Positions 1 to 32,000 of a stretch of DNA of 32,000 nucleotides are shown here, piece by piece. Source of the DNA: Trichodesmium erythraeum IMS101 (GTDB lineage Bacteria > Cyanobacteriota > Cyanobacteriia > Cyanobacteriales > Microcoleaceae). Positions within the stretch are counted from its first letter, which is position 1; every line of letters starts with the position of its first letter. The DNA lies in NCBI RefSeq assembly GCF_000014265.1, contig NC_008312.1, positions 330,001 through 362,000 on the forward strand, given 5' to 3'. The notes under the pieces were generated by a model. It was not told the origin of the DNA. It was given only the letters and a program-made list of their open reading frames with translations, and did not search any database. The translations under genes and the position numbers were made by a program.

Positions 1-180
1 ATTGTCAAAAAAAAGTGCGATATTCCGAAGTGCTTGTTGCTCTTTTATTTTCTATTTATTTTCATTAAAAGTCACATCTAGATCACAATGTACTTGATTT
101 GATATTAACCAATATTCTCTAGTTTTTTTCCCAAATATTTTTGATGTTAATAGTTGACCACTAATATAATATAAAGTTAG
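1..180 (-). pseudogene. ISAs1-family transposase C-terminal remnant; has an in-frame stop and runs off the window start
   Basis: The minus-strand translation reads LTLYYISGQLLTSKIFGKKTREYWLISNQVHCDLDVTFNENK*KIKEQQALRNIALFFDN. This resembles the conserved ISAs1 C-terminus (RYYISS...R.HW.IEN.LHW.LDV.F.ED..RIR...A..N.A.LR). The stop codon at 52-54 interrupts the frame. Confidence 0.5.
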
Positions 181-833
181 CTACATAGTTCTAAGGTCTC
201 AAGACAGTAACAAAACCTATCAAAACAAACAAATGTTACACTAAATTGCCACGATCTTAAAACAGCCAAGGATTTGAAAATAATTAACTATTAGGAGTTA
301 TTAAGCCAAAGGTAAAATTTTAAGGATGTGCCCATAACACCATAACAAGTTGCGTTTAAGGCAGGAGCACATGTGGAAGTGAAAGTCTGACGTCTTACCC
401 CTGTTTTTCAAAACGATCAGACTCTATAAAGGGCAACCGGAAATGGGTTTGTTTAGTTTAACTAATCATGTTAATCAATTTGGTTGCTTGATATTAGTAC
501 TAACTTTTAATTACTAAAGACTAAAAATATACTAGACAAATATCTACAAAATGTCTCTGCAAATTAAAAAAAATCACCAATTTGCAAATAGGGCATATAA
601 CATTATTGACATTCCGACACAGACCATGCTATTATTATATAATATATAATTATAATTAAAATATCAAAATCCTTTGAAAATCTTAGAAGTAAAAAGATAT
701 TTTTGAGGAACTTGGAGAATTATATTTACGAATAATCGAATAATAGATTTTATAAGATTTTTGTAGATTTCTGAGAACGGTAGAAAATAGTATCCAAAGG
801 TTGAATAATTGATTGGAGTGACATAGGAGGAAA

Positions 834-1637
834 ATGCACAATTTTATCCCACCAGATAGATTTTTTCCCTATCTGACCTGGCAAGATATTGAGACAATGC
901 CAGATAAAGAAAATGTAGTAATTATTCAACCAGTAGGTTCTATTGAACAACACGGGCTTCATTTACCCTTAATTGTTGATTCGGCGATCGCCACTTATGT
1001 TACAGGTAAAGCACTTGAAAAACTAGAGAAGAATATCCCTGCGTATGCTTTGCCCACCCAATATTATGGCAAATCTAACGAACATTGGCATTTTCCTGGT
1101 ACTATTACCCTCTGCGCCCAGACTTTGATGGCTATTTTGACAGAAACAGGAGAAAGTCTATATCGAGCTGGGTTCCGCAAGTTGGTATTTTTAAACGCCC
1201 ATGGTGGGCAACCTCAAGTTCTTAAAATTGTGGCACGAGACTTGCACCAAAAATATGAGGATTTTTTACTATTTCCGCTCTCAGCTTGGAGGGTACCTAA
1301 CCCTTGTCAAGAATTATTGACCGAGAAGGAAATGGAATTAGGAATTCATGCCGGAGATGCTGAAACAAGTGTAATGCTATCAATGTTGCCAGATGTGGTG
1401 AAGATGGATAAAGCGGTGTGTGAATATCCTCAAGGTTTGCCAGAAGAAAGTATGTTGAGTATGGAGGGAAAGTTGTCTTTTGCTTGGTTGACGCGAGAGT
1501 TGACTCATAGTGGTGTATTGGGCGATGCCACGGTGGCGACTAAGGAAAAAGGCGATCATATACTTGACGGTTTGACTAATAGTTGGGCGAAGTTGATTAG
1601 AGATCTTTATAAGTTTCGGCAGCCAAGTTTAAGTTAA
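834..1637 (+). CDS. creatininase (creatinine amidohydrolase) family protein
   Basis: 267-aa ORF. It carries the family motifs SIEQHGLHLP and FLNAHGGQ, with GAGG-like AGGAGG just upstream (825-830). Confidence 0.8.
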   Translation: MHNFIPPDRFFPYLTWQDIETMPDKENVVIIQPVGSIEQHGLHLPLIVDSAIATYVTGKALEKLEKNIPAYALPTQYYGKSNEHWHFPGTITLCAQTLMAILTETGESLYRAGFRKLVFLNAHGGQPQVLKIVARDLHQKYEDFLLFPLSAWRVPNPCQELLTEKEMELGIHAGDAETSVMLSMLPDVVKMDKAVCEYPQGLPEESMLSMEGKLSFAWLTRELTHSGVLGDATVATKEKGDHILDGLTNSWAKLIRDLYKFRQPSLS

Positions 1638-1809
1638 GGAATTCATAAGTCAGAATTCAGCAGTTTTTTTTTGAACGGTATGGTAGTGAGGAACCCTCTA
1701 TAAAAAATAAATAGATTGAGAATAATATCATGTTCGGATGATCACTTATAATAAAGCCAAAATCATTAAATTAGATATGTTCATATATTCTGGCCAAAGG
1801 AATTGCTCC

Positions 1810-2690
1810 CTTACCCTGCTCTTTGTACAGCAGTATTCTCAAGATCGAACATGAACCCACGTCTAATTGAGATAGCTCACGAGCAACCTTACTGTTACCT
1901 TAGTTTACTAGTTTACTCCTATTTCTTACCAAATTTATTTTGTCAGCGATCCCTGAGGCCTATTTGTTGTCAGACAATTCCGTTAGTACGATCTAATTGC
2001 TCCGTTTGATCTTTTCCAATTATGTGTGTTCTACTTCTGGAGGTCAAACTTGTTAAGACCTACTTTAATTAGACCTATGCCATTTTATTACAGAGGTTTT
2101 TCCCTTCCGTATTTAAGGGTCAATTATTTAATAAACTGGTCAGAATGTTTACCCACTCTAGCACTCACAACTAATCCTTATGATGAGGTTTGAGTCATAC
2201 CTATCCAACAATTACCTGGTGTCAATTCATTCATCTGATAATATTTTTGTTGTTTGGGAAAAATGACCCAAATTCATTACTGCTGACTTGTGCTGAATTG
2301 TGAGGTTTCTATATTTTGTACATAGGCACTATGAAGTATTTGTCCTTTTTGAGAAGCTACTAGATACTAAACTGATTACTATATTATAGGCGAGTTTCAC
2401 CGTACAAATAATTTCTCTTAAGCTACTGCCCTCGACATGAGCTTGTAGAACTATGGGTATTTTTTCTGGAATTAATTTGCCGACGATAGTATAAAGTATC
2501 AAAAGTTTCAGTGAAAGTTTATCCAAATTCGCGACAATAGTACTATTGGGGTCTAATAGTAGTTTTTCTATGCTTATGGGGTTTATGATTACCACATAGA
2601 GAACGCTCCATAATAATTTATACGGTTGAGGAACTATATTCATCTGATCATTCCCACACTTTCTTGCCCACACTTTCTTGATGAATTACC
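1810..2690 (-). mobile_element. decayed IS-like element, copy 1 of 3 in the window; transposase N-terminal remnant with broken frames
   Basis: Minus ORF 2329-2673 begins ..KCGNDQMNIVP (zinc-ribbon-like) and contains HVEGSSLREI..VKLAYNIVISLV (HTH-like); the rest is frame-broken. By-eye nucleotide homology to 8425-9185 and 21109-21455: a shared AAAGTGTGGGAATGATCAGATGA 5' end and an AATACTGC(G/T)GTACAAA 3' end. Confidence 0.4.
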
Positions 2691-2919
2691 AAGATTTACT
2701 AGCCCCGGGAATGCCAGGGGAAAAAATGTCACCGAAGGTATCCACGAATAAATAATATCATGTCCGGAAAATTAGTGATCAAAAAAAACTTTCGACCGTA
2801 AGTGCTTTTTTTTCCTCCTGCCTTCTCTCTCCTGTATCAGTGCCAAAATCCTCTAAAATTTAAATATTAAACCGAACATGATATAACTATTTGCCCGATC
2901 TAGCACTTTTGTCTATCAA

Positions 2920-5472
2920 TTAAATCTGACAATGACGTTGTAAACCTGCTGTTTCCTGATTATATGCTTCCATATCAATTTTCACAGGATCAACATTCCA
3001 TATTTCCTGACAATATTCTGAGATAGTACGGTCAGCAGAAAACTTACCCATATTAATCGAATTAATAATTGACATTCGAGTCCAATATTCTGGGTTACGA
3101 TAAGCCTTATTTACTTCTTCTTGACAATCAATATAAGATTGATAATCAGCCAACAACATATATTCATCTTTTTCTAGTAAAGATACTATCAGTGGCTGGA
3201 ATAAATCTGGTTTACCTGGTGAAAAATAACCAGAAGCAATACGGTCAATTACTTGTCGTAATTCTTTGTTATCATTATAGTATTTCTGAGGATTATATCC
3301 TTGATATTTTAATGCTTTAACTTCTTCAACAGTTAATCCAAATAAGAAGAAATTATCAGCTCCTACCGCTTCTCTAATTTCAATATTGGCTCCGTCAAGA
3401 GTACCAATAGTTAAAGCACCATTGAGGGAAAATTTCATATTCCCAGTACCAGAAGCTTCTTTTCCAGCAGTAGAAATTTGTTCAGAAAGATCGGCAGCAG
3501 GATAAATTTGCTGGCCAAGAGATACAGAAAAATTCGGAATAAAAACTATCTTGAGACGATGGCGCACGTCTGGGTCATTATTAACTATTTCCGCTACAGC
3601 ATTAATCAATTTAATAATTAACTTTGCCATAGAATAACCAGGGGCTGCCTTGGCTCCAAAAATAAAAGTGCGGTGCAAAATATCTGTATCTGGATTTTCT
3701 TTAATCCGATTATAAAGAGTAATAATGTGAAAGACATTCAACAGTTGACGTTTATATTCATGGAGTCTTTTTACTTGAATATCAAACAAAGAGTTAGGAT
3801 TAACTACAACCCCAATATTTTGTTTAATATAAGTAGCCAAATCTTGCTTATTCTCATACTTAATCTGACTCCAATTATAGCGAAATTCTTGATCATTAAC
3901 AAATTGCTTAAGTTGTTGAATTTCCTCCAAATTATTAATCCAATTTTTGCCGATTTTATTTGTAATTAGTAATGCCAGCTTGGGGTTACTAATTAATAAC
4001 CAACGACGGGGAGTAATGCCATTAGTTTTATTCGTAAATTTCTCCGGCCAAAGTTTATAGAAATCTTTCAAAACATCTGTTTTCAAAAGTTGAGTATGTA
4101 ATTTTGCTACACCATTGATAGCATGAGCCCCGGTGCAAGCCAAATGAGCCATCCGTACACTCTTTTCAGGCTGTTCTTCTATTAGTGACATCCGTGCTAA
4201 ACGTCGATCATCACCAGGGTAGCGTTTCTTCAACTCTTCTAGCAAATGGAAATTAATTTCATAAATAATTTCGATATGTCGTGGCAGCAAACTCTTGAAC
4301 ATACTAACTGGCCAACGCTCTAGGGCTTCTGCTAACAGAGTATGGTTAGTGTAGCCAAAAGTATTTTGGGTAATCTTCCAAGCTTTTTCCCATTCCATCT
4401 TATGTTCGTCTATCAGCAGTCGCATTAATTCCGCAACCCCAATGGAAGGGTGGGTATCATTCAGTTGAATGGCTACTTTTTTGTGGAAATTATCTAAATT
4501 GCGATTTCGCGATAAGTGAGTACGGATGATATCTTGAAGAGAACAACTAACAAAGAAATATTGCTGCTCTAACCGCAACATTTTGCCTTGGAAAATGTTG
4601 TCATTGGGATAGAGAACTTTAGAAATATTTTCAGAAACAGTCTTATCTTCGACGGCGCGGTTGTAGTCCCCAGAATCGAAAACTTGTAGGTCAAATTCAT
4701 TACTAGCTTTAGCACTCCACAACCGTAGGTTATTAACTGTGTTGGTGTTATAGCCTGGTACTAGAGTATCATAGGGCATTCCGATGACTGTGCGTTCAGG
4801 TATCCACCTAACACGGTAGTTGCCTTCTTTGTCTGTGTAAGTTTCGGTGTCGCCACCCAGTTTAATTTCTACTTTCTCCTCATAGCGGGGTATTTCCCAA
4901 GGGTTACCCAGACTTAACCATTTGTCTGGTTGTTCGACTTGGAAGCCGTTATGAACCAGTTGTTTGAAAATCCCAAATTCATAACGGATACCATAGCCTA
5001 CTGCAGGAATTTGTAGGGTAGCGAGGGAGTCTAGGAAACAGGCAGCGAGGCGGCCTAAGCCGCCGTTACCTAAACCTGGTTCTGGTTCTTTTTCAATCAA
5101 GTCATGCAGTTGAAGACATGATTCTTCTAGAGCTTGACGCGCTACTTCCCAACAACCAACGTTAACTAGGTTTTTGGCTAGTTGGCGACCCATGAGAAAT
5201 TCGGCTGAGAGATAATATACTGTTTTAACGTTTTGGTTGGAGTAGGTTTTAGTAGTTTGTAGGTGACGGTGGAGCAAGCGATCGCGTACTGTATATGCCA
5301 ATGCCATGTAATAATCATAAGGTGTGGCAAATTCTATGTTTTTTCCCTGTAAATAATATAAGTTATCTGCGATCGCTCGTTTAATAGTGTCAAGACTCGT
5401 ACCTGTGCGATCGTCTTCTATTTGAATTTTTACTTTTTCTGTGTAAGGTTTTTCTGGCTGTACTTCTTGCAT
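2920..5472 (-). CDS. glgP: glycogen/alpha-glucan phosphorylase
   Basis: 850-aa ORF. It has the PLP-lysine motif EASGTGNMKFSLNG and LGNGGLGRLAACFLDS, with the typical length and overall pattern. Confidence 0.95.
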   Translation of the reverse strand: MQEVQPEKPYTEKVKIQIEDDRTGTSLDTIKRAIADNLYYLQGKNIEFATPYDYYMALAYTVRDRLLHRHLQTTKTYSNQNVKTVYYLSAEFLMGRQLAKNLVNVGCWEVARQALEESCLQLHDLIEKEPEPGLGNGGLGRLAACFLDSLATLQIPAVGYGIRYEFGIFKQLVHNGFQVEQPDKWLSLGNPWEIPRYEEKVEIKLGGDTETYTDKEGNYRVRWIPERTVIGMPYDTLVPGYNTNTVNNLRLWSAKASNEFDLQVFDSGDYNRAVEDKTVSENISKVLYPNDNIFQGKMLRLEQQYFFVSCSLQDIIRTHLSRNRNLDNFHKKVAIQLNDTHPSIGVAELMRLLIDEHKMEWEKAWKITQNTFGYTNHTLLAEALERWPVSMFKSLLPRHIEIIYEINFHLLEELKKRYPGDDRRLARMSLIEEQPEKSVRMAHLACTGAHAINGVAKLHTQLLKTDVLKDFYKLWPEKFTNKTNGITPRRWLLISNPKLALLITNKIGKNWINNLEEIQQLKQFVNDQEFRYNWSQIKYENKQDLATYIKQNIGVVVNPNSLFDIQVKRLHEYKRQLLNVFHIITLYNRIKENPDTDILHRTFIFGAKAAPGYSMAKLIIKLINAVAEIVNNDPDVRHRLKIVFIPNFSVSLGQQIYPAADLSEQISTAGKEASGTGNMKFSLNGALTIGTLDGANIEIREAVGADNFFLFGLTVEEVKALKYQGYNPQKYYNDNKELRQVIDRIASGYFSPGKPDLFQPLIVSLLEKDEYMLLADYQSYIDCQEEVNKAYRNPEYWTRMSIINSINMGKFSADRTISEYCQEIWNVDPVKIDMEAYNQETAGLQRHCQI

Positions 5473-6516
5473 AATTTTATAATTTACTAATCATAACTTT
5501 GGGCTTTGCATAAGTGGGGGATAATTTGAATAGTTTTGTAAAACGAGCATCTTGTTTGTTCGTTATATTTTTGGGTGGGTAGAATATTTACACCAATTAT
5601 TTATATTCGTCCCTTAATTCAGCACCACCTAACTTTGAGATATCTAGAGGTTAAAACACTCTAGCTTGCCTTAATGGGACCTTGAGCATACCATCAGTAA
5701 ACTCAACTCAATGTAGGGGACTCTTAACATATTAAAAAGGGATGTTTTTCGTTAACTACAAACCCCAATTTATTTGCATCACGGACTACAGAATTTGTTT
5801 GAGGCCAGCAATTTTTTTGGCTGGTTATTTGGCTGTAGTTCGGCTTTGAATCCAAGTAACATGAATCAATATCATTACAGATTATCATAGATAATACCAG
5901 ATTTATAGCCAACAGTTACGAGTCATCAAAACAGATTGACAAGGCTTTTTTGAGACTTAGTAGTAGTCAGTTGGATATTTGCTAAGATTTCCCCACAAAT
6001 ACTTATAGAGATAAGTTTAGTTGTATTAATTTATTTCTATACTAAATCAATAATATTTTAGTATAAAATAATCACATTTTCCTAAATAATTGATTAATTA
6101 TCAATTTTTTTTTATTAACAAGTTTTTATTTTTTGCAAATCCCAAAGAAAAAATAAAATATTACACAAATTTTAAAAATTAGTATAATATTATAGTGTTA
6201 TTTATTAAATAGTCATAATTAAAACTATTCGCATAATATCTGCTGTGTAATTATTAGTCTCTCACATCGTTAAAATAGTATAAGATTGTATTTAGTGAAA
6301 TATAGTTAGTGTAACTATTTAACAATAGTCTTTATTATAATTTTACTATTACCAATAATTTTACCCGATACAGATTATTGGCTTGGTGATAATTCTGCTA
6401 ACTAGACTGAGGATAAACACATAAGTTTGGGTTTTTCTGACTATACAAATGACCATAGTTTAGACTCAAGCATTTCGGCAGGTAGCTATGTATATGGGAT
6501 TTATATAGTATAACTA

Positions 6517-6819
6517 TCATATAGTTATGTAGGTGTTATAGACCATAATTATCGTAGTTAATTTATCTAATATATCCCGTTTAGTATTGGCTATTTTGCT
6601 ATGTAATCTAGCTATCTTAACAGAAGCTTTTTTAGAATAAGAAAACTTAGTTTGATGTTGGTTTTGAATATTGTATAAAAGAGAGTTTAGCTTCAAACTT
6701 TCCATAAGACTTGGCCTTAATAAAAATACTTTACCAGTGGATAACATAGCCTTAGATTCGACTCCATTATTTATACTAACTAAATCTACTAAGAAATTAG
6801 TAAGTGATAGATTATCTTT
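6517..6819 (-). pseudogene. IS200/IS605-family TnpB fragment (truncated)
   Basis: The minus translation reads ..VDLVSINNGVESKAMLSTGKVFL...KKASVKIARLHSKIANTKRDILDKLTT. This matches the TnpB pattern GIDLG...(K)VARLH.KI.N.R.D..HKLT. Only about 100 aa remain, bounded by stops, inside a 1.7-kb AT-rich gap. Confidence 0.45.
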
Positions 6820-7201
6820 CTACTTTGAAGCCGAAAAAACATTTACTACTTTTTCGACGAATATTTACTAACTTGGGATTAATATTATCAGGCAAGAGTT
6901 CAAAAGTTTTAACCCATCTAATTCGAGGCAATACCCACCCATATGTTGGGGAGGGCATTGAACAATATAAAGTGAATTAGAACCGAATTTTTTAACTTTT
7001 CTAGTTAGCTATGTTGGGCTTTTTATTTTTGTTCGGACTTACTGATAAAATCTTGATTTATCTGCGAAAAATAAAAAGCTTGTATTTTCTCTTAAACATA
7101 AATACATGATTAATTTAAATCACCATATTCCAGATTACTATATTTTCAAACAGTTTAAATAGAAAAAAAATTGACTTTATCTCAGCATTTTATAAATTTA
7201 T

Positions 7202-8224
7202 TTAAGCACCAATTTTAAATAAAGAACCCACAACTTGAGGAATATTTTCTAACTGCATTGCTGCCATTGCTGCTGTTGGTTCATAACCACAATGAACCAT
7301 ACAATCAGAACATTTAGGATTCCCACTTTTATAACCATAATTATTCCAATTAGTTTTCTCTATAAGTTCTTTAAAAGTAGCATAATACCCTTCATTCATT
7401 AAATAACAAGGTTTTTGCCAACCAAGCACACTATAGCTAGGACTACCCCAGGGAGTACAATCATAATCTTTTTCTCCCATCAAAAAGTCTAAAAATAGAG
7501 GATTATGGTTAAAATTCCAATTCTTTTTACCAGTTTTAAAAGGATTCAGAATTTCTTGAAATAACAATCGTGTTTGCTGTCGCTTCAGGAAATTATCCTG
7601 GTCTGGTGCCCACTCATAACTATAACCAGGAGAAATCATCATTCCATCAATATTTAAACTTTCTAAAAAATCAAAAAATTCCTGCATTTGTTTCGGGTCT
7701 GTTCCCTCAAATACAGTAGTATTAGTAGTAACTCGAAACCTTCTCGCTTTAGCAGCACGAATAGCTTCAACTGCTATTTGAAAAACCCCTTTTCTATCTA
7801 CACATTTATCGTGATTTGCCTGTAAACCATCAAGATGAACACTAAAAGTTAGATAAGGAGAAGGCTCAAATTTATCAAGATTCTTTTTGAGTAATAAACC
7901 ATTAGTACATAAATAAACAAATTTTTTCCGGTCAACTAACCCTTTGACAATTTCAGAAATTTGTGGATGTAATAAAGGCTCTCCTCCTGGAATAGAAACT
8001 ACAGGAGCACCACATTCTTCTACAGCAGTAAAACATTCTTGAGGTGTAAGATGTTGTTTTAATATTTCCTTGGGGTGCTGAATTTTGCCACAACCAGGGC
8101 AAGCTAAGTTACACCGAAACAAAGGTTCTAACATTAATACTAAAGGAAAATATTTGCGCCCTTTGAGTCGTTGAGTTAGAAGATATTTTCCGACTTCTAG
8201 AGCTTGTTGAAGTTGAATTGCCAT
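7202..8224 (-). CDS. hpnH: radical SAM protein, HpnH-like (adenosyl-hopene transferase, hopanoid side-chain biosynthesis)
   Basis: 340-aa ORF. It has the radical-SAM CxxxCxxC motif (CNLACPGCG), an N-terminal [20 protein letters not shown] and a C-terminal Cys cluster [11 protein letters not shown], all typical of HpnH. Confidence 0.75.
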
Positions 8225-8424
8225 AATTTAAGTAATCTGTTTTGCTAGATTTGCAATTGAATAAGTAAAACCAATTTTTAAAGAAAATTCGGTATTGCTG
8301 ATTCTAGGTATAATATAGATAGCTGAAAGTTATAAATCTAATTCAAAACCTAGAAAAATTATAAAGTTATTCAGCAAGACCAAAAATTTTTAAAGGCTAT
8401 AAGTTATGGAGTAGTGCATCAAAA

Positions 8425-9185
8425 AAAGTGTGGGAATGATCAGATGACTATTGTCCCTAAATACTTTCCATGATCATGGAATAGCATCTGTGTGGCCATC
8501 AGCAAACTATGGTATGAATTATTGTCCTGAATGGCTACAAACTTTCAATAATACTTTTGACACTCTATACTATCCCAGAAAAATTCCTAATGTAAGTAAT
8601 AGCTAAAAAAAAAGACATAAATTATAGAATTAAGTCTTTTTTTTGATCTCAAAACACTAGGGAATGGACAAAAATAGGACTTACCCAGGCAGATGAAATT
8701 CTACATCATTTGTATGGGTTAACGGAGTGCTCCGCAACATGAAAATTACTACTATATATGATTGGATAACTGCTCTATCAAACTGATACAAAGATTCACA
8801 TAACGTGATAATAGTTATGTTTACTTCCTGCTGACCCTGAGGCCTTAAGTTACTCAGCTACAGGGGTCGACGCTCAAGTTGAGGGCATTTCTCACCCTTT
8901 ATGCTTGGGTTTAATCTCGATCTATTGATAAGCTACATTCAGGGCCGTTATGAATTCTCAGCCTTAATGGCATATCTTCGACATGACTGCAGTTAGAGCA
9001 AGTTTTTTGATCACAGAAAGAATATATTAACTACGACAACTTACGGCACTATTGGCACTTGTACTCAAATTGTCTCCTGAATTGATAAAATCTTTGGTCT
9101 GCATCCACCTCTGTTGTTCCCTTCCGACTGAGGAGATGGGGCTGGGTTTTGGTTGGCTAAAATATTGCTGACATTCAAATATTCT
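8425..9185 (+). mobile_element. decayed IS-like element, copy 2 of 3 (same family as 1810-2690 and 21109-21455)
   Basis: It starts AAAAAGTGTGGGAATGATCAGATGACTATTGTCCC, encoding KCGNDQMTIVPKYFP* (compare KCGNDQMNIVPQPY in copy 1). By-eye homology runs through ACTACGACAACTTACGG / TGCATCCAC / AAAATATTGCTGACA near 9030-9185. There is no intact ORF. Confidence 0.4.
8605..8644. repeat. A9 / AGACATAA-N9-TTAAGTCT / T8 hairpin (bidirectional terminator-like); member of the AGACATAA hairpin family
   Basis: Read directly: AAAAAAAAAGACATAAATTATAGAATTAAGTCTTTTTTTT. The stem is 8 bp with one mismatch. Confidence 0.45.
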
Positions 9186-9350
9186 ATGATCAAGACTTAC
9201 ACAAATTTACCTTAAACTCAATATTGAGGGGCTTTCTGGAATTTGCTATCACGCTCATGTAGTGCCTGTGGGTAAGTCCTGATGATAATCATATCCTAGT
9301 TCTGGGCTAAATATGTTATCAATTTATGAACTGGATCTTTTCTGTAAATA

Positions 9351-9380
9351 GAGACATAATTATGTCAGTTATGTCTTTTT
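9351..9380 (+). promoter_or_regulatory. GAGACATAA-N9-TTATGTCT hairpin plus T-run, about 100 nt upstream of the kinase gene
   Basis: The sequence is GAGACATAATTATGTCAGTTATGTCTTTTT, with an 8-bp perfect stem AGACATAA/TTATGTCT. It also contains the perfect palindrome GACATAATTATGTC. The same motif recurs beside both precursor genes. Confidence 0.4.
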
Positions 9381-9479
9381 AATTTCATGAAAATGCTTGT
9401 CAGGCTCCTAAAATTTTGTCAGTATAAATAGATAAGTAGTGATTAATAATTTATATATTTAATTGAGAGGCGAGTTGAA

Positions 9480-10676
9480 ATGAAGTTTGTCTTAAACTCT
9501 CGAAATGTCTACGACTATTTAGTAGAAAATGGTTTATGTGATTCCCTACAGGAAGGGGAGCCATATCCTTCCCAGAACTCTCAGAGTAATGTTGAGCTAA
9601 TTAGTGCTAAGAATTTTAATTTATTGGTGACTTTGCCAGAGGGTCGAAAGCTTCTGGTTAAACAAGAACAATATAATTCTCAAGGAAAAACCCTTGGTGA
9701 GTTGTTTGGAGAATGGCGAATTCAAAAATTCTTACGGACATTTCCTGAACTTGACCATTGGCGTGTCTTTCTGCCAGAGTTGTTATTTCACGACCCTGAA
9801 AAGTCTATTGTGGTCTCTACTTACCTGGATAATTATCGAGATTTAAGTGATTTCTATTCTAAGGAAAATACTTTCCCTACAAAGGTTGCAGCTCAAATCG
9901 GTAATTTTTTGGGGACTGTTCACCGCGATACTTGGAATAGAGAAAATTATCGAGAGTTTTTTGCTAGTGAAGTTGTTAGTACTAAACCTGCAGTCTCCCC
10001 ACTTTTGGTGGATAGTCTCGAAAGGATAGGACCAGACATTTTTGGTATTGCTCCTGTAGATGGGTTGAGATTTTTTGCTCTTTATCAACGATATGACAGT
10101 TTGGGGAAAGCGATCGCTCAACTTCGCGAGACTTTATCTCCTACTTGTCTGACTCACAATGACCTGAAACTAAATAATATTCTCATGGCTCAAAATTGGG
10201 AAAATTCCGGTGAAAATATTGTGCGGTTAATTGATTGGGAAAGGTCTAGTTGGGGAGACCCTGCTTTTGATTTGGGAACGGCTATCAGCAGCTATCTGCA
10301 ACTTTGGTTGGGTAGTTTGGTTATTAGTAATTCTCTGAGTATAGAAGAATCTCTCAAATTTGCCACCACTCCCCTTGAATTACTTCAACCGTCTATTGCT
10401 GCTTTAGCTAAAGCTTATTTTGACACTTTCCCAGAAATTTTGGCATATCGTCCTGATTTTTTGAGACAAGTAGTACAGTTTGCAGGTTGGGGTTTGATGA
10501 CAGGAATTTTGTCAATGGTTCAATATCAAAAGACTTTTAATAATACGGGTATTGCGATGCTTCAGGTTGCCAAAGCATTATTATGTCGCCCTGACTCATC
10601 AATGTCTACAATTTTTGGTGTTGCTATTGAAGAAGTATTGAGGAGTCAGGAGCCAGGAGTCAGTAGAATGCATTAG
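9480..10676 (+). CDS. APH-fold phosphotransferase/kinase (candidate Ser/Thr-peptide kinase of a LxmK/TvaC-like dehydration pair)
   Basis: 398-aa ORF. It has the catalytic-loop motif HNDLKLNNIL (HxDxxxxN) and the metal-binding IDWERSSWGDPAFDLG, typical of the aminoglycoside/choline-kinase-like phosphotransferase fold. GAGAGG lies 9 nt upstream of the ATG. Confidence 0.75.
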   Translation: MKFVLNSRNVYDYLVENGLCDSLQEGEPYPSQNSQSNVELISAKNFNLLVTLPEGRKLLVKQEQYNSQGKTLGELFGEWRIQKFLRTFPELDHWRVFLPELLFHDPEKSIVVSTYLDNYRDLSDFYSKENTFPTKVAAQIGNFLGTVHRDTWNRENYREFFASEVVSTKPAVSPLLVDSLERIGPDIFGIAPVDGLRFFALYQRYDSLGKAIAQLRETLSPTCLTHNDLKLNNILMAQNWENSGENIVRLIDWERSSWGDPAFDLGTAISSYLQLWLGSLVISNSLSIEESLKFATTPLELLQPSIAALAKAYFDTFPEILAYRPDFLRQVVQFAGWGLMTGILSMVQYQKTFNNTGIAMLQVAKALLCRPDSSMSTIFGVAIEEVLRSQEPGVSRMH

Positions 10677-10838
10677 TACTACAACGCTTTTTAATGAACT
10701 ATTACAGGTAATATAGTGGTTGAGAATTGTCATAGGGAACGATAGTAAAGCTATCTCTGGGCAACTTTTCTTTTGCCACATTTAAGATTAAACAGTCCAC
10801 TACAATAATGCTTAAAAAATTTTACGAGGTTTAAAATT

Positions 10839-11948
10839 ATGCAATTACTTGAGTTTCCAAGTTATCACTTCCCTACTGGAGTAACTGGGCGATTAAAAGA
10901 AGTTTTATTAGACATTGTTGAGAGGGTAGAAATTTCCTCTGATTTTTCTATTCGTCATCCTGAGTATAAACCTTTAGATTTGCCTGCTGAGGTGGTTGCT
11001 CGTTTTCAGGCATTGCCAAAACAAATGCGGGATAAATATCTGAGTCTACAATTGCGTAGTTTTCTCTATGGTATCTATTATAATGGTTCGATGCAAACTT
11101 CCCTGGCATTGGATAGTGAGGAAAATAGTCGCCCATTAGATTTGGAGAATAATACTTTTCTTGGGGTAGAGATGGAGTTTTATATTCAGTTAGAAGAAAG
11201 TAATAGGGGAGAGGGGTATTTTGATTCTGGTTGGTCGGTGTTGAGGGAGGAAACTGATGGTGCTTTAGCTGTTACTAAGAATGGTTTGCGACTGCATATT
11301 GAACGAGAAAAGCATCTTCAAGAATCTCAGAAAGCTGCTGTTGTGGGGGATTCGGTAGCAATTCGGATGCCTAATAATTTGGTGCAAAATGGTTTCTATA
11401 TGGCGGTTGGTAATTTGGGTAGTCAGAGTCAGGTAGAGTCGGAAAGTCAATCTGGAGTGGTGCGAGTTTATTTTAACTTTACTTCTGAAGGTGCAGTAGT
11501 GGTCATGGGTAGTTTGACAGAGAAATTAAATGAGGTTGCTGTTCCTTTTAGTTTTAAAGTGTTGTATGCTCGTGATTATTATGATCGCTACGATGCTGGG
11601 GTACTCTATTTTGATAAGGATAATTATGAGTTGGTGAGGCAGGTTTTGTCGGATGTTTATGGGGAGAATAAATCTTATTTTAAATCAGAAATACCTTTAT
11701 TTACCATGGAGTTGGCACCGGGTTTGGGATTAGCTGAAGAGCCAGACAGGAAGTTTGCTAGTCAGGAAAGTTTTGGTATGAATAGGTGTCAGATGATAGC
11801 AAATGGATTATTGAAAGCTTGGGACCAGGGGGATAATTCGACTGAAGGAAGAATGAGGGCAATTTTGGAGCAATTTTCTTTATTGGGAATTGATTTGCAG
11901 CGTCCTTATTTGAATGCTAATTCTGAGGATGTTTATAGGGTGATATAG
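10839..11948 (+). CDS. HopA1-family-like protein (candidate phospho-Ser/Thr lyase partner of the kinase)
   Basis: 369-aa ORF directly downstream of the kinase on the same strand. Its size and sequence pattern (IRHPEYKPL, LRSFLYGIYYNG, LVQNGFYMA, GVLYFDK, GLGLAEEP..FGMNRC) match my recollection of cyanobacterial proteins annotated as the T3SS effector HopA1 family. This is not verifiable here. Confidence 0.5.
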   Translation: MQLLEFPSYHFPTGVTGRLKEVLLDIVERVEISSDFSIRHPEYKPLDLPAEVVARFQALPKQMRDKYLSLQLRSFLYGIYYNGSMQTSLALDSEENSRPLDLENNTFLGVEMEFYIQLEESNRGEGYFDSGWSVLREETDGALAVTKNGLRLHIEREKHLQESQKAAVVGDSVAIRMPNNLVQNGFYMAVGNLGSQSQVESESQSGVVRVYFNFTSEGAVVVMGSLTEKLNEVAVPFSFKVLYARDYYDRYDAGVLYFDKDNYELVRQVLSDVYGENKSYFKSEIPLFTMELAPGLGLAEEPDRKFASQESFGMNRCQMIANGLLKAWDQGDNSTEGRMRAILEQFSLLGIDLQRPYLNANSEDVYRVI

Positions 11949-11955
11949 TTTTTTT

Positions 11956-12347
11956 AGGTTGGGTTAAAGGACAGCGCCACCCAACAAGAACTCGTAAAGA
12001 TTAATTTTGAGATCAGGCTAATTATTTGTATGTGTTGGGCTTTGTTCCTCAACCCAACCTACACTATTTTCAATAATTTTTCAGTGGAACTGGGTTGGGT
12101 TAAGGGATAGGAAGTGAACAAAAGGTGGTATTTGTGAAGGTAGCGATCGCCTAAATTAACATGATTAATAGAACCGATGTTTATTAAAGAATAGTCTGGT
12201 GTAGGTGGGGTTAAGGGACAGCGAACCCAACAAAAAGCCTAACTAATGAAAATGGCGATCGCTAGGATCAGACAAAGATACTAAATGGTTCTACATTTTC
12301 TTCTAGTCTGGTGTAGGTTGGCTTAAGCGATCGCGCACACAACAACC
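11956..12347. repeat. cluster of 5 imperfect hairpin repeats (GGTTGGGTTAAGGGACAGCG.ACCCAACA type), one of them inverted
   Basis: Copies were read near 11957, 12041 (inverted), 12092, 12199 and 12311, at roughly 100-nt spacing. Each is internally self-complementary (GTTGGGT...ACCCAAC). This is a common Nostocales intergenic repeat class. Confidence 0.7.
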
Positions 12348-12412
12348 TATATCTGTGGTGTTTGGTTCTGGTGAGCAAACCCACGCCCCAGTTCAATAAT
12401 AATTTTTCAGTT

Positions 12413-12446
12413 CAGCTCCAGCTCAATTATGGGGCTGTTTTTTTTT
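12413..12446 (+). terminator. rho-independent terminator (likely ends the kinase/HopA1 transcript)
   Basis: CAGCTCCA-GCTCAATTA-TGGGGCTG forms an 8-bp stem with one G-U pair, followed by T9. Confidence 0.7.
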
Positions 12447-12486
12447 GACTTTTATTGTGGTTCGATACCATCAGAAAATAAAAAAA

Positions 12487-12511
12487 AGACATAATTGTGT
12501 GAGTTATGTCT
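12487..12511 (-). repeat. AGACATAA-N9-TTATGTCT hairpin, inverted relative to the 9351 copy (T-run on the minus strand)
   Basis: The reverse complement GAGACATAACTCACACAATTATGTCTTTTTTT aligns with 9351-9380. Both stem arms and the T-run are identical; only the loop differs. Confidence 0.45.
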
Positions 12512-12592
12512 CCAATAATTATCTTTTTTGATTTAATTAACTAGCTTTTAGCTAATTTTGAGTTAAAATGGATGATTATTAGTCGTTATTTC

Positions 12593-12620
12593 GAGACATA
12601 ATTGTGTCAATTAGATACAC
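12593..12620 (+). promoter_or_regulatory. half-decayed copy of the GAGACATAATT(A/G)TGTCA motif, about 47 nt upstream of a -35-like TTGCAT (12640-12645)
   Basis: GAGACATAATTGTGTCAATTAGATACAC shares its first 21 nt, apart from 2 mismatches, with 9351-9371. At 9351 the motif lies 46 nt upstream of a -35-like TTGTCA (9397-9402). Confidence 0.3.
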
Positions 12621-12750
12621 TTTGATTTTGTTCAACCCCTTGCATTTATAAGAAAGTTAGGTAATAATATAAGTGGAAAGAGACAAAACCAAGTCTGATT
12701 CCAAATCAACAAAGTTTATCTACTAATTTTACTTAAGGAGTAACTTAAAA

Positions 12751-12924
12751 ATGGCTAACATTAACATCTCTGATTTAAGTCCTGCTGGTGCGGACTTGTT
12801 CTTAGATTCTGAAAGCTACCTCAATGATTTGACTGAGGGAGAAATGACGAATACATTGGGTGGTAAAGGTAGCTTCACCTTTTGTGGTAAACGGATCTCA
12901 TGGAGTATCTGCTGGGGGTACTGA
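12751..12924 (+). CDS. double-glycine-leader peptide precursor A (57 aa; core KGSFTFCGKRISWSICWGY)
   Basis: Hand translation gives MANINISDLSPAGADLFLDSESYLNDLTEGEMTNTLGG|KGSFTFCGKRISWSICWGY*. AAGGAG lies 10 nt upstream. The leader fits the C39 consensus L(-12)xxxE(-8)M(-7)xxTxGG. The leader is conserved with only synonymous changes in the paralog at 13694. The ORF is below the track's size cutoff. Confidence 0.85.
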   Translation: MANINISDLSPAGADLFLDSESYLNDLTEGEMTNTLGGKGSFTFCGKRISWSICWGY

Positions 12925-13356
12925 TCATAAAATTAAGTAAAAAAAAAAGAAGAGAGTGATTTGGTGATTATTCCATCTTAGTATAAGTGAGAACTATGTC
13001 AACAATTCTTTCCTACCTTTTCTGACAGTTGATTTACTGTGACTAATTGACTAACTAATCTTGCTAGTTCCTCACTTTTGGTTACCTGGCACCATAGGCA
13101 CAGCTAAAAAACTGACCATCACTAATAAAAGGAAAATACCTCTTAAAAGTTTGCTACTTTAGTAATACTTTCTTGAGGTATTTTCTGTGCCTTATGTTGA
13201 CGACAAGACAAAAAAGCTGGAGGATTAGAATTTGTAGGTTGCAGGTTATCATTGTAGAGGTGTAGGTTAGGCGATCGCGCACACAACAACCTATATCTGT
13301 GGTGTTTGGTTCTGGTGAGCAAACCCACGCCCCAGTTCAATAATAATTTTTCAGTT

Positions 13357-13390
13357 CAGCTCCAGCTCAATTATGGGGCTGTTTTTTTTT
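13357..13390 (+). terminator. rho-independent terminator (duplicate of 12413-12446)
   Basis: The identical CAGCTCCA-GCTCAATTA-TGGGGCTG stem-loop is followed by T9. Confidence 0.7.
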
Positions 13391-13693
13391 GACTTTTATT
13401 GTGGTTCGATACCATCAGAAAATCAAAAAAGACATAATTGTGTGAGTTATGTCTCCAATAATTATCTTTTTTGATTTAATTAACTAGCTTTTAGCTAATT
13501 TCGAGTTAAAATGGATGATTATCAGTCGTTATTTTGAGACATAATTGTGTCAATTAGATACACTTTGATTTTGTTCAACCCCTTGCATTTATAAGAAAGT
13601 TAGGCAATAATATAAGTGGAAAGAGACAAAACCAAGTCTGATTCCAAATCAACAAAGTTTATCTACTAATTTTACTTAAGGAGTAACTTAAAA

Positions 13694-13852
13694 ATGGCTA
13701 ACATTAACATCTCTGATTTAAGTCCTGCTGGTGCTGACTTGTTCTTAGATTCTGAAAGCTATCTCAACGATTTGACTGAGGGAGAAATGACGAATACATT
13801 AGGAGGATCGAGGTGGTGGAACAGATTAAAAGATTGGTTTCGTACACGTTAA
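13694..13852 (+). CDS. double-glycine-leader peptide precursor B (52 aa; core SRWWNRLKDWFRTR)
   Basis: Hand translation gives MANINISDLSPAGADLFLDSESYLNDLTEGEMTNTLGG|SRWWNRLKDWFRTR*. It has the same AAGGAG SD as gene A. Six nucleotide differences from the gene A leader were counted, all synonymous third-position changes. Confidence 0.85.
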   Translation: MANINISDLSPAGADLFLDSESYLNDLTEGEMTNTLGGSRWWNRLKDWFRTR

Positions 13853-14300
13853 GCAGCACTAAGTACTTTTACGTGAGTCCTGATTAAATCTTAGTATAGG
13901 TTCAGAACTGTGTCAACAATTCTTTCCTACCTTTTCGACAGTTTCTTTGCTGTGACTAATTGACTAACTAATCTTGCTAGTTCCTCATTTTTGGTTACCA
14001 GGCACCATAGGCACAGCTAAAAAACTGACCATCACTAATAAAAGGAAAATACCTCTTAAAAGCTTGCTAGTTTAGTAATACTTTTTTGAGGCATTTTCTG
14101 TGCTTTATGTTGACTACAAGACTGCGTGACTCAACCCAAGCTACCCCATAAAAAGATATGACCCAGTGGAAAATGTGATGCTCAACTGGGTGATATTTGG
14201 CATTGACATCGGTTGGACTGAGGAGTAGAAAGCAGTAGTGTTGAGGGCGACAAGATCAGATGATGACGCCACCCCAAACCCTATAACTACTCCAATGAGA

Positions 14301-15062
14301 CTATGCAGCAATAAGTTTACTATTTAAATCTAAATCAATTAAAACTTCAACCGACTCAACTTGCTTCTTAAGCCACTCATCAAACAACTCCGCAAAAATC
14401 TGAGAGCGCAACTTATTATCTAACTCTGCTGAAATAATTTCCTCCACAAAAATCAAATGTACCCCCTTAGAAGTCACAATAGGTTTAATCATCTGGGGAG
14501 GTTTAGCCGCAAAAACAGCCGCAGAAATCTCTGGTTTCAAATCCTTACGATACAACACCCCTCGATATCCCCCCTGACGACGTAACTCTATATCTTCAAT
14601 GTATTCATGAGCCACATCATAGAAACTTGTTTCCCCTTCCTGAATAGCATAGAATAATTCCATCCCTAAATCTTGATCATCCAAAACCACCTCATACATC
14701 ACCACACCAGCATAATTCAATTGATTTTCATAAAAATATGGCTCAACTTTATCTGCAAACAGATGAGCCACCAATTTTTGAGCAACAACACTTATATAGA
14801 CAACTTCCTCAAAATCATCAATAGATAGACAAAACTTTTCTAACCAAGCAAAAGTGTCTTGGGCGCTATGAAGTTTATTTACAAACCTCATAGTATCTGC
14901 CGCTTTCTGCAGTTCTTCAGTCTCCACTTTTATACCCGCTTCCTTCGCTGCATTCAGAATAATCTCGCGAGTAATAATCTCTTCTTTCAGCTCAGAAGTT
15001 TTTAAAGATAACTTAATGTGCTTCAAAATATCTTCAGCAGTAATAATAATAGATTGTAACAT
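14301..15062 (-). CDS. parvulin/PpiC-type peptidyl-prolyl isomerase-like protein with no signal peptide
   Basis: 253-aa ORF. The C-terminal part (GGYRGVLYRKDLKPEISAAVFAAKPPQMIKPIVTSKGVHLIFVEE) resembles the PpiC rotamase core (GG.LG.f.rg.m.p.f..a.f....G....pv.t..G.H.i.v). The N-terminal part is helical and SurA-N-like. It is the last gene of the exporter operon. Confidence 0.65.
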   Translation of the reverse strand: MLQSIIITAEDILKHIKLSLKTSELKEEIITREIILNAAKEAGIKVETEELQKAADTMRFVNKLHSAQDTFAWLEKFCLSIDDFEEVVYISVVAQKLVAHLFADKVEPYFYENQLNYAGVVMYEVVLDDQDLGMELFYAIQEGETSFYDVAHEYIEDIELRRQGGYRGVLYRKDLKPEISAAVFAAKPPQMIKPIVTSKGVHLIFVEEIISAELDNKLRSQIFAELFDEWLKKQVESVEVLIDLDLNSKLIAA

Positions 15063-15346
15063 AATTATTCTCCTAATTAATTAATAAAAAAAATGAGTAT
15101 CAAAAGTCATCTAAAAATGACTTCTACTATAAGCAAAAAAATGAATTTCTTGGTGGTAACTGAGCGCCCAATGACCCGCAAACAATTTATAACAGTACAA
15201 TTTTTTTGTTTGTCCCAGGGCTTTGTCTATTGAAATATCCACATTAGGGCTATTGCCTTACTACCAGCTTAAATTATAACTATTCAAACCAACATAATAT
15301 TATCAACTTCTGGTAACCCTAATTAACCGTCAATCATTAATTATTT

Positions 15347-17230
15347 CTACAACTCTAAACCTCCTTTTTGTAACTTCTTAAACGGGTCAAGAATAAAATC
15401 AATCAAAGGACGCTGACGCACAACAACCTCAGCCGTTGCCGTATCCCCCGGACGCAAAACAACACACTCATTAGCAGTAGGAATACAATACTCATCCAAC
15501 TCAACCTTTAACTCATAAATAGCCACATTTCCCTCAGCAGTTTCCTGCATTTTTGAAGTAGGAGAAATCTCTTTCAACCATCCCCCAACTACACCATAAT
15601 CCTGAAAAGGATAGGCATCAAACTTCATTTTTACCTCCATTCCTTCCCTTAACGAACCACTTTCTGTAGTTGCCATATCCGCCTTTAATAAAAGACTCGT
15701 TTCCCTAGGAGCTATCTCCACTATCATCTCTCCTTGTTGCACAACATCTCCCACACCTTTGATGGGGAAATTAAAAATAGTACCTCCCTGTTGCGCCCTA
15801 ACTACTCGTTGCTCTAACTGAAAATTTAAAGAATCAATCTCTTTATTTGTCTGAGCAATTTCTCCTTGAATACTAACAATTTGACTATCCATACTCTGAA
15901 GTTGCTCTTGTATTTTTGATATAGCAATTTTCCCAGAATGAGTAATAGTTTTAGAGCTATTTTCTTGCTCATTCAAACGTAATTCAGCCTGCTTAATATC
16001 TGCCTTAACTTGATTAATTACCATTTCATAACTACTCTTTTGTTCTGCCAAACGTAACTCAGCTTGCTCAATATCTGCCTCCCCTTGATTAATAATTCTT
16101 TCATAACTACCTTTTTGCTCTGCCAAACGTAATTCAGCTTGCTTAATATCTGCCTTTCCTTGATGAATAACCCTCTTATAACTACCCTCTTGCTCTTCTA
16201 TTCGTAATTTAGCTTGCTCAATATCTGCTTGACTTTGCTCCAACATTCTTTGTCTTTCTCGCCCAATATTTTCATGCTCAACTAATTGTATTTCCGTCAC
16301 CACACCCTGGTCCCAAAGACCACGATAACGTTCTACTTCTTTCATAGCCTTTTCCCAGCGAATTTCTGATAATTGATAAGCAATTTGACTATCTTTTAAT
16401 TGTCGTTTTGCTTGATTGAATTGAGCCATTTTTTCTTCTTTCTGTAAACTCAACGCTCTCTTAAGAGCTCCCAAATTTTCTTCTGCTTGATAAACTTGTA
16501 CTAATTTTTCTTCCCTTTGTAAATTTAATGTTCTTCTGAGAGCCGCCAAATTTTGTTCTGCTTGATGAACTTGGGTCAGTTTTTCTTGTTCCTGTAAATT
16601 GTACATTGTTTTAAGAGATTGTGCGTTTTGTCGTGCTTGCCCCACTTGAGCTAATTTTTCTAATTTTTGAGATTCATTTTGTCGTTCTTGGGTACGAAGT
16701 TCAATTTCCAATTGATTTTTTTGTTGTTGAATCTTACTAAGTCGATTTTTCTGATTTTGCAGTTGAATTTGGAGTTGAGCAAGTCGGTCATGAATAGGGC
16801 GAGATTCTAATTCTATTAAAATATCTCCAGCCTTAATTTTATCCCCTTGTTTAACATAAACTTTCTCAACTTTTGCCGTTTGTGTATATGCGGTAAACGT
16901 TAAATTTAGCTCTTGTTTAAAAGTACCACCTTGAGGTTCTAAACGTCCTCTAGCTGAACCAGTTTCATCTACTTGAGAAAACATTCCCCAAGGGAGAGCG
17001 ATCGCTACAAATCCTATTAAAAGATATAGTAATCCTCGTGTCCAACGTTGTGGTAAAGCATCTAATAATTCTTTAGTAGCAAAAGACCAATCATCAACAG
17101 ATTCATCTAACTTTGTAACTGCTGTTTCTTGATAGTTAGAATTCTTCAAACTTTTTTCTAATGTTACTAAGTCAACCTCTAAAGGTTTATGACCATTTGA
17201 CTCTAAAGTTAAGTTCAATTCTTGTGGCAT
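15347..17230 (-). CDS. HlyD-family periplasmic adaptor (membrane fusion protein) with an expanded coiled coil
   Basis: 627-aa ORF with an N-terminal TM segment (GLLYLLIGFVAIALPWGMF). A lipoyl-like segment VYVKQGDKIKAGDILIELES pairs with the C-terminal GGTIFNFPIKGVGDVVQQGEMIVEIAP. The central coiled coil is long and Q/E/K-rich. Confidence 0.9.
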   Translation of the reverse strand: MPQELNLTLESNGHKPLEVDLVTLEKSLKNSNYQETAVTKLDESVDDWSFATKELLDALPQRWTRGLLYLLIGFVAIALPWGMFSQVDETGSARGRLEPQGGTFKQELNLTFTAYTQTAKVEKVYVKQGDKIKAGDILIELESRPIHDRLAQLQIQLQNQKNRLSKIQQQKNQLEIELRTQERQNESQKLEKLAQVGQARQNAQSLKTMYNLQEQEKLTQVHQAEQNLAALRRTLNLQREEKLVQVYQAEENLGALKRALSLQKEEKMAQFNQAKRQLKDSQIAYQLSEIRWEKAMKEVERYRGLWDQGVVTEIQLVEHENIGRERQRMLEQSQADIEQAKLRIEEQEGSYKRVIHQGKADIKQAELRLAEQKGSYERIINQGEADIEQAELRLAEQKSSYEMVINQVKADIKQAELRLNEQENSSKTITHSGKIAISKIQEQLQSMDSQIVSIQGEIAQTNKEIDSLNFQLEQRVVRAQQGGTIFNFPIKGVGDVVQQGEMIVEIAPRETSLLLKADMATTESGSLREGMEVKMKFDAYPFQDYGVVGGWLKEISPTSKMQETAEGNVAIYELKVELDEYCIPTANECVVLRPGDTATAEVVVRQRPLIDFILDPFKKLQKGGLEL

Positions 17231-17560
17231 AACTTTTATAATAATTGTATTTTTTCTAGTAAAATTTACCCTCTACTTTTGTACTGAAGTTGTATGCAAT
17301 ATCCCCACCTACTTCTCCTCCAGGTCCGGGTTAGAAGTTAGTTGATCAGAGTTACAGCAGTTTTTATTTCAGTAGGGGTTTCTGGCTATTCAGCCTAATC
17401 TCAAAAGTGCTGTCGGCGTAGTTACCTTTCTCCAAAGACCCCGTAGAAAAGTTTTTTATAAATGGTAAAATCTCGTGCCTTATACCGTTTTACGGAAGTT
17501 AAAAGTTAAAATCTTTGTTAGGTTTCACTTCGTTTTGCCCAACCTAAATTTTTATTCTAC

Positions 17561-20287
17561 CTACCCAACATCTAACTGTTGACGATTCAAATAATAATAA
17601 TGTCCCCGTTTCGCCATCAACTCTTCATGATTTCCCTGCTCAATTAATACCCCCCGATCCAACACTAAAATTAGATCAGCATTTCTCACAGTAGATAAAC
17701 GGTGAGCAATAATTAACGAAGTGCGACCCTGGAGAATAGTATTCAAATTCCTCTGAATAATTCGCTCCGACTCAACATCCAGATGAGAAGTAGCCTCATC
17801 AAAAACCAAAAAACAGGGTTTTCCTAACAAAGCACGAGCGATCGCTAATCTTTGCCGTTGACCACCAGACAACAAACCCCCACCTTCCCCTATCTGAGTT
17901 TCATAACCCATCGGCAACCGTTGAATAAACTCATCAGCACCAGCTAACCTAGCAGCATCCACAATATCTTCAAGAGTTGCAGAAGGACAAGCCATAGTCA
18001 AATTTTCCCGAATAGTGCCACCAAATAAAAAAGTATCCTGATCAACCACACCCACTTTATTCCGCAGGGATGGCAACGAAATCGCCGTGATATCGTAACC
18101 ATCAATCAAAATTTTCCCATCAGTAGGCGGATACAACCCCAAAACCAACTTAGAAATTGTTGTCTTCCCAGACCCAGAGCGCCCCACCAAAGCCACAGTT
18201 TGTCCAGCTTTCACCTCAAAACTCAGATTTTCCAAAACATTAATATCGCTTTCTGGGTGGTAACGGAAAGTCACATTATCAAAAATAATATTACCCCGTA
18301 GCTCCGTCAAATACTGACGTGCCTGAGATTGTAAATCTTCCTCAGGCTCAGTATCAATCACATCATTAATACGCTCCATGGCAATAACCACCTCCTGTAA
18401 CTGATTCCACAAAACCGTCAGTCGCTGAAAAGGGCTAATCACATTACCTATCAACATATTAAAAGCCACCAACTGCCCAATAGTTAACTCTCCCTGAATA
18501 ACCAACCAAGCTCCAAACCATAGTAACCCCGTCGTTACTAAAGATTCAATAGTTAAGCTAAACATTTGCAGTCGGTTACCCATCACCTGTCCAGAAAAGT
18601 TTTTTCTGATTGACTTATTCAGAAGTTCCTCCCACCGCCAGCGTACTGTTTGCTCAACTGCCAGAGATTTCACAGTATTTACACCAGTCAAAGATTGAAT
18701 CAGATAACTACTTTCTTCAGCTAGAGCGGCAAATATTTCTCTAGAGATTTTTTGGAGAAAGGGTGTAGCAATAAGTGCTAATAAAAAAAACGGTGGCACA
18801 ATAACCAATGCTAGCAAAGCCATCTTCCAGCTATACCAGAACATTAGCCCTACATAAACAAATACCGTCAGCAAATCTAAGACAATAGAAAGAGCTTCTC
18901 CAGTTAAGAAATTCTCAATTTTCCGGTTTTCTTGAACCCGAGCAATAATATCCCCCACATAACGAGACTCAAAAAAACTCATGGGTAGTCGGAATGTGTG
19001 GCGAATAAACCCAACGATCATGGCTATATGTACTCTATTAGCCGTGTGATCAAGGAGATATTGTCGCAAACCCGTCATAGCCACCTGAAATAAGCCAAAG
19101 AGCACTAAACCTAATCCCACTGCTGTTAGAGTTAGAGTGCTACCTTGAACAACTACCCGGTCTAGTAGTAGTTGGGTAAATAGAGGGGTAATAAGTCCAA
19201 ATATTTGAATTACTAGAGAAGTGATAAATACTTCCAATAGAACTTGTCCATGAGGACTGACCAACTCAAAAAATTGCCAGAAAGGAGTAGTGGTATCTTT
19301 AAGTTTTTTGATTAATGCAGTAGGTTGTAGGAGTAAAGTATAGCCAGTCCAACCAGCTTTAAATTCTGGATAAGTAAGATGGCGTTGACCAATAGCGGGG
19401 TCAGCGATGATCACCTGTTTATGGGTGACCTCATAGACTACCACATAATGTTTACCTTCCCAGTGAGCGATCGCTGGTAATTTTTGTTTAGCTAATTGAT
19501 CAAGACTTGCCTTAACTGGTCTGGTAGAATATCCAATGCTTTCTGCAGCAGCAGATAATCCTCGAAGTGAAGCACCGTTACGGTCTACATTAGCAATATC
19601 GCGCACCCTATTCACGCTGAAATTTTTGCCCCAGTAACGAGCAACCATGACTAAACAAGCCGCACCACAGTCAGAACCGCTTTGTTGGGCAAAGAATGGA
19701 TAGCGTCTGGTAATACGCTGCCAGAGATGACCTACTCTTTGGGTGGGACTAGGGAAATAGGCTTTGTTAATAGCTTTTTGTCCTATAACCTCTGGTTGCT
19801 CATATTCAGTCCTGTTAAATTCTGGCAGATTTTTACCCAAAGAATTGGGAATTTCTGGCTCCGCTTTTTTCTGTAGAGCATTAAGTTTGAGAGCAACTTG
19901 GTAAAGATGTTCTCGAATTTGAGGATGTTTTTTAATTAGTGGGAGTAGAGCTTCTCGAGAGAGATAGGAAAGTTTGAGATTTACTGATGCTCTAGCAGAG
20001 TAGGATAAAAAAGAGTTATCTGGAAATAGGGTAGATTCCCCAAATGAAGCTCCAGCAACAAGGGTAGTCATTAATTCACCCTCAGTATCTAAGAGTCTAA
20101 CTTTGCCTTTGGTGATTATATATATGCCGGTTTGAGCATCTGCTGTTTGCCAAAATTGACCGACTTTGGGCGTTAAATTTTCCATATTTTTCAAGCAACT
20201 TTCTATTTCCTGCTGTGAAAGTTGATATCCTAAGACATCACTAAGCTGCTCTTGAGTTAAACTTGGAGTGGATGCAGTTTTAACCAT
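17561..20287 (-). CDS. cyclic-nucleotide-binding domain / C39 peptidase / ABC transporter (bacteriocin-type, HetC-like exporter)
   Basis: 908-aa ORF.
- cNMP-binding signatures: FGESTLF and SARASV.
- C39 catalytic Cys context QQSGSDCGAACLVMV, and His in AIAHWEGKHYVVVYEV.
- TMD.
- Walker A GRSGSGKTT, signature LSGGQRQRLAIARAL, Walker B LVFDEATSHLD. Confidence 0.92.
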   Translation of the reverse strand: MVKTASTPSLTQEQLSDVLGYQLSQQEIESCLKNMENLTPKVGQFWQTADAQTGIYIITKGKVRLLDTEGELMTTLVAGASFGESTLFPDNSFLSYSARASVNLKLSYLSREALLPLIKKHPQIREHLYQVALKLNALQKKAEPEIPNSLGKNLPEFNRTEYEQPEVIGQKAINKAYFPSPTQRVGHLWQRITRRYPFFAQQSGSDCGAACLVMVARYWGKNFSVNRVRDIANVDRNGASLRGLSAAAESIGYSTRPVKASLDQLAKQKLPAIAHWEGKHYVVVYEVTHKQVIIADPAIGQRHLTYPEFKAGWTGYTLLLQPTALIKKLKDTTTPFWQFFELVSPHGQVLLEVFITSLVIQIFGLITPLFTQLLLDRVVVQGSTLTLTAVGLGLVLFGLFQVAMTGLRQYLLDHTANRVHIAMIVGFIRHTFRLPMSFFESRYVGDIIARVQENRKIENFLTGEALSIVLDLLTVFVYVGLMFWYSWKMALLALVIVPPFFLLALIATPFLQKISREIFAALAEESSYLIQSLTGVNTVKSLAVEQTVRWRWEELLNKSIRKNFSGQVMGNRLQMFSLTIESLVTTGLLWFGAWLVIQGELTIGQLVAFNMLIGNVISPFQRLTVLWNQLQEVVIAMERINDVIDTEPEEDLQSQARQYLTELRGNIIFDNVTFRYHPESDINVLENLSFEVKAGQTVALVGRSGSGKTTISKLVLGLYPPTDGKILIDGYDITAISLPSLRNKVGVVDQDTFLFGGTIRENLTMACPSATLEDIVDAARLAGADEFIQRLPMGYETQIGEGGGLLSGGQRQRLAIARALLGKPCFLVFDEATSHLDVESERIIQRNLNTILQGRTSLIIAHRLSTVRNADLILVLDRGVLIEQGNHEELMAKRGHYYYLNRQQLDVG

Positions 20288-20400
20288 AACTCAAAATTTT
20301 AGTTATTAAATATTTATTTTGATTAAATTGGAGTTGAAAATTAAGATCATGCTGCTTTGTTGTCAAAAAGCCTCAGGGAAAAAAGCGTTTGATTCTTATT

Positions 20401-21063
20401 TTAAATAACTAAAGTGTTGAAAGTTAACGTTTCCAAATCAGAGTTAACATTTTGCTCTGAGGTCAGGTCGCGAATTGCAATGTTTTTTCTCTTGGCATTT
20501 TGACTAATAGTTTCATCAGTTTGAGCTGATAATGTTTTAGTAGATAATCCCATCTTTTTGATTAAACGGTTAATATGGCGATCGCTAAATTCTACCCCAA
20601 ATTCTTTAGCTAAATGTTTCCCTAAGCAATTAGCAGTCCACCGCTCAAATGCATAACCACATTTCTTAGGACTATTAGTTAATAACTCTTTCAACCGCTC
20701 TAAATATTGTTCATTAACTTCTTGAGGACGACCTATAGGGTGATTCTTCCATTGTTGAGCTTGACCAGACTGAGCAATAAATATCCAGTATCTAGCTGTA
20801 GCTAGAGAACAACCTATAGCCTCACGGATCTGGGTCTGGGTTTTGCCTTCATCTGCTAGAAGCATGATTTCTATTCTCTGGCGATATTGCCTGGTCAACT
20901 TCTTATCTAGACTTTTTTCTAACAATTTACGCTGAAAAGACGTCAAGCAGCTGCCGTGTAAACTTGACTCATTCATTGTGATTTTGGATTTTGAGTGATT
21001 GTATAACATAGGTTTATAATTATTTTTTGACACTCCAGTTTTTCTCACAGAGATATTTCTCAA
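20401..21063 (-). CDS. stand-alone HTH protein resembling the N-terminal DNA-binding half of IS630-type transposases (possible locus regulator); start codon uncertain
   Basis: 220-aa ORF. It reads LLADEGKTQTQIREAIGCSLATARYWI ... GRPQEVNEQYLERLKELL ... YAFERWTANCLGKHLAKEFGVEFSDRHINRLIKKMGLS, a homeodomain-like plus winged-helix pattern. No DDE half follows; the ABC gene starts 113 nt downstream. An alternative start MNESS lies at about 20976. Confidence 0.6.
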   Translation of the reverse strand: MRNISVRKTGVSKNNYKPMLYNHSKSKITMNESSLHGSCLTSFQRKLLEKSLDKKLTRQYRQRIEIMLLADEGKTQTQIREAIGCSLATARYWIFIAQSGQAQQWKNHPIGRPQEVNEQYLERLKELLTNSPKKCGYAFERWTANCLGKHLAKEFGVEFSDRHINRLIKKMGLSTKTLSAQTDETISQNAKRKNIAIRDLTSEQNVNSDLETLTFNTLVI

Positions 21064-21108
21064 CGAAATTTATAATCTCAAAAACCCAGTGGTGCAAAGC
21101 GCAAAGTG

Positions 21109-21455
21109 TGGGTTCAATAACTAGATTATTCCATTCCCAAACGGCAAGAGCTAACCAGGCCTTTTGTACCGCAGTATTTTTCTTTACGAATGTGGATCCA
21201 GAAATCCAATTGAAGTAACTGACAACAAACTGAGGTAACCGTAAGGTTTGTAGTCATATTTTCCCAAACTTATTCTGTCGCCGGTGCCCAAGATCTTTTT
21301 GCTGTCTAACAATTCCATTGGTTCTCTCTAGTTGCTCGGTTTAGTTTTTACCTGGATACCTGAGTTTTGTGATGGCCACACAGAAGACATTCTATAAGAA
21401 TTAAAAGTATGGAGGAACAATAGTTACATTACTATTCCCACACTTTATTGACGCA
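21109..21455 (-). mobile_element. decayed IS-like/MITE-like element, copy 3 of 3, short form
   Basis: The reverse complement starts CAATAAAGTGTGGGAATAGTAATGTAACTATTGTTCC...TCTGTGTGGCCATCACAAAAC, homologous to 8427-8510. It ends ..AAAATACTGCGGTACAAAAGG. AAAGTGTGGG at 21109 and its complement at about 21436-21445 form terminal inverted repeats. Confidence 0.4.
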
Positions 21456-22377
21456 TAACCTTCTTGAAGCTATAATACTTATTGTTAAATCACAAACTTT
21501 AGGCATAATTTTGTCCTTGCTAGTTGAATTGTATTATTTTCTGAAATTAGTCACTATCTTCAGAACAAATAATTAACAATAGACTTGTTGAGAACTAAAC
21601 TAAAAAAAGTAGCTAAGATCCTTATTATTAAAGGGTAAAGTCTTTTTAAAGCTTAAAAAGCTGAAAGGTTTATATATTAAGTTTTTGAGTAGTTTCAGTT
21701 TTCCTTTCCCAACGAATTTAATTATAAATCAGCTTTTTTTGAATAGATCAAAAGTGAAATAAAGTCTCTCCTCTAGCATAAAGTGAGGGAAAAGGTGAAA
21801 ATATAATTCACCTTTTTACTATTAAGCTAAATCTTTCTCAAACAATAATTTGGCATTTAGTGTGAAGGGCAGCCATCGCTTTTCTGGTACTTTAATTCTC
21901 CTCATATTGAGACTTACACAAAAAAAGCAGTAAAAAATACGCCCAAATATAGACAACGGAAAGTTTGAACTGTAAAAAAGTACTAATCCTTAACAAGCAA
22001 GGGTTTTAGCTATTTTTATGGTACATACTGTGATTTCCTTATCTAAATTAACATTCAAGGGGTTTTTCTGTGGTGAAAATACCTAAGTACAATAGGGACC
22101 TAAATGCTGCATGTAGAATCATGACTTCTTAAAAAATAGCTCCAACTTCTTTTACTTTAGCACAGGCACCTTCTACCTCCTGCCTTAAAAGGCCATTATT
22201 TTGATTCTTGAGATAGAATTGCTATAATAATACCTTGAAATATTATAATCATTTAATTTGAACATATGCACCTAAAGAAGAAACCGGATTTATGAGGATC
22301 GATTATTGTCTTTATCAAAAACTATGAACATTAAGAATAGGTAGAAAATATGTGCTAAACTGGCAAATAAAAAAGTT

Positions 22378-23694
22378 ATGAATAAAGAAATATTTGAATA
22401 TATTTATTCCTCTCAATTAACAAAGAATGACGAAAAAACACTAAAGTTATTATTTGCTAATAAGCAACGTAAAGAAATTGCTAAAGCCCTCAAGTGTGTA
22501 GAGACAAATGTTAGTCACAAATTCAAAGCGATCGCTAAAAAATTCAACTATTTAGAATCTAATCAGAATTGTAAAGCAACAGAATACTTAGTTAAGATAT
22601 TTAGCCAATATAAACCTGATATGGTTGATCAACAACTAATTAAATCTTATGCTTCTTATCCAATTTTAATGCCAGATAAACCTGAAGAACCAGACTCCCC
22701 TTTTTATATAGAACGTCATCAGATTCCACGTCGTTCTGTTGAATCTCAATGCTACGAGACTATAGAAAGACCAGGTTCTTTAATCAGAATAAAAGCACCC
22801 AAAAAAATGGGTAAAACTTCTCTGATCAATCAGATACAAGCCAAAGCAAATGACAATAATTATATTTCTCAGTATCTGAGATTCGATCTTTTGATTGAGC
22901 CCCCAAATATCAGTAGTGTTAATAATTTTATTAAAGCATTTAATAAAATCATCAAAAGTCGGTTCCCAGATGTTTCAAAAGGCTCTAATTGGGATAATAA
23001 TAATGCTAAAATTTCTTGTACTAAAGATTTAAAATCACTATTGCTGAATTTACAGAAAAACTTAGTTTTAATATTAGATGAAGTGGATGAAATTTTCCAA
23101 TATCCAGAAATAACTAAAGATTTTTGTGGGATGTTAAGACATTGGTATGAAGAAAGTAATAATGTCAAAATTTGGAAAAATTTACGAATAGTAATTGCTT
23201 ATTCTACAGAATATCATGGCAAATTAGATATTTATCAATCTCCTTTTAATGTAGGCAGCTCAATAGAATTAAAGGAGTTTACAAAAGAAGAAGTAACTCG
23301 ATTAATATTCTTATACCAACTTGACCCCAAAATAGTGACTGATTTAATGTCTATGGTAGGAGGGCATCCTTATTTAATTAGGTTAGCTTTATATAGAATG
23401 TCTCAGGAAGAATTGACAATTGAAAAATTCTTAAAAGAAGCCCCCACTGATAGTGGAATTTATCGAGACCATTTCAGCAGACATTTAGAAACTATAGACA
23501 AAAGGTCAAAAATTAAAACAGTTTTTCAAGAAATATTAAAAGCTAATGAACCAGTCAGTTTTTCTGATAAAAATAGAGAGGTACGTCAGCTAGAAGCTAT
23601 GGGATTAATTAAAATTGAAGGTAATAAGGCTAAAACTGGTTGTCAGTTATATCAAAAATATTTTGGAGAGTTTTTATTAGGCATTAGGTTTTAG
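22378..23694 (+). CDS. LuxR/sigma70-region-4-like HTH fused to an AAA-like (AAA_35-type) NTPase domain
   Basis: 438-aa ORF.
- N-terminal LTKNDEKTLKLLFANKQRKEIAKALKCVETNVSHKFKAIAKKF resembles a LuxR-type HTH.
- Walker A APKKMGKTS and Walker B LVLILDEVDE.
- SPFNVGSSIELKEFTKEEV and GGHPYLIRLAL are typical of cyanobacterial AAA-like domain proteins. Confidence 0.65.
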   Translation: MNKEIFEYIYSSQLTKNDEKTLKLLFANKQRKEIAKALKCVETNVSHKFKAIAKKFNYLESNQNCKATEYLVKIFSQYKPDMVDQQLIKSYASYPILMPDKPEEPDSPFYIERHQIPRRSVESQCYETIERPGSLIRIKAPKKMGKTSLINQIQAKANDNNYISQYLRFDLLIEPPNISSVNNFIKAFNKIIKSRFPDVSKGSNWDNNNAKISCTKDLKSLLLNLQKNLVLILDEVDEIFQYPEITKDFCGMLRHWYEESNNVKIWKNLRIVIAYSTEYHGKLDIYQSPFNVGSSIELKEFTKEEVTRLIFLYQLDPKIVTDLMSMVGGHPYLIRLALYRMSQEELTIEKFLKEAPTDSGIYRDHFSRHLETIDKRSKIKTVFQEILKANEPVSFSDKNREVRQLEAMGLIKIEGNKAKTGCQLYQKYFGEFLLGIRF

Positions 23695-23935
23695 GTTTTA
23701 GGTATTAAGCGTTAGATTTAAAAATTAACAAACTTTACTCTTTTTTATTTTGACTGAATTTGTTCCATTAAACCATGTAGAATAATGCAAATTTATTGAC
23801 ATTTATTTAATAGGTTTTAGGTATTATTTATTAGGCGTTATATTTAAAAATCAACAAACGTAACTATTTTTTATTTTGACTGATTTGTTCCATTTAACGA
23901 TGTAGAATTATGCCAAATTATTCAAAGTTTTTTTA
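23693..23935. repeat. two units of about 120 bp in tandem, plus a partial third (about 23940-23985), in the intergenic region
   Basis: Both units start TAGGTTTTAGGTATTA and share ..TATTTAAAAATCAACAAAC..TTTTTTATTTTGACTGA.TTTGTTCCATT.AAC.ATGTAGAAT.ATGC. Read by eye. Confidence 0.75.
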
Positions 23936-24085
23936 AGACGACTTTGATTTAAGGTATCAGATTTAAAGTTAACAAATTGATAATGTATTCTTACTACCAA
24001 AATCATCATTTTGGTCTGTCGTTTTAATAATTCTTGAATTCCATAAGACCCCGTCCTTAAGAAGGGAGCTAAAATTATTTCTGTT

Positions 24086-24117
24086 AACCTGAAACCTGAA
24101 ACCTGAAACCTGAAACC
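24086..24117. repeat. heptanucleotide tandem repeat (AACCTGA)x4.5, STRR-like
   Basis: AACCTGAAACCTGAAACCTGAAACCTGAAACC lies about 130 nt upstream of the ATG at 24244. A related inverted heptamer, AGGTTTTAGGTTTTAGGTATT, sits at 23686-23706 over the stop of the upstream gene. Confidence 0.85.
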
Positions 24118-24243
24118 AACTAAAACTTAACATCTGAATTAGTGCTAATGGTTAGATATTAACCCTTCAACTCCCAAGGAACTTCAGATCAGTAAAACCT
24201 TGCTGGGAGGCGAGGACATCAAATATTTATTAATGAAATTATT

Positions 24244-26607
24244 ATGTATCATGATACTGGAGGAAGCTTATCAGCAGACGACCCGACTTATGTAGAAAGG
24301 AAACAAGATAGAGAACTATTGGAAAAACTCCTAAAAGGAGAATATTGTTATGTGTTTAATGCTCGTCAAATGGGTAAGTCTAGTTTGCGGGTAAAAGTTA
24401 TAGATAGATTAACACATCAATTAAGTTCCCAAGGTTGCCAATGCATCTCAATTGATATGAGTATGTTGTCTGATTTTTCGATACCAAAAGAATCTTGGTA
24501 TGATGGTTTTTTAATTGAGCTATTAGATAGATGTGACTTAGAAAATAGTAGCAATTATCAAGACTGGATAGCTACTCATCGAAACTTAAAAATTAATAAT
24601 CCTCAGCGTTGCAAACTGTTTATTGAAGAAATTTTATTTATTAATTTTCCTACTCAGAAAATATATATTTTTCTTGATGAAATTGATACATTGGGAAAAT
24701 CTTATTTTAAACAAGAATTTTTAGGTTTTATTCGGTCTTGTTATAATCGCCGTGCTGAGGATAAAAATTCTGATTATCATCGATTAGTTTTTGTTTTTTT
24801 TGGTGCAGTTACTCCAGGAGATTTAATTCGAGATATAAGACAGACTCCTTTTAATATTGGCTATGGAATTGAGTTAACTGAATTAAGTTTTTTAGAAACC
24901 AAGAAAAAATTAATTCAGGGATTAGAAGAATTTGTAGAAAAGCCAGATATTGTGTTAAAAAAAGTTTTTGATTGGACTGGAGGCCAACCTTTTTTAACTC
25001 AAAAAAGTTGTCAAATTATTGTTGATTATGCTGATACTACTCAAGTAGATGTTGATAGTTTGCTAGAAAAAAATATTGTCAAAGATTGGGAAGATAAAGA
25101 TAATCCTATTCATTTAAAACATATACGGGATTATTTACTTAGTGACATTGAATTACTGAGACTATATCAAAAGGTTCTTAAGAAGGGAGAAGTTAAATTT
25201 AATAATAGTAAAGTACAGATGTCTTTAAAGTTATCAGGTATAGTTCTAAAAAAACAAGATAAATTAGTTGTTTTTAATAAGATTTATCAGAAAGTTTTTA
25301 ATCCAGATTGGGTTGAGGAACAGTTAGCAAACTTAGAAAATAATCTGGATTTACCTAAACTTAAAAGATTAAGTTCAAGTTGGGTTATTGTTAGTTTAGT
25401 ATGGGTATTAGCCATTATTATGAGAGCTTTAGGTTGGCTCCAACCATTTGAGTTAAATGAGTTTGATCGCTTAATGCAATGGCGACCCAAAGAAAAACGA
25501 GACCCTAATATTTTAATTGTTGAAGCTACACAAACAGACATTAAAAAATATGGTAAAGGTGGGACTTTAAAAGATAAGATATTGGCTGATGTAATAAAAA
25601 AAATAAATACTTTACAACCGGCAATTATTGGTTTAGATTTGTGGCGGGAGAAAGCTTTAGGTTCTGAGGCTGATTATCAAAATTTATTGACTCTTTTGGA
25701 AAATAATCAGAAAATAATTGCTGTTTGTAGTACCAGTGAAAATAGCCCAAATAAATCTGGTACAAGACCTCCTGAAGGAGTGCCAAAAGAACGTTTAGGT
25801 TTTACTGATGTAGTTCTTGATAATGGTCAAGTTGACATTGTCCGTCGCCACTTAATGTTTATGGGTTTAGAAGAGAAAGATCCTTGTAAAACACAGTATT
25901 CATTGAGTACTATAGTGGCCTTAGATTTTTTGGAAATTAAAGGAGTTAAAGCCAAAAATATTTCCTCGGAGAGTATTAGAATTGGTAATGTTACTTTCAG
26001 GAAACTGAGAAAAGGAAATGGTATTTATGAAAAACTTGACGATGGTGGATTTCAAATTTTACTTAACTATAGAAATTCTCATCATATAGATAATAGAGTA
26101 GCTCAAAAAATTAGTATTTCGGAAGTTTTGGATGGGAACATTAATGATTCTTTAGTTAAGGATAAAATTGTCATTATTGGCATTACAGACCGTACTTCTG
26201 GTGACAAGTTTTATACTCCTTATAGTAATGTTCAGCCTCCTAATCAAAAGCAAATGCCTGGTGTTATTATACACGCACACAAGGTCAGTCAAATTATTAG
26301 TGCAGTTTTATATGGCAGACCTTTGATTATTTTTTGGAGTTGGTGGGTAGAATGGCTATGGATTTTTGCTTGGTCTTTTTTGAGTTATGTGATCGGACAT
26401 TTTTTTCGAGGTTTTTTATTTTTCTTATTTGTAGGAGGAAATATTATTGTTTTATATTCGGTTAGTTTGTTTTTTCTAGTTCAAGGTTTTGTAGTTCCAT
26501 TAGTACCATCTATTTTGGTCTTAATTGTGAATACTGTCATTATTTTCGTTGATGATTCTCACTTTTTTAAGACCAGGAAGCTCCCAGGACCGGTAGAAGA
26601 GGAATAG
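24244..26607 (+). CDS. AAA-like (AAA_35-type) NTPase fused to a membrane-anchored CHASE2 sensor domain
   Basis: 787-aa ORF.
- Walker A NARQMGKSS, Walker B IYIFLDEIDT, FNIGYGIELTELS and GGQPFLTQ are paralogous to 22378-23694.
- A TM segment at aa ~379-399 is followed by CHASE2-like LQPFELNEFDRLMQWRP, ILIVEATQTDI and PGVIIHAHKVSQII.
- Three C-terminal TM helices follow (aa ~695-770).
- No kinase, cyclase or protease output domain is present. Confidence 0.7.
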   Translation: MYHDTGGSLSADDPTYVERKQDRELLEKLLKGEYCYVFNARQMGKSSLRVKVIDRLTHQLSSQGCQCISIDMSMLSDFSIPKESWYDGFLIELLDRCDLENSSNYQDWIATHRNLKINNPQRCKLFIEEILFINFPTQKIYIFLDEIDTLGKSYFKQEFLGFIRSCYNRRAEDKNSDYHRLVFVFFGAVTPGDLIRDIRQTPFNIGYGIELTELSFLETKKKLIQGLEEFVEKPDIVLKKVFDWTGGQPFLTQKSCQIIVDYADTTQVDVDSLLEKNIVKDWEDKDNPIHLKHIRDYLLSDIELLRLYQKVLKKGEVKFNNSKVQMSLKLSGIVLKKQDKLVVFNKIYQKVFNPDWVEEQLANLENNLDLPKLKRLSSSWVIVSLVWVLAIIMRALGWLQPFELNEFDRLMQWRPKEKRDPNILIVEATQTDIKKYGKGGTLKDKILADVIKKINTLQPAIIGLDLWREKALGSEADYQNLLTLLENNQKIIAVCSTSENSPNKSGTRPPEGVPKERLGFTDVVLDNGQVDIVRRHLMFMGLEEKDPCKTQYSLSTIVALDFLEIKGVKAKNISSESIRIGNVTFRKLRKGNGIYEKLDDGGFQILLNYRNSHHIDNRVAQKISISEVLDGNINDSLVKDKIVIIGITDRTSGDKFYTPYSNVQPPNQKQMPGVIIHAHKVSQIISAVLYGRPLIIFWSWWVEWLWIFAWSFLSYVIGHFFRGFLFFLFVGGNIIVLYSVSLFFLVQGFVVPLVPSILVLIVNTVIIFVDDSHFFKTRKLPGPVEEE

Positions 26608-26893
26608 GGAGAAAGAAAAGAGTATAATAACTAAGTTCAAATACTTTAAGTCTTCAAAAAAATGTATTTAGAGAATACATTTTTTCTCCCACAAAAGCCT
26701 ATTAAATACTTATACATAATATGCTTATTTTGTCAAGCTTTATTTTCATAAAAAATATTTGTAAAGCATAGCTTGGAAAGAGGGAAGTTAGATGAAGACA
26801 TTTTATTTATCCAGGCCATTTTGGTAAATTAAATTCTTCCATCTATTGAACAAATTGGTATTACAAAAAGTTTTTTTTGAGGGATAAAATTCT

Positions 26894-27769
26894 ATGAAAT
26901 ATAAACAAGTTATTATTTGTGCTTTGGGATTATTGGTAGGAATGACTCAACTAGTTTGGGGGGAATTTCAAAACCCACAAACAAGTAGACCAGGGAACAA
27001 ACGAGATCGGGGGAATCACATGACAGAAAGTAGACCAGAGCAGAGGAAAAAGAAGCCACCAGTTAATATGCCAATAAAGCATAAACCGTTTGAAAGCCCA
27101 CCAATAAGTAGACCAGGGAACAGAGGAGATGCGGGGCATCAGGCGATAGAACCTCATGGAGATGGACGGACTAGAGGTCCTAATAATCCTGCTGAATTAT
27201 GTCTTCAAATGGAAAAGCCTCTTTTGGCTCTCATTCCTCAAAGCAACTTCGGATACACTTTAGCAAGTCATCCGACTTTTTGGTTATATCTTCCTGGCTA
27301 TAACAACTCTATTAATTTCACTTTGAAGGATGAAGATACTGGAAAGGAAATTTATCAAACTAAGTTTAATGTTGAATCTGAACGGGGAATTATTAGTTTG
27401 AAGTTACCTTCTGCTGCACCGCGTTTACAGGTAGGAAAAGAATATCGTTGGCAATTTGTTTTTAACTGTAGAAATGAGTCCAAGAATTTATCTGTTGAAG
27501 CAGTGGTTGCGCGGAAGGCAACTACCGAGAGTTTGACTAGTCAGTTGAGCTCGGCTACAACTGTGATGGAAATGATAGATATTTATGGGAAAAATGGTTT
27601 GTGGCATGAGACTATTACGACATTAGGAAACTTGCGCCGGAGTTATCCTAATAATGTAGCGATCGCCACTAGATGGAATAGTTTATTGGAGCAAGATGGT
27701 ATCCGTTTTCCAGACTATGATTTGACTAAGACCGAGATTCAAAATTGTTGTAATGTTTCCGATCAGTAG
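26894..27769 (+). CDS. secreted DUF928-family protein
   Basis: 291-aa ORF with a signal-peptide-like N-terminus (VIICALGLLVGMTQLVWG). A basic Gly/Pro/Arg-rich segment ends in GDGRTRG. PLLALIPQSNFGYTLASHPTFWLYLPG and YRWQFVFNC resemble the DUF928 core as I recall it. GAGGGA SD upstream. Confidence 0.6.
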   Translation: MKYKQVIICALGLLVGMTQLVWGEFQNPQTSRPGNKRDRGNHMTESRPEQRKKKPPVNMPIKHKPFESPPISRPGNRGDAGHQAIEPHGDGRTRGPNNPAELCLQMEKPLLALIPQSNFGYTLASHPTFWLYLPGYNNSINFTLKDEDTGKEIYQTKFNVESERGIISLKLPSAAPRLQVGKEYRWQFVFNCRNESKNLSVEAVVARKATTESLTSQLSSATTVMEMIDIYGKNGLWHETITTLGNLRRSYPNNVAIATRWNSLLEQDGIRFPDYDLTKTEIQNCCNVSDQ

Positions 27770-27775
27770 TACTAA

Positions 27776-27791
27776 CAGGACTTACGCAGAA
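27776..27791 (+). repeat. solo copy of the CAGGACTTACGCA terminal-repeat motif
   Basis: CAGGACTTACGCAGAA matches the first 13 nt of the IS terminal inverted repeat at 28003. Confidence 0.5.
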
Positions 27792-28316
27792 TTATTATAT
27801 CTAGTAGGGTTTAATGACTATTAACCTCTACAGGCAGTGTATTATCTACAAGTTGGTATAAGTCTTATTTCCCTAAGTAGCTTGAGTCAAAAACGATTTT
27901 CGTAGCCTGGGTCGTAGATAAGTTACAGACAACATTCAGTGGTATATGTTTGAAATACCGAAGCTAGTTCCAAAGCTCAAAATATGACTATTGATAAATA
28001 ACCAGGACTTACGCAAGGACCCTATGTATAGCGCATATTTAATAGAGCGATCGCCTACTATTGGTGGCCTTATTACCATAAAAACCGAAATAACTTAAGG
28101 CTTAGGTATAGTTAATTTTTCTAAGCTCTATAAGTGTTGCTCTATGTAAATAAATCTTGCCCAACAACTCTTGCCCAAAGAATAATTTTATTTTTGGTTT
28201 GAGTTAATAATATGAATTTTAACTACCTTGATTATTATCAATAGTTACTAAATTATCATACAAATTATACCATCAAAAATTAATCAAATTACTTAGAAAA
28301 TATTAGCCATAATAAA

Positions 28317-28677
28317 ATTAATCGTTATTTCAGAACGTAATCTTTAAATTCAGAATACTTATGGTCACATTTGAGAGAAAAAATTATCCCAAATACAGCA
28401 GTATATCTAATTTTTAATGACACAGTAATTAACAAAAAATACGCGAATAAAATTTAACTTGTGTGACGGCAATATAGTAGTAATTAAAATCAAGTAATTA
28501 ATCGTTATTTCAGAACATAATCTTTAAATTCAGAATACTTATGGTCACATTTGAGAGAAAAAATTATCCCAAATACAGCAGCATATCTAATTTTTAATAG
28601 CATAGTAATTAACAAAAAATACGCGAATAAAATTTAACTTGTGCGACGGCAATATAGTAGCAATTAACATCAAGTAA
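28317..28677 (+). repeat. exact 180-nt-period tandem duplication inside the dead transposase gene
   Basis: 28321-28500 and 28501-28680 align position-for-position, with about eight substitutions by eye. Confidence 0.9.
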
Positions 28678-28709
28678 CTCGAGGAATAGGAATAGTTAAT
28701 TGTATATAT

Positions 28710-29048
28710 TTGAACCCCAAAAATGAACAATTTTTAGTATTAAATTACCGCATATATAATCCAGATAGTAACAAAAAAACTAAAATACACCATGTTAAAG
28801 AGATGAAATTTAATGTAATAAATCAGAAGAATTTACCATTTAAAACTGTATTAATAGATAGTTGTTATGCAACACAAAGATTAATAGCATTAATAGATAA
28901 TATGCGAAAAATTTATTATTGCTCTGAAAAATTAATCCAGAGCATAGATGATACTTGTGGTGCAGAAAAATTTGCTACATTAAGTTGGAATGAATCAGAA
29001 AGAAAATCAGGTAAAATAATAAAAATTAAAGGAATTATTTTGAGATAA
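28710..29048 (+). pseudogene. central fragment of the IS4/IS701-like DDE transposase
   Basis: The 112-aa ORF reads YRIYNPDSNKKTKIHHVKEM...LPFKTVLIDSCYATQRLIALIDNMRKIYYC...GKIIKIKG. This resembles cyanobacterial DDE transposases (..VLMDSWYA...L...I...GK.YYCPLK). The flanking frames are broken. Confidence 0.6.
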
Positions 29049-29582
29049 AAAAATCAATCTATTCTGGGCTACTATTTCTGCCAAGAGGACAGAATACATT
29101 GTCACTAATGACTTAAGTCAATCTTCTACAGATGATGTAGAATTCGAGTAGCAAACTAGATGGAAAATCGAAGAATTTTACACCAGAATCAAGTATTTAA
29201 AAGAAATATAATTTTGTTAATGTCATCTGGCAAAAATTCTAAAAAATCATATTGCTTACCCTATGTTTATCTGGAATCATTTGAAAAAAATAGCTTATAT
29301 TTTGGGTAAAACTATTTATCAGCTCAAACATCAATTATTATCTAAGTATCTAGTATCTCAACTTAAATATCCTGCAATTAAAACGACAGCTATTTAAGTT
29401 TTTTTCAATGAAAAACCAATTATAGCGATCGCTTAATTTTTCATCCGCTATATATAATGTCCTTGCGTAAGTCCTGAGAATAAAGTTGCCAGAAGTTTTC
29501 GCGATATTCGTTTTACCAATTAAGGTTAGAAACATTCCTAGTGATTTTTATCAAGAACTTCCTCTTTCACTCAGCTATCAAA

Positions 29583-31223
29583 TCAAGTTACTAACGAGGC
29601 AGATTCTAAATTTACTATTAATTTTAAACCAAACTCTTTTTCAAAGGCCTCCTTCTTATTTTCCAAACTCCACAATTCTAAAGCACAATCATCTTTAGGG
29701 TTAGCAGGCCGTAACCAGAGATGAAATTCCTGTTGCTTTGTGTTTAACCAACAGGTCAAATTAGCTATCGCCCCTTTTTGTCGCCTATCTAAAGCTACCG
29801 CTAAACGTAACAATGAACTCAACTGAGACACCATTTCTTGATATCTTTTGGGTAAAATTTGATAATGGTCGTGTTTTTTCTTGCATAAACTCTTGCGGTG
29901 ATAACGAGCTAAATTAGCAATAACTTCAATTTCAATTTGAGTATACCCCAATAACTCCCCATTTCTGATCAAATAGTAGGAATGTTTATGATGTTCTGAA
30001 TGATTTACATATATACCACAATTATGCAAAATTGCTGCTGACCATAACAATTCTCGTTCCTCACTTCCCCAGTTATGCAGAACTCCCATAGTTTGGTCAA
30101 ATAAATATAACGCCCAAAAAGCAACCCGTTCGCTATACTCCAAATTAACCTGGTATTTTTGCGCAATTTTTAGAGTATTTCGTTGGCGAATTGAACTTTG
30201 GAAACGAAGGTGATCCTCAATCAAACCATGATTCAACATCCAATCAACTATTACCCCCTCTCGCAAACTGCTTTCACACACAGTCACCGACTCCATCTCT
30301 AATAAACTCATTGCTTCGTGTAACACTAAAGCACCCGCCAAAATAATTTCTGCTCGCTTTTCGGACATTCCCAGAATTTCTCGTCTTTTAGAAATAGGTA
30401 ACTTCCTCAACTTATTAACCAACTCCTCTAATTCTGTCAAACTAAACTGATAACCACCCAGGGGAGCTGGTACATTACCCAATTTTTCATAAGCATTAAT
30501 AGTCGCTAAAGCTTCAATAGTACCAGCAGTTCCGACTAACTGAGGTTTTTCACCTTTCTTGATATTAGCTAATATGTTTTTGGTCGGGCGTTCTAATAAG
30601 CCTCTAATGTAAGCTTGCAGATAGGCAAACTCACTCTTACTAACGGGATTTGTGGTAACAAATTCTTTAGTCAGACGTACTGCACCTACTTTTGTACTAC
30701 TTAGAGTTCTCAGTGTATCACTATCACCTAAGATCAACTCTGTGGAACCTCCACCAATATCAATAATAACATGGGGTTGGTTATTAAATTCCATTGCTGA
30801 AAGTACCCCTAGATAAATTCGTCGTGCTTCTTCTTGACCAGATATCAAGTCAACATATAGGTTTAACTCATCAGCTATTCTATTGAGAAATTCTTTACCG
30901 TTAGGTGCTTCTCTTACAGCACTAGTAGCAACTGTAATGATTTGTTTAGCATTAGCACTTTTAGCAATTTGTTGGAAACGCTCTAAAGTAGCGATCGCTC
31001 TATCCATCACTTCTGGTTTTAAGTTACCTTTCGTGCCGCACTCTCCTAGTCTTACTGTTTCTTTATCTTGGTCAATAATAGTAAAAGTCGGCAAATTAGG
31101 ATCAATTTTTACTACAACCAAGTGCAACGAATTTGTACCAATATCTATTGCTGCTAATATCGGGTTTTGGCCTGCTAGTGGAGCAGGAAATCTAACTAAA
31201 GGAACTGATGTAATCATATACAA
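29583..31223 (-). CDS. ppx: Ppx/GppA-family phosphatase (exopolyphosphatase / pppGpp phosphohydrolase) with a C-terminal HD-like domain
   Basis: 546-aa ORF. It has the ASKHA motifs AAIDIGTNSLHLVV and IIDIGGGSTELIL, and a C-terminal HNCGIYVNHSEHHKHSYYLI. Confidence 0.9.
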   Translation of the reverse strand: MYMITSVPLVRFPAPLAGQNPILAAIDIGTNSLHLVVVKIDPNLPTFTIIDQDKETVRLGECGTKGNLKPEVMDRAIATLERFQQIAKSANAKQIITVATSAVREAPNGKEFLNRIADELNLYVDLISGQEEARRIYLGVLSAMEFNNQPHVIIDIGGGSTELILGDSDTLRTLSSTKVGAVRLTKEFVTTNPVSKSEFAYLQAYIRGLLERPTKNILANIKKGEKPQLVGTAGTIEALATINAYEKLGNVPAPLGGYQFSLTELEELVNKLRKLPISKRREILGMSEKRAEIILAGALVLHEAMSLLEMESVTVCESSLREGVIVDWMLNHGLIEDHLRFQSSIRQRNTLKIAQKYQVNLEYSERVAFWALYLFDQTMGVLHNWGSEERELLWSAAILHNCGIYVNHSEHHKHSYYLIRNGELLGYTQIEIEVIANLARYHRKSLCKKKHDHYQILPKRYQEMVSQLSSLLRLAVALDRRQKGAIANLTCWLNTKQQEFHLWLRPANPKDDCALELWSLENKKEAFEKEFGLKLIVNLESASLVT

Positions 31224-31710
31224 CGTATTTTAAATTGCTGATACAACGTATTTTAAATTACTGATACAATGTATTTTCAATTACATATATCCGAAATTTT
31301 ATATTAAAAAATGTTATATATTTAATTATTATATAACATTAGTAAAATTGACATTTGTTCTTGACAAACAATATTTTTTAAGGTATTTAAAATGAAAAAA
31401 TTAGAAAATAATCTTAAGTGTTACAACATATTCTGAGTCTGTAAAGTAAAAATATTAACCTTCTAACCTTTATCCTGTGAATACCTTGGCAGCTAGTAAT
31501 CTACCTGACTGAGATAAAATGACCATACATATAAGCTAGAAAAATATTGACCCAAAAATAAGGTCTCAAACTTCTGACTTTAGTGGCCAGTAATAATAAC
31601 TGATAACTAATATACCTCTAGGAAAATTAATCTCAAACTTTTGAATTTACTAGGCAAAAACTTAGTTTCCGCAGATATCTAATAACTAACAACTCATAAC
31701 CAATAACTGA

Positions 31711-32000
31711 AATGACCCAAGCCGCTTCACCTGAATCAACCTTAATGAAAGTCATCAGACTTCTCAGATGGGATAAACCTGCCGGGCGTTTTATTTTAAT
31801 GATTCCTGCCTTGTGGGCTGTTTTTTTAGCGACCCATGCCATGCCACCTATACCATTAGTCGGAGTAATAGTAGTAGGAACATTAGCTACCAGTGCTGCC
31901 GGTTGTGTAGTTAATGATTTATGGGACCGAGATATTGACTCAGAAGTAGAGAGAACTCGTGATCGCCCCTTGACATCCCGCGCTCTGACCATTCAAACAG
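31711..32000 (+). CDS. ubiA: UbiA-family 4-hydroxybenzoate polyprenyl(solanesyl)transferase, 5' partial (runs off the window end)
   Basis: Hand translation gives MTQAASPESTLMKVIRLLRWDKPAGRFILMIPALWAVFLA...AAGCVVNDLWDRDIDSEVERTRDRPLTSRAL. It contains the UbiA NDxxDxxxD motif. The minus ORF 31633-31992 in the track is its shadow. Confidence 0.85.

What the first reader, a model, noticed from the sequence alone, without database searches (positions are those of the whole stretch)
9351..21063. Candidate undescribed peptide system: kinase + HopA1-like lyase + two double-glycine precursors + cNMP-domain C39 exporter operon
Seen in sequence:
- An APH-fold kinase and a HopA1-like ORF lie on the plus strand, followed on the same strand by two small genes with canonical double-glycine leaders.
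- Converging on them is an operon of HTH protein, cNMP-binding/C39/ABC exporter, HlyD adaptor and parvulin.
- The exporter has an intact catalytic Cys and His, so it can cleave after GG.

Established knowledge: kinase plus HopA1-like lyase pairs dehydrate Ser/Thr in class V lanthipeptides (LxmK/LxmY) and thioamitides (TvaC/TvaD). C39-ABC plus HlyD systems export GG-leader peptides, and HetC-type exporters act in heterocyst patterning.

Inference: the genes form one unit that phosphorylates/dehydrates, cleaves and secretes short peptides.
- I am not aware of a characterised system that combines a class-V-type dehydration pair with GG-leader export and a cyclic-nucleotide-sensing exporter in a cyanobacterium.
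- No LanC-like or other cyclase and no immunity gene is visible. The products could therefore be linear dehydropeptides, spontaneously cyclised peptides, or cell-cell signals rather than toxins.
Basis: partly seen in the sequence, partly recalled or inferred. Interest (0 to 1): 0.9.

Follow-up and report, generated by a model that had tools for sequence, protein, structure and literature searches.

The report
Already-catalogued cyanobacterial dehydrated-peptide export cluster
This is a real and intact gene cluster in Trichodesmium erythraeum that probably dehydrates, cuts and secretes short variable peptides, but this locus and both of its peptide genes were already listed in genome-mining papers of 2011 and 2021, so only its product remains unknown.

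Summary
Their layout is conserved: kinase in 79, parvulin in 69, HlyD in 66, exporter in 64 and HTH in 54 of 80 cyanobacterial loci. Leader-family precursor genes occur in 77 of 81 loci, against 0 hits in a reversed-sequence control. The kinase and the HopA1 protein match the two chains of the lexapeptide dehydratase LxmK/LxmY (PDB 9DK1) and keep the catalytic residues.

The functional reading is supported. The claim of an undescribed system is not. The window is T. erythraeum IMS101 (CP000393, about 330001-362000).
- Wang et al. 2011 list both precursors at these exact coordinates as a "group II" bacteriocin cluster.
- Eyles et al. 2021 list this HopA1 protein with both exact peptide sequences ("Family 1A", 183 clusters).
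- Liang et al. 2022 call such peptides "type-B LanA".

No product was found characterised.

New here:
- The two precursor genes sit in a ~943-bp duplication that is 98-99% identical except for the core.
- Marine metagenomes hold dozens of cores behind an almost invariant leader.
- Ser/Thr is strongly enriched 3-4 residues before Cys, as in lanthionine rings. Core 1 has two such motifs.

Interest is low to moderate.

The parts
9480..10676 (+). LanK-like Ser/Thr kinase with an aminoglycoside-phosphotransferase fold (398 aa)
   Evidence: Pfam APH E=1.6e-11. NCBIfam LxmK matches at 100 bits over the full length, below the 315-bit cut-off. PDB 9dk1_A (LxmK) E=8.2e-6. K61, H226-x-D228-x4-N233 and D252 are conserved in 76-85 of 85 homologues. 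Found next to the HopA1 gene in 79 of 80 loci.
10839..11948 (+). LanY-like phospho-Ser/Thr lyase (HopA1 family, 369 aa); identical to T. erythraeum IMS101 ABG49710.1 / WP_011610106.1
   Evidence: Pfam HopA1 E=7.8e-61. PDB 9dk1_B (LxmY) E=1.9e-7. H40, R209, K240, R250 and Y257 match the spacing of CaoY H57, R187, K219, R229 and Y236. They are invariant in alignment A2 and present in 81-87 of 89 homologues. Exact-sequence identity.
12290..14150 (+). Tandem duplication of about 943 bp (units 12290-13232 and 13233-14150). Each unit carries one precursor gene with its upstream region. The units are 98-99% identical except for about 100 nt covering the core peptide and the sequence just after it.
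   Evidence: the repeat finder families D1-D3 and D5; pairwise alignment A1.
12419..12446 (+). Terminator-like hairpin plus T-run, about 310 nt upstream of precursor A (second copy at 13363-13390)
   Evidence: Terminator scan. An equivalent hairpin with T-run sits at the same relative position in other genera. Function is inferred.
12488..12510 (+). Conserved palindromic box GACATAA-N9-TTATGTC upstream of the precursor gene (second copy at 13431-13453). Candidate operator.
   Evidence: Sequence read. An ACATAA motif occurs between -330 and -100 in 39 of 77 loci, and the palindromic form in 22 loci. Binding by the cluster's HTH protein is only an inference.
12593..12607 (+). Second conserved box GAGACATAATTGTGT, about 155 nt upstream of the start codon (second copy at 13536-13550)
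12751..12924 (+). Precursor A, 57 aa. Leader 12751-12864 (MANINISDLSPAGADLFLDSESYLNDLTEGEMTNTLGG). Core 12865-12921 (KGSFTFCGKRISWSICWGY), with two S-x3-C motifs (Ser3/Cys7 and Ser12/Cys16).
   Evidence: ORF list. Leader HMM E=1.6e-20. Listed as CDS11 in Wang 2011 and as WP_011610106_2 in Eyles 2021. S/T enrichment at Cys-4.
13694..13852 (+). Precursor B, 52 aa. Same leader (13694-13807). Core 13808-13849 (SRWWNRLKDWFRTR): no Cys, Ser1 and Thr13, net charge +4.
   Evidence: Listed as CDS12 in Wang 2011 and as WP_011610106_1 in Eyles 2021. A variant core, SRWWTTWRRLFR, occurs in marine metagenomes.
14301..15062 (-). SurA/PrsA-like parvulin (253 aa), probably a cytoplasmic chaperone or isomerase that serves the exporter
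   Evidence: Pfam Rotamase E=2.1e-8. NCBIfam TIGR04500, 'putative peptide maturation system protein', at 72.7 bits, below its cut-off. Weak PDB hits to SurA, PrsA and Pin1. Present in 69 of 80 loci. No signal peptide seen by inspection.
15347..17230 (-). HlyD-family membrane fusion protein (627 aa), with its coiled coil lengthened by 75-nt tandem repeats
   Evidence: Pfam HlyD_3 and NCBIfam type_I_hlyD E=1.4e-50. Tandem repeats at 15974-16228 and 16405-16600. Present in 66 of 80 loci.
17561..20287 (-). HetC-like 'long-type' peptidase-containing ABC exporter (908 aa): cNMP-binding-like domain, C39 peptidase, transmembrane domain and ATPase. Identical to ABG49713.1.
   Evidence: Pfam domains. 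C207/H280/D296, Walker A and B, signature motif, H-loop, and G83-E84...R99 of the ligand pocket are invariant in 60 of 60 homologues. Present in 64 of 80 loci at 70-93% identity. Exact-sequence identity.
20401..21063 (-). HTH protein derived from the N-terminus of an IS630-type transposase (COG3415 in Wang 2011). Probable regulator. The likely start is the ATG at 20975 (191 aa).
   Evidence: Pfam HTH_32, HTH_33 and HTH_23. NCBIfam transpos_IS630 matches at 75 bits over the N-terminal 120 of 299 profile positions only. Found at the same position in 54 of 80 loci at 48-66% identity.

Best explanation
The locus is the Trichodesmium erythraeum copy of a very widespread cyanobacterial peptide (RiPP-type) cluster. 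In the literature it is called a 'group II bacteriocin cluster', 'HopA1 Family 1A' or 'type-B LanA'.

Proposed mechanism (every step is inferred from homology; none is shown experimentally for this family):
1. Each precursor gene is transcribed from its own conserved upstream region.
2. The kinase/lyase pair, probably a heterodimer like LxmKY or CaoKY, binds the conserved 38-aa leader. It phosphorylates Ser/Thr in the core and eliminates phosphate, giving dehydroalanine or dehydrobutyrine.
3. In cores that contain Cys, the thiols add to the dehydro residues 3-4 positions upstream and form (methyl)lanthionine rings. No dedicated cyclase is encoded here. For core 1 the predicted rings are Ser3-Cys7 and Ser12-Cys16.
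4. Cores without Cys, such as core 2, would stay linear. If Ser1 of core 2 is dehydrated, cleavage would leave an N-terminal 2-oxoacyl (pyruvyl) group.
5. The HetC-like exporter cleaves after Gly-Gly and pumps the core out through HlyD and an unlinked outer-membrane channel. The SurA-like parvulin assists. The exporter is gated by a nucleotide ligand that has not been identified.
6. Core cassettes are swapped behind a fixed leader, which gives hypervariable products. That pattern fits antagonism or strain discrimination better than a fixed signal.
For: Homology of the dehydratase pair:
- Pfam and NCBIfam hits.
- Both proteins hit the two chains of the LxmKY crystal structure 9DK1.
- Kinase and lyase catalytic residues are conserved.

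One functional unit:
- Kinase in 79, parvulin in 69, HlyD in 66, exporter in 64 and HTH in 54 of 80 loci, in the same order and orientation.
- Leader-family precursors in 77 of 81 loci against 0 control hits.
- 119 of 172 precursor ORFs lie between the HopA1 and parvulin genes.

Substrate logic:
- 155 of 156 unique cores contain Ser/Thr, and Ser+Thr make up 19% of core residues.
- In Trichodesmium/Okeania-type cores, Ser/Thr is at Cys-4 for 114 of 206 Cys, against 25.1+/-4.6 in shuffles.
- In cores from other genera, Ser/Thr is enriched at Cys-3 (49 of 100) and Cys-4 (38 of 100). There is no enrichment downstream of Cys.

Exporter: C39 and ATPase residues are invariant.

Cassette variability: the duplication is identical outside the core, and there are dozens of metagenomic cores behind a leader at least 90% identical.

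Literature:
- CaoK/CaoY and LxmK/LxmY dehydrate Ser/Thr (PMC9486802, PMC12141560).
- TsaC/TsaD are required for dehydration in thioamitide biosynthesis (PMC8153245).
- The HetC N-terminal domain, which contains the C39 peptidase, has cysteine-protease activity in vitro, and its catalytic residues are required in vivo (PMC10986499).
Against: - No product of any cyanobacterial member was found characterised. A 2025 review says class V lanthipeptides are known only from actinobacteria.
- The kinase scores only 100 bits against the LxmK model, whose cut-off is 315.
- 88 of 156 cores lack Cys, so ring formation cannot be the general outcome.
- The window has no cyclase (LanC or LanX) and no LanD. 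Ring formation is therefore assumed to be spontaneous or enzyme-templated.
- The same exporter/HlyD/parvulin set also occurs without any kinase, in Wang's 'group I' (57 clusters). Export therefore does not require modification.
- The Ser/Thr-Cys spacing statistics use shuffles that ignore relatedness between cores, so the z-scores are inflated.
- Expression in Trichodesmium was not examined.
Confidence: 0.65

Rival explanations
1. The precursors are ordinary unmodified (class II-type) double-glycine bacteriocins that the exporter merely cuts and exports. The kinase/HopA1 pair next to them does something else, such as modifying the leader, regulating the system or acting on another protein.
For: - Group I clusters have the same long-type exporter, HlyD and SurA without any kinase.
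- Half of the cores (75 of 150) contain a hydrophobic stretch like a transmembrane helix, as in class II bacteriocins.
- 88 of 156 cores lack Cys.
- The leader carries strongly conserved Ser/Thr (DSESY, LT) that could be targets themselves.
Against: - The kinase/HopA1 pair is tied to this particular leader family in 77 of 81 loci.
- All but one core contain Ser/Thr.
- Ser/Thr is enriched at Cys-3 and Cys-4, and only on the upstream side of Cys. Nothing explains this if the cores are unmodified.
- All characterised LanK/LanY-type pairs act on core Ser/Thr of leader-bearing peptides (PMC9486802, PMC8153245).
Confidence: 0.15
2. The products are cell-to-cell signals, for filament or colony development or for stress, rather than toxins. 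They would be released by a HetC-like exporter whose N-terminal domain senses ppGpp or another nucleotide. This rival concerns the biological role, not the chemistry.
For: - The exporter shares HetC's cNMP-C39-ABC architecture. HetC is needed for heterocyst differentiation and its cNMP-like domain binds ppGpp.
- The ligand-pocket residues G83-E84...R99 are invariant in 60 of 60 exporters.
- The cluster is very widespread, with at least 527 matches among species-representative genomes.
- Its enzymes are 63-75% identical across orders.
- No immunity gene was recognised in the window.
Against: - Cores are hypervariable between species, within a locus, and within natural Trichodesmium/Okeania populations. 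This is hard to reconcile with a conserved receptor and is typical of antagonistic or discriminating peptides.
- Many cores look membrane-active: hydrophobic, or rich in Trp and Arg.
Confidence: 0.15
3. The juxtaposition is accidental, or the cluster is a decaying remnant in the repeat-rich Trichodesmium genome.
For: - Intergenic gaps are long (113-330 nt between the minus-strand genes).
- The region contains small repeats, and the HTH gene derives from a transposase.
- The M16 peptidase that Wang 2011 lists for group II is absent from the window.
Against: - All six proteins are full-length with intact catalytic motifs.
- The same architecture recurs across orders.
- Identical proteins occur in several Trichodesmium strains, MAGs and many ocean metagenome contigs.
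Confidence: 0.03

Closest known systems
'Group II' cyanobacterial bacteriocin gene clusters (Wang, Fewer & Sivonen 2011, PLoS One, PMC3140520)
   Same: The domain set matches: long-type CAP_ED(cNMP)-C39-ABC exporter, HlyD, SurA/rotamase, APH_ChoK_like kinase, COG3415 transposase-like HTH and several GG-leader precursors. This very locus is counted for T. erythraeum IMS101, and both precursors are listed at identical coordinates.
   Different: The paper could not recognise the HopA1 lyase and did not propose dehydration. It labelled the two precursors 'NHLP', which no Pfam or NCBIfam model supports even at E<=10. The group II M16 peptidase is absent from this window.
HopA1/phosphotransferase 'Family 1A' RiPP-like clusters (Eyles et al. 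2021, Chem Sci, PMC8153245), equivalent to 'type-B LanA' (Liang et al. 2022, PMC9486802)
   Same: Restricted to cyanobacteria, with a conserved GG leader, hypervariable cores and several precursors per cluster. The supplementary dataset lists WP_011610106 with both exact peptide sequences of this window.
   Different: These are bioinformatic predictions only. Eyles et al. reported no conserved Ser, Thr or Cys in the cores. Here a strong Ser/Thr-x2-3-Cys spacing signal appears within the Cys-containing subset.
Class V lanthipeptide dehydratases LxmK/LxmY (lexapeptide, PDB 9DK1) and CaoK/CaoY (cacaoidin); thioamitide TsaC/TsaD
   Same: An APH-fold kinase plus a HopA1-fold lyase are encoded side by side. 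Both window proteins hit the two 9DK1 chains. The lyase Arg/Lys/Arg/Tyr residues are conserved with the same spacing.
   Different: - Those systems are actinobacterial and come with LanX, LanD, reductases and methyltransferases. They make AviCys-containing antibiotics.
- Here there is no LanX, LanD or LanC.
- The leader is a double-glycine type handled by a C39 exporter.
- More than half of the family's cores lack Cys.
- The kinase is below the LxmK equivalog cut-off.
HetC of Nostoc sp. PCC 7120 (peptidase-containing ABC transporter with an N-terminal cNMP-like domain; PMC10986499)
   Same: Same cNMP-C39-ABC architecture, with catalytic Cys/His and ATPase residues.
   Different: HetC has no adjacent membrane fusion protein, and its substrate is unknown. 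Here HlyD, parvulin, candidate substrates and modifying enzymes are all linked. The ligand of this domain is untested.
Prochlorosins (ProcM/ProcA) of marine picocyanobacteria
   Same: The logic is the same: one modification system, a conserved leader, and many hypervariable cores in ocean populations (background from PMC3140520).
   Different: The enzyme is different (a single class II LanM with its own cyclase domain), and so is the leader family (Nif11/NHLP). Wang 2011 count no LanM-containing (group IV) cluster for T. erythraeum IMS101.

Membership tests
Group II cyanobacterial bacteriocin cluster (Wang 2011) | Long-type exporter: CAP_ED/cNMP domain + C39 peptidase + ABC transporter | tested here: met
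   Pfam cNMP_binding, Peptidase_C39, ABC_membrane and ABC_tran in one 908-aa protein.
Group II cyanobacterial bacteriocin cluster (Wang 2011) | HlyD adaptor and SurA/rotamase protein next to the exporter | tested here: met
Group II cyanobacterial bacteriocin cluster (Wang 2011) | APH_ChoK_like kinase and COG3415 transposase-like HTH | tested here: met
   APH hit, and an IS630 N-terminal-like HTH. Domain list in Table S2.
Group II cyanobacterial bacteriocin cluster (Wang 2011) | M16 peptidase (listed as a group II domain) | tested here: not met
   None of the 18 largest ORFs of the window scanned against Pfam has an M16 hit. The authors nevertheless counted this locus as group II, so the feature appears optional.
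Group II cyanobacterial bacteriocin cluster (Wang 2011) | This locus is explicitly listed by the authors | tested here: met
   CDS11 and CDS12 at CP000393 342751-342924 and 343694-343852, group II. These equal the window coordinates plus 330000, with the same lengths. Protein identity to IMS101.
HopA1 'Family 1A' (Eyles 2021) | HopA1-domain protein encoded next to a phosphotransferase | tested here: met
   (79 of 80 loci).
HopA1 'Family 1A' (Eyles 2021) | Conserved leader with a double-glycine motif and a hypervariable core; several non-identical precursors | tested here: met
   The exact sequences are in their dataset.
Class V lanthipeptide system | LanK kinase (APH fold) with intact catalytic residues | tested here: met
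   The NCBIfam LxmK equivalog score of 100 is below its cut-off of 315, so this is a homologue, not an equivalog.
Class V lanthipeptide system | LanY lyase (HopA1 fold) with the catalytic Arg/Lys/Arg/Tyr | tested here: met
Class V lanthipeptide system | (Methyl)lanthionine thioether rings in the product | not testable with these tools
   Only sequence hints are available. Core 1 has two S-x3-C motifs, and Ser/Thr is enriched at Cys-3 and Cys-4. Core 2 and 88 of 156 family cores have no Cys.
Class V lanthipeptide system | Accessory LanX (kinase-fold cyclase), LanC and LanD (Cys decarboxylase for AviCys) | tested here: not met
   No such ORF in the window. The kinase family has only 6 extra members across 80 loci.
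Peptidase-containing ABC transporter (PCAT) secretion system | C39 catalytic Cys/His (and Asp) plus functional ATPase motifs | tested here: met
   C207, H280, D296, Walker A and B, signature motif and H-loop, invariant in 60 of 60.
Peptidase-containing ABC transporter (PCAT) secretion system | Substrate with a leader ending in Gly-Gly, encoded nearby | tested here: met
   Both precursors end their leaders in LGG. 163 of 172 family ORFs have a GG, GA or GS site. Cleavage itself was not tested.
NHLP or Nif11 leader families | Match to the curated leader models | tested here: not met
   No Pfam or NCBIfam hit for either precursor at E<=10.

The most novel reading that the evidence does not exclude
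The cyanobacterial kinase/lyase pair may make lanthionine-type S-x3-C rings without any cyclase in a Gram-negative phototroph. The core cassettes swapped behind an almost invariant leader in wild Trichodesmium/Okeania populations may then serve as strain- or colony-level discrimination peptides. Their release would be gated by a nucleotide alarmone (ppGpp) sensed by the exporter's N-terminal domain. A Ppx/GppA gene lies 9 kb away. This would be a new biological role, and the first non-actinobacterial chemistry, for class-V-type enzymes.
Probability: 0.12. Interest if true: 0.7.

Novelty: already known. Interest (0 to 1): 0.3.

Why it matters
The cluster family is one of the most widespread predicted peptide pathways in cyanobacteria. 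I found at least 527 matches among species-representative genomes. It is present in Trichodesmium, a globally important marine nitrogen fixer, yet I found no product characterised from any member.

Solving one member would do three things:
- It would extend class-V-type (kinase plus HopA1 lyase) dehydration beyond actinobacteria.
- It would test whether thioether rings form without a cyclase.
- It might explain what HetC-like exporters carry.

As a discovery claim, however, it adds little. The locus, its architecture, its two peptides and the dehydration hypothesis are already in print.

Tried and rejected
1. Curated leader models. Neither precursor hits any Pfam or NCBIfam model at E<=10. Wang's 'NHLP' label is not supported, and no curated model exists for this leader.
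2. Core 2 as an amphipathic cationic helix. Its hydrophobic moment is 0.54, but 16% of shuffles do as well. I make no such claim.
3. Parvulin as a Pin1-like isomerase specific for phospho-Ser/Thr-Pro and working with the kinase.
   - Only 39 of 150 cores have [ST]-P at positions 2-3.
   - Neither window core has a Pro.
   - The parvulin also occurs in kinase-less group I clusters.
   - PDB similarity is weak and closest to SurA and PrsA. Rejected.
4. The adjacent radical-SAM gene (7202-8224) as a tailoring enzyme. It is a true HpnH (545 bits against a cut-off of 225). The radical-SAM/SPASM genes upstream of the kinase in 25 other loci are a different family, paired with Nif11 peptides. It is not part of this cluster.
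5. Known RNA elements in the conserved precursor upstream region. There are no Rfam hits in the window.
6. Promoter and terminator scans. The counts equal the shuffled expectation. Only conservation across genera supports the upstream elements.
7. Search for experimental characterisation. The library lacks most subscription journals, so absence is not proof.
8. Structure prediction was not run. Sequence-level matches to 9DK1 and Pfam were already decisive.


Full report
**1. Observation**

Plus strand:
- 9480-10676: a 398-aa APH-fold kinase. Pfam APH E=1.6e-11. It also gives a full-length but sub-threshold match to NCBIfam 'class V lanthionine synthetase subunit LxmK' (100 bits against a cut-off of 315).
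- 10839-11948: a 369-aa protein with a Pfam HopA1 match at E=7.8e-61.
- 12751-12924 (57 aa) and 13694-13852 (52 aa): two small genes with an identical 38-aa leader, MANINISDLSPAGADLFLDSESYLNDLTEGEMTNTLGG.

Minus strand, converging on these:
- An HTH protein (20401-21063; the database gene call starts at 20975).
- A 908-aa cNMP_binding/Peptidase_C39/ABC_membrane/ABC_tran exporter (17561-20287).
- HlyD (15347-17230).
- A parvulin (14301-15062).

The rest of the window holds unrelated genes: creatininase, glycogen phosphorylase, HpnH, AAA_35 and CHASE2 proteins, DUF928 and Ppx/GppA. It has no LanC, LanD, second kinase-fold or M16 peptidase gene.

**2. Is it more than chance?**

I fetched the best 80 loci, and every one with an organism name is cyanobacterial.

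| Gene | Loci with the gene, of 80 |
|---|---|
| kinase | 79 |
| parvulin | 69 |
| HlyD | 66 |
| exporter | 64 |
| HTH | 54 |

- Most of the missing cases are contigs that end early.
- Order and orientation match the window: kinase, then HopA1, then a 1-7 kb gap, then parvulin, HlyD, exporter and HTH on the opposite strand.
- Identity to the window's proteins is high: HopA1 63-91%, exporter 69-93%, kinase about 55-89%.
- An HMM grown from the window's leader finds 172 small ORFs in 77 of 81 loci.
- It finds none among 49,181 ORFs from reversed-sequence controls.
- 119 of the 172 lie on the plus strand between the HopA1 and parvulin genes.

The genes are one conserved unit.

**3. Source, and what was already published**

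Exact-sequence look-up shows that the HopA1 protein and the exporter are identical to Trichodesmium erythraeum IMS101 ABG49710.1/WP_011610106.1 and ABG49713.1. The same sequences occur in other Trichodesmium strains and MAGs.

- Wang, Fewer & Sivonen 2011 (PMC3140520) sorted 145 cyanobacterial 'bacteriocin' clusters into seven groups.
- Their group II is defined by the domains seen here: CAP_ED, C39, ABC, HlyD, rotamase, APH_ChoK_like and COG3415, plus M16 peptidase.
- Their Table S3 lists, for T. erythraeum IMS101 in group II, 'CDS11 CP000393 342751-342924, 57 aa, forward' and 'CDS12 343694-343852, 52 aa, forward'.
- These equal the window coordinates of both precursors plus 330000, so the window is CP000393 at about 330001-362000.
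- Eyles et al. 2021 (PMC8153245) found 1,340 HopA1-domain proteins, 96% of them next to a phosphotransferase.
- They described 'Family 1A': 570 peptides in 183 clusters, exclusive to cyanobacteria, with a conserved double-glycine leader and highly variable cores.
- Their supplementary dataset lists WP_011610106 with both exact peptide sequences of this window.
- Liang et al. 2022 (PMC9486802) named the cyanobacterial peptides 'type-B LanA'.

The system, this locus, its peptides and the dehydration hypothesis are therefore already in print. I found no experimental characterisation of any cyanobacterial member. A 2025 review states that class V lanthipeptides have been found only in actinobacteria. 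The searchable library is incomplete, so this absence is provisional.

**4. What the enzymes are**

- The kinase and the HopA1 protein each hit one chain of PDB 9DK1. The kinase hits chain A at E=8.2e-6 and the HopA1 protein hits chain B at E=1.9e-7. This entry is the LxmK/LxmY lexapeptide dehydratase heterodimer.
- Liang et al. showed that CaoK phosphorylates core Ser/Thr and CaoY eliminates the phosphate.
- In CaoY, mutagenesis targeted Arg187 and Lys219. Tyr236 and Arg229 were inferred from alignment and modelling. His57 mutation only partly reduced dehydration.
- The window protein has Arg209, Lys240, Arg250 and Tyr257 with the same spacing (31, 10 and 7 residues, against 32, 10 and 7), plus His40.
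- All five are invariant in an 18-sequence alignment and present in 81-87 of 89 homologues.
- The kinase keeps Lys61, the His226-x-Asp228-x4-Asn233 catalytic loop and Asp252.
- The exporter keeps the C39 residues Cys207, His280 and Asp296 and all ATPase motifs in 60 of 60 homologues. The Gly83-Glu84...Arg99 residues of the nucleotide pocket are equally invariant.
- What that pocket binds is unknown. The corresponding HetC domain bound ppGpp and was stabilised by GDP/GTP, but not by cAMP or 2-oxoglutarate. 'Cyclic-nucleotide-sensing' is therefore not established.
- The parvulin is distantly SurA/PrsA-like, shows no signal peptide by inspection, and travels with the exporter even in kinase-less group I clusters. 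I read it as an export chaperone rather than a tailoring enzyme.
- The HTH protein is the N-terminal DNA-binding part of an IS630-type transposase. It is kept at the same position in 54 loci, so it is a domesticated regulator rather than a remnant.

**5. The precursors**

- The two genes lie in a tandem duplication of about 943 bp. The units are 98-99% identical through some 460 nt upstream, the whole leader and some 250 nt downstream.
- They are unalignable across the roughly 100 nt that encode the core and the sequence just after it. This is a swapped cassette.
- The protein database holds 174 relatives of precursor A.
- Dozens of them, mostly from ENA metagenome assemblies, keep a leader at least 90% identical but carry unrelated cores. 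Examples are SRWWTTWRRLFR, GCSWFFCSFFCFG, SFMFCTSAATGCKSFMFCNPKPAKPE and WWWTVPWTVLPY.
- Across the 80 loci there are 156 unique cores with a median length of 26 aa. Of these, 155 contain Ser/Thr and 88 lack Cys.
- Ser+Thr make up 19% of core residues. Half of the cores have a hydrophobic stretch like a transmembrane helix. 39 of 150 start with x-[ST]-P.

**6. New evidence on chemistry**

- Among 116 unique Trichodesmium/Okeania-type cores, Ser/Thr sits four residues before Cys for 114 of 206 Cys. Shuffled cores give 25.1+/-4.6, and 0 of 2000 shuffles reach the observed count.
- In 148 cores from other genera, the enrichment is at Cys-3 (49 of 100 against 17.1) and Cys-4 (38 of 100 against 16.3). 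No position downstream of Cys is enriched.
- An upstream Ser/Thr at i-3 or i-4 is the arrangement of small lanthionine rings. Nisin ring A is Ser3-Cys7 (my own knowledge).
- The shuffles ignore relatedness between cores, so the z-scores are inflated. The upstream-only direction and the recurrence in unrelated cores are still hard to explain otherwise.
- The window's core 1, KGSFTFCGKRISWSICWGY, has two such motifs (Ser3/Cys7 and Ser12/Cys16), with Thr5 and Ser14 inside them.
- Core 2 has no Cys. It could at most carry dehydro residues at Ser1 and Thr13. A dehydrated residue 1 would hydrolyse to a 2-oxoacyl cap after leader removal. This last point is an inference from my own knowledge.

**7. 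Regulation**

The first precursor gene is preceded by elements conserved across genera:
- A hairpin with a T-run at about -310 (window 12419-12446).
- A palindromic box, GACATAA-N9-TTATGTC (12488-12510).
- A second box, GAGACATAATTGTGT (12593-12607).
- -35-like and -10-like elements.
- A conserved 5' leader (AAGTCTNATTCCAA).

These suggest a dedicated, regulated precursor promoter. A link to the HTH protein is only an inference. Generic promoter and terminator scans are at chance level, and Rfam has no hit.

**8. Accessory genes elsewhere**

Subsets of the other loci carry extra genes. None is in the window, which is the minimal form of the cluster.
- A radical-SAM/SPASM gene with Nif11 peptides upstream of the kinase (25 loci).
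- An aldo-keto-reductase-like gene directly after the HopA1 gene (15 loci).
- An NHL-repeat gene directly after the HopA1 gene (10 loci).

**9. Verdict**

- The interpretation as one unit that modifies, cleaves and exports peptides is supported by homology and strong synteny.
- The novelty claim is refuted by three publications, two of which list this locus.
- The most likely mechanism is LanK/LanY-type dehydration of core Ser/Thr, cyclase-free thioether formation in Cys-containing cores, and cleavage and export by the C39 exporter. Confidence is about 0.65, and every step is inferred.

What remains open, and moderately interesting, is the product and its role.

Noticed in passing
window 12290-14150: The two precursor genes sit in a ~943-bp tandem duplication that is 98-99% identical except for the ~100 nt encoding the core. 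Metagenome contigs carrying this HopA1 gene often end just after it, which suggests that assemblies break at this repeat.
   Followed up: yes
window 12419-12446, 12488-12510, 12593-12607 (copies about 943 nt downstream): The non-coding region upstream of the first precursor gene has elements conserved across genera: a hairpin with T-run, a GACATAA-N9-TTATGTC palindrome, a second GAGACATAATTGTGT box and a conserved 5' leader. These may be an operator for the cluster's HTH protein.
   Followed up: partly
window 15974-16228 and 16405-16600: 75-nt (25-aa) tandem repeats inside the HlyD coiled-coil region make the Trichodesmium/Okeania adaptor about 100 residues longer than the family median (627 aa against about 520 aa).
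   Followed up: partly
window 29583-31223 (-): A Ppx/GppA phosphatase gene (pppGpp/polyphosphate metabolism) lies about 9 kb from an exporter whose HetC homologue binds ppGpp. This is probably coincidence, and it is not conserved in the other loci.
   Followed up: no
window 22378-23694 (+), 24244-26607 (+), 26894-27769 (+): Next to the cluster are an AAA_35 ATPase with a weak GerE-like N-terminus, an AAA_35-CHASE2 fusion and a DUF928 protein. Together they look like a separate sensory module of unknown function. An AAA_35 homologue was near the cluster in only 1 of 80 loci.
   Followed up: partly
window 7202-8224 (-): This radical-SAM gene is a true hopanoid enzyme, HpnH (TIGR03470, 545 bits). 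It is unrelated to the radical-SAM/SPASM maturases that sit upstream of the kinase, with Nif11 peptides, in 25 other loci.
   Followed up: yes
window 11945-12345 and 12038-12061, 14130-14149: Short dispersed direct and inverted repeats (TAGGTTGGGTTAA...CCCAACA type) flank the precursor cassettes. The 42-aa and 65-aa minus-strand ORFs that start MNWGVGLLTRTKHH are artefacts of these repeats.
   Followed up: partly
L015:11145-12401, L072:11107-12123 and other loci: In some Nostocales an NHL-repeat gene (10 loci) or an aldo-keto-reductase-like gene (15 loci) follows the HopA1 gene directly. These are candidate extra tailoring enzymes; a reductase could, for example, convert dehydro residues to D-amino acids. 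Neither is present in the window.
   Followed up: partly
L033, L036, L038, L031, L070 (Microcystis, Raphidiopsis): In Microcystis and Raphidiopsis the kinase, HopA1 gene and precursors are present, but the exporter operon is not within 10 kb. Only a parvulin fragment is seen in two of these loci. Modification and export genes can therefore be unlinked.
   Followed up: no
window about 6517-6747 (-): A database gene call from another Trichodesmium assembly places a small OrfB_IS605-like fragment (76 aa) here. It is a transposase remnant between the phosphorylase gene and hpnH.
   Followed up: no

What the first reader, a model, noticed from the sequence alone, without database searches (positions are those of the whole stretch)
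9480..11948. Kinase/HopA1-like dehydration pair without any recognisable cyclase
Seen: the two ORFs are adjacent and co-oriented, with a 162-nt gap, and end at a strong terminator (12413-12446) just before the precursor cassettes. Established: in class V lanthipeptide clusters a third protein (LxmX-type) directs cyclisation. Here no further unassigned ORF exists between 9480 and 21063. Either the pair acts alone, the cyclase is encoded elsewhere, or this widespread cyanobacterial gene pair has a function unrelated to the neighbouring peptides. The HopA1 assignment rests on my recollection of family sequences and needs confirmation.
Basis: partly seen in the sequence, partly recalled or inferred. 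Interest (0 to 1): 0.7.

Follow-up and report, generated by a model that had tools for sequence, protein, structure and literature searches.

The report
Cyanobacterial split peptide dehydratase, no cyclase
The two genes are a real kinase plus phospho-lyase pair of the kind that dehydrates serine and threonine in ribosomal peptides, and they sit in a very common, already catalogued cyanobacterial peptide cluster whose product nobody has yet determined.

Summary
ORF1 (9480-10676) is an APH-fold kinase whose best curated match is the class V lanthipeptide kinase LxmK. ORF2 (10839-11948) is a strong HopA1-family protein (Pfam E 7.8e-61). Its predicted fold best matches LxmY, the lyase of the solved LxmK/LxmY dehydratase. 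The kinase and lyase catalytic residues are invariant across 80 cyanobacterial homologues.

The pair is not free-standing. In 80 species genomes it heads a fixed cluster: kinase, lyase, 1-6 double-glycine-leader precursors, a PPIase-like protein, HlyD, a cNMP-C39-ABC exporter and an HTH protein. A conserved palindrome lies upstream of both the pair and each precursor.

No LanC, LanX or LanD occurs in the window. Only 2 of 65 complete clusters carry a LanM. Only 43% of 148 cores contain Cys. Where Cys is present, Ser/Thr lie at ring-forming distance on its N-terminal side more often than chance.

Best reading: a LanK/LanY-type dehydratase acts on the adjacent peptides, and any thioether rings form without a dedicated cyclase.

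This family is already catalogued: Eyles 2021 'Family 1A', Wang 2011 SurA-containing group I/II type, and antiSMASH class V. It is a new member of a known but uncharacterised kind.

The parts
9353..9375 (.). Palindromic candidate operator GACATAA-N9-TTATGTC, 127 nt upstream of the kinase ATG
   Evidence: The window holds 4 matches against 0.26 expected by chance. The same motif lies 101-132 nt upstream of the kinase start in Okeania, Arthrospira, Microcystis, Dapis and Paraprochloron loci.
9480..10676 (+). LanK-like Ser/Thr kinase (APH fold), predicted to be catalytically active
   Evidence: Pfam APH E 1.6e-11 and NCBIfam LxmK E 1.4e-28 (below cutoff). phmmer hit to LxmK chain 9dk1_A, E 8e-6. 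K61, E78, H226, D228, N233 and D252 are conserved in 75-76 of 76 orthologues.
10839..11948 (+). LanY-like phospho-Ser/Thr lyase (HopA1 family)
   Evidence: PF17914 E 7.8e-61. Sequence hit to LxmY 9dk1_B, E 1.9e-7 for the single sequence and 8.8e-9 for the profile. Foldseek top hits are LxmY (E 1e-12), then P. syringae HopA1, then class III/IV lyase domains and SpvC/OspF. H40, R209, K240, R250 and Y257 are invariant in 80/80 homologues.
12419..12446 (+). Intrinsic terminator ending the kinase-lyase transcript; first element of the repeated precursor cassette
   Evidence: Stem of 6 pairs (4 G-C) followed by a T9 run. It lies within direct repeat D3, 12323-12486 / 13267-13430.
12488..12510 (.). 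Candidate operator, 263 nt upstream of precursor 1
   Evidence: Exact match to the palindrome. The motif lies roughly 195-320 nt upstream of precursor genes in Okeania, Nostoc, Microcystis and Nodularia (130 nt in Arthrospira).
12751..12924 (+). Precursor 1: 38-aa double-glycine leader plus core KGSFTFCGKRISWSICWGY
   Evidence: jackhmmer leader family hit, E 1e-20. A strong AAGGAG ribosome-binding site precedes the gene. The core has two SxxxC units (S3-C7 and S12-C16) and belongs to a subfamily with a C-terminal (S/T)x1-3C-aromatic motif seen in 8 taxa.
13363..13390 (+). Second copy of the terminator, between the two precursor genes
13431..13453 (.). Candidate operator, 263 nt upstream of precursor 2
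13694..13852 (+). Precursor 2: identical leader plus Cys-free cationic core SRWWNRLKDWFRTR
   Evidence: Net charge +4; Ser1 and Thr13 are the only hydroxyl residues.
14301..15062 (-). Cytoplasmic PPIase-like (parvulin/SurA-type) protein; candidate partner or chaperone
   Evidence: Pfam Rotamase E 2e-8; NCBIfam TIGR04500 'peptide maturation system protein' E 3e-20 (below cutoff, matching the C-terminal two thirds of the profile). Present in 71/80 loci. The TIGR04500 protein MirC is required for a graspetide synthetase to work (PMC13097080).
15347..17230 (-). HlyD-type periplasmic adaptor
   Evidence: Present in 65/80 loci.
17561..20287 (-). cNMP-binding / C39 peptidase / ABC exporter, which cleaves after Gly-Gly and exports the peptide
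   Evidence: Peptidase_C39 E 1.5e-40, ABC_membrane, ABC_tran and cNMP_binding. Present in 64/80 loci.
20401..21063 (-). HTH protein resembling the N-terminal part of an IS630 transposase; conserved cluster member and candidate regulator
   Evidence: HTH_33/HTH_32 hits; IS630 model positions 1-120 of 299 only. An orthologue sits at the same end of the cluster in 56-57/80 loci.

Best explanation
ORF1 and ORF2 form a split Ser/Thr dehydratase of the LanK/LanY (class V lanthipeptide) type.

Proposed pathway:
1. The kinase binds the conserved N-terminal half of the double-glycine leader and uses ATP to phosphorylate Ser/Thr in the hypervariable core.
2. The HopA1-fold lyase removes the phosphate by beta-elimination, giving dehydroalanine or dehydrobutyrine.
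3. In cores that contain Cys, such as precursor 1 (S3...C7 and S12/S14...C16), thioether rings form without a dedicated cyclase. They form either spontaneously under substrate control or on the K-Y complex. The conserved PPIase-like protein may act as a chaperone.
4. Cys-free cores, such as precursor 2, stay linear and dehydrated.
5. The cNMP-C39-ABC exporter, with HlyD, cuts after Gly-Gly and secretes the peptide.
6. The HTH protein probably controls the pair and each precursor through the shared palindrome.

Shown here: the family assignments, the intact catalytic residues, the synteny, the shared motif, the absence of a cyclase and the Ser/Thr-Cys geometry.
Inferred: the enzyme activity, the substrate identity, the mode of ring formation, and the roles of the PPIase-like and HTH proteins.
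For: - Family assignment: HopA1 domain E 7.8e-61 and LxmK-like kinase E 1.4e-28.
- Both proteins match the two chains of the solved LxmK/LxmY dehydratase 9dk1. Foldseek ranks LxmY first at E 1e-12.
- The residues corresponding by alignment and spacing to CaoY R187, K219, R229 and Y236 are R209, K240, R250 and Y257. They are invariant in 80/80 homologues. The kinase HxDxxxxN motif and the D252 motif are intact (PMC9486802).
- The kinase-lyase order is found in 80/80 loci. A precursor with this leader lies within about 6 kb downstream in 72/75 loci.
- The palindrome GACATAA-N9-TTATGTC lies upstream of the pair and of each precursor, and this placement holds across genera.
- Cores are enriched in Thr (11.3% against 5.4%) and Cys (2.5% against 0.9%).
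- In 45 non-redundant Cys-containing cores, 56/73 Cys have Ser/Thr at i-2 to i-5, against 37.6 +/- 4.0 in shuffles (0/3000 reach it). The mirror-image control shows no enrichment.
- No cyclase domain occurs in the window. LanM is present in only 2/65 complete clusters.
- Precedent: the Lan ring of rosin is substrate-controlled and helped by RosK-RosY (PMC12291118).
Against: - No biochemical data exist for any member of this cyanobacterial family in the literature searched.
- The kinase scores far below the LxmK equivalog cutoff (100 against 315 bits). A profile of the cyanobacterial kinases did not recover LxmK from the PDB at E <= 0.001.
- The structure model is of low confidence (pLDDT 58.6, TM about 0.45).
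- 57% of cores have no Cys, and two have no Ser/Thr, so lanthionine cannot be the family-wide product.
- Two clusters carry a LanM next to the pair. This could mean the pair alone does not make rings.
- A cyclase elsewhere in the genome cannot be excluded from a 32-kb window.
- The Ser/Thr-Cys statistic uses related sequences, so it is not a true probability.
Confidence: 0.65

Rival explanations
1. The pair dehydrates the peptides, but ring closure is done by a LanC or LanM encoded elsewhere in the genome. This would resemble ProcM, which serves distant prochlorosin genes.
For: A LanM (DUF4135 + LANC_like) sits directly after the lyase gene in 2 of 65 complete clusters, Moorena producens 3L and Aulosira. 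Many cyanobacterial lanM genes are unlinked to their substrates (PMC3140520).
Against: 63/65 clusters lack any such gene. LanM is itself a dehydratase, which would make the pair redundant. 57% of cores lack Cys. The rest of the genome cannot be checked from this window.
Confidence: 0.15
2. The family-wide product is a linear dehydrated (or only phosphorylated) peptide. Thioethers are incidental, and the dehydro residues serve stability, membrane activity or later chemistry.
For: Only 64/148 cores contain Cys. Many cores are hydrophobic, GxxxG-rich and resemble unmodified two-peptide bacteriocins. Ser/Thr occupies core position 2 in 43% of cores and x-[S/T]-P starts 43/148 cores. An aldo-keto-reductase-like gene follows the lyase gene in 15-16 loci and could reduce dehydro residues.
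Against: Where Cys occurs, its Ser/Thr partners are placed directionally as in lanthipeptides. Precursor 1 has two SxxxC units.
Confidence: 0.15
3. The pair has a function unrelated to the neighbouring peptides. For example, it could be a regulatory protein kinase/phospho-lyase acting on cellular proteins, like the HopA1/OspF-type effectors.
For: HopA1 was first described as a plant-pathogen effector. Cores have no universally conserved Ser/Thr/Cys (PMC8153245). In Microcystis and Raphidiopsis the pair is not adjacent to the exporter genes.
Against: Those same loci still keep the precursors right after the lyase gene. 72/75 loci have this arrangement. The pair and the precursors share an operator. 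All characterised bacterial kinase/HopA1 pairs act on RiPP precursors (PMC9486802, PMC8153245, PMC12291118).
Confidence: 0.05

Closest known systems
LxmK/LxmY, CaoK/CaoY and RosK/RosY: the split dehydratase of class V lanthipeptides (also TvaC/TvaD and TsaC/TsaD of thioamitides)
   Same: An adjacent APH-fold kinase and a HopA1-fold lyase. Both proteins hit the two chains of PDB 9dk1. The lyase residues (Arg, Lys, Arg, Tyr) and the kinase motifs are conserved. The expected chemistry is ATP-dependent phosphorylation followed by beta-elimination.
   Different: Sequence identity is only about 18-21% for the lyase, and the kinase falls below the LxmK equivalog cutoff. There is no LanD, LanX, methyltransferase or reductase. 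The leader is a double-glycine type cut by a C39-ABC exporter. The cores are hypervariable, mostly hydrophobic, and more than half lack Cys. The host is a cyanobacterium rather than an actinomycete.
Cyanobacterial 'Family 1A' HopA1-associated clusters (Eyles et al. 2021, PMC8153245); 'type-B LanA' (Liang et al. 2022, PMC9486802); the SurA-containing group I/II bacteriocin clusters of Wang et al. 2011 (PMC3140520)
   Same: The same gene pair, the same conserved double-glycine leader with variable cores, several non-identical precursors, and the long-type C39-ABC exporter, HlyD and SurA-like genes. This window is a member.
   Different: None in kind. This is a compact version with two precursors. 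It lacks the upstream radical-SAM/Nif11/Cys-rich-protein extension seen in many Nostocales loci.
Prochlorosin/ProcM system (class II)
   Same: A cyanobacterial system in which one enzyme set faces many hypervariable cores behind a conserved leader, with double-glycine export.
   Different: ProcM is a single LanM with its own zinc-dependent cyclase domain, and its leader is Nif11-type. Here the dehydratase is split and no cyclase domain exists.
MirC-type (TIGR04500) PPIase-like partner protein of graspetide synthetase (PMC13097080)
   Same: The window's PPIase-like protein matches the C-terminal SurA-like part of TIGR04500. It also sits in a RiPP cluster with a peptidase-containing ABC exporter.
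   Different: It lacks the N-terminal RRE-like domain of MirC and scores below the family cutoff. Its partner enzyme would be a kinase/lyase, not an ATP-grasp ligase. No functional data exist.

Membership tests
LanY (HopA1-fold phospho-Ser/Thr lyase of class V lanthipeptide or thioamitide pathways) | HopA1 domain (PF17914) covering the C-terminal catalytic region | tested here: met
   E 7.8e-61, profile positions 1-170 of 170. Foldseek top hit is LxmY, E 1e-12.
LanY (HopA1-fold phospho-Ser/Thr lyase of class V lanthipeptide or thioamitide pathways) | Catalytic Arg, Lys, Arg and Tyr (CaoY R187, K219, R229, Y236) plus an auxiliary His | tested here: met
   K240, R250 and Y257 align with the Lys/Arg/Tyr of LxmY, with the same +10 and +17 spacing as in CaoY. 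R209 lies 31 residues before the Lys. All are invariant in 80/80 homologues (PMC9486802). The equivalence of H40 to CaoY H57 is inferred from invariance only.
LanK (class V lanthipeptide kinase, NCBIfam NF038156 LxmK) | Score above the curated equivalog cutoff | tested here: not met
   100 bits against a cutoff of 315, although the match spans residues 36-378 and is the best family hit. The protein is LxmK-like but not an LxmK equivalog.
LanK (class V lanthipeptide kinase, NCBIfam NF038156 LxmK) | Intact kinase catalytic residues (beta3 Lys, alphaC Glu, HxDxxxxN, metal-binding Asp) | tested here: met
   K61, E78, H226/D228/N233 and D252 are conserved in 75-76 of 76 orthologues.
LanK/LanY dehydratase complex | Heterodimer formation and leader-dependent dehydration of a precursor | not testable with these tools
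   Requires co-purification and mass spectrometry. No multimer prediction tool was available.
Class Va lanthipeptide (lanthidin) cluster | LanD flavoprotein decarboxylase, LanX kinase-fold cyclase, and a C-terminal Cys for AviMeCys | tested here: not met
   The window has no flavoprotein and no second kinase. The cores end in ...CWGY and ...FRTR. The second kinase copies in 8 other loci always come as catalytically dead kinase/HopA1 pairs.
Class Vb lanthipeptide cluster | Stand-alone or fused LanC cyclase next to the kinase/HopA1 pair | tested here: not met
   The window has no LANC_like domain. Among related clusters it appears only as a LanM, in 2/65.
Cyanobacterial Family 1A HopA1-associated RiPP cluster (Eyles 2021) | Kinase/HopA1 pair next to several peptides with a conserved double-glycine leader and variable cores; restricted to cyanobacteria | tested here: met
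   Two precursors share an identical 38-aa leader and have unrelated cores. The leader family was recovered in 72/75 loci. All 80 best genome hits are cyanobacteria.

The most novel reading that the evidence does not exclude
These very common cyanobacterial clusters may make a distinct, still undescribed RiPP type. In this reading a LanK/LanY dehydratase processes hypervariable, mostly hydrophobic bacteriocin-like cores. Thioether rings form without any cyclase domain when Cys is present. A PPIase-like partner, rather than a cyclase, assists maturation. The [S/T]-Pro motif at core positions 2-3 could be a phospho-Ser/Thr-Pro site of the kind parvulins recognise.
Probability: 0.25. Interest if true: 0.65.

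Novelty: new member of a known kind. Interest (0 to 1): 0.38.

Why it matters
antiSMASH-type surveys call this cluster type 'lanthipeptide class V'. It is reported as the most frequent predicted RiPP class in cyanobacteria, at 28.6% of RiPP clusters (preprint 10.64898/2026.09.06.749771). No product from it was found described in the literature searched.

This window offers a minimal test case. It has one active kinase/lyase pair, one Cys-containing precursor and one Cys-free precursor, both with the same leader, and no cyclase. Expressing it would directly test three things:
- whether split dehydratases can yield lanthionines without a cyclase;
- what the Cys-free products are;
- whether the PPIase-like protein is needed.

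The finding as written is not new to specialists.

Tried and rejected
1. A profile of 14 cyanobacterial kinases against PDB sequences lost the LxmK hit. The single sequence had found it at E 8e-6. The kinase-LxmK link therefore rests on the NCBIfam model and the single-sequence hit.

2. The AlphaFold2 model of ORF2 from 24 close homologues was poor (pLDDT 58.6). The Foldseek ranking is informative, but the TM-scores (0.42-0.49) are weak. I did not model the kinase.

3. I looked for a lone LanX-like second kinase. Second copies exist in 8 loci, but always as a kinase plus HopA1 pair with dead active sites. None is in the window.

4. I searched the window for the accessory genes seen upstream in Nostocales: the 146-aa Cys-rich protein, a second GG-peptide type, Nif11 peptides, a radical SAM/SPASM enzyme and an AKR-like gene. 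None is present.

5. I considered the 20401-21063 ORF a decayed IS630 transposase. I rejected this because an orthologue occupies the same position in 56-57 of 80 loci.

6. Literature searches for an experimentally characterised cyanobacterial member found none.

7. The exact protein is on record only in metagenome assemblies. The source genome could therefore not be searched for a distant cyclase.
Full report
**Observation.**
Both are on the + strand and lie 162 nt apart.
- A hairpin at 12419-12437 followed by nine T residues is a credible intrinsic terminator.
- The terminator is not simply the end of the pair. It is the first element of a roughly 943-nt unit that is duplicated (12323-13265 and 13267 to about 14200, 93-99% identical). 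Each unit carries a terminator, a palindrome, a promoter region and one precursor gene.
- The pair and each precursor are therefore separate transcription units.

**Identity of the pair.**
- ORF2 matches Pfam HopA1 (PF17914) over the whole profile at E 7.8e-61.
- ORF1 matches APH (E 1.6e-11). Among NCBI's curated families its best match is the class V lanthipeptide kinase LxmK (E 1.4e-28, residues 36-378). At 100 bits it is far below the equivalog cutoff of 315.
- Against solved structures, ORF1 hits chain A and ORF2 hits chain B of one entry, 9dk1. That entry is the LxmK/LxmY lexapeptide dehydratase heterodimer (PMC12141560).
- An AlphaFold2 model of ORF2 was of low confidence (pLDDT 58.6). 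Foldseek still ranked the hits in a meaningful order:
  - the three LxmY chains first (E about 1e-12, 310-364 aligned columns);
  - then the two P. syringae HopA1 structures;
  - then the lyase domains of class III/IV lanthipeptide synthetases;
  - then the SpvC/OspF phosphothreonine lyases.
- This order is the relationship proposed for LanY proteins by Liang et al. (PMC9486802).

**Catalytic residues.**
- Liang et al. showed that CaoY needs R187 and K219, with R229, Y236 and H57 contributing.
- In the alignment to LxmY, the Lys, the Arg ten residues later and the Tyr seventeen residues later are conserved as K240, R250 and Y257. An Arg (R209) lies 31 residues before the Lys.
- These four residues and H40 are invariant in all 80 cyanobacterial orthologues examined.
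- The kinase keeps the beta3 Lys (K61), the alphaC Glu (E78), the HxDxxxxN motif (H226, D228, N233) and the metal-binding Asp (D252). These are present in 75-76 of 76 orthologues.
- The window therefore encodes an apparently active kinase and an apparently active lyase.

**Context across genomes.**
- A scan of one genome per GTDB species found at least 516 loci encoding a relative. The best 80 are all cyanobacteria: Okeania, Arthrospira, Nostoc, Microcystis, Moorena, Coleofasciculus, Crocosphaera, Calothrix and others.
- The gene order is strikingly fixed:
  - on the + strand: kinase, lyase, then one to six precursor genes;
  - then, converging on the - strand: a PPIase-like gene, HlyD, a cNMP-C39-ABC exporter and a small HTH protein.
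- Counts over the 80 loci are kinase 80, precursors 72, PPIase-like 71, HlyD 65, ABC 64 and HTH 56-57. Many of the gaps coincide with contig ends.
- Among the 75 loci with at least 3 kb downstream of the lyase gene, 72 have a precursor of this leader family within about 6 kb.
- Microcystis and Raphidiopsis loci keep the kinase, lyase and precursors but lack adjacent exporter genes. The tightest linkage is therefore between the pair and the peptides.

**A shared regulatory motif.**
- The palindrome GACATAA-N9-TTATGTC occurs four times in the window, against 0.26 expected by chance:
  - at 9353, 127 nt before the kinase ATG;
  - at 12488 and at 13431, each 263 nt before a precursor ATG;
  - at 8614 with one mismatch, inside what looks like an A-run/T-run hairpin.
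- The motif recurs 101-132 nt upstream of the kinase gene in Okeania, Arthrospira, Microcystis, Dapis and Paraprochloron.
- It recurs about 195-320 nt upstream of precursor genes in Okeania, Nostoc, Microcystis and Nodularia (130 nt in Arthrospira).
- In total there are 67 matches in 37 loci, in 1.5 Mb of sequence.
- This is independent evidence that the pair and the peptides are co-regulated. The cluster's HTH protein is the obvious candidate binder, but that is an inference.

**The peptides.**
- Both window precursors share an identical 38-residue leader, MANINISDLSPAGADLFLDSESYLNDLTEGEMTNTLGG.
- The C-terminal half of the family consensus is the canonical double-glycine export signal: L-12, E-8, L-7, G-2, G-1.
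- The N-terminal half, I-x-I-x-(D/N)-L-x-P-x-G-x-x-L-F-x-D-S-E-S-(F/Y), is specific to this family. It is the likely recognition element for the kinase, by analogy with CaoA and LxmA binding to the kinase C-lobe (PMC9486802, PMC12141560).
- I collected 148 distinct cores from the 80 loci. They have these properties:
  - They are hypervariable, with a median length of 26 residues.
  - They are often hydrophobic, with GxxxG-like stretches.
  - 146 of the 148 contain Ser or Thr.
  - Thr is twofold enriched (11.3% against 5.4% in long ORFs of the same loci) and Cys nearly threefold (2.5% against 0.9%).
  - Only 64 (43%) contain Cys.
  - Core position 2 is Ser/Thr in 43% and position 3 is Pro in 32%. 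The motif x-[S/T]-P opens 43 cores.
- In 45 non-redundant Cys-containing cores, 56 of 73 Cys have a Ser/Thr two to five residues upstream. Within-core shuffles give 37.6 +/- 4.0, and 0 of 3000 shuffles reach 56. The mirror test, Ser/Thr downstream of Cys, shows no enrichment (39 against 37.6).
- This directional bias is what lanthionine-forming cores show. The sequences are related, so the count is indicative rather than a probability.
- Window precursor 1 (KGSFTFCGKRISWSICWGY) has two SxxxC units. It belongs to a small subfamily with a C-terminal (S/T)x1-3C-aromatic motif, found in Okeania, Nostoc, Tolypothrix, Coleofasciculus and Crocosphaera.
- Precursor 2 (SRWWNRLKDWFRTR) has no Cys.

**The missing cyclase.**
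- No LanC-like, LanM, flavoprotein or second kinase gene occurs anywhere in the 32-kb window.
- Inside the 65 related clusters with both boundaries present, only 19 extra ORF families of at least 120 aa occur. I scanned 17 of them with Pfam; the two left unscanned are singleton ORFs of 127 and 138 aa that look spurious.
  - A LanM sits directly after the lyase gene in two clusters.
  - An aldo-keto-reductase-like gene occurs in 15-16.
  - An NHL-repeat protein occurs in 8-10.
  - The remainder are toxin-antitoxin modules, transposases and similar.
- Eight loci carry a second kinase/HopA1 pair, 35-43% identical to the first. Both active sites are lost in these copies: kinase D228 becomes N, G or K and D252 often becomes N; lyase R209 becomes F, Y, S or L, Y257 becomes Q or R, and K240 is often lost. 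These dead pairs recall the kinase-fold cyclase LanX, but none is present here.
- The premise that an LxmX-type protein 'directs cyclisation' needs updating. Xie et al. showed that LanX catalyses AviMeCys ring closure together with LanD. They also showed that the lanthionine ring of rosin forms under substrate control, helped by the RosK-RosY complex (PMC12291118).
- Absence of LanX and LanD here predicts no AviCys ring. This fits cores that do not end in Cys. It does not argue against thioethers.

**The PPIase-like protein.**
It is cytoplasmic by sequence, with no hydrophobic N-terminus.
- It is present in 71 of 80 loci. It matches the C-terminal two thirds of NCBIfam TIGR04500, 'putative peptide maturation system protein' (E 3e-20, below cutoff).
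- A TIGR04500 protein, MirC, was recently shown to be indispensable for a graspetide synthetase and to co-purify with it (PMC13097080).
- Wang et al. noted SurA-like genes in cyanobacterial bacteriocin clusters of groups I, II and VI, including clusters without modification enzymes (PMC3140520). The protein may therefore belong to the export module rather than to the dehydratase.
- Its role is open. It is the most plausible third maturation component.

**What is already known.**
- Wang et al. (2011) described cyanobacterial bacteriocin clusters with the long-type C39-ABC exporter, HlyD, SurA and additional modification genes.
- Eyles et al. (2021) searched for HopA1 proteins and defined 'Family 1A': 570 double-glycine-leader peptides in 183 clusters. 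The family is exclusive to cyanobacteria, and its variable cores lack conserved Ser, Thr or Cys.
- Liang et al. (2022) called the cyanobacterial peptides 'type-B' putative class V precursors.
- A 2026 preprint reports lanthipeptide-class-v as the most frequent predicted RiPP type in cyanobacteria, at 28.6%.
- I found no paper reporting a product or an enzyme assay for this family.

**Verdict.**
- The window holds a compact, apparently intact member of a well-catalogued but biochemically uncharacterised family.
- The best-supported mechanism is leader-guided phosphorylation and elimination on the adjacent peptides. Thioether formation, where Cys is present, would occur without a dedicated cyclase, followed by Gly-Gly cleavage and export.
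- My confidence is about 0.65 that the pair dehydrates these peptides, and about 0.4 that rings then form without any cyclase.
- It does not meet the definitions of class Va (no LanD or LanX) or class Vb (no LanC). The kinase is LxmK-like rather than an LxmK equivalog.
- As a finding it is of moderate interest. It is not new to the field, but it is a convenient test system for an open question.

Noticed in passing
window 20401-21063 (-): This ORF looks like the N-terminal HTH part of an IS630 transposase (profile positions 1-120 of 299). It is in fact a conserved last gene of the cluster in 56-57 of 80 cyanobacterial loci, so it is probably a domesticated regulator.
   Followed up: partly
window 8614-8636, 9353-9375, 12488-12510, 13431-13453: The palindrome GACATAA-N9-TTATGTC occurs upstream of the kinase gene and of each precursor gene (4 matches against 0.26 expected). 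It is conserved at similar distances across several cyanobacterial orders. The 8614 copy sits between an A-run and a T-run and may instead be a bidirectional terminator.
   Followed up: partly
L005, L006, L008, L014, L047, L048, L051, L064 (e.g. L014 12904-15179): These loci carry a second kinase/HopA1 pair, 35-43% identical to the first, with catalytic residues lost in both proteins. It is a catalytically dead paralogous pair of unknown role, possibly a scaffold or a LanX-like helper.
   Followed up: partly
L060 12863-16129 (Moorena producens 3L) and L076 11123-14422 (Aulosira): A full-length LanM (DUF4135 + LanC-like) is inserted directly after the lyase gene. These are hybrid clusters with Cys-rich cores.
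   Followed up: no
e.g. L073 11104-12129, L039 11107-12123: An aldo-keto-reductase-like gene (338 aa) lies immediately downstream of the lyase gene in 15-16 loci. It could be a new type of dehydro-residue reductase.
   Followed up: no
Upstream of the kinase gene in many Nostocales loci (e.g. L070 5697-6194, L013 7314-8618, L026 4150-4449): Many Nostocales loci have a co-oriented upstream extension: a 146-aa Cys-rich protein with no Pfam hit (43 loci), a second double-glycine peptide type (39 loci), Nif11-leader peptides (26 loci) and a radical SAM/SPASM enzyme (26 loci). All are absent from this window.
   Followed up: partly
Cores of the precursor family (148 sequences from L001-L080): Core position 2 is Ser/Thr in 43% and position 3 is Pro in 32%, and x-[S/T]-P opens 43 cores. 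Given the cluster's kinase and parvulin-like protein, this resembles a phospho-Ser/Thr-Pro site. The two window cores do not carry this motif.
   Followed up: partly
window 11945-12345: Three copies of a roughly 42-nt repeat with GCGATCGC (HIP1-like) sites fill the spacer between the lyase stop codon and the terminator. Similar short repeats recur inside the duplicated cassette.
   Followed up: no
window 22378-27769 (+): Just beyond the cluster lie two AAA_35 ATPase genes, one fused to a CHASE2 sensor domain, followed by a DUF928 gene. This looks like an unrelated signalling or defence-like module.
   Followed up: no
window 7202-8224 (-): The upstream neighbour is a bona fide adenosyl-hopene transferase HpnH (TIGR03470, 545 bits). 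It is not a peptide-modifying radical SAM enzyme. The same synteny is seen in Dapis (L080).
   Followed up: yes

Follow-up and report, generated by a model that had tools for sequence, protein, structure and literature searches.

The 32-kb window analysed here, 32,000 nucleotides of Trichodesmium erythraeum IMS101 DNA, contains a two-member tandem array of double-glycine-leader precursor genes. The array is set in a conserved cluster with the order LanK-like kinase, HopA1 lyase, precursor array, PpiC-like protein, HlyD, C39-ABC exporter and HTH protein, and this synteny is kept in Okeania, other Trichodesmium and Nostoc loci. Upstream of the array, on the plus strand, lie the syntenically conserved gene for an APH-fold, LanK/LxmK-like kinase (9480-10676; PF01636, E = 1.6e-11, above the Pfam cut-off) and that for a HopA1-family, LanY-like protein (10839-11948; PF17914, E = 7.8e-61, 205 bits against a cut-off of 22.7), which is identical to ABG49710.1 of T. 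erythraeum IMS101. By homology, the kinase is predicted to be the Ser/Thr kinase of a split dehydratase and the HopA1-family protein to be a phospho-Ser/Thr lyase, as described for its family (PMC9486802); dehydration by LanK plus LanY has been demonstrated for cacaoidin (PMC9486802). The kinase aligns nearly full-length with the LxmK model NF038156 (E = 1.4e-28) but reaches 100 bits where the curated cut-off is 315, and neither a second APH-fold gene (LanX) nor a LanC-like cyclase gene was found among window ORFs of at least 90 amino acids. Since the kinase falls far below the LxmK cut-off and the window has no cyclase or LanX homologue, lanthionine formation is unproven.

Downstream of the array, all on the minus strand, follow a PpiC-type rotamase-like gene (14301-15062; PF00639), syntenic in all loci; an HlyD-type membrane fusion protein gene (15347-17230; HlyD_3), syntenic in all related loci; and an ABC exporter gene (17561-20287) encoding cNMP-binding, peptidase C39 (PF03412, E = 1.5e-40), ABC membrane (PF00664) and ATPase (PF00005) domains, whose product is predicted to be the leader-cleaving exporter. 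The PpiC-like product, which weakly matches the 'peptide maturation system' model TIGR04500 (E = 3e-20, below the cut-off), is the sole further conserved protein where a LanX or cyclase was sought. The last member is a 220-amino-acid HTH protein (20401-21063; HTH_32/33) that covers positions 1-120 of 299 of the NF033545 profile and resembles IS630 transposases in the N-terminal DNA-binding part only. It occupies the same position in the Okeania and Nostoc loci, with 52-69% identity, and is a candidate regulator that may act on the operator boxes described below.

Both precursor genes are on the plus strand. Precursor 1 (57 amino acids, 12751-12924) comprises a leader, MANINISDL...TNTLGG (12751-12864), and the core KGSFTFCGKRISWSICWGY (12865-12921), which has two S-x-x-x-C motifs. 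Precursor 2 (52 amino acids, 13694-13852), an exact match to WP_196797185.1 of T. erythraeum, has the same leader and the cationic core SRWWNRLKDWFRTR (13808-13849), which lacks Cys, a point against the reading favoured below. The 38-residue leader ends in Gly-Gly, and inspection identifies L-15, L-12, E-8, M-7 and G-2/G-1 within it. At E ≤ 0.1, NCBIfam gives no match for either precursor, the curated leader models (bacteriocin-type, Nif11 and NHLP) included.

MAFFT alignment and a repeat search place the two genes in a direct repeat with a period of 943-944 nt. Together with segment identities, they delimit unit 1, a complete precursor transcription unit (12323-13209), and unit 2 (13267-14122), separated by a 57-nt junction (13210-13266) that contains partial REP-like motifs and would be the join point of the duplication; in the alignment, this junction is 100% identical in comparison loci L010, L020, L021, L023 and L024. 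Because L010, an independent metagenome scaffold, shows the identical two-unit arrangement, the arrangement is not an assembly artefact. A first-pass annotation had described a cassette with flanks; the repeat is instead the whole transcription unit, terminator to terminator, in the order REP-like palindrome, terminator hairpin, palindromic operator, promoter/5′UTR, leader, variable core and 3′ linker.

The two units differ very little outside their cores. The upstream region, 428 nt long rather than about 440 nt as first estimated, is indeed near-identical (98-99%), with 127/128 positions shared over 12323-12450 and 205/210 over 12451-12660, and the 5′UTR (12661-12750) differs at one position of 90. 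The 114-nt leader is 95% identical, with 37/37 matches over nucleotides 1-37 and 71/77 over nucleotides 38-114; all six differences are synonymous, since both leader peptides are identical. The 3′ flank (12968-13209 and 13881-14122, plus strand) is 93% identical and starts at 12968 and 13881, not at 12975 and 13888 as first estimated; its parts F3A (12968-13074), F3B (13075-13163) and F3C (13164-13209) are 90, 96 and 91% identical, respectively. Between these arms lie variable modules of 103 nt (12865-12967) and 73 nt (13808-13880), each consisting of the core codons and a unique trailer of 43 and 28 nt, respectively. Their local DNA alignment score of 14 is at the level of 2,000 shuffles (13.7 ± 2.2, fraction reaching it 0.50), as is the protein score of 12 (shuffles 16.3 ± 3.5, fraction 0.96), so that neither alignment leaves any residual core homology. 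The proposal of two near-identical cassettes with unrelated cores thus proved real, the arms being 93-99% identical and the cores at shuffle level, and with arms 1-7% diverged and core similarity at chance, point mutation could not have produced the pattern, as had been argued.

Each unit carries an ordered set of non-coding elements. A cluster of the REP-like palindromic motif GTAGGTTGGGTTAAG, often with a GCGATCGC loop, occupies 11954-12327 between the HopA1 gene and unit 1, and its last copy, at 12313, marks the unit 1 start. The window has six matches to the REP-like motifs, all within 11954-14144, against 0.96 expected. The motif is also found at unit starts in other genera, and some copies form hairpins; neither the window nor the DNA flanking the fetched loci contains a RAYT gene framed by REP-like palindromes. 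Unit 1 has at its 5′ end a plus-strand terminator hairpin with a T9 run (12419-12447; unit 2 copy 13363-13391), which may stop transcription arriving from upstream and so close the preceding unit. Across 19 copies taken from several genera this hairpin is conserved, with 96.7% of cells paired and wobble-compatible changes only, no double compensatory change being seen among them.

The putative operator is a perfect palindrome, GACATAA-N9-TTATGTC (Box A, 12488-12510; unit 2 copy 13431-13453), accompanied in unit 1 by a nearby degenerate Box B (12595-12617). A motif count gave three perfect copies in 32 kb (9353, 12488 and 13431) against 0.26 expected, the first lying upstream of the kinase gene (9353-9375, plus strand), so that a box precedes the kinase gene and each precursor gene. 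Box A is present in all aligned cassettes, and the box upstream of the kinase gene also matches in L002, L003, L005, L025, L026 and L036. Conservation delimits a promoter and 5′UTR block with the ribosome-binding site AAGGAG (12641-12750, plus strand), 99% identical between the units and 85-91% identical to Okeania and related loci (L002-L016). The putative promoter hexamers TTGCAT-17-AATAAT fall below the threshold of the promoter scan, which found no consensus promoter at 12641-12750. The second copy of the 3′ flank is followed by an inverted REP-like motif (14130-14144). Beyond unit 2, the end-of-array region (14123-14300), which recurs after the last cassette of other loci with 74-100% conservation, contains a hairpin at 14156-14196, read directly from the sequence, that may terminate the convergent PpiC-HlyD-ABC operon.

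The search for precursor homologues retrieved 174, and the core counts given here refer to the best 120. In these, the leader end E-x(3-8)-G[GAS] is found at the same place in 120/120, and one leader is joined to at least 118 distinct cores of about 55 families across Trichodesmium and Okeania. The leader is coding and under purifying selection: all 6 of the 6 inter-copy differences in the window are synonymous, and family-wide pN (0.044) is below pS (0.245), a pN/pS of about 0.18. Among the same 120, cores with at least two [ST]xxxC motifs number 44, compared with 2.8 on average and at most 8 in shuffled cores; Cys is absent from core 2 and 41 other cores, a third of the total, and many cores bear internal duplications. 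Some core families, such as [VI]LPLVYIGIG[LV]Y[MV]GYTIWG, are common to several genera with ordinary substitutions.

Comparison of related lineages bears directly on how the cores change. The flanking genes of four other Trichodesmium lineages (L023, L026, L025 and L036) differ from the window by a pS of only 0.01-0.06, and their arms are 92-100% identical to it, whereas the same slots hold unrelated core sets: the flanks are fixed and the cores differ completely. The same cores with ordinary substitutions, the pattern of simple divergence, are kept in L019 and L020-22 but not in these four lineages. Core replacement by recombination between conserved arms, as first proposed, is therefore supported, because close lineages with near-identical arms hold unrelated cores at orthologous slots. 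The first-pass annotation had named the leader and the 3′ flank as arms; the leader and upstream region are conserved, but the 3′ flank is not universal and the downstream limit varies by strain. Upstream arms group by slot across strains and cores do not, and the same core occupies the terminal slot of one contig and an internal slot of another (L023 versus L024; the window versus L021). Inter-unit join points also differ between loci, for example in L036, solo operator modules and truncated cassettes remain in L004, L025 and L028, and the unalignable segment reaches up to about 380 nt beyond the stop codon in L026. Leader pS within Trichodesmium, at 0.20, greatly exceeds the flanking-gene values, which argues that the cassette lineages are old and imported and have not diverged in place.

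Two features of the data set limits on these comparisons. The four-gamete test fails for 451/861 informative site pairs in the arms (Rm at least 13), although a PHI-like permutation test finds that incompatibility does not depend on distance (1888/2000 permutations at or below the observed value), so that arm homoplasy is not formally separable from recurrent mutation. In addition, all comparison loci, the window excepted, are metagenome or MAG assemblies, and with more than 141 identical bases in the 0.9-kb repeat, contigs that show the same slot with a different core could have been mis-threaded by the assembler.

Taken together, we consider it likely that the locus is a double-glycine-leader RiPP/bacteriocin array made mosaic by general homologous recombination between its arms, no dedicated enzyme being needed. 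The leader would guide the peptide to the LanK-like kinase and the HopA1-type lyase for dehydration of Ser/Thr, thioether rings would form next in cores with S-x-x-x-C motifs, and the C39-ABC/HlyD exporter would cut after Gly-Gly. Ordinary purifying selection would hold the leader and regulatory DNA, while gene conversion, double crossover and unequal crossing-over between the arms would replace, duplicate and delete whole core modules, the REP-like repeats at unit ends probably being duplication join points. One leader serves a large and old core repertoire in Trichodesmium and Okeania populations. The idea of a built-in diversification mechanism was not borne out, as neither a recombinase or reverse transcriptase nor an integron-type site nor any further dedicated machinery was found in the window; general homologous recombination or unequal crossing-over within a large, old family of cassettes thus suffices. 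Homologous recombination shuffles cores and does not create them, and it does not explain the origin of the about 55 unrelated families.

The 3′ flank could have a function of its own. F3A follows only some cassettes and is missing after most, and F3B is an insertion found in Trichodesmium only. The inverted repeat first noted at 13133-13142 and 13175-13184 is present there and extends to 11 bp (13132-13142/13175-13185); one of its arms falls in the Trichodesmium-only insertion and copy 2 carries a mismatch. No T run follows it, which rejects it as a terminator, and of the other roles first suggested for the flank, a small RNA finds little support and a recombination arm is not universal. The flank is a 3′UTR or linker, neither a terminator nor a gene nor a supported small RNA, and any function of it is putative. 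A purely passive linker nevertheless fails to explain the 54-nt F3A centre (12990-13043), which Trichodesmium and Okeania share at 94% identity and which is unexpectedly more conserved than synonymous sites (pS 0.2-0.35). This conservation could reflect a role that the flank plays independently of recombination, as a functional RNA or as a regulatory element: a 3′UTR stabiliser, a cis-antisense promoter that drives an RNA across core and leader, or a source of 3′UTR-derived small RNA. A minus-strand promoter-like TTGACA-16/17-TAAGAT (10/12 matches; 13002 to 12975 and 13916 to 13888) points toward the core, its TTGACA hexamer is invariant in 8/8 aligned copies, and the plus-strand fold has a z of -2.1. 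However, Okeania does not retain the -10 hexamer, which reads TGGGAT in L001, the conserved part of L028 excludes this hexamer, and the promoter scan gave 4 sites, fewer than the shuffled mean of 7.2. Rfam gives no match, the consensus fold, at -6.6 kcal/mol, is weak and has an unsupportive covariation term and a compensatory change in one pair only, and a 33-amino-acid ORF (13061-13162) is lost through the deletion seen in Okeania and is cut short in L003 and in slot 2 of L023. With the element absent after most cassettes, such an independent function seems doubtful, roughly a one-in-five prospect.

Could the cores instead have diverged in place, through tandem duplication followed by strong diversifying selection and frequent small indels with no replacement, while purifying selection and/or gene conversion stopping at the edge of homology kept the arms alike? 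In every pair of unrelated-core cassettes, similarity stops at or just before the Gly-Gly codons (leader nucleotides 114-120; nucleotide 95 in pairs involving L016), an edge that selection alone would also give. The upstream 465 nt (about 99%) are more alike than the last 77 leader nucleotides (92%) and the 3′ flank (93%), which suggests a separate, recent conversion tract. Relatives of core 2 differ by indels (SRWWNRLKDWFRTR versus SRWWTTWRRLFR), internal duplications are frequent in cores, and a preprint summarises indel-driven divergence of the cores as the published view on prochlorosins (10.1101/2020.03.09.984088). Against this, the unalignable segment passes the stop codons by 28-43 nt of non-coding DNA, and lineages with 1-6% synonymous divergence hold unrelated cores despite arms that are 92-100% identical. 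Core families also persist across genera at ordinary substitution rates, so that the cores are not hypermutating, and the leader pS among Trichodesmium cassettes is at least four times the flanking-gene value. We therefore regard divergence without replacement as improbable.

It is very unlikely that exchange is dedicated, with the REP-like palindromes at unit ends and/or the F3A centre as recombinase recognition sites, the cores behaving as integron cassettes and the enzyme, for example a RAYT/TnpA_REP-type single-strand transposase, encoded elsewhere: neither the window nor the surroundings of the array in any of the fetched loci contain an integrase, catalytic transposase, RAYT or reverse transcriptase, F3A is absent after most cassettes, the downstream limits of swapped segments vary between loci and misfit a fixed site, and no matching site pair surrounds the core, whose 5′ limit is the leader end. 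In its favour are the confinement of all six REP-like motifs of the window to the array, where they bracket the units, their recurrence at unit starts in other genera, and the conservation of an F3A centre that has neither an ORF nor a convincing RNA fold. A TnpA_REP-prochlorosin association has been proposed, with Trichodesmium named as having related TnpA_REP genes, a claim that its authors later weakened (10.1101/2020.03.09.984088). That selection keeps the palindromes and the F3A centre as targets of a recombination system encoded elsewhere is a long shot; if true, the array would be an integron-like platform for core-peptide cassettes and would for the first time explain by what mechanism marine cyanobacteria generate hypervariable RiPP libraries. 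A search for integron, DGR or shufflon features found no site-specific recombinase or reverse transcriptase with cognate sites in the window or fetched loci, and the cores vary both in length and at all four bases, which DGR targets do not.

The array has parallels in several known systems. Like the prochlorosins (ProcA/ProcM) of Prochlorococcus and Synechococcus, the array combines a conserved leader with hypervariable cores in a marine cyanobacterial population, several precursor genes per genome, a leader ending in double glycine and, presumably, promiscuous modification; the route of prochlorosin core diversification is an open question (10.1101/2020.03.09.984088; PMC10783134). However, the array leader is not of the Nif11/NHLP type and the enzymes are a kinase and a HopA1 lyase instead of LanM, profile searches of the window having found no LanM and no Nif11 match for the precursors. 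In contrast to prochlorosins, the array precursors each have their own conserved operator and promoter at a fixed site between enzyme and exporter genes, and whole-core replacement at one slot is directly visible. The array thus works like the prochlorosin family but is not a member of it.

The class V lanthipeptides (LanK/LanY/LanX; lexapeptide, cacaoidin and pristinin) share with the array an APH-fold kinase, a HopA1-family lyase and short precursors rich in Ser/Thr and Cys that adjoin the enzyme genes, and 'type-B' class V precursors, all cyanobacterial and uncharacterised, have a shared leader and diverse cores (PMC9486802). The array differs in a kinase that scores well short of the LxmK cut-off, in lacking LanX, decarboxylase and reductase, in a double-glycine-type leader with predicted C39-ABC export, and in the third of cores without Cys. 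In the cyanobactin patE-type 'natural combinatorial libraries', pathways are nearly identical in DNA sequence except for short hypervariable cassettes (Donia et al. 2006, cited in PMC13500794). There too the product-coding cassettes are bounded by conserved sequence, but they lie within one precursor gene, between protease sites, whereas in the array every core comes with a separate gene, promoter and terminator. Class II bacteriocin loci such as pneumococcal blp carry several double-glycine-leader genes behind conserved regulated promoters together with a C39-ABC exporter, their bacteriocin content varies by strain through recombination between conserved leaders and promoters, and their cationic unmodified peptides may act as signals. 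Unlike blp, the array has modification enzymes, a cyanobacterial host and a transposase-derived HTH protein as candidate regulator, with no recognisable two-component system or immunity genes next to the cassettes. Altogether, the system is a new example of conserved-leader, hypervariable-core RiPPs, a kind already known, in which unrelated peptide cores would be exchanged whole by recombination, as in other combinatorial peptide families.

A repeat search, a MAFFT alignment of both units and direct reading of 11800-14600 establish a direct repeat whose period is 943-944 nt. The alignment refines unit 1 to 12323-13209 and unit 2 to 13267-14122, with a junction of 57 nt between them. Unit 1 agrees with its counterpart at 127 of 128 positions over 12323-12450, at 205 of 210 over 12451-12660, at 89 of 90 in the 5'UTR, at all of leader nucleotides 1-37 (37/37) and at 71 of 77 over leader nucleotides 38-114; none of the six leader differences changes an amino acid, both units encoding one and the same 38-aa leader. 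The three blocks of the 3' flank are 90%, 96% and 91% identical. Between these arms, the best local alignment of the variable segments (12865-12967 and 13808-13880) scores at the shuffled level for DNA (fraction 0.50) and no better than shuffled for protein (fraction 0.96). The same two units are present in L010, a metagenome scaffold independent of the window. Both the tandem cassettes with conserved flanks and the lack of detectable similarity between their cores, as described in the first-pass annotation, are thus upheld, and the pattern is genuine, not an artefact. In every pair of cassettes with unrelated cores, similarity stops at or just before the Gly-Gly codons (leader nucleotides 114-120); in pairs involving the comparison locus L016 it stops at leader nucleotide 95.

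Both ORFs are double-glycine-leader precursors. Precursor 1 (12751-12924) consists of the leader MANINISDLSPAGADLFLDSESYLNDLTEGEMTNTLGG followed by the core KGSFTFCGKRISWSICWGY, and precursor 2 (13694-13852; WP_196797185.1, on the 7,750,108-nt chromosome) joins the same leader to the core SRWWNRLKDWFRTR. A search with precursor 1 retrieved 174 homologues, the best 120 of which share a nearly identical leader and carry 118 different cores, 10-58 aa long, in about 55 families. At least two [ST]xxxC motifs occur in 44 of these 120 listed cores, compared with 2.8 on average, and 8 at most, among shuffled cores; Cys is absent from 42 of the 120. One leader with many cores is consistent with promiscuous machinery for modification and export, with the leader as the address. 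Between Trichodesmium-type and Okeania-type cassettes the leader has a pS of 0.245 and a pN of 0.044. Neighbouring genes show the same pS (0.19-0.40), indicating that the leader is kept by ordinary purifying selection on the peptide and ruling out its nucleotide-level homogenisation across genera. A leader scan found 9 loci in genome contigs and 8 in metagenome contigs, IMS101 not being among the matches; the plasmid collection gave no match.

The anatomy of one unit was derived from block-wise BLAST against all comparison loci together with the alignments. Each unit is thereby shown to be a whole transcription unit, and the 'upstream arm' therefore starts with the terminator of whatever precedes it. 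This hairpin with its T run (12419-12447 in unit 1, 13363-13391 in unit 2) is 96.7% paired across 19 copies, with wobble-compatible changes only. Next comes Box A, the operator-like perfect palindrome GACATAA-N9-TTATGTC, found exactly three times in the window (0.26 expected), ahead of the kinase gene and of each precursor; a fourth copy with one mismatch (GACATAAATTATAGAATTAAGTC, 8614-8636) lies between the kinase gene and a radical-SAM/DUF3463 gene (7202-8224, minus strand). Box A is followed by a degenerate second box, a promoter/5'UTR block, the leader and a variable module made up of the core and a 28-43 nt trailer. The unit ends in a linker (in unit 1, F3A at 12968-13074, F3B at 13075-13163 and F3C at 13164-13209), after which comes the junction to the next unit or the end-of-array region; the '3' flank' is this 3'UTR/linker. 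All six copies of a REP-like palindrome, GTAGGTTGGGTTAAG, in the 32-kb window fall inside 11954-14144 (0.96 expected). They occupy unit boundaries in both orientations, an inverted copy at 14130-14144 closing the array, and no RAYT gene was found near this cluster in the window. In L003 (4063-5716 and 6125-7019) and L026 (8858-9621), this terminator/operator/promoter module also stands ahead of a 396-aa RTX-type Gly/Asp-repeat protein and of a Nif11-leader precursor that has a radical-SAM enzyme downstream; the regulatory module is therefore portable and marks a wider regulon.

The precursors sit among genes for a HopA1-family protein (E = 7.8e-61), identical to ABG49710.1 of T. erythraeum IMS101, and an LxmK-like APH-fold kinase (E = 1.4e-28, under the curated cut-off). 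A PpiC-like protein, an HlyD-type protein, a cNMP-C39-ABC exporter and a 220-aa helix-turn-helix (HTH) protein are encoded on the strand opposite to the precursors, and the gene order is kept in Okeania, other Trichodesmium lineages, an unclassified cyanobacterial MAG and Nostoc. The 220-aa protein (20401-21063, minus strand) matches solely the N-terminal HTH of IS630 transposases (NF033545 positions 1-120 of 299), the catalytic domain of that profile being absent. It holds the same position in eight comparison loci (L001, L002, L005-L008, L025 and L028) and, at 52-69% identity, lies at the end of the exporter operon across the range from Trichodesmium to Nostoc. It resembles a transposase DNA-binding domain that has been domesticated, and is the obvious candidate for binding the GACATAA-N9-TTATGTC boxes. 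Within the HlyD-type gene (minus strand), 75-nt tandem repeats occur as two sets of three (15938-16237 and 16406-16630) and encode 25-aa coiled-coil units of the type ...AELRLAEQK.SYE..INQ...ADI.Q...; the window's protein is 627 residues long and was aligned over 682 columns with its Okeania relatives, so the repeat number appears to vary. Beside the cluster, as in L010 and L025, lie two AAA_35-domain proteins (22378-23694 and 24244-26607, both plus strand), one with a weak N-terminal LuxR-type HTH and the other with a CHASE2 extracellular sensor domain; given that core 2 is cationic and Cys-free, it is conceivable that they sense a peptide signal. All statements on chemistry, on regulation and on what the PpiC-like protein does are inferences.

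Five Trichodesmium lineages have the flanking genes in common, with HopA1 proteins 97-99% identical and a pS of 0.01-0.06 for those genes for which it was computed, and the content of the HopA1-PpiC interval is entirely different among them. IMS101 has the cores KGSFTFC... and SRWWN...; L023 has WTWIGIRITIW... and GWSFFIRTII..., with arms 95-100% identical (alignment A3); L036 (MAG_R01) has GWSLISFNNCC... and GYWTSYYTYW.... The MAG_R02 type (L026/L003) carries the core AFSV[LF]VCFNEG..., the RTX-repeat protein in L003 only, and Nif11-type precursors and radical-SAM enzymes, some with the same promoter module upstream. In the fifth lineage (L025, T. thiebautii H9-4, and L030-L032), a DUF433/DUF5615 toxin-antitoxin pair inserted behind an orphan operator module takes the place of slot 1, the first cassette position; the insertion is seen again in three independent assemblies, and L025, which extends further, has one cassette, GSFGICFPKWSIGICW, downstream of it. 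The kinase, HlyD and ABC exporter genes of L025 (LAMW01000018; 3514-4711, 9689-11571 and 11903-14628) are each split into 2-3 ORFs, which could be cluster decay or sequencing errors.

Across strains the upstream arms cluster by slot (96.6-97.5% identical for slot 1, 97-99% for slot 2), and the cores behind them are unrelated. The variation between related strains that the first-pass annotation had in mind is therefore present in these metagenome and MAG contigs, with unrelated cores in near-constant arms and flanking genes. One and the same core can occupy a terminal or an internal place (L023 versus L024; the window versus L021), and the join points between units are not uniform (L036). IMS101 core 1 is kept in L019 with three amino-acid differences, and L020-L022 have a relative of core 2 with an indel. 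Solo operator modules or truncated cassettes are left in L004, L025 and L028. Three tandem terminator-operator modules with a precursor at the last one only occur in Okeania L028 (6946-7891) and L029 (720-1665), and in one cassette of L004 (4298-4495) the leader lacks 8 internal residues and the operator is missing; these look like debris of cassette loss. Among Trichodesmium cassettes the leader pS is 0.20, far above that of the flanking genes, and the cassette lineages are therefore old and imported, not diverged in place. The comparison loci are all metagenome/MAG assemblies, in which an assembler could mis-thread repeats that share over 141 identical bases, and strict allelism at one slot would accordingly depend on contig threading. 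The mosaic in the finished IMS101 genome is independent of such threading, and so is each leader-core junction, itself inside a short contig.

F3A is found downstream of only a subset of cassettes, namely the two window units, slot 1 of L023, L019, L021, L016 and two of L001's four, with a partial copy in L028/L029. The 3' part of F3B and F3C stand before the junction or array end in all Trichodesmium cassettes with sequence coverage downstream. F3B is absent from Okeania, which removes most of a 33-aa ORF and one inverted-repeat arm. In some metagenomic cassettes (proteins P0022 and P0077), the core has no stop codon and the called protein runs into F3A (...QYRFRTVSTILSYLF...); the 3' flank therefore follows further cores in nature, and the coding length from Gly-Gly to F3A is fluid.

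Of the functions proposed for this flank, an sRNA keeps a consensus fold of F3A (-6.6 kcal/mol) that is weakly supported, with a compensatory change in just one pair and no support from the covariation term; an Rfam scan of 11900-14350 (E <= 1) gave only chance matches to eukaryotic families, and the minus-strand fold has z = -1.1. Conservation of the -35 hexamer weakly suggests a minus-strand antisense promoter, although it does not extend to the -10 hexamer. The 33-aa ORF (13061-13162 and 13974-14075) was rejected as a gene: it has a TTG start, lies mostly inside the segment missing from Okeania and is truncated in L003 and L023 slot 2; three of the four differences between its copies are synonymous. 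The terminator once suggested for the inverted repeat fails, with no T run behind the hairpin, one arm in a lineage-specific insertion and a mismatch in copy 2. The 54-nt centre of F3A (AGAACTATGTCAACAATTCTTTCCTACCTTTTCTGACAGTT.ATTT.CTGTGAC; 12990-13043, 13904-13956 and L028 8251-8304) is 94% identical between Trichodesmium and Okeania, exceeding the synonymous sites of neighbouring genes, which differ by 20-35%; it lacks an ORF on both strands, any known motif and a convincing fold. A purely passive linker would not account for such conservation.

Replacement of cores by general homologous recombination between the conserved arms is the best-supported reading. Of 861 informative site pairs in the arms, 451 are incompatible by the four-gamete test (Rm at least 13 across 563 nt), but the arms gave no significant result in a PHI-like permutation test. 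Such recombination may proceed by gene conversion, double crossover or unequal crossing-over inside a multi-copy, population-wide cassette family, with the REP-like repeats at unit ends as likely duplication join points. A dedicated, 'built-in' diversification mechanism lacks support, because the 3' limits of the swapped segments differ among loci and no integrase, catalytic transposase, RAYT or reverse transcriptase was found in the window or adjoining any array examined. Recombination between arms accounts for how cores are shuffled; it does not account for how about 55 core families arose. Slippage may act in cores, as their internal duplications and indels hint and as has been proposed for prochlorosin cores (10.1101/2020.03.09.984088).

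The array resembles prochlorosins (conserved leader, hypervariable cores), cyanobactin cassettes and mosaic class II bacteriocin loci in its way of working; it is no member of the ProcA/ProcM family, because it has neither a Nif11 leader nor LanM. In cacaoidin, a kinase and a HopA1 lyase form the class V lanthipeptide dehydratase (PMC9486802). The Trichodesmium cluster has LanY, LanX was not found and its LanK-like kinase is under the LxmK cut-off, so that class V membership is incomplete. Neither the Trichodesmium/Okeania leader family nor its cassette architecture was found described in the literature searched, where the nearest mention is the remark on an uncharacterised, purely cyanobacterial 'type-B' precursor group with a common leader and diverse cores (PMC9486802). 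The Tery_ precursors tabulated in the supplements of Wang et al. 2011 include no match to the leader string or to core 2.

Though it brings no new principle, the array offers a useful natural system, and an exceptionally clean one, for the turnover of RiPP core libraries. It is a cleaner test bed than prochlorosins, because it has a single fixed site between conserved genes, long conserved non-coding arms and unrelated cores visible in the same slot in near-identical backgrounds, and breakpoints would therefore be directly mappable with long reads. The leader and arms provide a natural design rule for experimental core swaps, and cores with two S-x-x-x-C motifs are candidate ring-forming peptides for enzyme tests. 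Trichodesmium forms blooms and fixes nitrogen on a scale of global importance. In its populations and those of Okeania, one leader serves a library of >100 secreted-peptide cores, and this library is coupled to a split kinase/lyase dehydratase of the uncharacterised cyanobacterial 'type-B' class V-like group.

Follow-up and report, generated by a model that had tools for sequence, protein, structure and literature searches.

Two precursor genes with a shared double-glycine leader adjoin a putative class V-type kinase and lyase pair in Trichodesmium erythraeum IMS101

The prochlorosins (ProcA/ProcM) of marine picocyanobacteria combine one conserved Gly-Gly leader with many hypervariable cores, one enzyme set and a C39 exporter; their leader is of the Nif11 type and their enzyme is the class II LanM. 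The leaders of the NHLP family are much longer than 38 amino acids. In class V lanthipeptide systems (lexapeptide LxmA/K/Y/X, cacaoidin CaoA/K/Y, pristinin, and the rosins), a stand-alone APH-like kinase and a HopA1-like lyase are encoded beside short precursors with abundant Ser, Thr, and Cys. At the locus described here, enzymes of these two types likewise adjoin short precursors, of which A1 has both Ser/Thr and Cys in its core and A2 has Ser/Thr without Cys. The CaoY residues R187, K219, R229, and Y236 have been implicated in catalysis by CaoY mutagenesis or by comparison with SpvC. For the rosins, a Lan ring is reported to form without a cyclase, aided by the kinase-lyase pair (PMC12291118). 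Among cyanobacteria, Liang et al. 2022 (PMC9486802) describe “type-B” putative LanA as short, uncharacterised ORFs with Cys and Ser/Thr. The present analysis connects cyanobacterial dehydration enzymes of the class V type with a large leader family that has not been curated.

The precursor genes and their neighbours

[quoted passage not shown] Two genes on its forward strand, A1 (12751-12924) and A2 (13694-13852), start with ATG and encode 57 and 52 amino acids, respectively. Each is preceded, 10 nt before the ATG, by the Shine-Dalgarno sequence AAGGAG (12735-12740 for A1 and 13678-13683 for A2). Residues 1-38 are the same in both products, MANINISDLSPAGADLFLDSESYLNDLTEGEMTNTLGG, and end in Gly-Gly. 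We thus reproduced the two reading frames, the properly spaced AAGGAG and the common 38 amino acids reported in the first-pass annotation. In A1, the leader (12751-12864) is followed by the core KGSFTFCGKRISWSICWGY (12865-12921), which contains two SxxxC motifs (Ser3-Cys7 and Ser12-Cys16) and has 4 Ser/Thr and 2 Cys. In A2, the leader (13694-13807) is followed by the core SRWWNRLKDWFRTR (13808-13849), which is Trp/Arg-rich with a net charge of about +3.5 and has 2 Ser/Thr and no Cys. Unmodified and cut after GG38, A1 would have a mass of 2225.06 Da and A2 one of 2006.05 Da. No further precursor copy was found in the window by tblastn, which returned A1 and A2 only.

A1 and A2 are real genes, which encode the precursors of ribosomally synthesised peptides. 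They map exactly onto CDS11 (CP000393:342751-342924, 57 aa) and CDS12 (343694-343852, 52 aa) in Table S3 of Wang et al. 2011 (PMC3140520). Being on record since 2011, the two genes are therefore not a new finding; our contribution is to place them next to a dehydratase pair of the lanthipeptide type and within a large leader family whose peptide ends vary. The 52-aa A2 product is now present in RefSeq (WP_196797185.1), and the exact 57-aa A1 product was absent from about 15 billion collected proteins, so that one gene of the pair is still without an entry in public protein collections. Neither peptide matched any NCBIfam or Pfam model, including the class II bacteriocin leader, and the accessible part of the Trichodesmium primary-transcriptome paper mentions neither the A1/A2 locus nor bacteriocins.

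Upstream of A1 on the same strand lie the genes for a LanK-like Ser/Thr kinase of the aminoglycoside-phosphotransferase fold (9480-10676, 398 aa; Pfam APH, PF01636) and for a LanY-like phospho-Ser/Thr lyase of the HopA1 family (10839-11948, 369 aa; Pfam HopA1, PF17914, E 7.8e-61). The kinase matched the NCBIfam LxmK model NF038156 with E 1.4e-28 and 100 bits, below the 315-bit cut-off of that family, and retained the motifs HNDLKLNN (226-233) and IDWE (251-254). In the crystal structure of LxmKY (9DK1), the kinase matched chain A (LxmK) and the lyase matched chain B (LxmY; E 1.9e-7). Arg209, Lys240, Arg250, and Tyr257 of the lyase correspond to the four CaoY residues cited above and align with the corresponding residues of LxmY. 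Among the ORFs of more than 100 aa in the window, Pfam scanning revealed no LanC, LanX or LanD, and neither a second APH-like protein nor a flavin Cys decarboxylase; LanC, LanX, and LanD were also missing from the smallest syntenic gene set, that of a Nodularia locus. The position of the LanK-like and LanY-like genes next to A1 and A2 suggests that the latter are probably precursors of modified peptides rather than of simple bacteriocins.

Three genes follow on the reverse strand. The first (14301-15062) encodes a PpiC/SurA-like parvulin-domain protein of 253 aa (Pfam Rotamase) without evident signal peptide, which showed weak parvulin-domain matches to SurA and PrsA and hit TIGR04500, “putative peptide maturation system protein”, with E 3e-20, below the cut-off; it is a conserved accessory of this cluster type, syntenic in nearly all loci. 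The second (15347-17230) encodes a 627-aa membrane-fusion (periplasmic adaptor) protein of the HlyD family. The third (17561-20287) encodes a 908-aa peptidase-containing ABC exporter, with a cNMP-binding domain (49-120), a Peptidase_C39 domain (195-322), a transmembrane region and an ABC ATPase. The C39 domain, which had been placed at about residues 190-325, is encoded by positions 19322-19705 (Pfam Peptidase_C39, E 1.5e-40). Aligned with PCAT1, the exporter carries Cys206 in a D-C-G-A-A-C-L motif, like the PCAT1 cysteine, and keeps the conserved motifs H-[YF]-V-V (KHYVVV) and A-D-P (ADPAIG), in which the catalytic His and Asp of this family lie. Cys206 is retained where HlyB has Tyr; this is thus not a Cys-less C39-like domain. 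The C39 recognition pattern noted in the first reading of the leader was recovered as well: counting back from G38, we found Leu24 (-15), Leu27 (-12), Glu31 (-8), Met32 (-7), and Gly-Gly at -2/-1, with Thr35 at -4 as an exception to the hydrophobic rule. Across the 24-member alignment of the family, the Gly at -2 never varies and conservation of the Gly at -1 reaches at least 90%.

We consider it probable that A1 and A2 give rise to leader-guided, dehydrated peptides, cleaved after GG38 and secreted by the exporter, the modification step being predicted from sequence comparison. Each product would consist of a double-glycine leader of 38 aa and a variable, short core, which the leader would present to the kinase and the HopA1-type lyase encoded next to it. 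Ser/Thr would be phosphorylated by the kinase and the lyase would remove the phosphate, yielding dehydroalanine or dehydrobutyrine; homology to LxmK/LxmY and CaoK/CaoY, the conserved catalytic residues and the conserved gene order all point to this dehydration step. In the A1 core, the pairs Ser3-Cys7 and Ser12-Cys16 would form two lanthionine rings, and since the window contains no cyclase gene, ring closure would be substrate-controlled or aided by the kinase-lyase complex, as reported for the Lan ring of the rosins. The A2 core, devoid of Cys, would stay linear, cationic, and Trp/Arg-rich, with Ser1 and Thr13 dehydrated or not. Since its C39 motifs are intact and the leader fits the recognition pattern, the 908-aa exporter, together with HlyD, would be expected to cut after Gly38 and secrete the product. 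If this chemistry is right, Trichodesmium would secrete both small lanthionine-ringed and Trp/Arg-rich peptides, which could shape the microbiome of its colonies, and lanthionine would form at this locus with no dedicated cyclase.

The leader family and the modification of its cores

The searches gave 174 close relatives, as well as 1152 representative short proteins with the leader at their N-terminus (E ≤ 0.001). A set of 165 unique family cores was analysed. The cores are hypervariable and some are Gly-rich. The motif [ST]xxxC occurs 140 times in them vs. 31 expected (z = 21.7, a value that ignores the relatedness of the cores), and the reverse order is depleted. In environmental orthologues of A1, Ser3, Cys7, Ser12, and Cys16 are retained while other core residues vary. 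We used the 24-member leader-family alignment as the query for the loci, and found the precursor, kinase, lyase, PpiC-like protein, HlyD, and C39 exporter to be syntenic in 18-19 of 22 cyanobacterial loci, hosted by Okeania, Trichodesmium, Nodularia, Nostoc, Calothrix, Dolichospermum, Chamaesiphon, and Scytonema. No characterised member of the leader family and no characterised cyanobacterial kinase-lyase peptide was found in the literature searched.

The best surviving alternative is that A1 and A2 are unmodified double-glycine-leader peptides, bacteriocin-like (class II) or used in signalling, which the exporter only cleaves and secretes, with the kinase and lyase acting on another substrate or on A1 alone. 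The A2 core, without Cys, indeed resembles a classical cationic Trp/Arg-rich antimicrobial peptide, and 58 of the 165 unique cores lack Cys. Moreover, in two of the loci with this leader family (L001 and L011), neither a kinase nor a lyase is present within 10 kb, so that the leader may be mainly an export signal, and the PpiC-like protein, HlyD, and the long exporter also occur in “group I” clusters, which have no modification genes (PMC3140520). Against this stand the synteny of kinase and lyase with the precursors across many genera, the strong enrichment of (S/T)xxxC in one orientation only, the presence of Ser or Thr in 160 of the 165 unique cores and the similar box located upstream of both the kinase gene and the precursors (see below). 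We therefore regard the unmodified state as unlikely.

A wider reading of the dehydrated-peptide explanation can be proposed tentatively, with somewhat less than even confidence in its being jointly correct: Trichodesmium, Okeania, and many further cyanobacteria would possess a minimal, cyclase-free class V-type system of kinase and lyase coupled to a C39 exporter. Its products would be small bicyclic (S/T)xxxC lanthipeptides and linear dehydrated cationic peptides made from one conserved double-glycine leader, forming a large, fast-changing set. Recombination between the conserved leader and the 3' flank would supply new cores, and a shared upstream operator would couple enzyme expression to that of several types of precursor.

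Selection on the leader within a tandem duplication

A1 and A2 are located in two tandem repeat units of about 900 nt. In the first (12310-13209), a terminator-like hairpin and a 5' regulatory module precede A1, and the 3' flank is conserved; the second (13259-14122) carries A2 and is 89% identical to the first overall. The units have diverged unevenly, by 1.2% in the upstream part and by about 25% at the silent sites of the leader, and their cores cannot be aligned; the 428 non-coding nt upstream of A1 and A2 differ by 5 substitutions and 1 indel. The 5' module has been homogenised within the genome, the leader protein has been kept constant and the cores have been replaced. This pattern also implies that part of the leader identity reflects concerted evolution, not selection.

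The 114-nt leaders differ at exactly six positions, all third-position and synonymous: 12792 (GCG in A1/GCT in A2), 12819 (TAC/TAT), 12825 (AAT/AAC), 12858 (TTG/TTA), 12861 (GGT/GGA), and 12864 (GGT/GGA). Our recount thus agrees with the six of six silent changes counted previously and includes no nonsynonymous difference. The probability that six random substitutions would all be silent is 8e-5 at kappa 1 and 1e-3 at kappa 8. The first 41 nt of the leaders are identical and the six differences all fall in the 73 nt of codons 14-38 (8% of nucleotides), for which alone this probability is about 7e-5 to 6e-4. The identity of nt 1-41 is uninformative on selection, so that the whole signal comes from codons 14-38. 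The earlier claim that the leader sequence is selected draws its support from these codons. Independent support comes from 8 leaders of Trichodesmium and Okeania loci, for which pS was about 0.09-0.35 and pN about 0-0.10. The six silent changes, a family-wide pN far below pS and the 1152 leader-bearing short proteins all support the view that both genes are translated and their leader selected.

The leaders could instead be identical without selection, simply because the tandem duplication is recent or because gene conversion has occurred, and one or both ORFs could be non-functional, as the location of the genes within a ~900-nt tandem repeat, the ~99% identity of the 428 nt upstream and the identity of leader nt 1-41 might suggest. 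The all-silent changes in codons 14-38 make this very improbable, as does the silent-site divergence of the two leaders (0.25), which is as high as between genera and exceeds the neutral divergence of 3% from a second Trichodesmium genome. Furthermore, environmental Trichodesmium contains close relatives of each core that are in frame.

In unit 1, the terminator-like hairpin, followed by T9, is located at 12419-12446 on the forward strand (13363-13390 in unit 2). It is followed, on the same strand, by box 1 (12487-12511), a palindrome AGACATAA-N9-TTATGTCT with its second copy at 13430, and by a second half-box (12594-12607; copy at 13537). Box 1 is nearly invariant in 12 module copies from 5 loci. 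A related palindromic box, AGACATAATTATGTCAGTTATGTCT, precedes the kinase gene by about 105 nt (9352-9376, forward strand), and the window contains 7 matches to AGACATAATTGTGT with at most 2 mismatches, vs. 0.37 expected. Judging from these sequence similarities, the box upstream of the kinase gene and of both precursors may be a putative shared operator. A candidate promoter, TTGCAT-N17-AATAAT (12640-12672, forward strand), was found by eye; its TTGCA core and the AATAAT-bearing stretch are invariant across 12 aligned module copies. A consensus promoter scan returned fewer sites than in shuffled sequence and none at this block, so that we infer the promoter only from these features.

The 82-86% identity of the 5' module between genera was considered as a sign of constraint and rejected, since the kinase and lyase genes show 82-84% identity at four-fold degenerate sites between the same genomes, which makes the module identity about neutral. 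Informative are only the invariant blocks, the reuse of the module before other precursor types and its 98.6% identity within the genome. Rfam scanning of 11900-14350 gave chance-level matches only and no known RNA family.

Comparison with known systems

Wang et al. 2011 (PMC3140520) list the A1/A2 locus in Table S3 as one of the “group II” bacteriocin clusters, and the defining genes of this group are all present: the long C39 ABC transporter, HlyD, the SurA-like rotamase, extra modification genes and GG precursors. The main text of that paper mentions no kinase, phosphotransferase or HopA1 (PMC3140520). The same table labels CDS11 and CDS12 “NHLP” (BLASTP E < 0.1; PMC3140520), but that they are NHLP-family precursors handled by the typical machinery of that family is most improbable, given a leader of 38 aa, much shorter than those of the NHLP family (TIGR03793), and the lack of a match to NHLP, Nif11 or any other NCBIfam/Pfam model at an E limit of 10 (HMMER filters drop most matches above E ~0.1). 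We thus correct the 2011 label, which the profile searches do not support. The putative “type-B” LanA, as described in PMC9486802, are like the A1/A2 genes in co-occurring with LanK and LanY, and all are cyanobacterial.

Regarding export, the leader resembles the substrates of PCAT1, ComA, and LahT in its GG at -2/-1, its Glu-8 and its hydrophobic positions -7, -12, and -15, and the C39 domain shares with PCAT1 the catalytic-Cys motif and other conserved motifs. The exporter differs from these systems by its additional N-terminal cyclic-nucleotide-binding domain, and the leader by Thr at -4.

The similarity to class V lanthipeptides extends to both enzymes, which match LxmKY (9DK1), and to the conserved catalytic residues of the lyase. 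In contrast to class V, the kinase falls below the LxmK family cut-off, and the LanX/LanD pair of class Va and the LanC of class Vb are both missing. The leader is of the double-glycine type and would be cut by a C39 exporter, the system belongs to a cyanobacterium instead of an actinomycete, and its several precursors have hypervariable cores, of which some lack Cys.

If the wider reading proposed tentatively above is true, a nitrogen fixer of global importance would possess the class V counterpart of the prochlorosins. The system differs from the prochlorosins in having a leader family without a curated model and enzymes of the class V type.

Two precursor genes and the selection on their leader

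The two short ORFs proposed in the first-pass annotation were present as claimed, precursor A1 at 12751-12924 (57 aa) and precursor A2 at 13694-13852 (52 aa), both on the forward strand and each preceded by an AAGGAG ribosome-binding site 10 nt 5' of the ATG (12735-12740 and 13678-13683). The A1 and A2 peptides share the N-terminus MANINISDLSPAGADLFLDSESYLNDLTEGEMTNTLGG. A recount over the 114-nt leaders gave exactly the six differences announced (12792, 12819, 12825, 12858, 12861, and 12864), three transitions and three transversions, all at third codon positions and synonymous. Because just ~21-31% of the possible single changes in the leader are silent, six silent changes out of six are improbable by chance (8e-5 to 1e-3, varying with the assumed transition bias). 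Similarly, a set of eight leaders, drawn from the window and from four Trichodesmium/Okeania loci, exhibited pS values of 0.09-0.35 vs. pN values of 0-0.10. These substitution patterns support with high confidence the earlier proposal that both ORFs are translated and that the leader is under selection.

When the leader family was enumerated with a full profile search, 1152 of 1.84 billion representative proteins matched at E ≤ 0.001; the best 150 of these were short (48-98 aa), with an N-terminal match in nearly all. A word-indexed search gave 174 relatives, chiefly from marine metagenomes but also from the genomes of Trichodesmium and Okeania. Their leader was close to invariant, with more than 95 different cores among 120 representatives.

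Uneven divergence of the tandem repeat and its 5' module

Both genes lie within a ~900-nt tandem repeat (unit 1, 12310-13209; unit 2, 13259-14122), whose divergence is highly uneven. Over the 5' 469 nt the units hardly differ, with 5 substitutions and 1 indel in the 428 nt of upstream non-coding DNA and none in the first 41 nt of the leader. Leader codons 14-38 then carry 6 differences in 73 nt (8%), all silent, the cores are unalignable, and the 3' flank of ~190 nt is ~7% divergent (93% identical). Silent-site divergence between the two leaders (6/23.7 sites, 0.25) is far above the upstream value of 5/428 (Fisher P = 5e-6; P = 2e-7 for codons 14-38 alone) and equals the silent divergence of the leader from Okeania copies (~0.25). 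The A2 leader is even nearer at silent sites to the Okeania-like copy L002 (0.086) than to A1. For comparison, at four-fold degenerate sites the adjacent kinase and lyase genes share 97% identity with a second Trichodesmium genome (L003) and 82-84% with L002. Both leader alleles are therefore old, and either the 5' part of the unit has been homogenised within the genome, or the 3' part of one copy was replaced following a recent duplication. This pattern fits gene conversion or exchange of core segments. In an environmental A1 orthologue (L025, 439-612), three of the six differing sites (12792, 12819, and 12825) carry the A2 base, suggesting that leader alleles have recombined. The selection argument of the first-pass annotation is strengthened, since sizeable silent divergence accompanies zero amino-acid change.

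Both units open with a terminator-like hairpin and then T9 (12419-12446 and 13363-13390). The box AGACATAATTGTGT occurs twice per unit 3' of this hairpin, its first copy lying in the palindrome AGACATAA-N9-TTATGTCT, so that both precursors have box and palindrome upstream (12487-12511 and 12594-12607; 13430-13454 and 13537-13550). The kinase gene has a related palindrome (9352-9376) ~105 nt upstream, and the box has 7 matches in the window vs. 0.37 expected; it may be an operator shared by the precursors and the kinase gene. The boxes are followed by a TTGCAT...AATAAT block, with the TTGCA core and the AATAAT stretch invariant in the aligned copies, and then by the ribosome-binding site. The same module lies directly 5' of other Gly-Gly precursor types and of an RTX-like gene in Okeania and Trichodesmium loci. 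As its identity between genera is about that of neutral sites, only the invariant blocks and this reuse suggest a function, which we infer to be regulatory.

Several other elements were observed around the units. A ~42-nt hairpin-like repeat is present in three copies between the lyase gene and unit 1 (11945-11986, 12192-12233, and 12304-12345), the third including the cyanobacterial palindrome GCGATCGC. Promoter-like TTGACA-N16/17-TAAGAT sites on the reverse strand, immediately 3' of each precursor and directed back over it (13002-12975 and 13916-13888), are kept in both units and could give rise to antisense transcripts; promoter-like sites in the region were no more numerous than expected from shuffling. 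Within the conserved 3' flank, an imperfect hairpin (13132-13185; arms of 19 nt with 84% complementarity), whose unit 2 copy lies within 13932-14122, has no T-run and thus may be a stabilising 3' stem rather than an intrinsic terminator.

Putative modification and export genes and the core peptides

Upstream of the precursors and on the same strand lie a kinase gene of the aminoglycoside-phosphotransferase fold (9480-10676; best NCBIfam model LxmK, E 1.4e-28, below cut-off), retaining the HNDLKLNN and IDWE motifs, and a HopA1-family lyase gene (10839-11948; Pfam E 7.8e-61). The two proteins match one chain each of the lexapeptide dehydratase complex LxmKY (PDB 9DK1). The lyase retains Arg209, Lys240, Arg250, and Tyr257, the counterparts of CaoY Arg187, Lys219, Arg229, and Tyr236, whose catalytic role is implicated by mutagenesis or by comparison with SpvC.

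Downstream, on the reverse strand, are genes for a PpiC/SurA-like parvulin protein (14301-15062), related below cut-off to TIGR04500 ("putative peptide maturation system protein"), an HlyD adaptor (15347-17230), and a 908-aa exporter (17561-20287) with cNMP-binding domain, Peptidase_C39 domain (195-322), transmembrane region, and ATPase. The C39 domain has conserved motifs in common with PCAT1, and it retains Cys206 at the position occupied by Tyr in the Cys-less domain of HlyB. The leader had been assigned to the C39 recognition type, and this assignment holds; since its pattern fits and the neighbouring C39 domain is intact, it is strongly suggested that the exporter would cut after Gly38 and secrete the peptides. 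Within the HlyD gene, the coiled-coil region includes tandem repeats of 75 nt, or 25 aa (15938-16237), and Okeania homologues align over 682 residues vs. 627 in the window, which suggests a variable repeat number. An IS630-family transposase fragment (20401-21063; 220 aa, helix-turn-helix part only) directly adjoins the exporter gene. The block at 22378-27769 stands apart and seems to have no connection with the peptide cluster; it comprises a DUF928 gene and two genes with AAA_35 domains, one of which carries a fused CHASE2 sensor domain.

With one genome per species, 22 loci with this leader were found in Okeania, Trichodesmium, Nodularia, Nostoc, Calothrix, Dolichospermum, Chamaesiphon, Hydrococcus, Scytonema, and other cyanobacteria. 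Kinase and lyase homologues were both within 10 kb in 18 of them, and one further locus ends inside the lyase gene; at L001 and L011 neither was found within 10 kb of the leader genes. The PpiC-like protein, HlyD, and exporter also occur in most loci, with 1 to 11 precursor copies. Loci of Chamaesiphon (L014, L015, L018, and L022) and Nostocales (L008 and L016-L021), all with adjoining kinase and lyase genes, combine the same leader with very different long cores, some being Gly-rich repeats of 90-145 aa and others of a common conserved "FGVKYLEYLVDGYAIASIK" type without Cys. Further Gly-Gly precursor families share the locus in Okeania and the second Trichodesmium genome (L001, 1961-4362 and 5203-6026; L003, 6660-8998; L004), one with a Nif11-like leader and Trp/Pro-rich cores beside a radical-SAM enzyme and another of the "MEKVKMANIQIKELNSEL...EVLGG" type; in several cases the gene follows the 5' module found before A1 and A2. 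In Nostoc sp. PA-18-2419 (L006, 6458-8313), an aldo-keto-reductase-like gene, whose product might, speculatively, reduce dehydro-residues, and a second PpiC-like gene separate the lyase gene from five precursors; L007, L009, L012, and L013 likewise have two PpiC-like copies.

The A1 core, KGSFTFCGKRISWSICWGY, contains SFTFC at 3-7 and SWSIC at 12-16. Environmental A1 orthologues, including L025, carry 5 nucleotide differences in this core, which fall in three codons and change the amino acid in each, and retain Ser3, Cys7, Ser12, and Cys16. Across 165 unique cores, [ST]xxxC was observed 140 times vs. 31 expected when each core was shuffled (z = 21.7, inflated by kinship among cores, the orientation-specific signal still being very large), [ST]xxC was mildly enriched, and the reverse order C...[ST] was depleted. 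Homology, gene order, and this ring motif together suggest that the kinase-lyase pair would dehydrate core Ser and Thr. The main rival explanation is that some or all family members are exported unmodified, notably A2, whose core (SRWWNRLKDWFRTR; close environmental relative, SRWWTTWRRLFR) lacks Cys, includes three Trp, and is cationic (net charge ~+3.5); Cys is present in 103 of the 165 cores, and 58 have Ser/Thr without Cys. If dehydration does take place, A1 might, more speculatively, close two lanthionine rings without a dedicated cyclase, by analogy with the rosins, in which the Lan ring arises by substrate-controlled addition helped by RosK-RosY (PMC12291118).

Prior record and comparison with known systems

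Table S3 of Wang, Fewer & Sivonen (2011; PMC3140520) lists CDS11 (group II, NHLP, CP000393 342751-342924, 57 aa, forward) and CDS12 (343694-343852, 52 aa), whose coordinates are those of A1 and A2 plus a constant offset of 330,000, so that the window corresponds to CP000393:330001-362000. Both genes were therefore reported in 2011 as unannotated precursors, and the finding of the first-pass annotation is correct and well argued, yet already known; the genomic context added here makes a moderately interesting lead. The NHLP label is unsupported, as the two peptides gave no match to an NCBIfam or Pfam model even at an E-value limit of 10. A2 is identical to RefSeq WP_196797185.1 of T. erythraeum, and the exact A1 sequence had no entry among ~15 billion collected proteins. 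No characterised member of the leader family was found in the literature searched. Uncharacterised cyanobacterial "type-B" LanA candidates beside LanK and LanY (Liang et al., 2022; PMC9486802) probably belong to it.

The locus is thus a published member of the group II cyanobacterial bacteriocin clusters (PMC3140520), and its dehydration enzymes resemble those of class V lanthipeptide systems. It departs from the latter in two features, the absence of LanC, a second APH-like LanX, and LanD among the window ORFs scanned and a kinase scoring below the family cut-off, and it further differs from them by its double-glycine leader and C39 exporter.

Follow-up and report, generated by a model that had tools for sequence, protein, structure and literature searches.

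A LanK/LanY-associated precursor peptide of Trichodesmium erythraeum with a duplicated Ser-x3-Cys unit as a candidate cyclase-free lanthipeptide

Cyanobacterial RiPP precursors associated with a HopA1/phosphotransferase pair are known as a bioinformatic family. Eyles et al. (2021; PMC8153245) assembled them as Family 1A, with 183 BGCs, and observed that none of Ser, Thr and Cys was conserved in the cores. Liang et al. (2022; PMC9486802) treated the same peptides as type-B putative class V LanAs, and a catalogue of exporter/SurA modules was provided by Wang et al. (2011; PMC3140520). For a characterised cyanobacterial LanK/LanY product, only bioinformatic mentions were found in the literature searched. 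The locus described here lies in a stretch of 32,000 nucleotides from T. erythraeum IMS101 (NC_008312.1, positions 330,001 to 362,000), called the window below. It resembles Family 1A and the type-B LanAs in its cyanobacterial source, in the combination of a conserved double-glycine (GG) leader with a hypervariable core, in having several non-identical precursors per cluster, and in the APH phosphotransferase (kinase) and HopA1 genes alongside. Judged by these features, the locus is a member of the family and shows no difference in kind from it.

Dehydratase and export genes

The genes surrounding the precursors are as follows.

9480-10676 (+): LanK-like APH-fold Ser/Thr kinase, with residues K61, H226-N-D228...N233 and D252
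10839-11948 (+): LanY-like HopA1-family phospho-Ser/Thr lyase, with residues R209, K240, R250 and Y257
14301-15062 (-): PpiC/SurA-like protein, member of the export operon
15347-17230 (-): HlyD-family membrane fusion protein, assigned from domain matches and synteny
17561-20287 (-): ABC exporter with cNMP-binding and C39 peptidase domains, predicted to cut after GG and to export the peptide
20401-21063 (-): HTH protein similar to the N-terminal part of an IS630 transposase, conserved next to the ABC gene in related loci; probable regulator

The kinase and lyase genes are upstream of the precursors and on the same strand, and the genes for the PpiC-like protein, HlyD and the C39-ABC exporter are downstream on the opposite strand. 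A preliminary description of this DNA had noted a kinase/lyase pair nearby, and both assignments are borne out by domain matches and by PDB 9DK1, the lexapeptide dehydratase heterodimer LxmK/LxmY (PMC12141560). The kinase matched Pfam APH (1.6e-11), NCBIfam LxmK (1.4e-28; 100 bits, under the 315-bit cutoff) and the LxmK chain 9dk1_A (8e-6). Its catalytic loop is intact, with K61, HND...N and IDWE conserved across 77 orthologues. The lyase matched PF17914 (7.8e-61) and the LxmY chain 9dk1_B (1.9e-7). In the latter alignment R209, K240, R250 and Y257 pair with identical LxmY residues, and each is kept in at least 97% of 83 cyanobacterial homologues. These four residues correspond to the mutationally validated R187, K219, R229 and Y236 of CaoY, and the spacing of K240, R250 and Y257 (+10/+17) equals that of K219, R229 and Y236. 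Phosphate elimination by CaoY requires both K219 and R187 (PMC9486802). By these alignments, the kinase and lyase in the window are homologous to LxmK/LxmY, a class V lanthipeptide dehydratase.

Among characterised systems, class Va (lexapeptide LxmK/LxmY, cacaoidin CaoK/CaoY and rosins RosK/RosY) is similar in its split kinase and HopA1-type lyase, and the Lan6-10 ring of rosin also has S-x3-C spacing and forms without a cyclase. The Trichodesmium locus encodes a LanK with an intact catalytic loop and a LanY with the catalytic Arg/Lys/Arg/Tyr set, as expected of class V. However, it differs from class Va in its cyanobacterial rather than actinobacterial source, its GG leader and C39-ABC export, and a kinase that scores below the LxmK cutoff. 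The window also lacks LanX, LanD, an F420 reductase and a methyltransferase. Specifically, the kinase is the sole APH-family ORF among window ORFs of at least 80 aa, leaving no LanX cyclase, and no flavoprotein decarboxylase (LanD) occurs in the same ORF set, which would preclude AviCys formation. The LanC cyclase that defines class Vb is absent as well; no window ORF matched LanC/LANC_like or LanM, and none is a class III LanKC. Thus, on the window ORFs, the locus shares the predicted class V dehydratase and yet falls within neither class Va nor class Vb.

To place this arrangement in context, related loci were collected by scanning one genome per species. This gave 160 loci with a relative of the lyase, and the best 80 of the 160 were analysed; all were cyanobacterial, with 57-91% identity. 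The order kinase, HopA1, precursor(s), followed by reversed PpiC-like, HlyD and C39-ABC genes, is conserved in about 80 cyanobacterial species. HopA1 was present in all 80 loci, the kinase in 78, the PpiC-like gene in 60 (beside the HlyD and ABC genes), and HlyD and the ABC exporter in 53 each. A leader HMM matched 178 short ORFs in these loci. Other genera carry extras that do not occur in the window, namely an AKR-like ORF (25 loci), a second PpiC paralogue, rSAM/SPASM genes with Nif11 precursors (17 loci) and LanM (6 of the 80 loci).

Two further genes were considered for a role in maturation. The PpiC/SurA-like protein was set aside as a candidate cyclase because its gene accompanies the HlyD/ABC export operon and because such proteins are also found in clusters without modification genes (PMC3140520). 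A radical SAM gene at 7202-8224 was rejected as a maturase, since it encodes HpnH of hopanoid biosynthesis (544 bits against TIGR03470); it differs from the rSAM/SPASM genes seen in the 17 related loci.

Precursor A and its tandem cassette

Precursor A is the translation of an ORF at 12751-12924 (+) and consists of a 38-residue leader, MANINISDLSPAGADLFLDSESYLNDLTEGEMTNTLGG, and a core, KGSFTFCGKRISWSICWGY. The translation agrees with the core start at 12865 proposed earlier. The precursor region contains the following features.

12323-12857 (+): upstream arm of the cassette, 98% identical to 13267-13800; hairpin, 5' region and leader up to the GG codons
12419-12447: terminator-like hairpin inside the upstream arm
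12735-12740 (+): ribosome-binding site AAGGAG, read from the sequence, 10 nt upstream of the precursor A ATG; the second cassette has the same
12751-12864 (+): leader of precursor A, 38 residues, double-glycine type
12865-12924 (+): core A, 19 residues, and stop codon (coding 12865-12921, stop 12922-12924)
12871-12885 (+): motif 1, S3-F-T5-F-C7; predicted lanthionine Ser3-Cys7, Thr5 possibly a ring-internal Dhb (ring assigned from the family-wide S-x3-C excess)
12898-12912 (+): motif 2, S12-W-S14-I-C16; predicted lanthionine Ser12-Cys16, Ser14 possibly a ring-internal Dha (ring assigned likewise)
12975-13209 (+): downstream cassette arm; matches 13888-14122 at 93% identity
13694-13852 (+): precursor B, with the same leader as A (13694-13807) and a Cys-free core, SRWWNRLKDWFRTR, unrelated to core A

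The N-terminal half of the leader, MANINISDLSPAGADLFLDSESY, is kept across cyanobacterial LanK/LanY loci (leader HMM matches in at least 67 related loci), and the C-terminal half, LNDLTEGEMTNTLGG, provides the double-glycine signal for export and cleavage. Homologues sharing this leader number 174 proteins from Trichodesmium, Okeania and marine metagenomes, in which the 38 residues are near-invariant and the cores are unrelated. The two cassettes of the window show the same pattern at the DNA level. Their identity ends just 5' of the Gly-Gly codons and restarts about 50 nt past the stop codon, so that only the core has been exchanged between them. Leaders A and B are separated by six synonymous and no non-synonymous differences, which is direct evidence of selection on the reading frame at the protein level. 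The leader HMM detected these two copies and no third precursor in any of the six frames of the window. An Rfam scan of the cassette region gave no match, and a promoter scan gave matches no more numerous than in shuffled sequence.

The exact precursor B protein is on record as T. erythraeum (P0038). The exact precursor A protein had no match among the gene calls of a large contig collection, and its gene is therefore unannotated. The ORF nevertheless looks real, given its ribosome-binding site, the synonymous-only leader differences and homologues in metagenomes. Two of these homologues, P0001 and P0002, are 91-93% identical to precursor A over the whole precursor and retain both Ser and both Cys residues of the motifs; Ser14 is replaced by Gly in both, and the nearest homologues among the matches listed read KGSFTFCGKERSWGICWGY. 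Close analogues of core A were also found in Microcystis and in a MAG (AGSITICWQDKTTRMRSISICWD and AGSVSICFNTKKTRRISITICW).

Motifs 1 and 2 are both present in core A, nine residues apart, as first described, and are joined by a basic four-residue linker (GKRI). Their codons differ (agc ttc acc ttt tgt for motif 1; tca tgg agt atc tgc for motif 2), with the ring Ser residues drawn from different codon families, so the pair is not a DNA repeat. The aromatic residues had been placed at the flanks of the motifs; aromatic or hydrophobic residues in fact occupy +1 and +3 within them and the position that follows the Cys. In shuffles of the 19 residues, two or more S-x-[ST]-x-C motifs arose at a frequency of 1.1e-4 and two or more S-x3-C motifs at 1.2e-2.

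Ser-Cys spacing in sibling cores

Whether core A is typical was assessed in 119 unique sibling cores, obtained from 120 listed of the 174 precursor A homologues. S-x3-C occurred 115 times in this set versus 20.3 +/- 4.2 in shuffles, an excess of about 5.5-fold in which independence is overstated, since the cores are partly related by descent. After redundancy reduction to 69 dissimilar representatives, the motif was still found 61 times versus 11.1 +/- 2.9 (maximum of 19 in 1000 shuffles). Enrichment on this scale was confined to S-x3-C among the Ser-Cys spacings, and S-x1-C was depleted (11 versus 22.6 expected). T-x3-C occurred once. Seen from the Cys residues, 115 of 211 had Ser at -4, corresponding to z of about 17-22 for S-x3-C. 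In 31 cores every Cys had Ser at -4; six of these have a single Cys, which makes an internal disulfide impossible there.

The residues between the fixed Ser and Cys vary widely. We counted 66 different inner sequences, with mostly F, L, I or V at +1 and +3, and Trp often follows the motif Cys directly. Ser or Thr occupied the middle position in 9 of the 115 motifs, whereas Ser and Thr together make up 13.8% of core residues; thus the middle Ser/Thr is at or below background and no more frequent than composition predicts. The S-x-S/T-x-C definition with which the motif was introduced is accordingly too narrow, a point also illustrated by the Gly in the closest homologue listed. The selected unit is Ser-hydrophobic-x-hydrophobic-Cys, usually repeated. 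Repeats can be very close, and 17 of 49 motif pairs had a linker of 0-1 residue.

The excess of S-x3-C was reproduced in 153 independent cores, drawn from 67 loci in other cyanobacterial genera (43 versus 9.0 +/- 2.7), again with a rare middle Ser/Thr (2 of 43 motifs). In this set Ser/Thr stood at +1 in 31 of the 43 motifs. The resulting S-[ST]-x-x-C corresponds to the Dhx-Dhx-x-x-Cys motif, which directs substrate-controlled lanthionine formation (PMC12291118). The Trichodesmium-type unit, S-hydrophobic-x-hydrophobic-C, differs from this class Va motif.

What is new here is that position-independent S-x3-C stands far above chance in cores that had been described as lacking conserved Ser, Thr or Cys. 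Column-based logos miss such a signal, and genome mining would do better to search for position-independent S-x3-C than for a conserved alignment column or for S-x-S/T-x-C. The signal is not universal in the family. Cys was absent from 42 of the 119 cores, and 30 cores had exactly two Cys, 19 had three and 3 had five; Ser, Thr and Cys were all absent from four cores. The leader alone does not, then, imply lanthionine formation.

Possible ring formation and competing readings

When genes for a Ser/Thr dehydratase lie alongside, a Ser placed exactly four residues before a Cys is the hallmark of an i-to-i+4 lanthionine. For core A, we give about an even chance to the favoured reading, in which the kinase/lyase pair would generate two such lanthionines, Ser3-Cys7 and Ser12-Cys16, without a cyclase, followed by cleavage after GG and export. 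In outline, the kinase and the HopA1-type lyase would work as a heterodimer, like LxmK/LxmY and CaoK/CaoY, guided to core A by the N-terminal half of the leader. Ser3 and Ser12 would be phosphorylated and the phosphate eliminated to give dehydroalanines, with Thr5 and Ser14 probably treated likewise. Cys7 would then add to Dha3 and Cys16 to Dha12, yielding two small rings of the size of nisin ring A or rosin Lan6-10. Thr5 and Ser14 would stay outside the crosslinks, either as ring-internal Dhb5 and Dha14 or unmodified. Finally, the cNMP-C39-ABC/HlyD exporter would cut after Gly-Gly and secrete the 19-residue product. Of the suggestion of two patterned thioether rings made in the preliminary description, the duplicated Ser...Cys motif adjoining the dehydratase pair and the S-x3-C excess thus provide comparative support, whereas S-x-S/T-x-C as the pattern did not hold.

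Since no LanC, LanM or LanX is present in the window, ring closure is proposed to be controlled by the substrate, although the kinase-lyase complex may help kinetically. There is a precedent in rosin A1, whose Lan6-10 is an S-x3-C ring that forms spontaneously after dehydration by RosK-RosY, the complex helping only kinetically, and whose ring closure favours Dha over Dhb (PMC12291118). That the ring position is almost always Ser and hardly ever Thr agrees with cyclase-free chemistry of this kind, because Dha is the better Michael acceptor. The precedent has a limit. Rosin needs Dha-Dhb-x-x-Cys and the Trichodesmium-type motif is hydrophobic at +1, so spontaneous closure with regio- and stereoselectivity is not guaranteed.

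Ring A of nisin is S3-I-S5-L-C7, in which the first Ser forms a lanthionine with the Cys at i+4 and Ser5 stays as Dha. The core A motifs have the same S-x-S-x-C pattern as ring A of nisin and subtilin, which makes it a better analogy than labionin. However, nisin depends on the glutamyl-tRNA-dependent LanB and on LanC, a zinc cyclase, neither of which is encoded in the window; core A has two tandem copies of the motif and lacks the lipid II-binding context of rings A and B.

Also counted against the two-ring model were the lack of conserved Ser, Thr or Cys reported by Eyles et al., the kinase score of 100 versus 315 bits, and the possibility of a cyclase gene elsewhere in the genome, as the cyclase search covered the window.

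The main alternative is that precursor A is an unmodified class II bacteriocin-like peptide, with a leader used only for C39/ABC export, Cys residues that are free or in one disulfide, and a kinase/lyase pair that serves other precursors or at least not this one. Some cyanobacterial clusters (group I; PMC3140520) do combine GG leaders with C39-ABC, HlyD and SurA-like modules and have no modification genes, and the Cys-free cores, the four cores devoid of Ser, Thr and Cys and the 30 cores with exactly two Cys would be at home in such a family, as would a disulfide-stapled hairpin built on the alternating hydrophobic pattern. Both the GG leader and the C39-ABC/HlyD exporter are present here, but so are modification enzymes, and the kinase-lyase pair is syntenic with the leader family in about 80 species. 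Moreover, a disulfide gives no reason for Ser at -4 of Cys at the observed frequency, leaves unexplained both the exclusion of Thr at this position and the occurrence of S-x3-C in single-Cys cores, and does not suit the cores with three or five Cys. We regard this reading as unlikely.

A second alternative accepts dehydration and thioether bridging with a different topology, either crossed or nested (Dha3-Cys16 with Dha12-Cys7) or as i-2 rings to Dhb5 and Dha14. By sequence arithmetic, Ser3 and Cys16 share the same antiparallel hairpin register with Cys7 and Ser12, as any pair of S-x3-C motifs allows, and the GKRI linker could form the turn. Regiochemistry in cyclase-free systems is dictated by the substrate, and RosA1 also forms a non-native Lan15-25 (PMC12291118). 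The cross-strand version was nevertheless down-weighted because of the motif pairs with 0-1 residue linkers and the six single-motif cores, which indicate that the conserved design acts locally. The i-2 version is at odds with the depletion of S-x1-C and the lack of conservation of the middle Ser/Thr. Taken together, a different topology seems rather improbable.

It is very unlikely that precursor A is a silent or decaying cassette copy that gives no product. Such a copy might be expected from the absence of the exact protein from gene calls and from the repeat-rich, recombining region. Against this, the ORF and its ribosome-binding site are intact, the leader differences are exclusively synonymous, the sequence upstream matches that of precursor B at 98% identity, every gene of the cluster is intact, and the 91-93% identical homologues retaining both S...C pairs come from independent metagenomes.

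A labionin-like double crosslink in each motif, raised in the preliminary description, was rejected on motif statistics and is extremely improbable: like the labyrinthopeptin-type class III peptides, core A has two hydroxyl residues and one Cys close together, with Ser/Thr at positions 1 and 3 of both motifs (by chance 1.1e-4), but those peptides need a LanKC and S-x2-S-x3-C with both Ser conserved, whereas the window holds no LanKC, the spacing is S-x-S/T-x-C rather than SxxSxxxC (as had been recognized from the start), the second hydroxyl residue is not conserved, and the literature searched contains no report of a labionin from a LanK/LanY system.

Beyond core A, the family recalls the prochlorosins of marine picocyanobacteria (ProcM, class II), in which numerous precursors that share almost the same leader and have unrelated cores form a population-level library. 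The prochlorosins differ in using a single LanM and a Nif11/NHLP-type leader, in place of the kinase/lyase pair and the other leader family found here. We tentatively suggest, as a possibility with less than even prospects, that Trichodesmium and Okeania populations keep a library akin to that of the prochlorosins, with well over a hundred cores behind a single invariant leader, processed by a minimal cyclase-free LanK/LanY system, whose tandem units would close by themselves into strings of small Dha-derived lanthionine rings. If so, these would be the first characterised cyanobacterial class V-type lanthipeptides, with combinatorial ring patterning that is encoded in the sequence and needs no enzyme. 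Trichodesmium is a globally important marine nitrogen fixer, and the extreme diversity of the cores in environmental data makes the peptides candidates for colony-level or microbiome interactions.

Formation of the rings in core A would by itself offer the first structural handle on a widespread cyanobacterial RiPP family (homologues in about 160 species) with no characterised product in the literature searched. It would also mean that a kinase/lyase pair alone is enough for polycyclic lanthipeptides given S-x3-C cores, a minimal toolkit for peptide engineering. The computed monoisotopic mass of core A is 2225.06 Da unmodified, 2223.039 Da with a disulfide, 2189.03 Da after loss of two H2O and 2153.01 Da after loss of four.

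Precursor population and tandem cassette

When precursor A (the double-glycine peptide of the first cassette) was used as the query in a protein search, 174 precursors were identified (best 120 of 174 listed). They originate in Trichodesmium, in Okeania and in metagenomes of marine samples; among them, the 38-residue leader was almost invariant and the cores were unrelated. Among the precursors listed, Cys-free Thr/Ile-rich, Trp/Arg-rich and Cys-rich (WSRWCSCRCCWGWG) core types were present, and many cores contained internal repeats. By analogy, this Trichodesmium, Okeania and metagenome set can be regarded as a prochlorosin-like population library; the likeness to prochlorosins lies in the population-level library, here built with one near-constant leader and unrelated cores.

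In the window, the two precursor genes lie in a tandem cassette. Its arms were 98% identical in one pair (12323-12857 and 13267-13800) and 93% identical in a second (12975-13209 and 13888-14122). Identity stopped right 5′ of the Gly-Gly codons and restarted approximately 50 nt 3′ of the stop codon; therefore, the core alone has been swapped. Judged from these sequences, the tandem cassette looks like a built-in recombination scaffold serving core exchange.

The same terminator-like sequence was detected upstream of both precursors:

12419-12447, + strand, terminator-like hairpin and T-run, about 300 nt 5′ of the precursor ATG
13363-13391, + strand, terminator-like hairpin and T-run of the same sequence, about 300 nt 5′ of the precursor ATG

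Because the same predicted hairpins precede both precursors, their positions suggest that each cassette is transcribed separately, as a unit whose 3′ region is long (~440 nt). A further repeat (TAGTCTGGTGTAGGTGGGGTTAAGGGACAGCG..CCCAACAA) was located 3′ of the lyase gene, ahead of the first cassette:

11945-11986, 12192-12233 and 12304-12345, three copies of a ~42-nt repeat

Several GCGATCGC sites (HIP1-like) occurred alongside these copies, 5′ of the first cassette.

Precursor B was detected on one long contig only, L081 (an ENA metagenome scaffold, 1-936), whose end fell within the tandem repeat, 935 bp 5′ of precursor B. To judge by this contig end, the tandem cassette is evidently a point at which assemblies break, and such breakage may be the reason that precursor A is missing in public gene calls.

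Core B and additional enzymes in related loci

Core B (SRWWNRLKDWFRTR, precursor B, 13694-13852) contains no Cys, and its first residue, immediately after the Gly-Gly site, is Ser. If this Ser were dehydrated, leader removal would expose an N-terminal Dha, hydrolysis of which would give a pyruvyl cap. This predicted cap resembles the 2-oxobutyryl N-terminus of rosin A1 (PMC12291118).

A 338-aa aldo-keto-reductase-like ORF, overlapping the HopA1 gene end, and a second PpiC paralogue were present in 25 of the 80 related loci (best 80 of 160), for example:

L046, 11113-12129 and 12216-12971
L030, 12653-13669

The reductase-like protein may reduce Dha/Dhb, yielding D-amino acids. Neither gene was detected in the 32,000-nt window. 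In addition, 6 of the 80 loci carried a class II LanM (DUF4135 and LANC_like) immediately 3′ of the kinase/HopA1 pair (e.g., L070, 11071-13989). Their precursors had Thr/Cys-rich cores and the same leader family; thus, two dehydration systems occur within one cluster in these loci.

Genes adjoining the exporter

An ORF at 20401-21063 (- strand) scored as an N-terminal fragment of IS630 transposase. In fact, the ORF encodes a conserved HTH protein, present next to the ABC exporter gene in half of the related loci (40/80, best 80 of 160). It was 51% identical to its counterpart in locus L035 (20381-21091). The protein is probably not IS debris but a cluster regulator that has undergone domestication. 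Further genes adjoin the cluster:

22378-23694, 24244-26607 and 26894-27769, two AAA_35 ATPase genes and a DUF928 gene

One ATPase was fused to a region of LuxR-type HTH similarity and the other to CHASE2.

Follow-up and report, generated by a model that had tools for sequence, protein, structure and literature searches.

A pair of AAA_35 NTPases with a CHASE2 domain and a DUF928 protein: a candidate split sensor-effector switch in Trichodesmium erythraeum

Three neighbouring genes of Trichodesmium erythraeum IMS101 (g1, g2 and g3) form what we regard, with moderate confidence, as a two-component NLR-like 'split STAND' switch with a periplasmic accessory. The genes lie in a stretch of 32,000 nt (the window; NC_008312.1, positions 330,001 to 362,000). 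According to this model, the CHASE2 domain of g2, together with the secreted DUF928 protein g3, would detect a cue, probably a protein, in the envelope or outside the cell, and the signal would cross via the first transmembrane helix (TM1) to the cytoplasmic AAA_35 domain of g2, setting off a nucleotide-dependent switch. The activated NTPase of the g2 type (A2) would then recruit or nucleate that of the g1 type (A1) via NTPase-NTPase contacts, as NAIP does with NLRC4 or plant sensor NLRs with their helpers. The executor would be g1, a paralogous NTPase that has no sensor of its own and carries an N-terminal LuxR-type HTH; its hetero-oligomer would cluster the HTH domains, and target promoters would be turned on or off. 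What we infer is that A1 and A2 interact physically, that the signal runs from A2 to A1 and that DUF928 contacts CHASE2, and likewise the nature of the signal and of the regulon. For the putative NTPase-to-NTPase relay, comparative data argue strongly (pairing, complementary deficits, modular exchange, multi-A2 arrays and co-evolution). The trio is one variant of a widespread candidate two-protein switch that has apparently gone undescribed so far: our search of the openly accessible literature, with subscription-only papers outside its scope, returned no description of the A1/A2 pair.

Domain composition of the three genes

The three genes are co-oriented, as the earlier note had described, with all three open reading frames on the forward strand (Table 1). 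The AAA_35 domain (PF14516; gathering score 27 bits) was found both in g1 (residues 99-430; 329.6 bits, E = 2.1e-98), which ends 8 residues past the match, and in g2 (residues 7-353; 94.8 bits, E = 6e-27). These two NTPase domains align with 24% identity over 221 aa (BLASTP, E = 8e-7) and, to judge from their sequences, are real but distant paralogs, in keeping with the shared domain that had been proposed. The HMMs of the two clades separate them: g1 scored 482 bits with the A1 HMM versus 56 bits with that of the other clade, and g2 538 bits with the A2 HMM versus 70 bits with the other (587 bits with the CHASE2 HMM). The Walker A and B motifs noted earlier are present in g1 (APKKMGKT, LVLILDE) and in g2 (NARQMGKS, IYIFLDE), as are both forms of the GG(H/Q)P(Y/F)L motif (GGHPYL and GGQPFL, respectively), but the SPFN(V/I)G..IEL motif assigned to both proteins is found in that form in g1 (SPFNVG..IEL), whereas g2 has TPFNIG..IEL, with T rather than S. 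The P-loop of g2 lacks the first Gly, an absence that is invariant in its family; both proteins retain the Walker A Lys and the Walker B acids, which are (near-)invariant in the family alignments. The 126-bp tandem duplication in the g1-g2 spacer (Table 1) may have copied a promoter or operator.

Table 1. Features of the g1-g3 locus, in window coordinates
Feature	Position	Strand	Evidence
g1 = A1 NTPase, output arm (HTH + AAA_35, no sensor region)	22378..23694	+	ORF, 438 aa
LuxR/GerE-type HTH of g1, residues 13-57	22414..22548	+	family profile, AF2 helices
AAA_35 module of g1: NBD + helical lid (GGHPYL) + winged helix	22672..23667	+	Pfam, motifs, Foldseek
126-bp tandem duplication, 1.9 copies, g1-g2 spacer	23685..23922	n/a	
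g2 = A2 NTPase, sensor arm (AAA_35 + TM + CHASE2 + 3 TM; no effector region)	24244..26607	+	ORF, 787 aa
AAA_35 NTPase module of g2, residues 7-353	24262..25302	+	Pfam; NARQMGKS, IYIFLDEID, TPFNIG..IEL, GGQPFL
TM1 of g2, residues 381-399	25384..25440	+	Kyte-Doolittle, 19-residue window, peak 2.29
CHASE2 (PF05226), residues 387-714, extracytoplasmic between TM1 and C-terminal TM bundle	25402..26385	+	Pfam + hydropathy
Three C-terminal TM helices of g2, residues ~694-769	26323..26550	+	hydropathy
g3 = DUF928 accessory protein, secreted (signal-peptide-like N-terminus)	26894..27769	+	ORF, 291 aa
In-frame 123-nt duplication, two 63-nt copies 79% identical, disordered linker of g3, SRPGN(K/R).. repeated	26966..27151	+	
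DUF928 domain, residues 91-269: Ig/FnIII-like beta-sandwich then four-helix bundle	27164..27700	+	AF2, pLDDT >85 over ~110-270

By the criteria that Leipe et al. 2004 reportedly set, a STAND protein has an NBD, then a helical lid bearing a GxP motif, and a winged helix. GGHPYL and GGQPFL fit the GxP motif, and the AF2 model of g1 (pLDDT 90.9) matched by Foldseek PAB2304 (2qen; E = 7.5e-10), as well as SSO1545, Orc/Cdc6, RPP1, the Dark apoptosome and Avs4, all of which are oligomerising switch AAA+ proteins. These matches are moderate (TM 0.4-0.65), and the best are the functionally uncharacterised archaeal ATPases PAB2304/SSO1545, and Orc/Cdc6, rather than characterised STAND proteins; the predicted fold is compatible with an NBD-lid-winged helix, STAND/Orc-like arrangement. 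The effector, NOD and sensor repeats that a STAND protein unites in one polypeptide are here split over separate paralogs. Sequence searches against the PDB with g1 and with the g2 family profile gave nothing usable.

As a single sequence, the N-terminal LuxR-like HTH proposed for g1 falls below the Pfam cut-off for GerE (PF00196; 17.6 bits for the full protein and 20.2 for the N-terminus alone, versus 23.5). A profile of g1-family N-termini, however, matched GerE in the PDB (1fse, E = 4.9e-9), in addition to NarL, RhlR, VraR, LasR and others, and at this family level the comparison confirms the HTH as LuxR/GerE type. Homologs of g1 are annotated with PF00196, PF08281 or PF26355 (HTH_VMAP-M9), the HTH HMM that we built also matches bona fide REC-GerE regulators, and the AF2 model contains four N-terminal helices (residues 3-13, 16-26, 31-38 and 42-55). 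Against the NCBIfam MalT equivalog g1 scored 16.8 bits (cut-off 537).

The CHASE2 domain of g2 (196.5 bits, E = 7.6e-58; cut-off 26.3 bits) is bounded by transmembrane segments in the hydropathy profile, with three helices at its C-terminal end as had been noted, and the protein ends in an 18-aa cytoplasmic tail that carries no output domain by hydropathy and Pfam. No signalling output in the sense of Zhulin et al. 2003 (kinase, cyclase, GGDEF or protease) was found on the g2 chain, in which AAA_35 alone lies N-terminal of CHASE2. The description of the module as a sensor with 'no classical output domain' is therefore correct for g2 alone, but not for the two-protein unit, whose output is carried by A1. 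This AAA_35-CHASE2 architecture is widespread. Relatives with an inserted cyclase exist as well (L058 and L069).

The third gene encodes, as anticipated, a DUF928 protein (PF06051, residues 91-269; 179.8 bits, E = 6e-53; cut-off 26 bits) with a hydrophobic, signal-peptide-like segment at residues 5-23, as read from hydropathy. All three domain families that the earlier note had named for searching (AAA_35, CHASE2 and DUF928) thus scored far above their gathering scores. Conserved cysteines occur at Cys103, at Cys192 and in a C-terminal CC, and the disordered linker holds an invariant arginine (R94) in a G-G-T-R-G motif; the linker duplication is missing from the closest homologs of g3 (239-251 aa). 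For the DUF928 model, Foldseek gave weak matches of a generic kind (the C-terminal domain of MtxA, TM 0.55; LPMO-like; FnIII), and since they reach only a generic beta-sandwich, no function can be transferred from them. The modelled fold is that of a binding-type beta-sandwich, not of an enzyme.

Pairing of A1 and A2 across cyanobacteria

We surveyed 80 loci from GTDB species representatives. A1 was present in the loci of all 22 CHASE2-type A2 genes and of 62 of the 64 other A2 genes, usually directly upstream of A2 on the same strand, and when sampling was anchored on A1, A2 lay directly downstream in 5/5. The complete trio recurs in Calothrix, Pleurocapsa and four independent marine assemblies, so that the synteny of the three families, which the earlier note had put forward for checking, is borne out across cyanobacteria. 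The A1-A2 adjacency persists across deep divergence (about 38% identity), and the distance matrices of the A1 and A2 NTPases are correlated (r = 0.86, Mantel p = 0.001, 53 pairs), as would be the case for any two genes inherited together. A scan of species-representative genomes returned at least 598 related stretches, and the A1/A2 family is hugely expanded in filamentous cyanobacteria.

The extensions of the two NTPases are mirror images: outside the NTPase domain, A1 proteins (n = 73) have a median of 118 aa at the N-terminus and 3 aa at the C-terminus, and A2 proteins (n = 95) 5 aa and 607 aa, respectively. A1 is effector-only and A2 sensor-only; their domain deficits are strictly complementary. 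The N-termini of A1 comprise HTH, Sigma70_r4, BTAD, CHAT, EAD4 or TIR domains, with or without a cyclase, HTH being the commonest output and L048 representing the BTAD-AAA_35 variant. The C-termini of A2 comprise WD40, TPR, PAS or CHASE2, with the majority (WD40 and TPR) soluble. In Okeania, for example, an A1 60% identical to g1 is paired with an A2-TPR that is ~61% identical to the NTPase half of g2. Judged by these architectures, sensors and effectors are exchanged modularly among A2 and A1 NTPases, as is typical of STAND/NLR systems.

These data bear on whether g1 and g2 act together at all. Alternatively, g1 could work on its own as a MalT-like regulator, its NTPase sensing a cytoplasmic ligand, while g2 and g3 would form a separate membrane ATPase or sensor that has its own direct activity. 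The large intergenic gaps in the window (549 bp between g1 and g2, 286 bp between g2 and g3) are in line with such independence, as is the inverted orientation of g1 relative to g2 in Pleurocapsa, and an own promoter for each gene is conceivable. A promoter and terminator scan of 21-29 kb, in which match counts equalled the shuffled-sequence level, was uninformative on operon structure. Nevertheless, we consider independence very improbable given the near-universal adjacency despite deep divergence, the strict complementarity of sensor and effector absences, the many genomes in which the genes abut or overlap, and the want of any output domain on g2.

The pairing could also work with the opposite polarity. 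Membrane-anchored A2 would then sequester A1 from DNA in an NTPase-NTPase heterodimer, and a CHASE2/DUF928 signal would release A1 to homo-oligomerise and bind DNA, resembling the membrane sequestration of transcription factors or the holding of MalT by inhibitors. Sequestration draws on the same pairing, complementarity and co-evolution; g2 is membrane-bound while g1 is soluble, and the complete NOD of A1 could self-assemble. But sequestration at the membrane cannot apply in general, since most A2 partners (WD40, TPR) are soluble proteins. Moreover, 10 loci have 2-4 tandem A2 genes behind one A1, an arrangement that fits a shared helper, and several A2 per A1 suit several activators better than several sequestrators, with which they are still compatible. 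We give sequestration a small share of the probability, well below that of the activating relay.

DUF928 and the neighbours of CHASE2 genes

The earlier statement that DUF928 frequently adjoins CHASE2 genes holds: DUF928 was found in 16/22 CHASE2-type A2 loci and adjoined none of 59 other A2 genes (p = 2e-12), and in 12 of the 22 it lay immediately 3' of A2 on the same strand. In the remaining 6 no DUF928 occurred within 10 kb, so g3 is not obligatory. Among 60 DUF928-anchored metagenome loci, 37 had a CHASE2 gene directly upstream (32 of the 41 in which the upstream sequence spans 1 kb or more), and DUF928 is also found 3' of CHAT-CHASE2 genes. By its gene neighbourhoods, DUF928 tracks CHASE2 rather than the NTPase and is a general CHASE2 accessory, mostly with CHAT-CHASE2 proteins; the place given to it in the module stands insofar as it accompanies CHASE2, but it is not specific to the NTPase module. 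TPS-domain genes occur in 16/27 CHASE2-type loci and in 0/55 other loci (p = 3e-10), and the sampled neighbours include TPS...CHAT fusions and TPR-CHAT genes.

Another reading is that the module serves mainly conflict, immunity or kin recognition and not environmental signalling; CHASE2/DUF928 would then monitor the presence of secreted TPS-type exoproteins or CHAT proteases, or attack by them, and A1 would induce a defensive or suicidal programme. Such a role concerns the biology of the locus, and the relay mechanism could operate under it as well. Besides the TPS and CHAT neighbours and the preference of DUF928 for CHAT-CHASE2 proteins, it is suggested by the death-type or immune effectors (CHAT, TIR, EAD4, cyclase) of A1 relatives and by the expansion of the family in filamentous cyanobacteria, as is the case for the conflict systems of multicellular bacteria (PMC7159879). 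We still judge it unlikely, if less so than sequestration: no TPS, CHAT, TIR or other toxin gene lies within the 32-kb window, where housekeeping genes surround the locus; the commonest A1 output, HTH, is equally typical of ordinary regulation; and PADLOC-DB v2 gave no match to g1-g3 at E <= 0.001 (the sole CARF3 model, at E = 0.0087 and 13.5 bits, is negligible).

Comparison with known systems

In paired NLRs (NAIP-NLRC4 in animals; RGA5/RGA4, RRS1/RPS4 and the NRC network in plants), labour is divided between a sensor NLR and an executing helper. A1 and A2 resemble these in being two paralogous NOD-type NTPases with a predicted fold compatible with the NBD-lid-WH class, side by side and conserved as a pair, with sensing and an executing N-terminal domain split between a sensor without an executor and a helper without a sensor; as with helper NLRs, one A1 could serve several sensors. 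Unlike paired NLRs, A1 and A2 are bacterial and belong to the AAA_35 clade rather than NACHT/NB-ARC, their interaction is putative, the A1 output is a LuxR-type HTH rather than CARD, CC or TIR, and the sensor of g2 is a transmembrane CHASE2 facing outside. MalT/LAL and AfsR likewise join an NTP-dependent, oligomerising NOD to a DNA-binding domain (LuxR-type in MalT, SARP/BTAD in AfsR), oligomerisation being only predicted for A1, but in each of them a single chain also bears the sensor repeats at its C-terminus, whereas g1 has no repeats and an N-terminal HTH. The Avs/bNACHT antiviral STAND proteins share the tripartite effector-NOD-sensor logic and, with A1 relatives, TIR, protease and EAD effectors, and Avs4 is among the Foldseek matches of g1, but they are single-chain cytoplasmic sensors of phage proteins. 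Many A1 HTHs are HTH_VMAP-M9 (PF26355), as in the vWA-MoxR-VMAP ternary systems (Kaur et al. 2020, PMC7159879), and EAD4, CHAT, TIR and cyclase domains are common to both families; MoxR AAA+, vWA and VMAP-C components, however, were not found among the ORFs of the window.

A caspase-CHASE2 architecture was noted by Kaur et al. 2021 (PMC8195603). CHAT (caspase-like)-CHASE2 with DUF928 shares with our trio a CHASE2 between TM segments with a secreted DUF928 protein encoded next downstream, a cytoplasmic module N-terminal to TM1, and TPS and TPR-CHAT neighbours; its cytoplasmic module, however, is a protease that can act directly, whereas g2 is an effector-less NTPase that would need a partner. 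The statement that the ligand of CHASE2 is unknown is slightly dated, since in Sinorhizobium meliloti the plant protein uL2 elicits a response of the CHASE2 cyclases CyaD1, CyaD2 and CyaK that depends on NsrA, a protein of the outer membrane (PMC13001267). There, too, a CHASE2 receptor works with an accessory envelope protein for a protein signal, as we propose for the trio, but the receptor carries its own C-terminal cyclase as output, and NsrA is an outer-membrane beta-barrel unrelated to DUF928.

Should the relay prove real, bacteria too would have the paired sensor/helper logic that has hitherto been described for NLRs of plants and animals, which would inform the evolution of NLR networks and offer a simple transcriptional read-out for hetero-oligomeric NOD activation. 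The relay would also explain how a CHASE2 receptor without an output domain signals, give a genetic handle on CHASE2 (widespread, with almost no known ligands) and on the entirely uncharacterised DUF928, and bring together in a single system many proteins of cyanobacteria labelled 'AAA-like', 'WD40' or 'CHASE2'. Taken further, the family could be a cyanobacterial counterpart of the sensor/helper NLR network, in which interchangeable sensors A2 trigger a common helper A1 and the CHASE2 form would be the first NLR-like sensor to perceive, through the membrane, a cue from outside the cell. In its boldest form, this reading would make DUF928 a Spaetzle-like pro-ligand or decoy that secreted CHAT proteases with Arg/Lys specificity, exported by two-partner secretion, cleave at linker R94; extracellular proteolytic attack or kin contact would thereby be reported to the nucleoid. 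This joint reading is speculative, and we hold it to be improbable, on a par with the conflict role.

Rfam and tRNA scans over the window were both empty. A C39-peptidase ABC exporter and an HlyD gene adjoin the module both in the window and in Pleurocapsa and were considered as its fourth and fifth components. We rejected them, as they occur in only 2/27 CHASE2-type loci versus 5/55 other loci; in the window they are part of a separate double-glycine peptide export cluster.

Anatomy of the three genes

Three co-oriented ORFs are present where the earlier note had placed an HTH-NTPase, an NTPase-CHASE2 and a DUF928 gene (g1, g2 and g3; see the table). Pfam supports the proposed domains: AAA_35 in both NTPases (2.1e-98 in g1, 6e-27 in g2), CHASE2 in g2 (7.6e-58) and DUF928 in g3 (6e-53). 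The NTPase modules, which were also said to be paralogous, share 24% identity over 221 aa (E = 8e-7) and, by their sequences, are old paralogs, cleanly split by HMMs that we built for each NTPase clade (482 vs 56 bits for g1; 538 vs 70 bits for g2). We refer to g1-type NTPases as A1, the output arm, and to g2-type NTPases as A2, the sensor arm. Both proteins retain the Walker A lysine and the acidic residues of Walker B. The SPFN(V/I)G motif claimed for both does not hold for g2, which reads TPFNIG rather than SPFNIG.

The LuxR-like HTH ascribed to g1 stands at the level of the family profile but not at the single-sequence Pfam GerE threshold (17.6-20.2 bits, under 23.5). A profile of g1-family N-termini searched against the PDB retrieved GerE (1fse, E = 4.9e-9) along with dozens of NarL/LuxR-type domains, and the expected four helices are seen in the AF2 model. 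That model is confident (pLDDT 90.9, pTM 0.79), and its AAA_35 module consists of an NBD, a helical lid and a winged helix. The nearest Foldseek matches are the archaeal Walker ATPases PAB2304 and SSO1545, followed by Orc/Cdc6 and then by the NLRs RPP1 and WRR4A, the Dark apoptosome and Avs4. All of these are oligomerising switch AAA+ proteins, and on the modelled fold AAA_35 may fall inside STAND proper or beside it.

Hydropathy agrees with the proposed TM-bounded CHASE2 and three C-terminal helices of g2: a cytoplasmic NTPase (1-365) is followed by TM1 (381-399), CHASE2 lies outside the membrane, and the three TM helices (~694-769) lead into a tail of 18 residues. It likewise gives g3, described as secreted, a signal-peptide-like N-terminus. 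An identical locus occurs in four marine metagenome assemblies, one of them from TARA Oceans; together with the best-named homologs, this points to a source among the low-GC, filamentous marine cyanobacteria of the Trichodesmium/Okeania group.

Coordinates of the three genes, of an exporter cluster in the window and of TPS (two-partner-secretion) domain genes. L numbers denote comparison loci from genome or metagenome scans.
Feature	Position	Strand	Basis or context
g1 ORF, 438 aa	22378-23694	+	ORF calling
g2 ORF, 787 aa	24244-26607	+	ORF calling
g3 ORF, 291 aa	26894-27769	+	ORF calling
HlyD-type protein	15347-17230	-	
cNMP-binding/C39-peptidase ABC exporter	17561-20287	-	
TPS domain gene	L011:12375-17436	-	neighbour of CHASE2/DUF928
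TPS domain gene	L018:5961-11189	-	neighbour of CHASE2/DUF928
TPS domain gene	L021:3702-8633	-	neighbour of CHASE2/DUF928
TPS domain gene	L022:14903-19924	-	neighbour of CHASE2/DUF928
TPS domain gene	L101:7820-10546	-	neighbour of CHASE2/DUF928
TPS domain gene	L139:8614-14164	-	neighbour of CHASE2/DUF928

The A1-A2 pair and its division of labour

The AAA_35-CHASE2 architecture of g2 (~770-820 aa) is common across cyanobacteria, and the synteny proposed for the three families recurs in Calothrix and in Pleurocapsa, the latter with the g1 homologue inverted. Scanning one genome per GTDB species yielded at least 598 related stretches, of which 80 loci were retained (cyanobacterial in every case with an organism named in the title) and annotated by comparing all six-frame ORFs with purpose-built HMMs. 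Because the search patterns sat in the NTPase half, these loci hold both CHASE2-type (25) and non-CHASE2 (72) A2 genes, a mixture that serves as a built-in control. Among the 80 loci retained from the matches listed, A1 accompanied 22/22 CHASE2-type A2 genes and 62/64 of the rest, in most cases as the immediately preceding gene on that strand. DUF928 was found in 16/22 CHASE2-type loci, as the suggested DUF928-CHASE2 co-occurrence predicts, and adjoined 0/59 A2 genes of other types (p = 2e-12, Fisher). The conserved core is thus the A1-A2 pair, and DUF928 is an accessory that goes with CHASE2. When five diverse A1 homologs were used as anchors, A2 also lay directly downstream of A1 (5/5 loci), and ten of the retained loci carry 2-4 tandem A2 genes, usually downstream, alongside one A1. 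A1 and A2 NTPase distances are correlated (r = 0.86, p = 0.001, Mantel; 53 adjacent pairs), which at the level of sequence divergence shows co-inheritance as a unit and is not evidence of contact.

Median N- and C-terminal extensions are 118 and 3 aa in A1 (n = 73), and 5 and 607 aa in A2 (n = 95); by these lengths, A1 is always without a sensor and A2 always without an effector. Most A1 N-termini are LuxR/sigma-4/VMAP-M9-type HTHs, with BTAD, CHAT, EAD4 or HTH+TIR variants, and some A1 proteins add a C-terminal cyclase: four exceptions have a ~190-199 aa C-terminal extension, which in L036, the sole one Pfam-scanned, is a cyclase. The C-termini of non-CHASE2 A2 proteins are mostly WD40 propellers, otherwise TPR, PAS or unassigned. 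An Okeania A1 with 60% identity to g1 is partnered by an A2-TPR protein ~61% identical to the NTPase half of g2, indicating that the sensor was swapped on a closely related chassis. Independent function of the genes is disfavoured, since both the A1-A2 pairing and the complementary sensor/effector deficits count against it.

We also observed two variants with a built-in output. One, AAA_35(A2)-cyclase-TM-CHASE2 (about 1000 aa; L058:9929-12901, L069:9923-12934), still follows an HTH-A1; the other is an AAA_35-GGDEF protein that adjoins an A1/A2-TPR pair in Okeania (L153:9933-11564, -). A convergent Ppx/GppA phosphatase gene lies downstream of A1-A2 both in the window (29583-31223, -) and in the unrelated genome of L149 (10818-12356, -), whose A1 is just 38% identical; this shared neighbour may be chance.

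DUF928, CHASE2 and the proposed relay

DUF928 lies immediately downstream of the CHASE2-type A2 gene in 12 of the 16 loci that have both. A metagenome scan anchored on DUF928 gave 60 loci. In 37/60, the end of a CHASE2 gene lies just ahead of DUF928, and the figure is 32/41 among loci whose upstream sequence reaches 1 kb or more. Only four of these CHASE2 genes are A2-type; 13/13 others sampled encode CHAT(caspase-like)-CHASE2, and there is one bare CHASE2. These partners point to a CHASE2-DUF928 dyad as an extracytoplasmic sensing unit, plugged into either a protease or an A2 NTPase. The DUF928 model (core pLDDT >85) combines an Ig/FnIII-like sandwich with a four-helix bundle, for which structural searching returned generic neighbours only; the family has conserved cysteines and, inside a disordered linker, the invariant arginine of a G-G-T-R-G-like motif. 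There is a published precedent: in S. meliloti, a CHASE2 protein needs an envelope accessory and senses a protein, uL2 via NsrA (PMC13001267). The literature searched mentions caspase-CHASE2 architectures (PMC8195603) and, once in passing, CHASE2 adjoining DUF928 (PMC5587647).

Of the A2 loci, 16/27 of the CHASE2 type and 0/55 of the remainder have a TPS domain gene beside them (p = 3e-10), as do 15 DUF928-anchored metagenome loci. These genes are convergent, just after DUF928; some carry a CHAT protease fused at the C-terminus, and some adjoin a TPR-CHAT gene. The neighbours sampled included no TpsB transporter. The 32 kb of the window contain no TPS gene, TPS-CHAT fusion or TPR-CHAT gene, and the window therefore holds the minimal form.

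The best-supported reading of these comparisons is a split, NLR-like relay, hypothetical as a mechanism but well grounded comparatively. An envelope cue would be perceived by CHASE2/DUF928, the A2 NTPase would switch, A2 would nucleate or recruit the sensor-less A1, and oligomerised A1 would present its HTHs to DNA; we infer all four steps from the observed anatomy and comparative pattern. The module would thereby work like paired NLRs (NAIP/NLRC4, plant sensor/helper pairs), given the presumed A1-A2 interaction, and like MalT/AfsR-type STAND regulators. A rival of reverse polarity would have A2 sequester A1; another rival, a primarily conflict or kin-recognition role, is compatible with the same relay. 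No PADLOC defence model matched the module; VMAP systems have the HTH (VMAP-M9) and EAD domains in common with the module family, but the MoxR and vWA genes are absent from the window. Membership of g1 in the MalT family was ruled out (16.8 vs 537 bits). No account of the A1/A2 pair was found in the freely accessible literature searched.

In four metagenome loci (L129, L132, L144 and L135, e.g., L135:6918-8609), DUF928 follows a REC-GerE response regulator rather than a CHASE2 gene. Upstream of CHAT-CHASE2/DUF928 there is often a DUF1822 gene, a gene for a 400-560 aa protein with a sigma-70 region-4 HTH, or one for a GerE + NB-ARC protein (L101:3433-4416; L118, L120, L122; L136:3-1607), which recalls the HTH-NTPase theme, though the NTPase is of another kind. 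Within the disordered linker of g3, an SRPGN(K/R).. segment is repeated by an in-frame duplication (26966-27151; two 63-nt copies with 79% identity, spaced 123 nt apart); g3 exceeds its closest homologs in length by about 40-50 aa.

Other features of the window

A1 and A2 genes of other genomes abut or overlap; the far longer g1-g2 spacer here contains a repeated 126-bp unit (23685-23922, x1.9, 86% match) and a perfect heptamer run, (AACCTGA)x4.6 (24086-24117). Inverted repeats beginning CAGGACTTACGCA (27776-27804, 28003-28054, 29425-29476) bracket 1.4 kb downstream of g3, enclosing a 112-aa ORF (28710-29048) and a 180-bp x2 tandem repeat (28316-28677, 95% match); the stretch looks like MITE/IS debris. 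HIP1 sites (GCGATCGC) are present. Between the exporter cluster and the module lies a probable transposase remnant, a 220-aa ORF (20401-21063, -) whose match to IS630-family transposases covers just their N-terminal HTH part and, at 75 bits, stays under the NCBIfam cut-off of 100.

Two small ORFs of 57 and 52 aa (12751-12924 and 13694-13852, both +) share an identical 38-aa double-glycine leader, MANINISDLSPAGADLFLDSESYLNDLTEGEMTNTLGG, and differ in their cores, KGSFTFCGKRISWSICWGY and SRWWNRLKDWFRTR; the neighbouring C39-peptidase exporter and HlyD-type protein probably take them as substrates. At 9480-11948 (+), a gene for an APH/choline-kinase-like phosphotransferase precedes one for a HopA1-effector-family protein (PF17914, 7.8e-61), a family unexpected in a free-living cyanobacterium.
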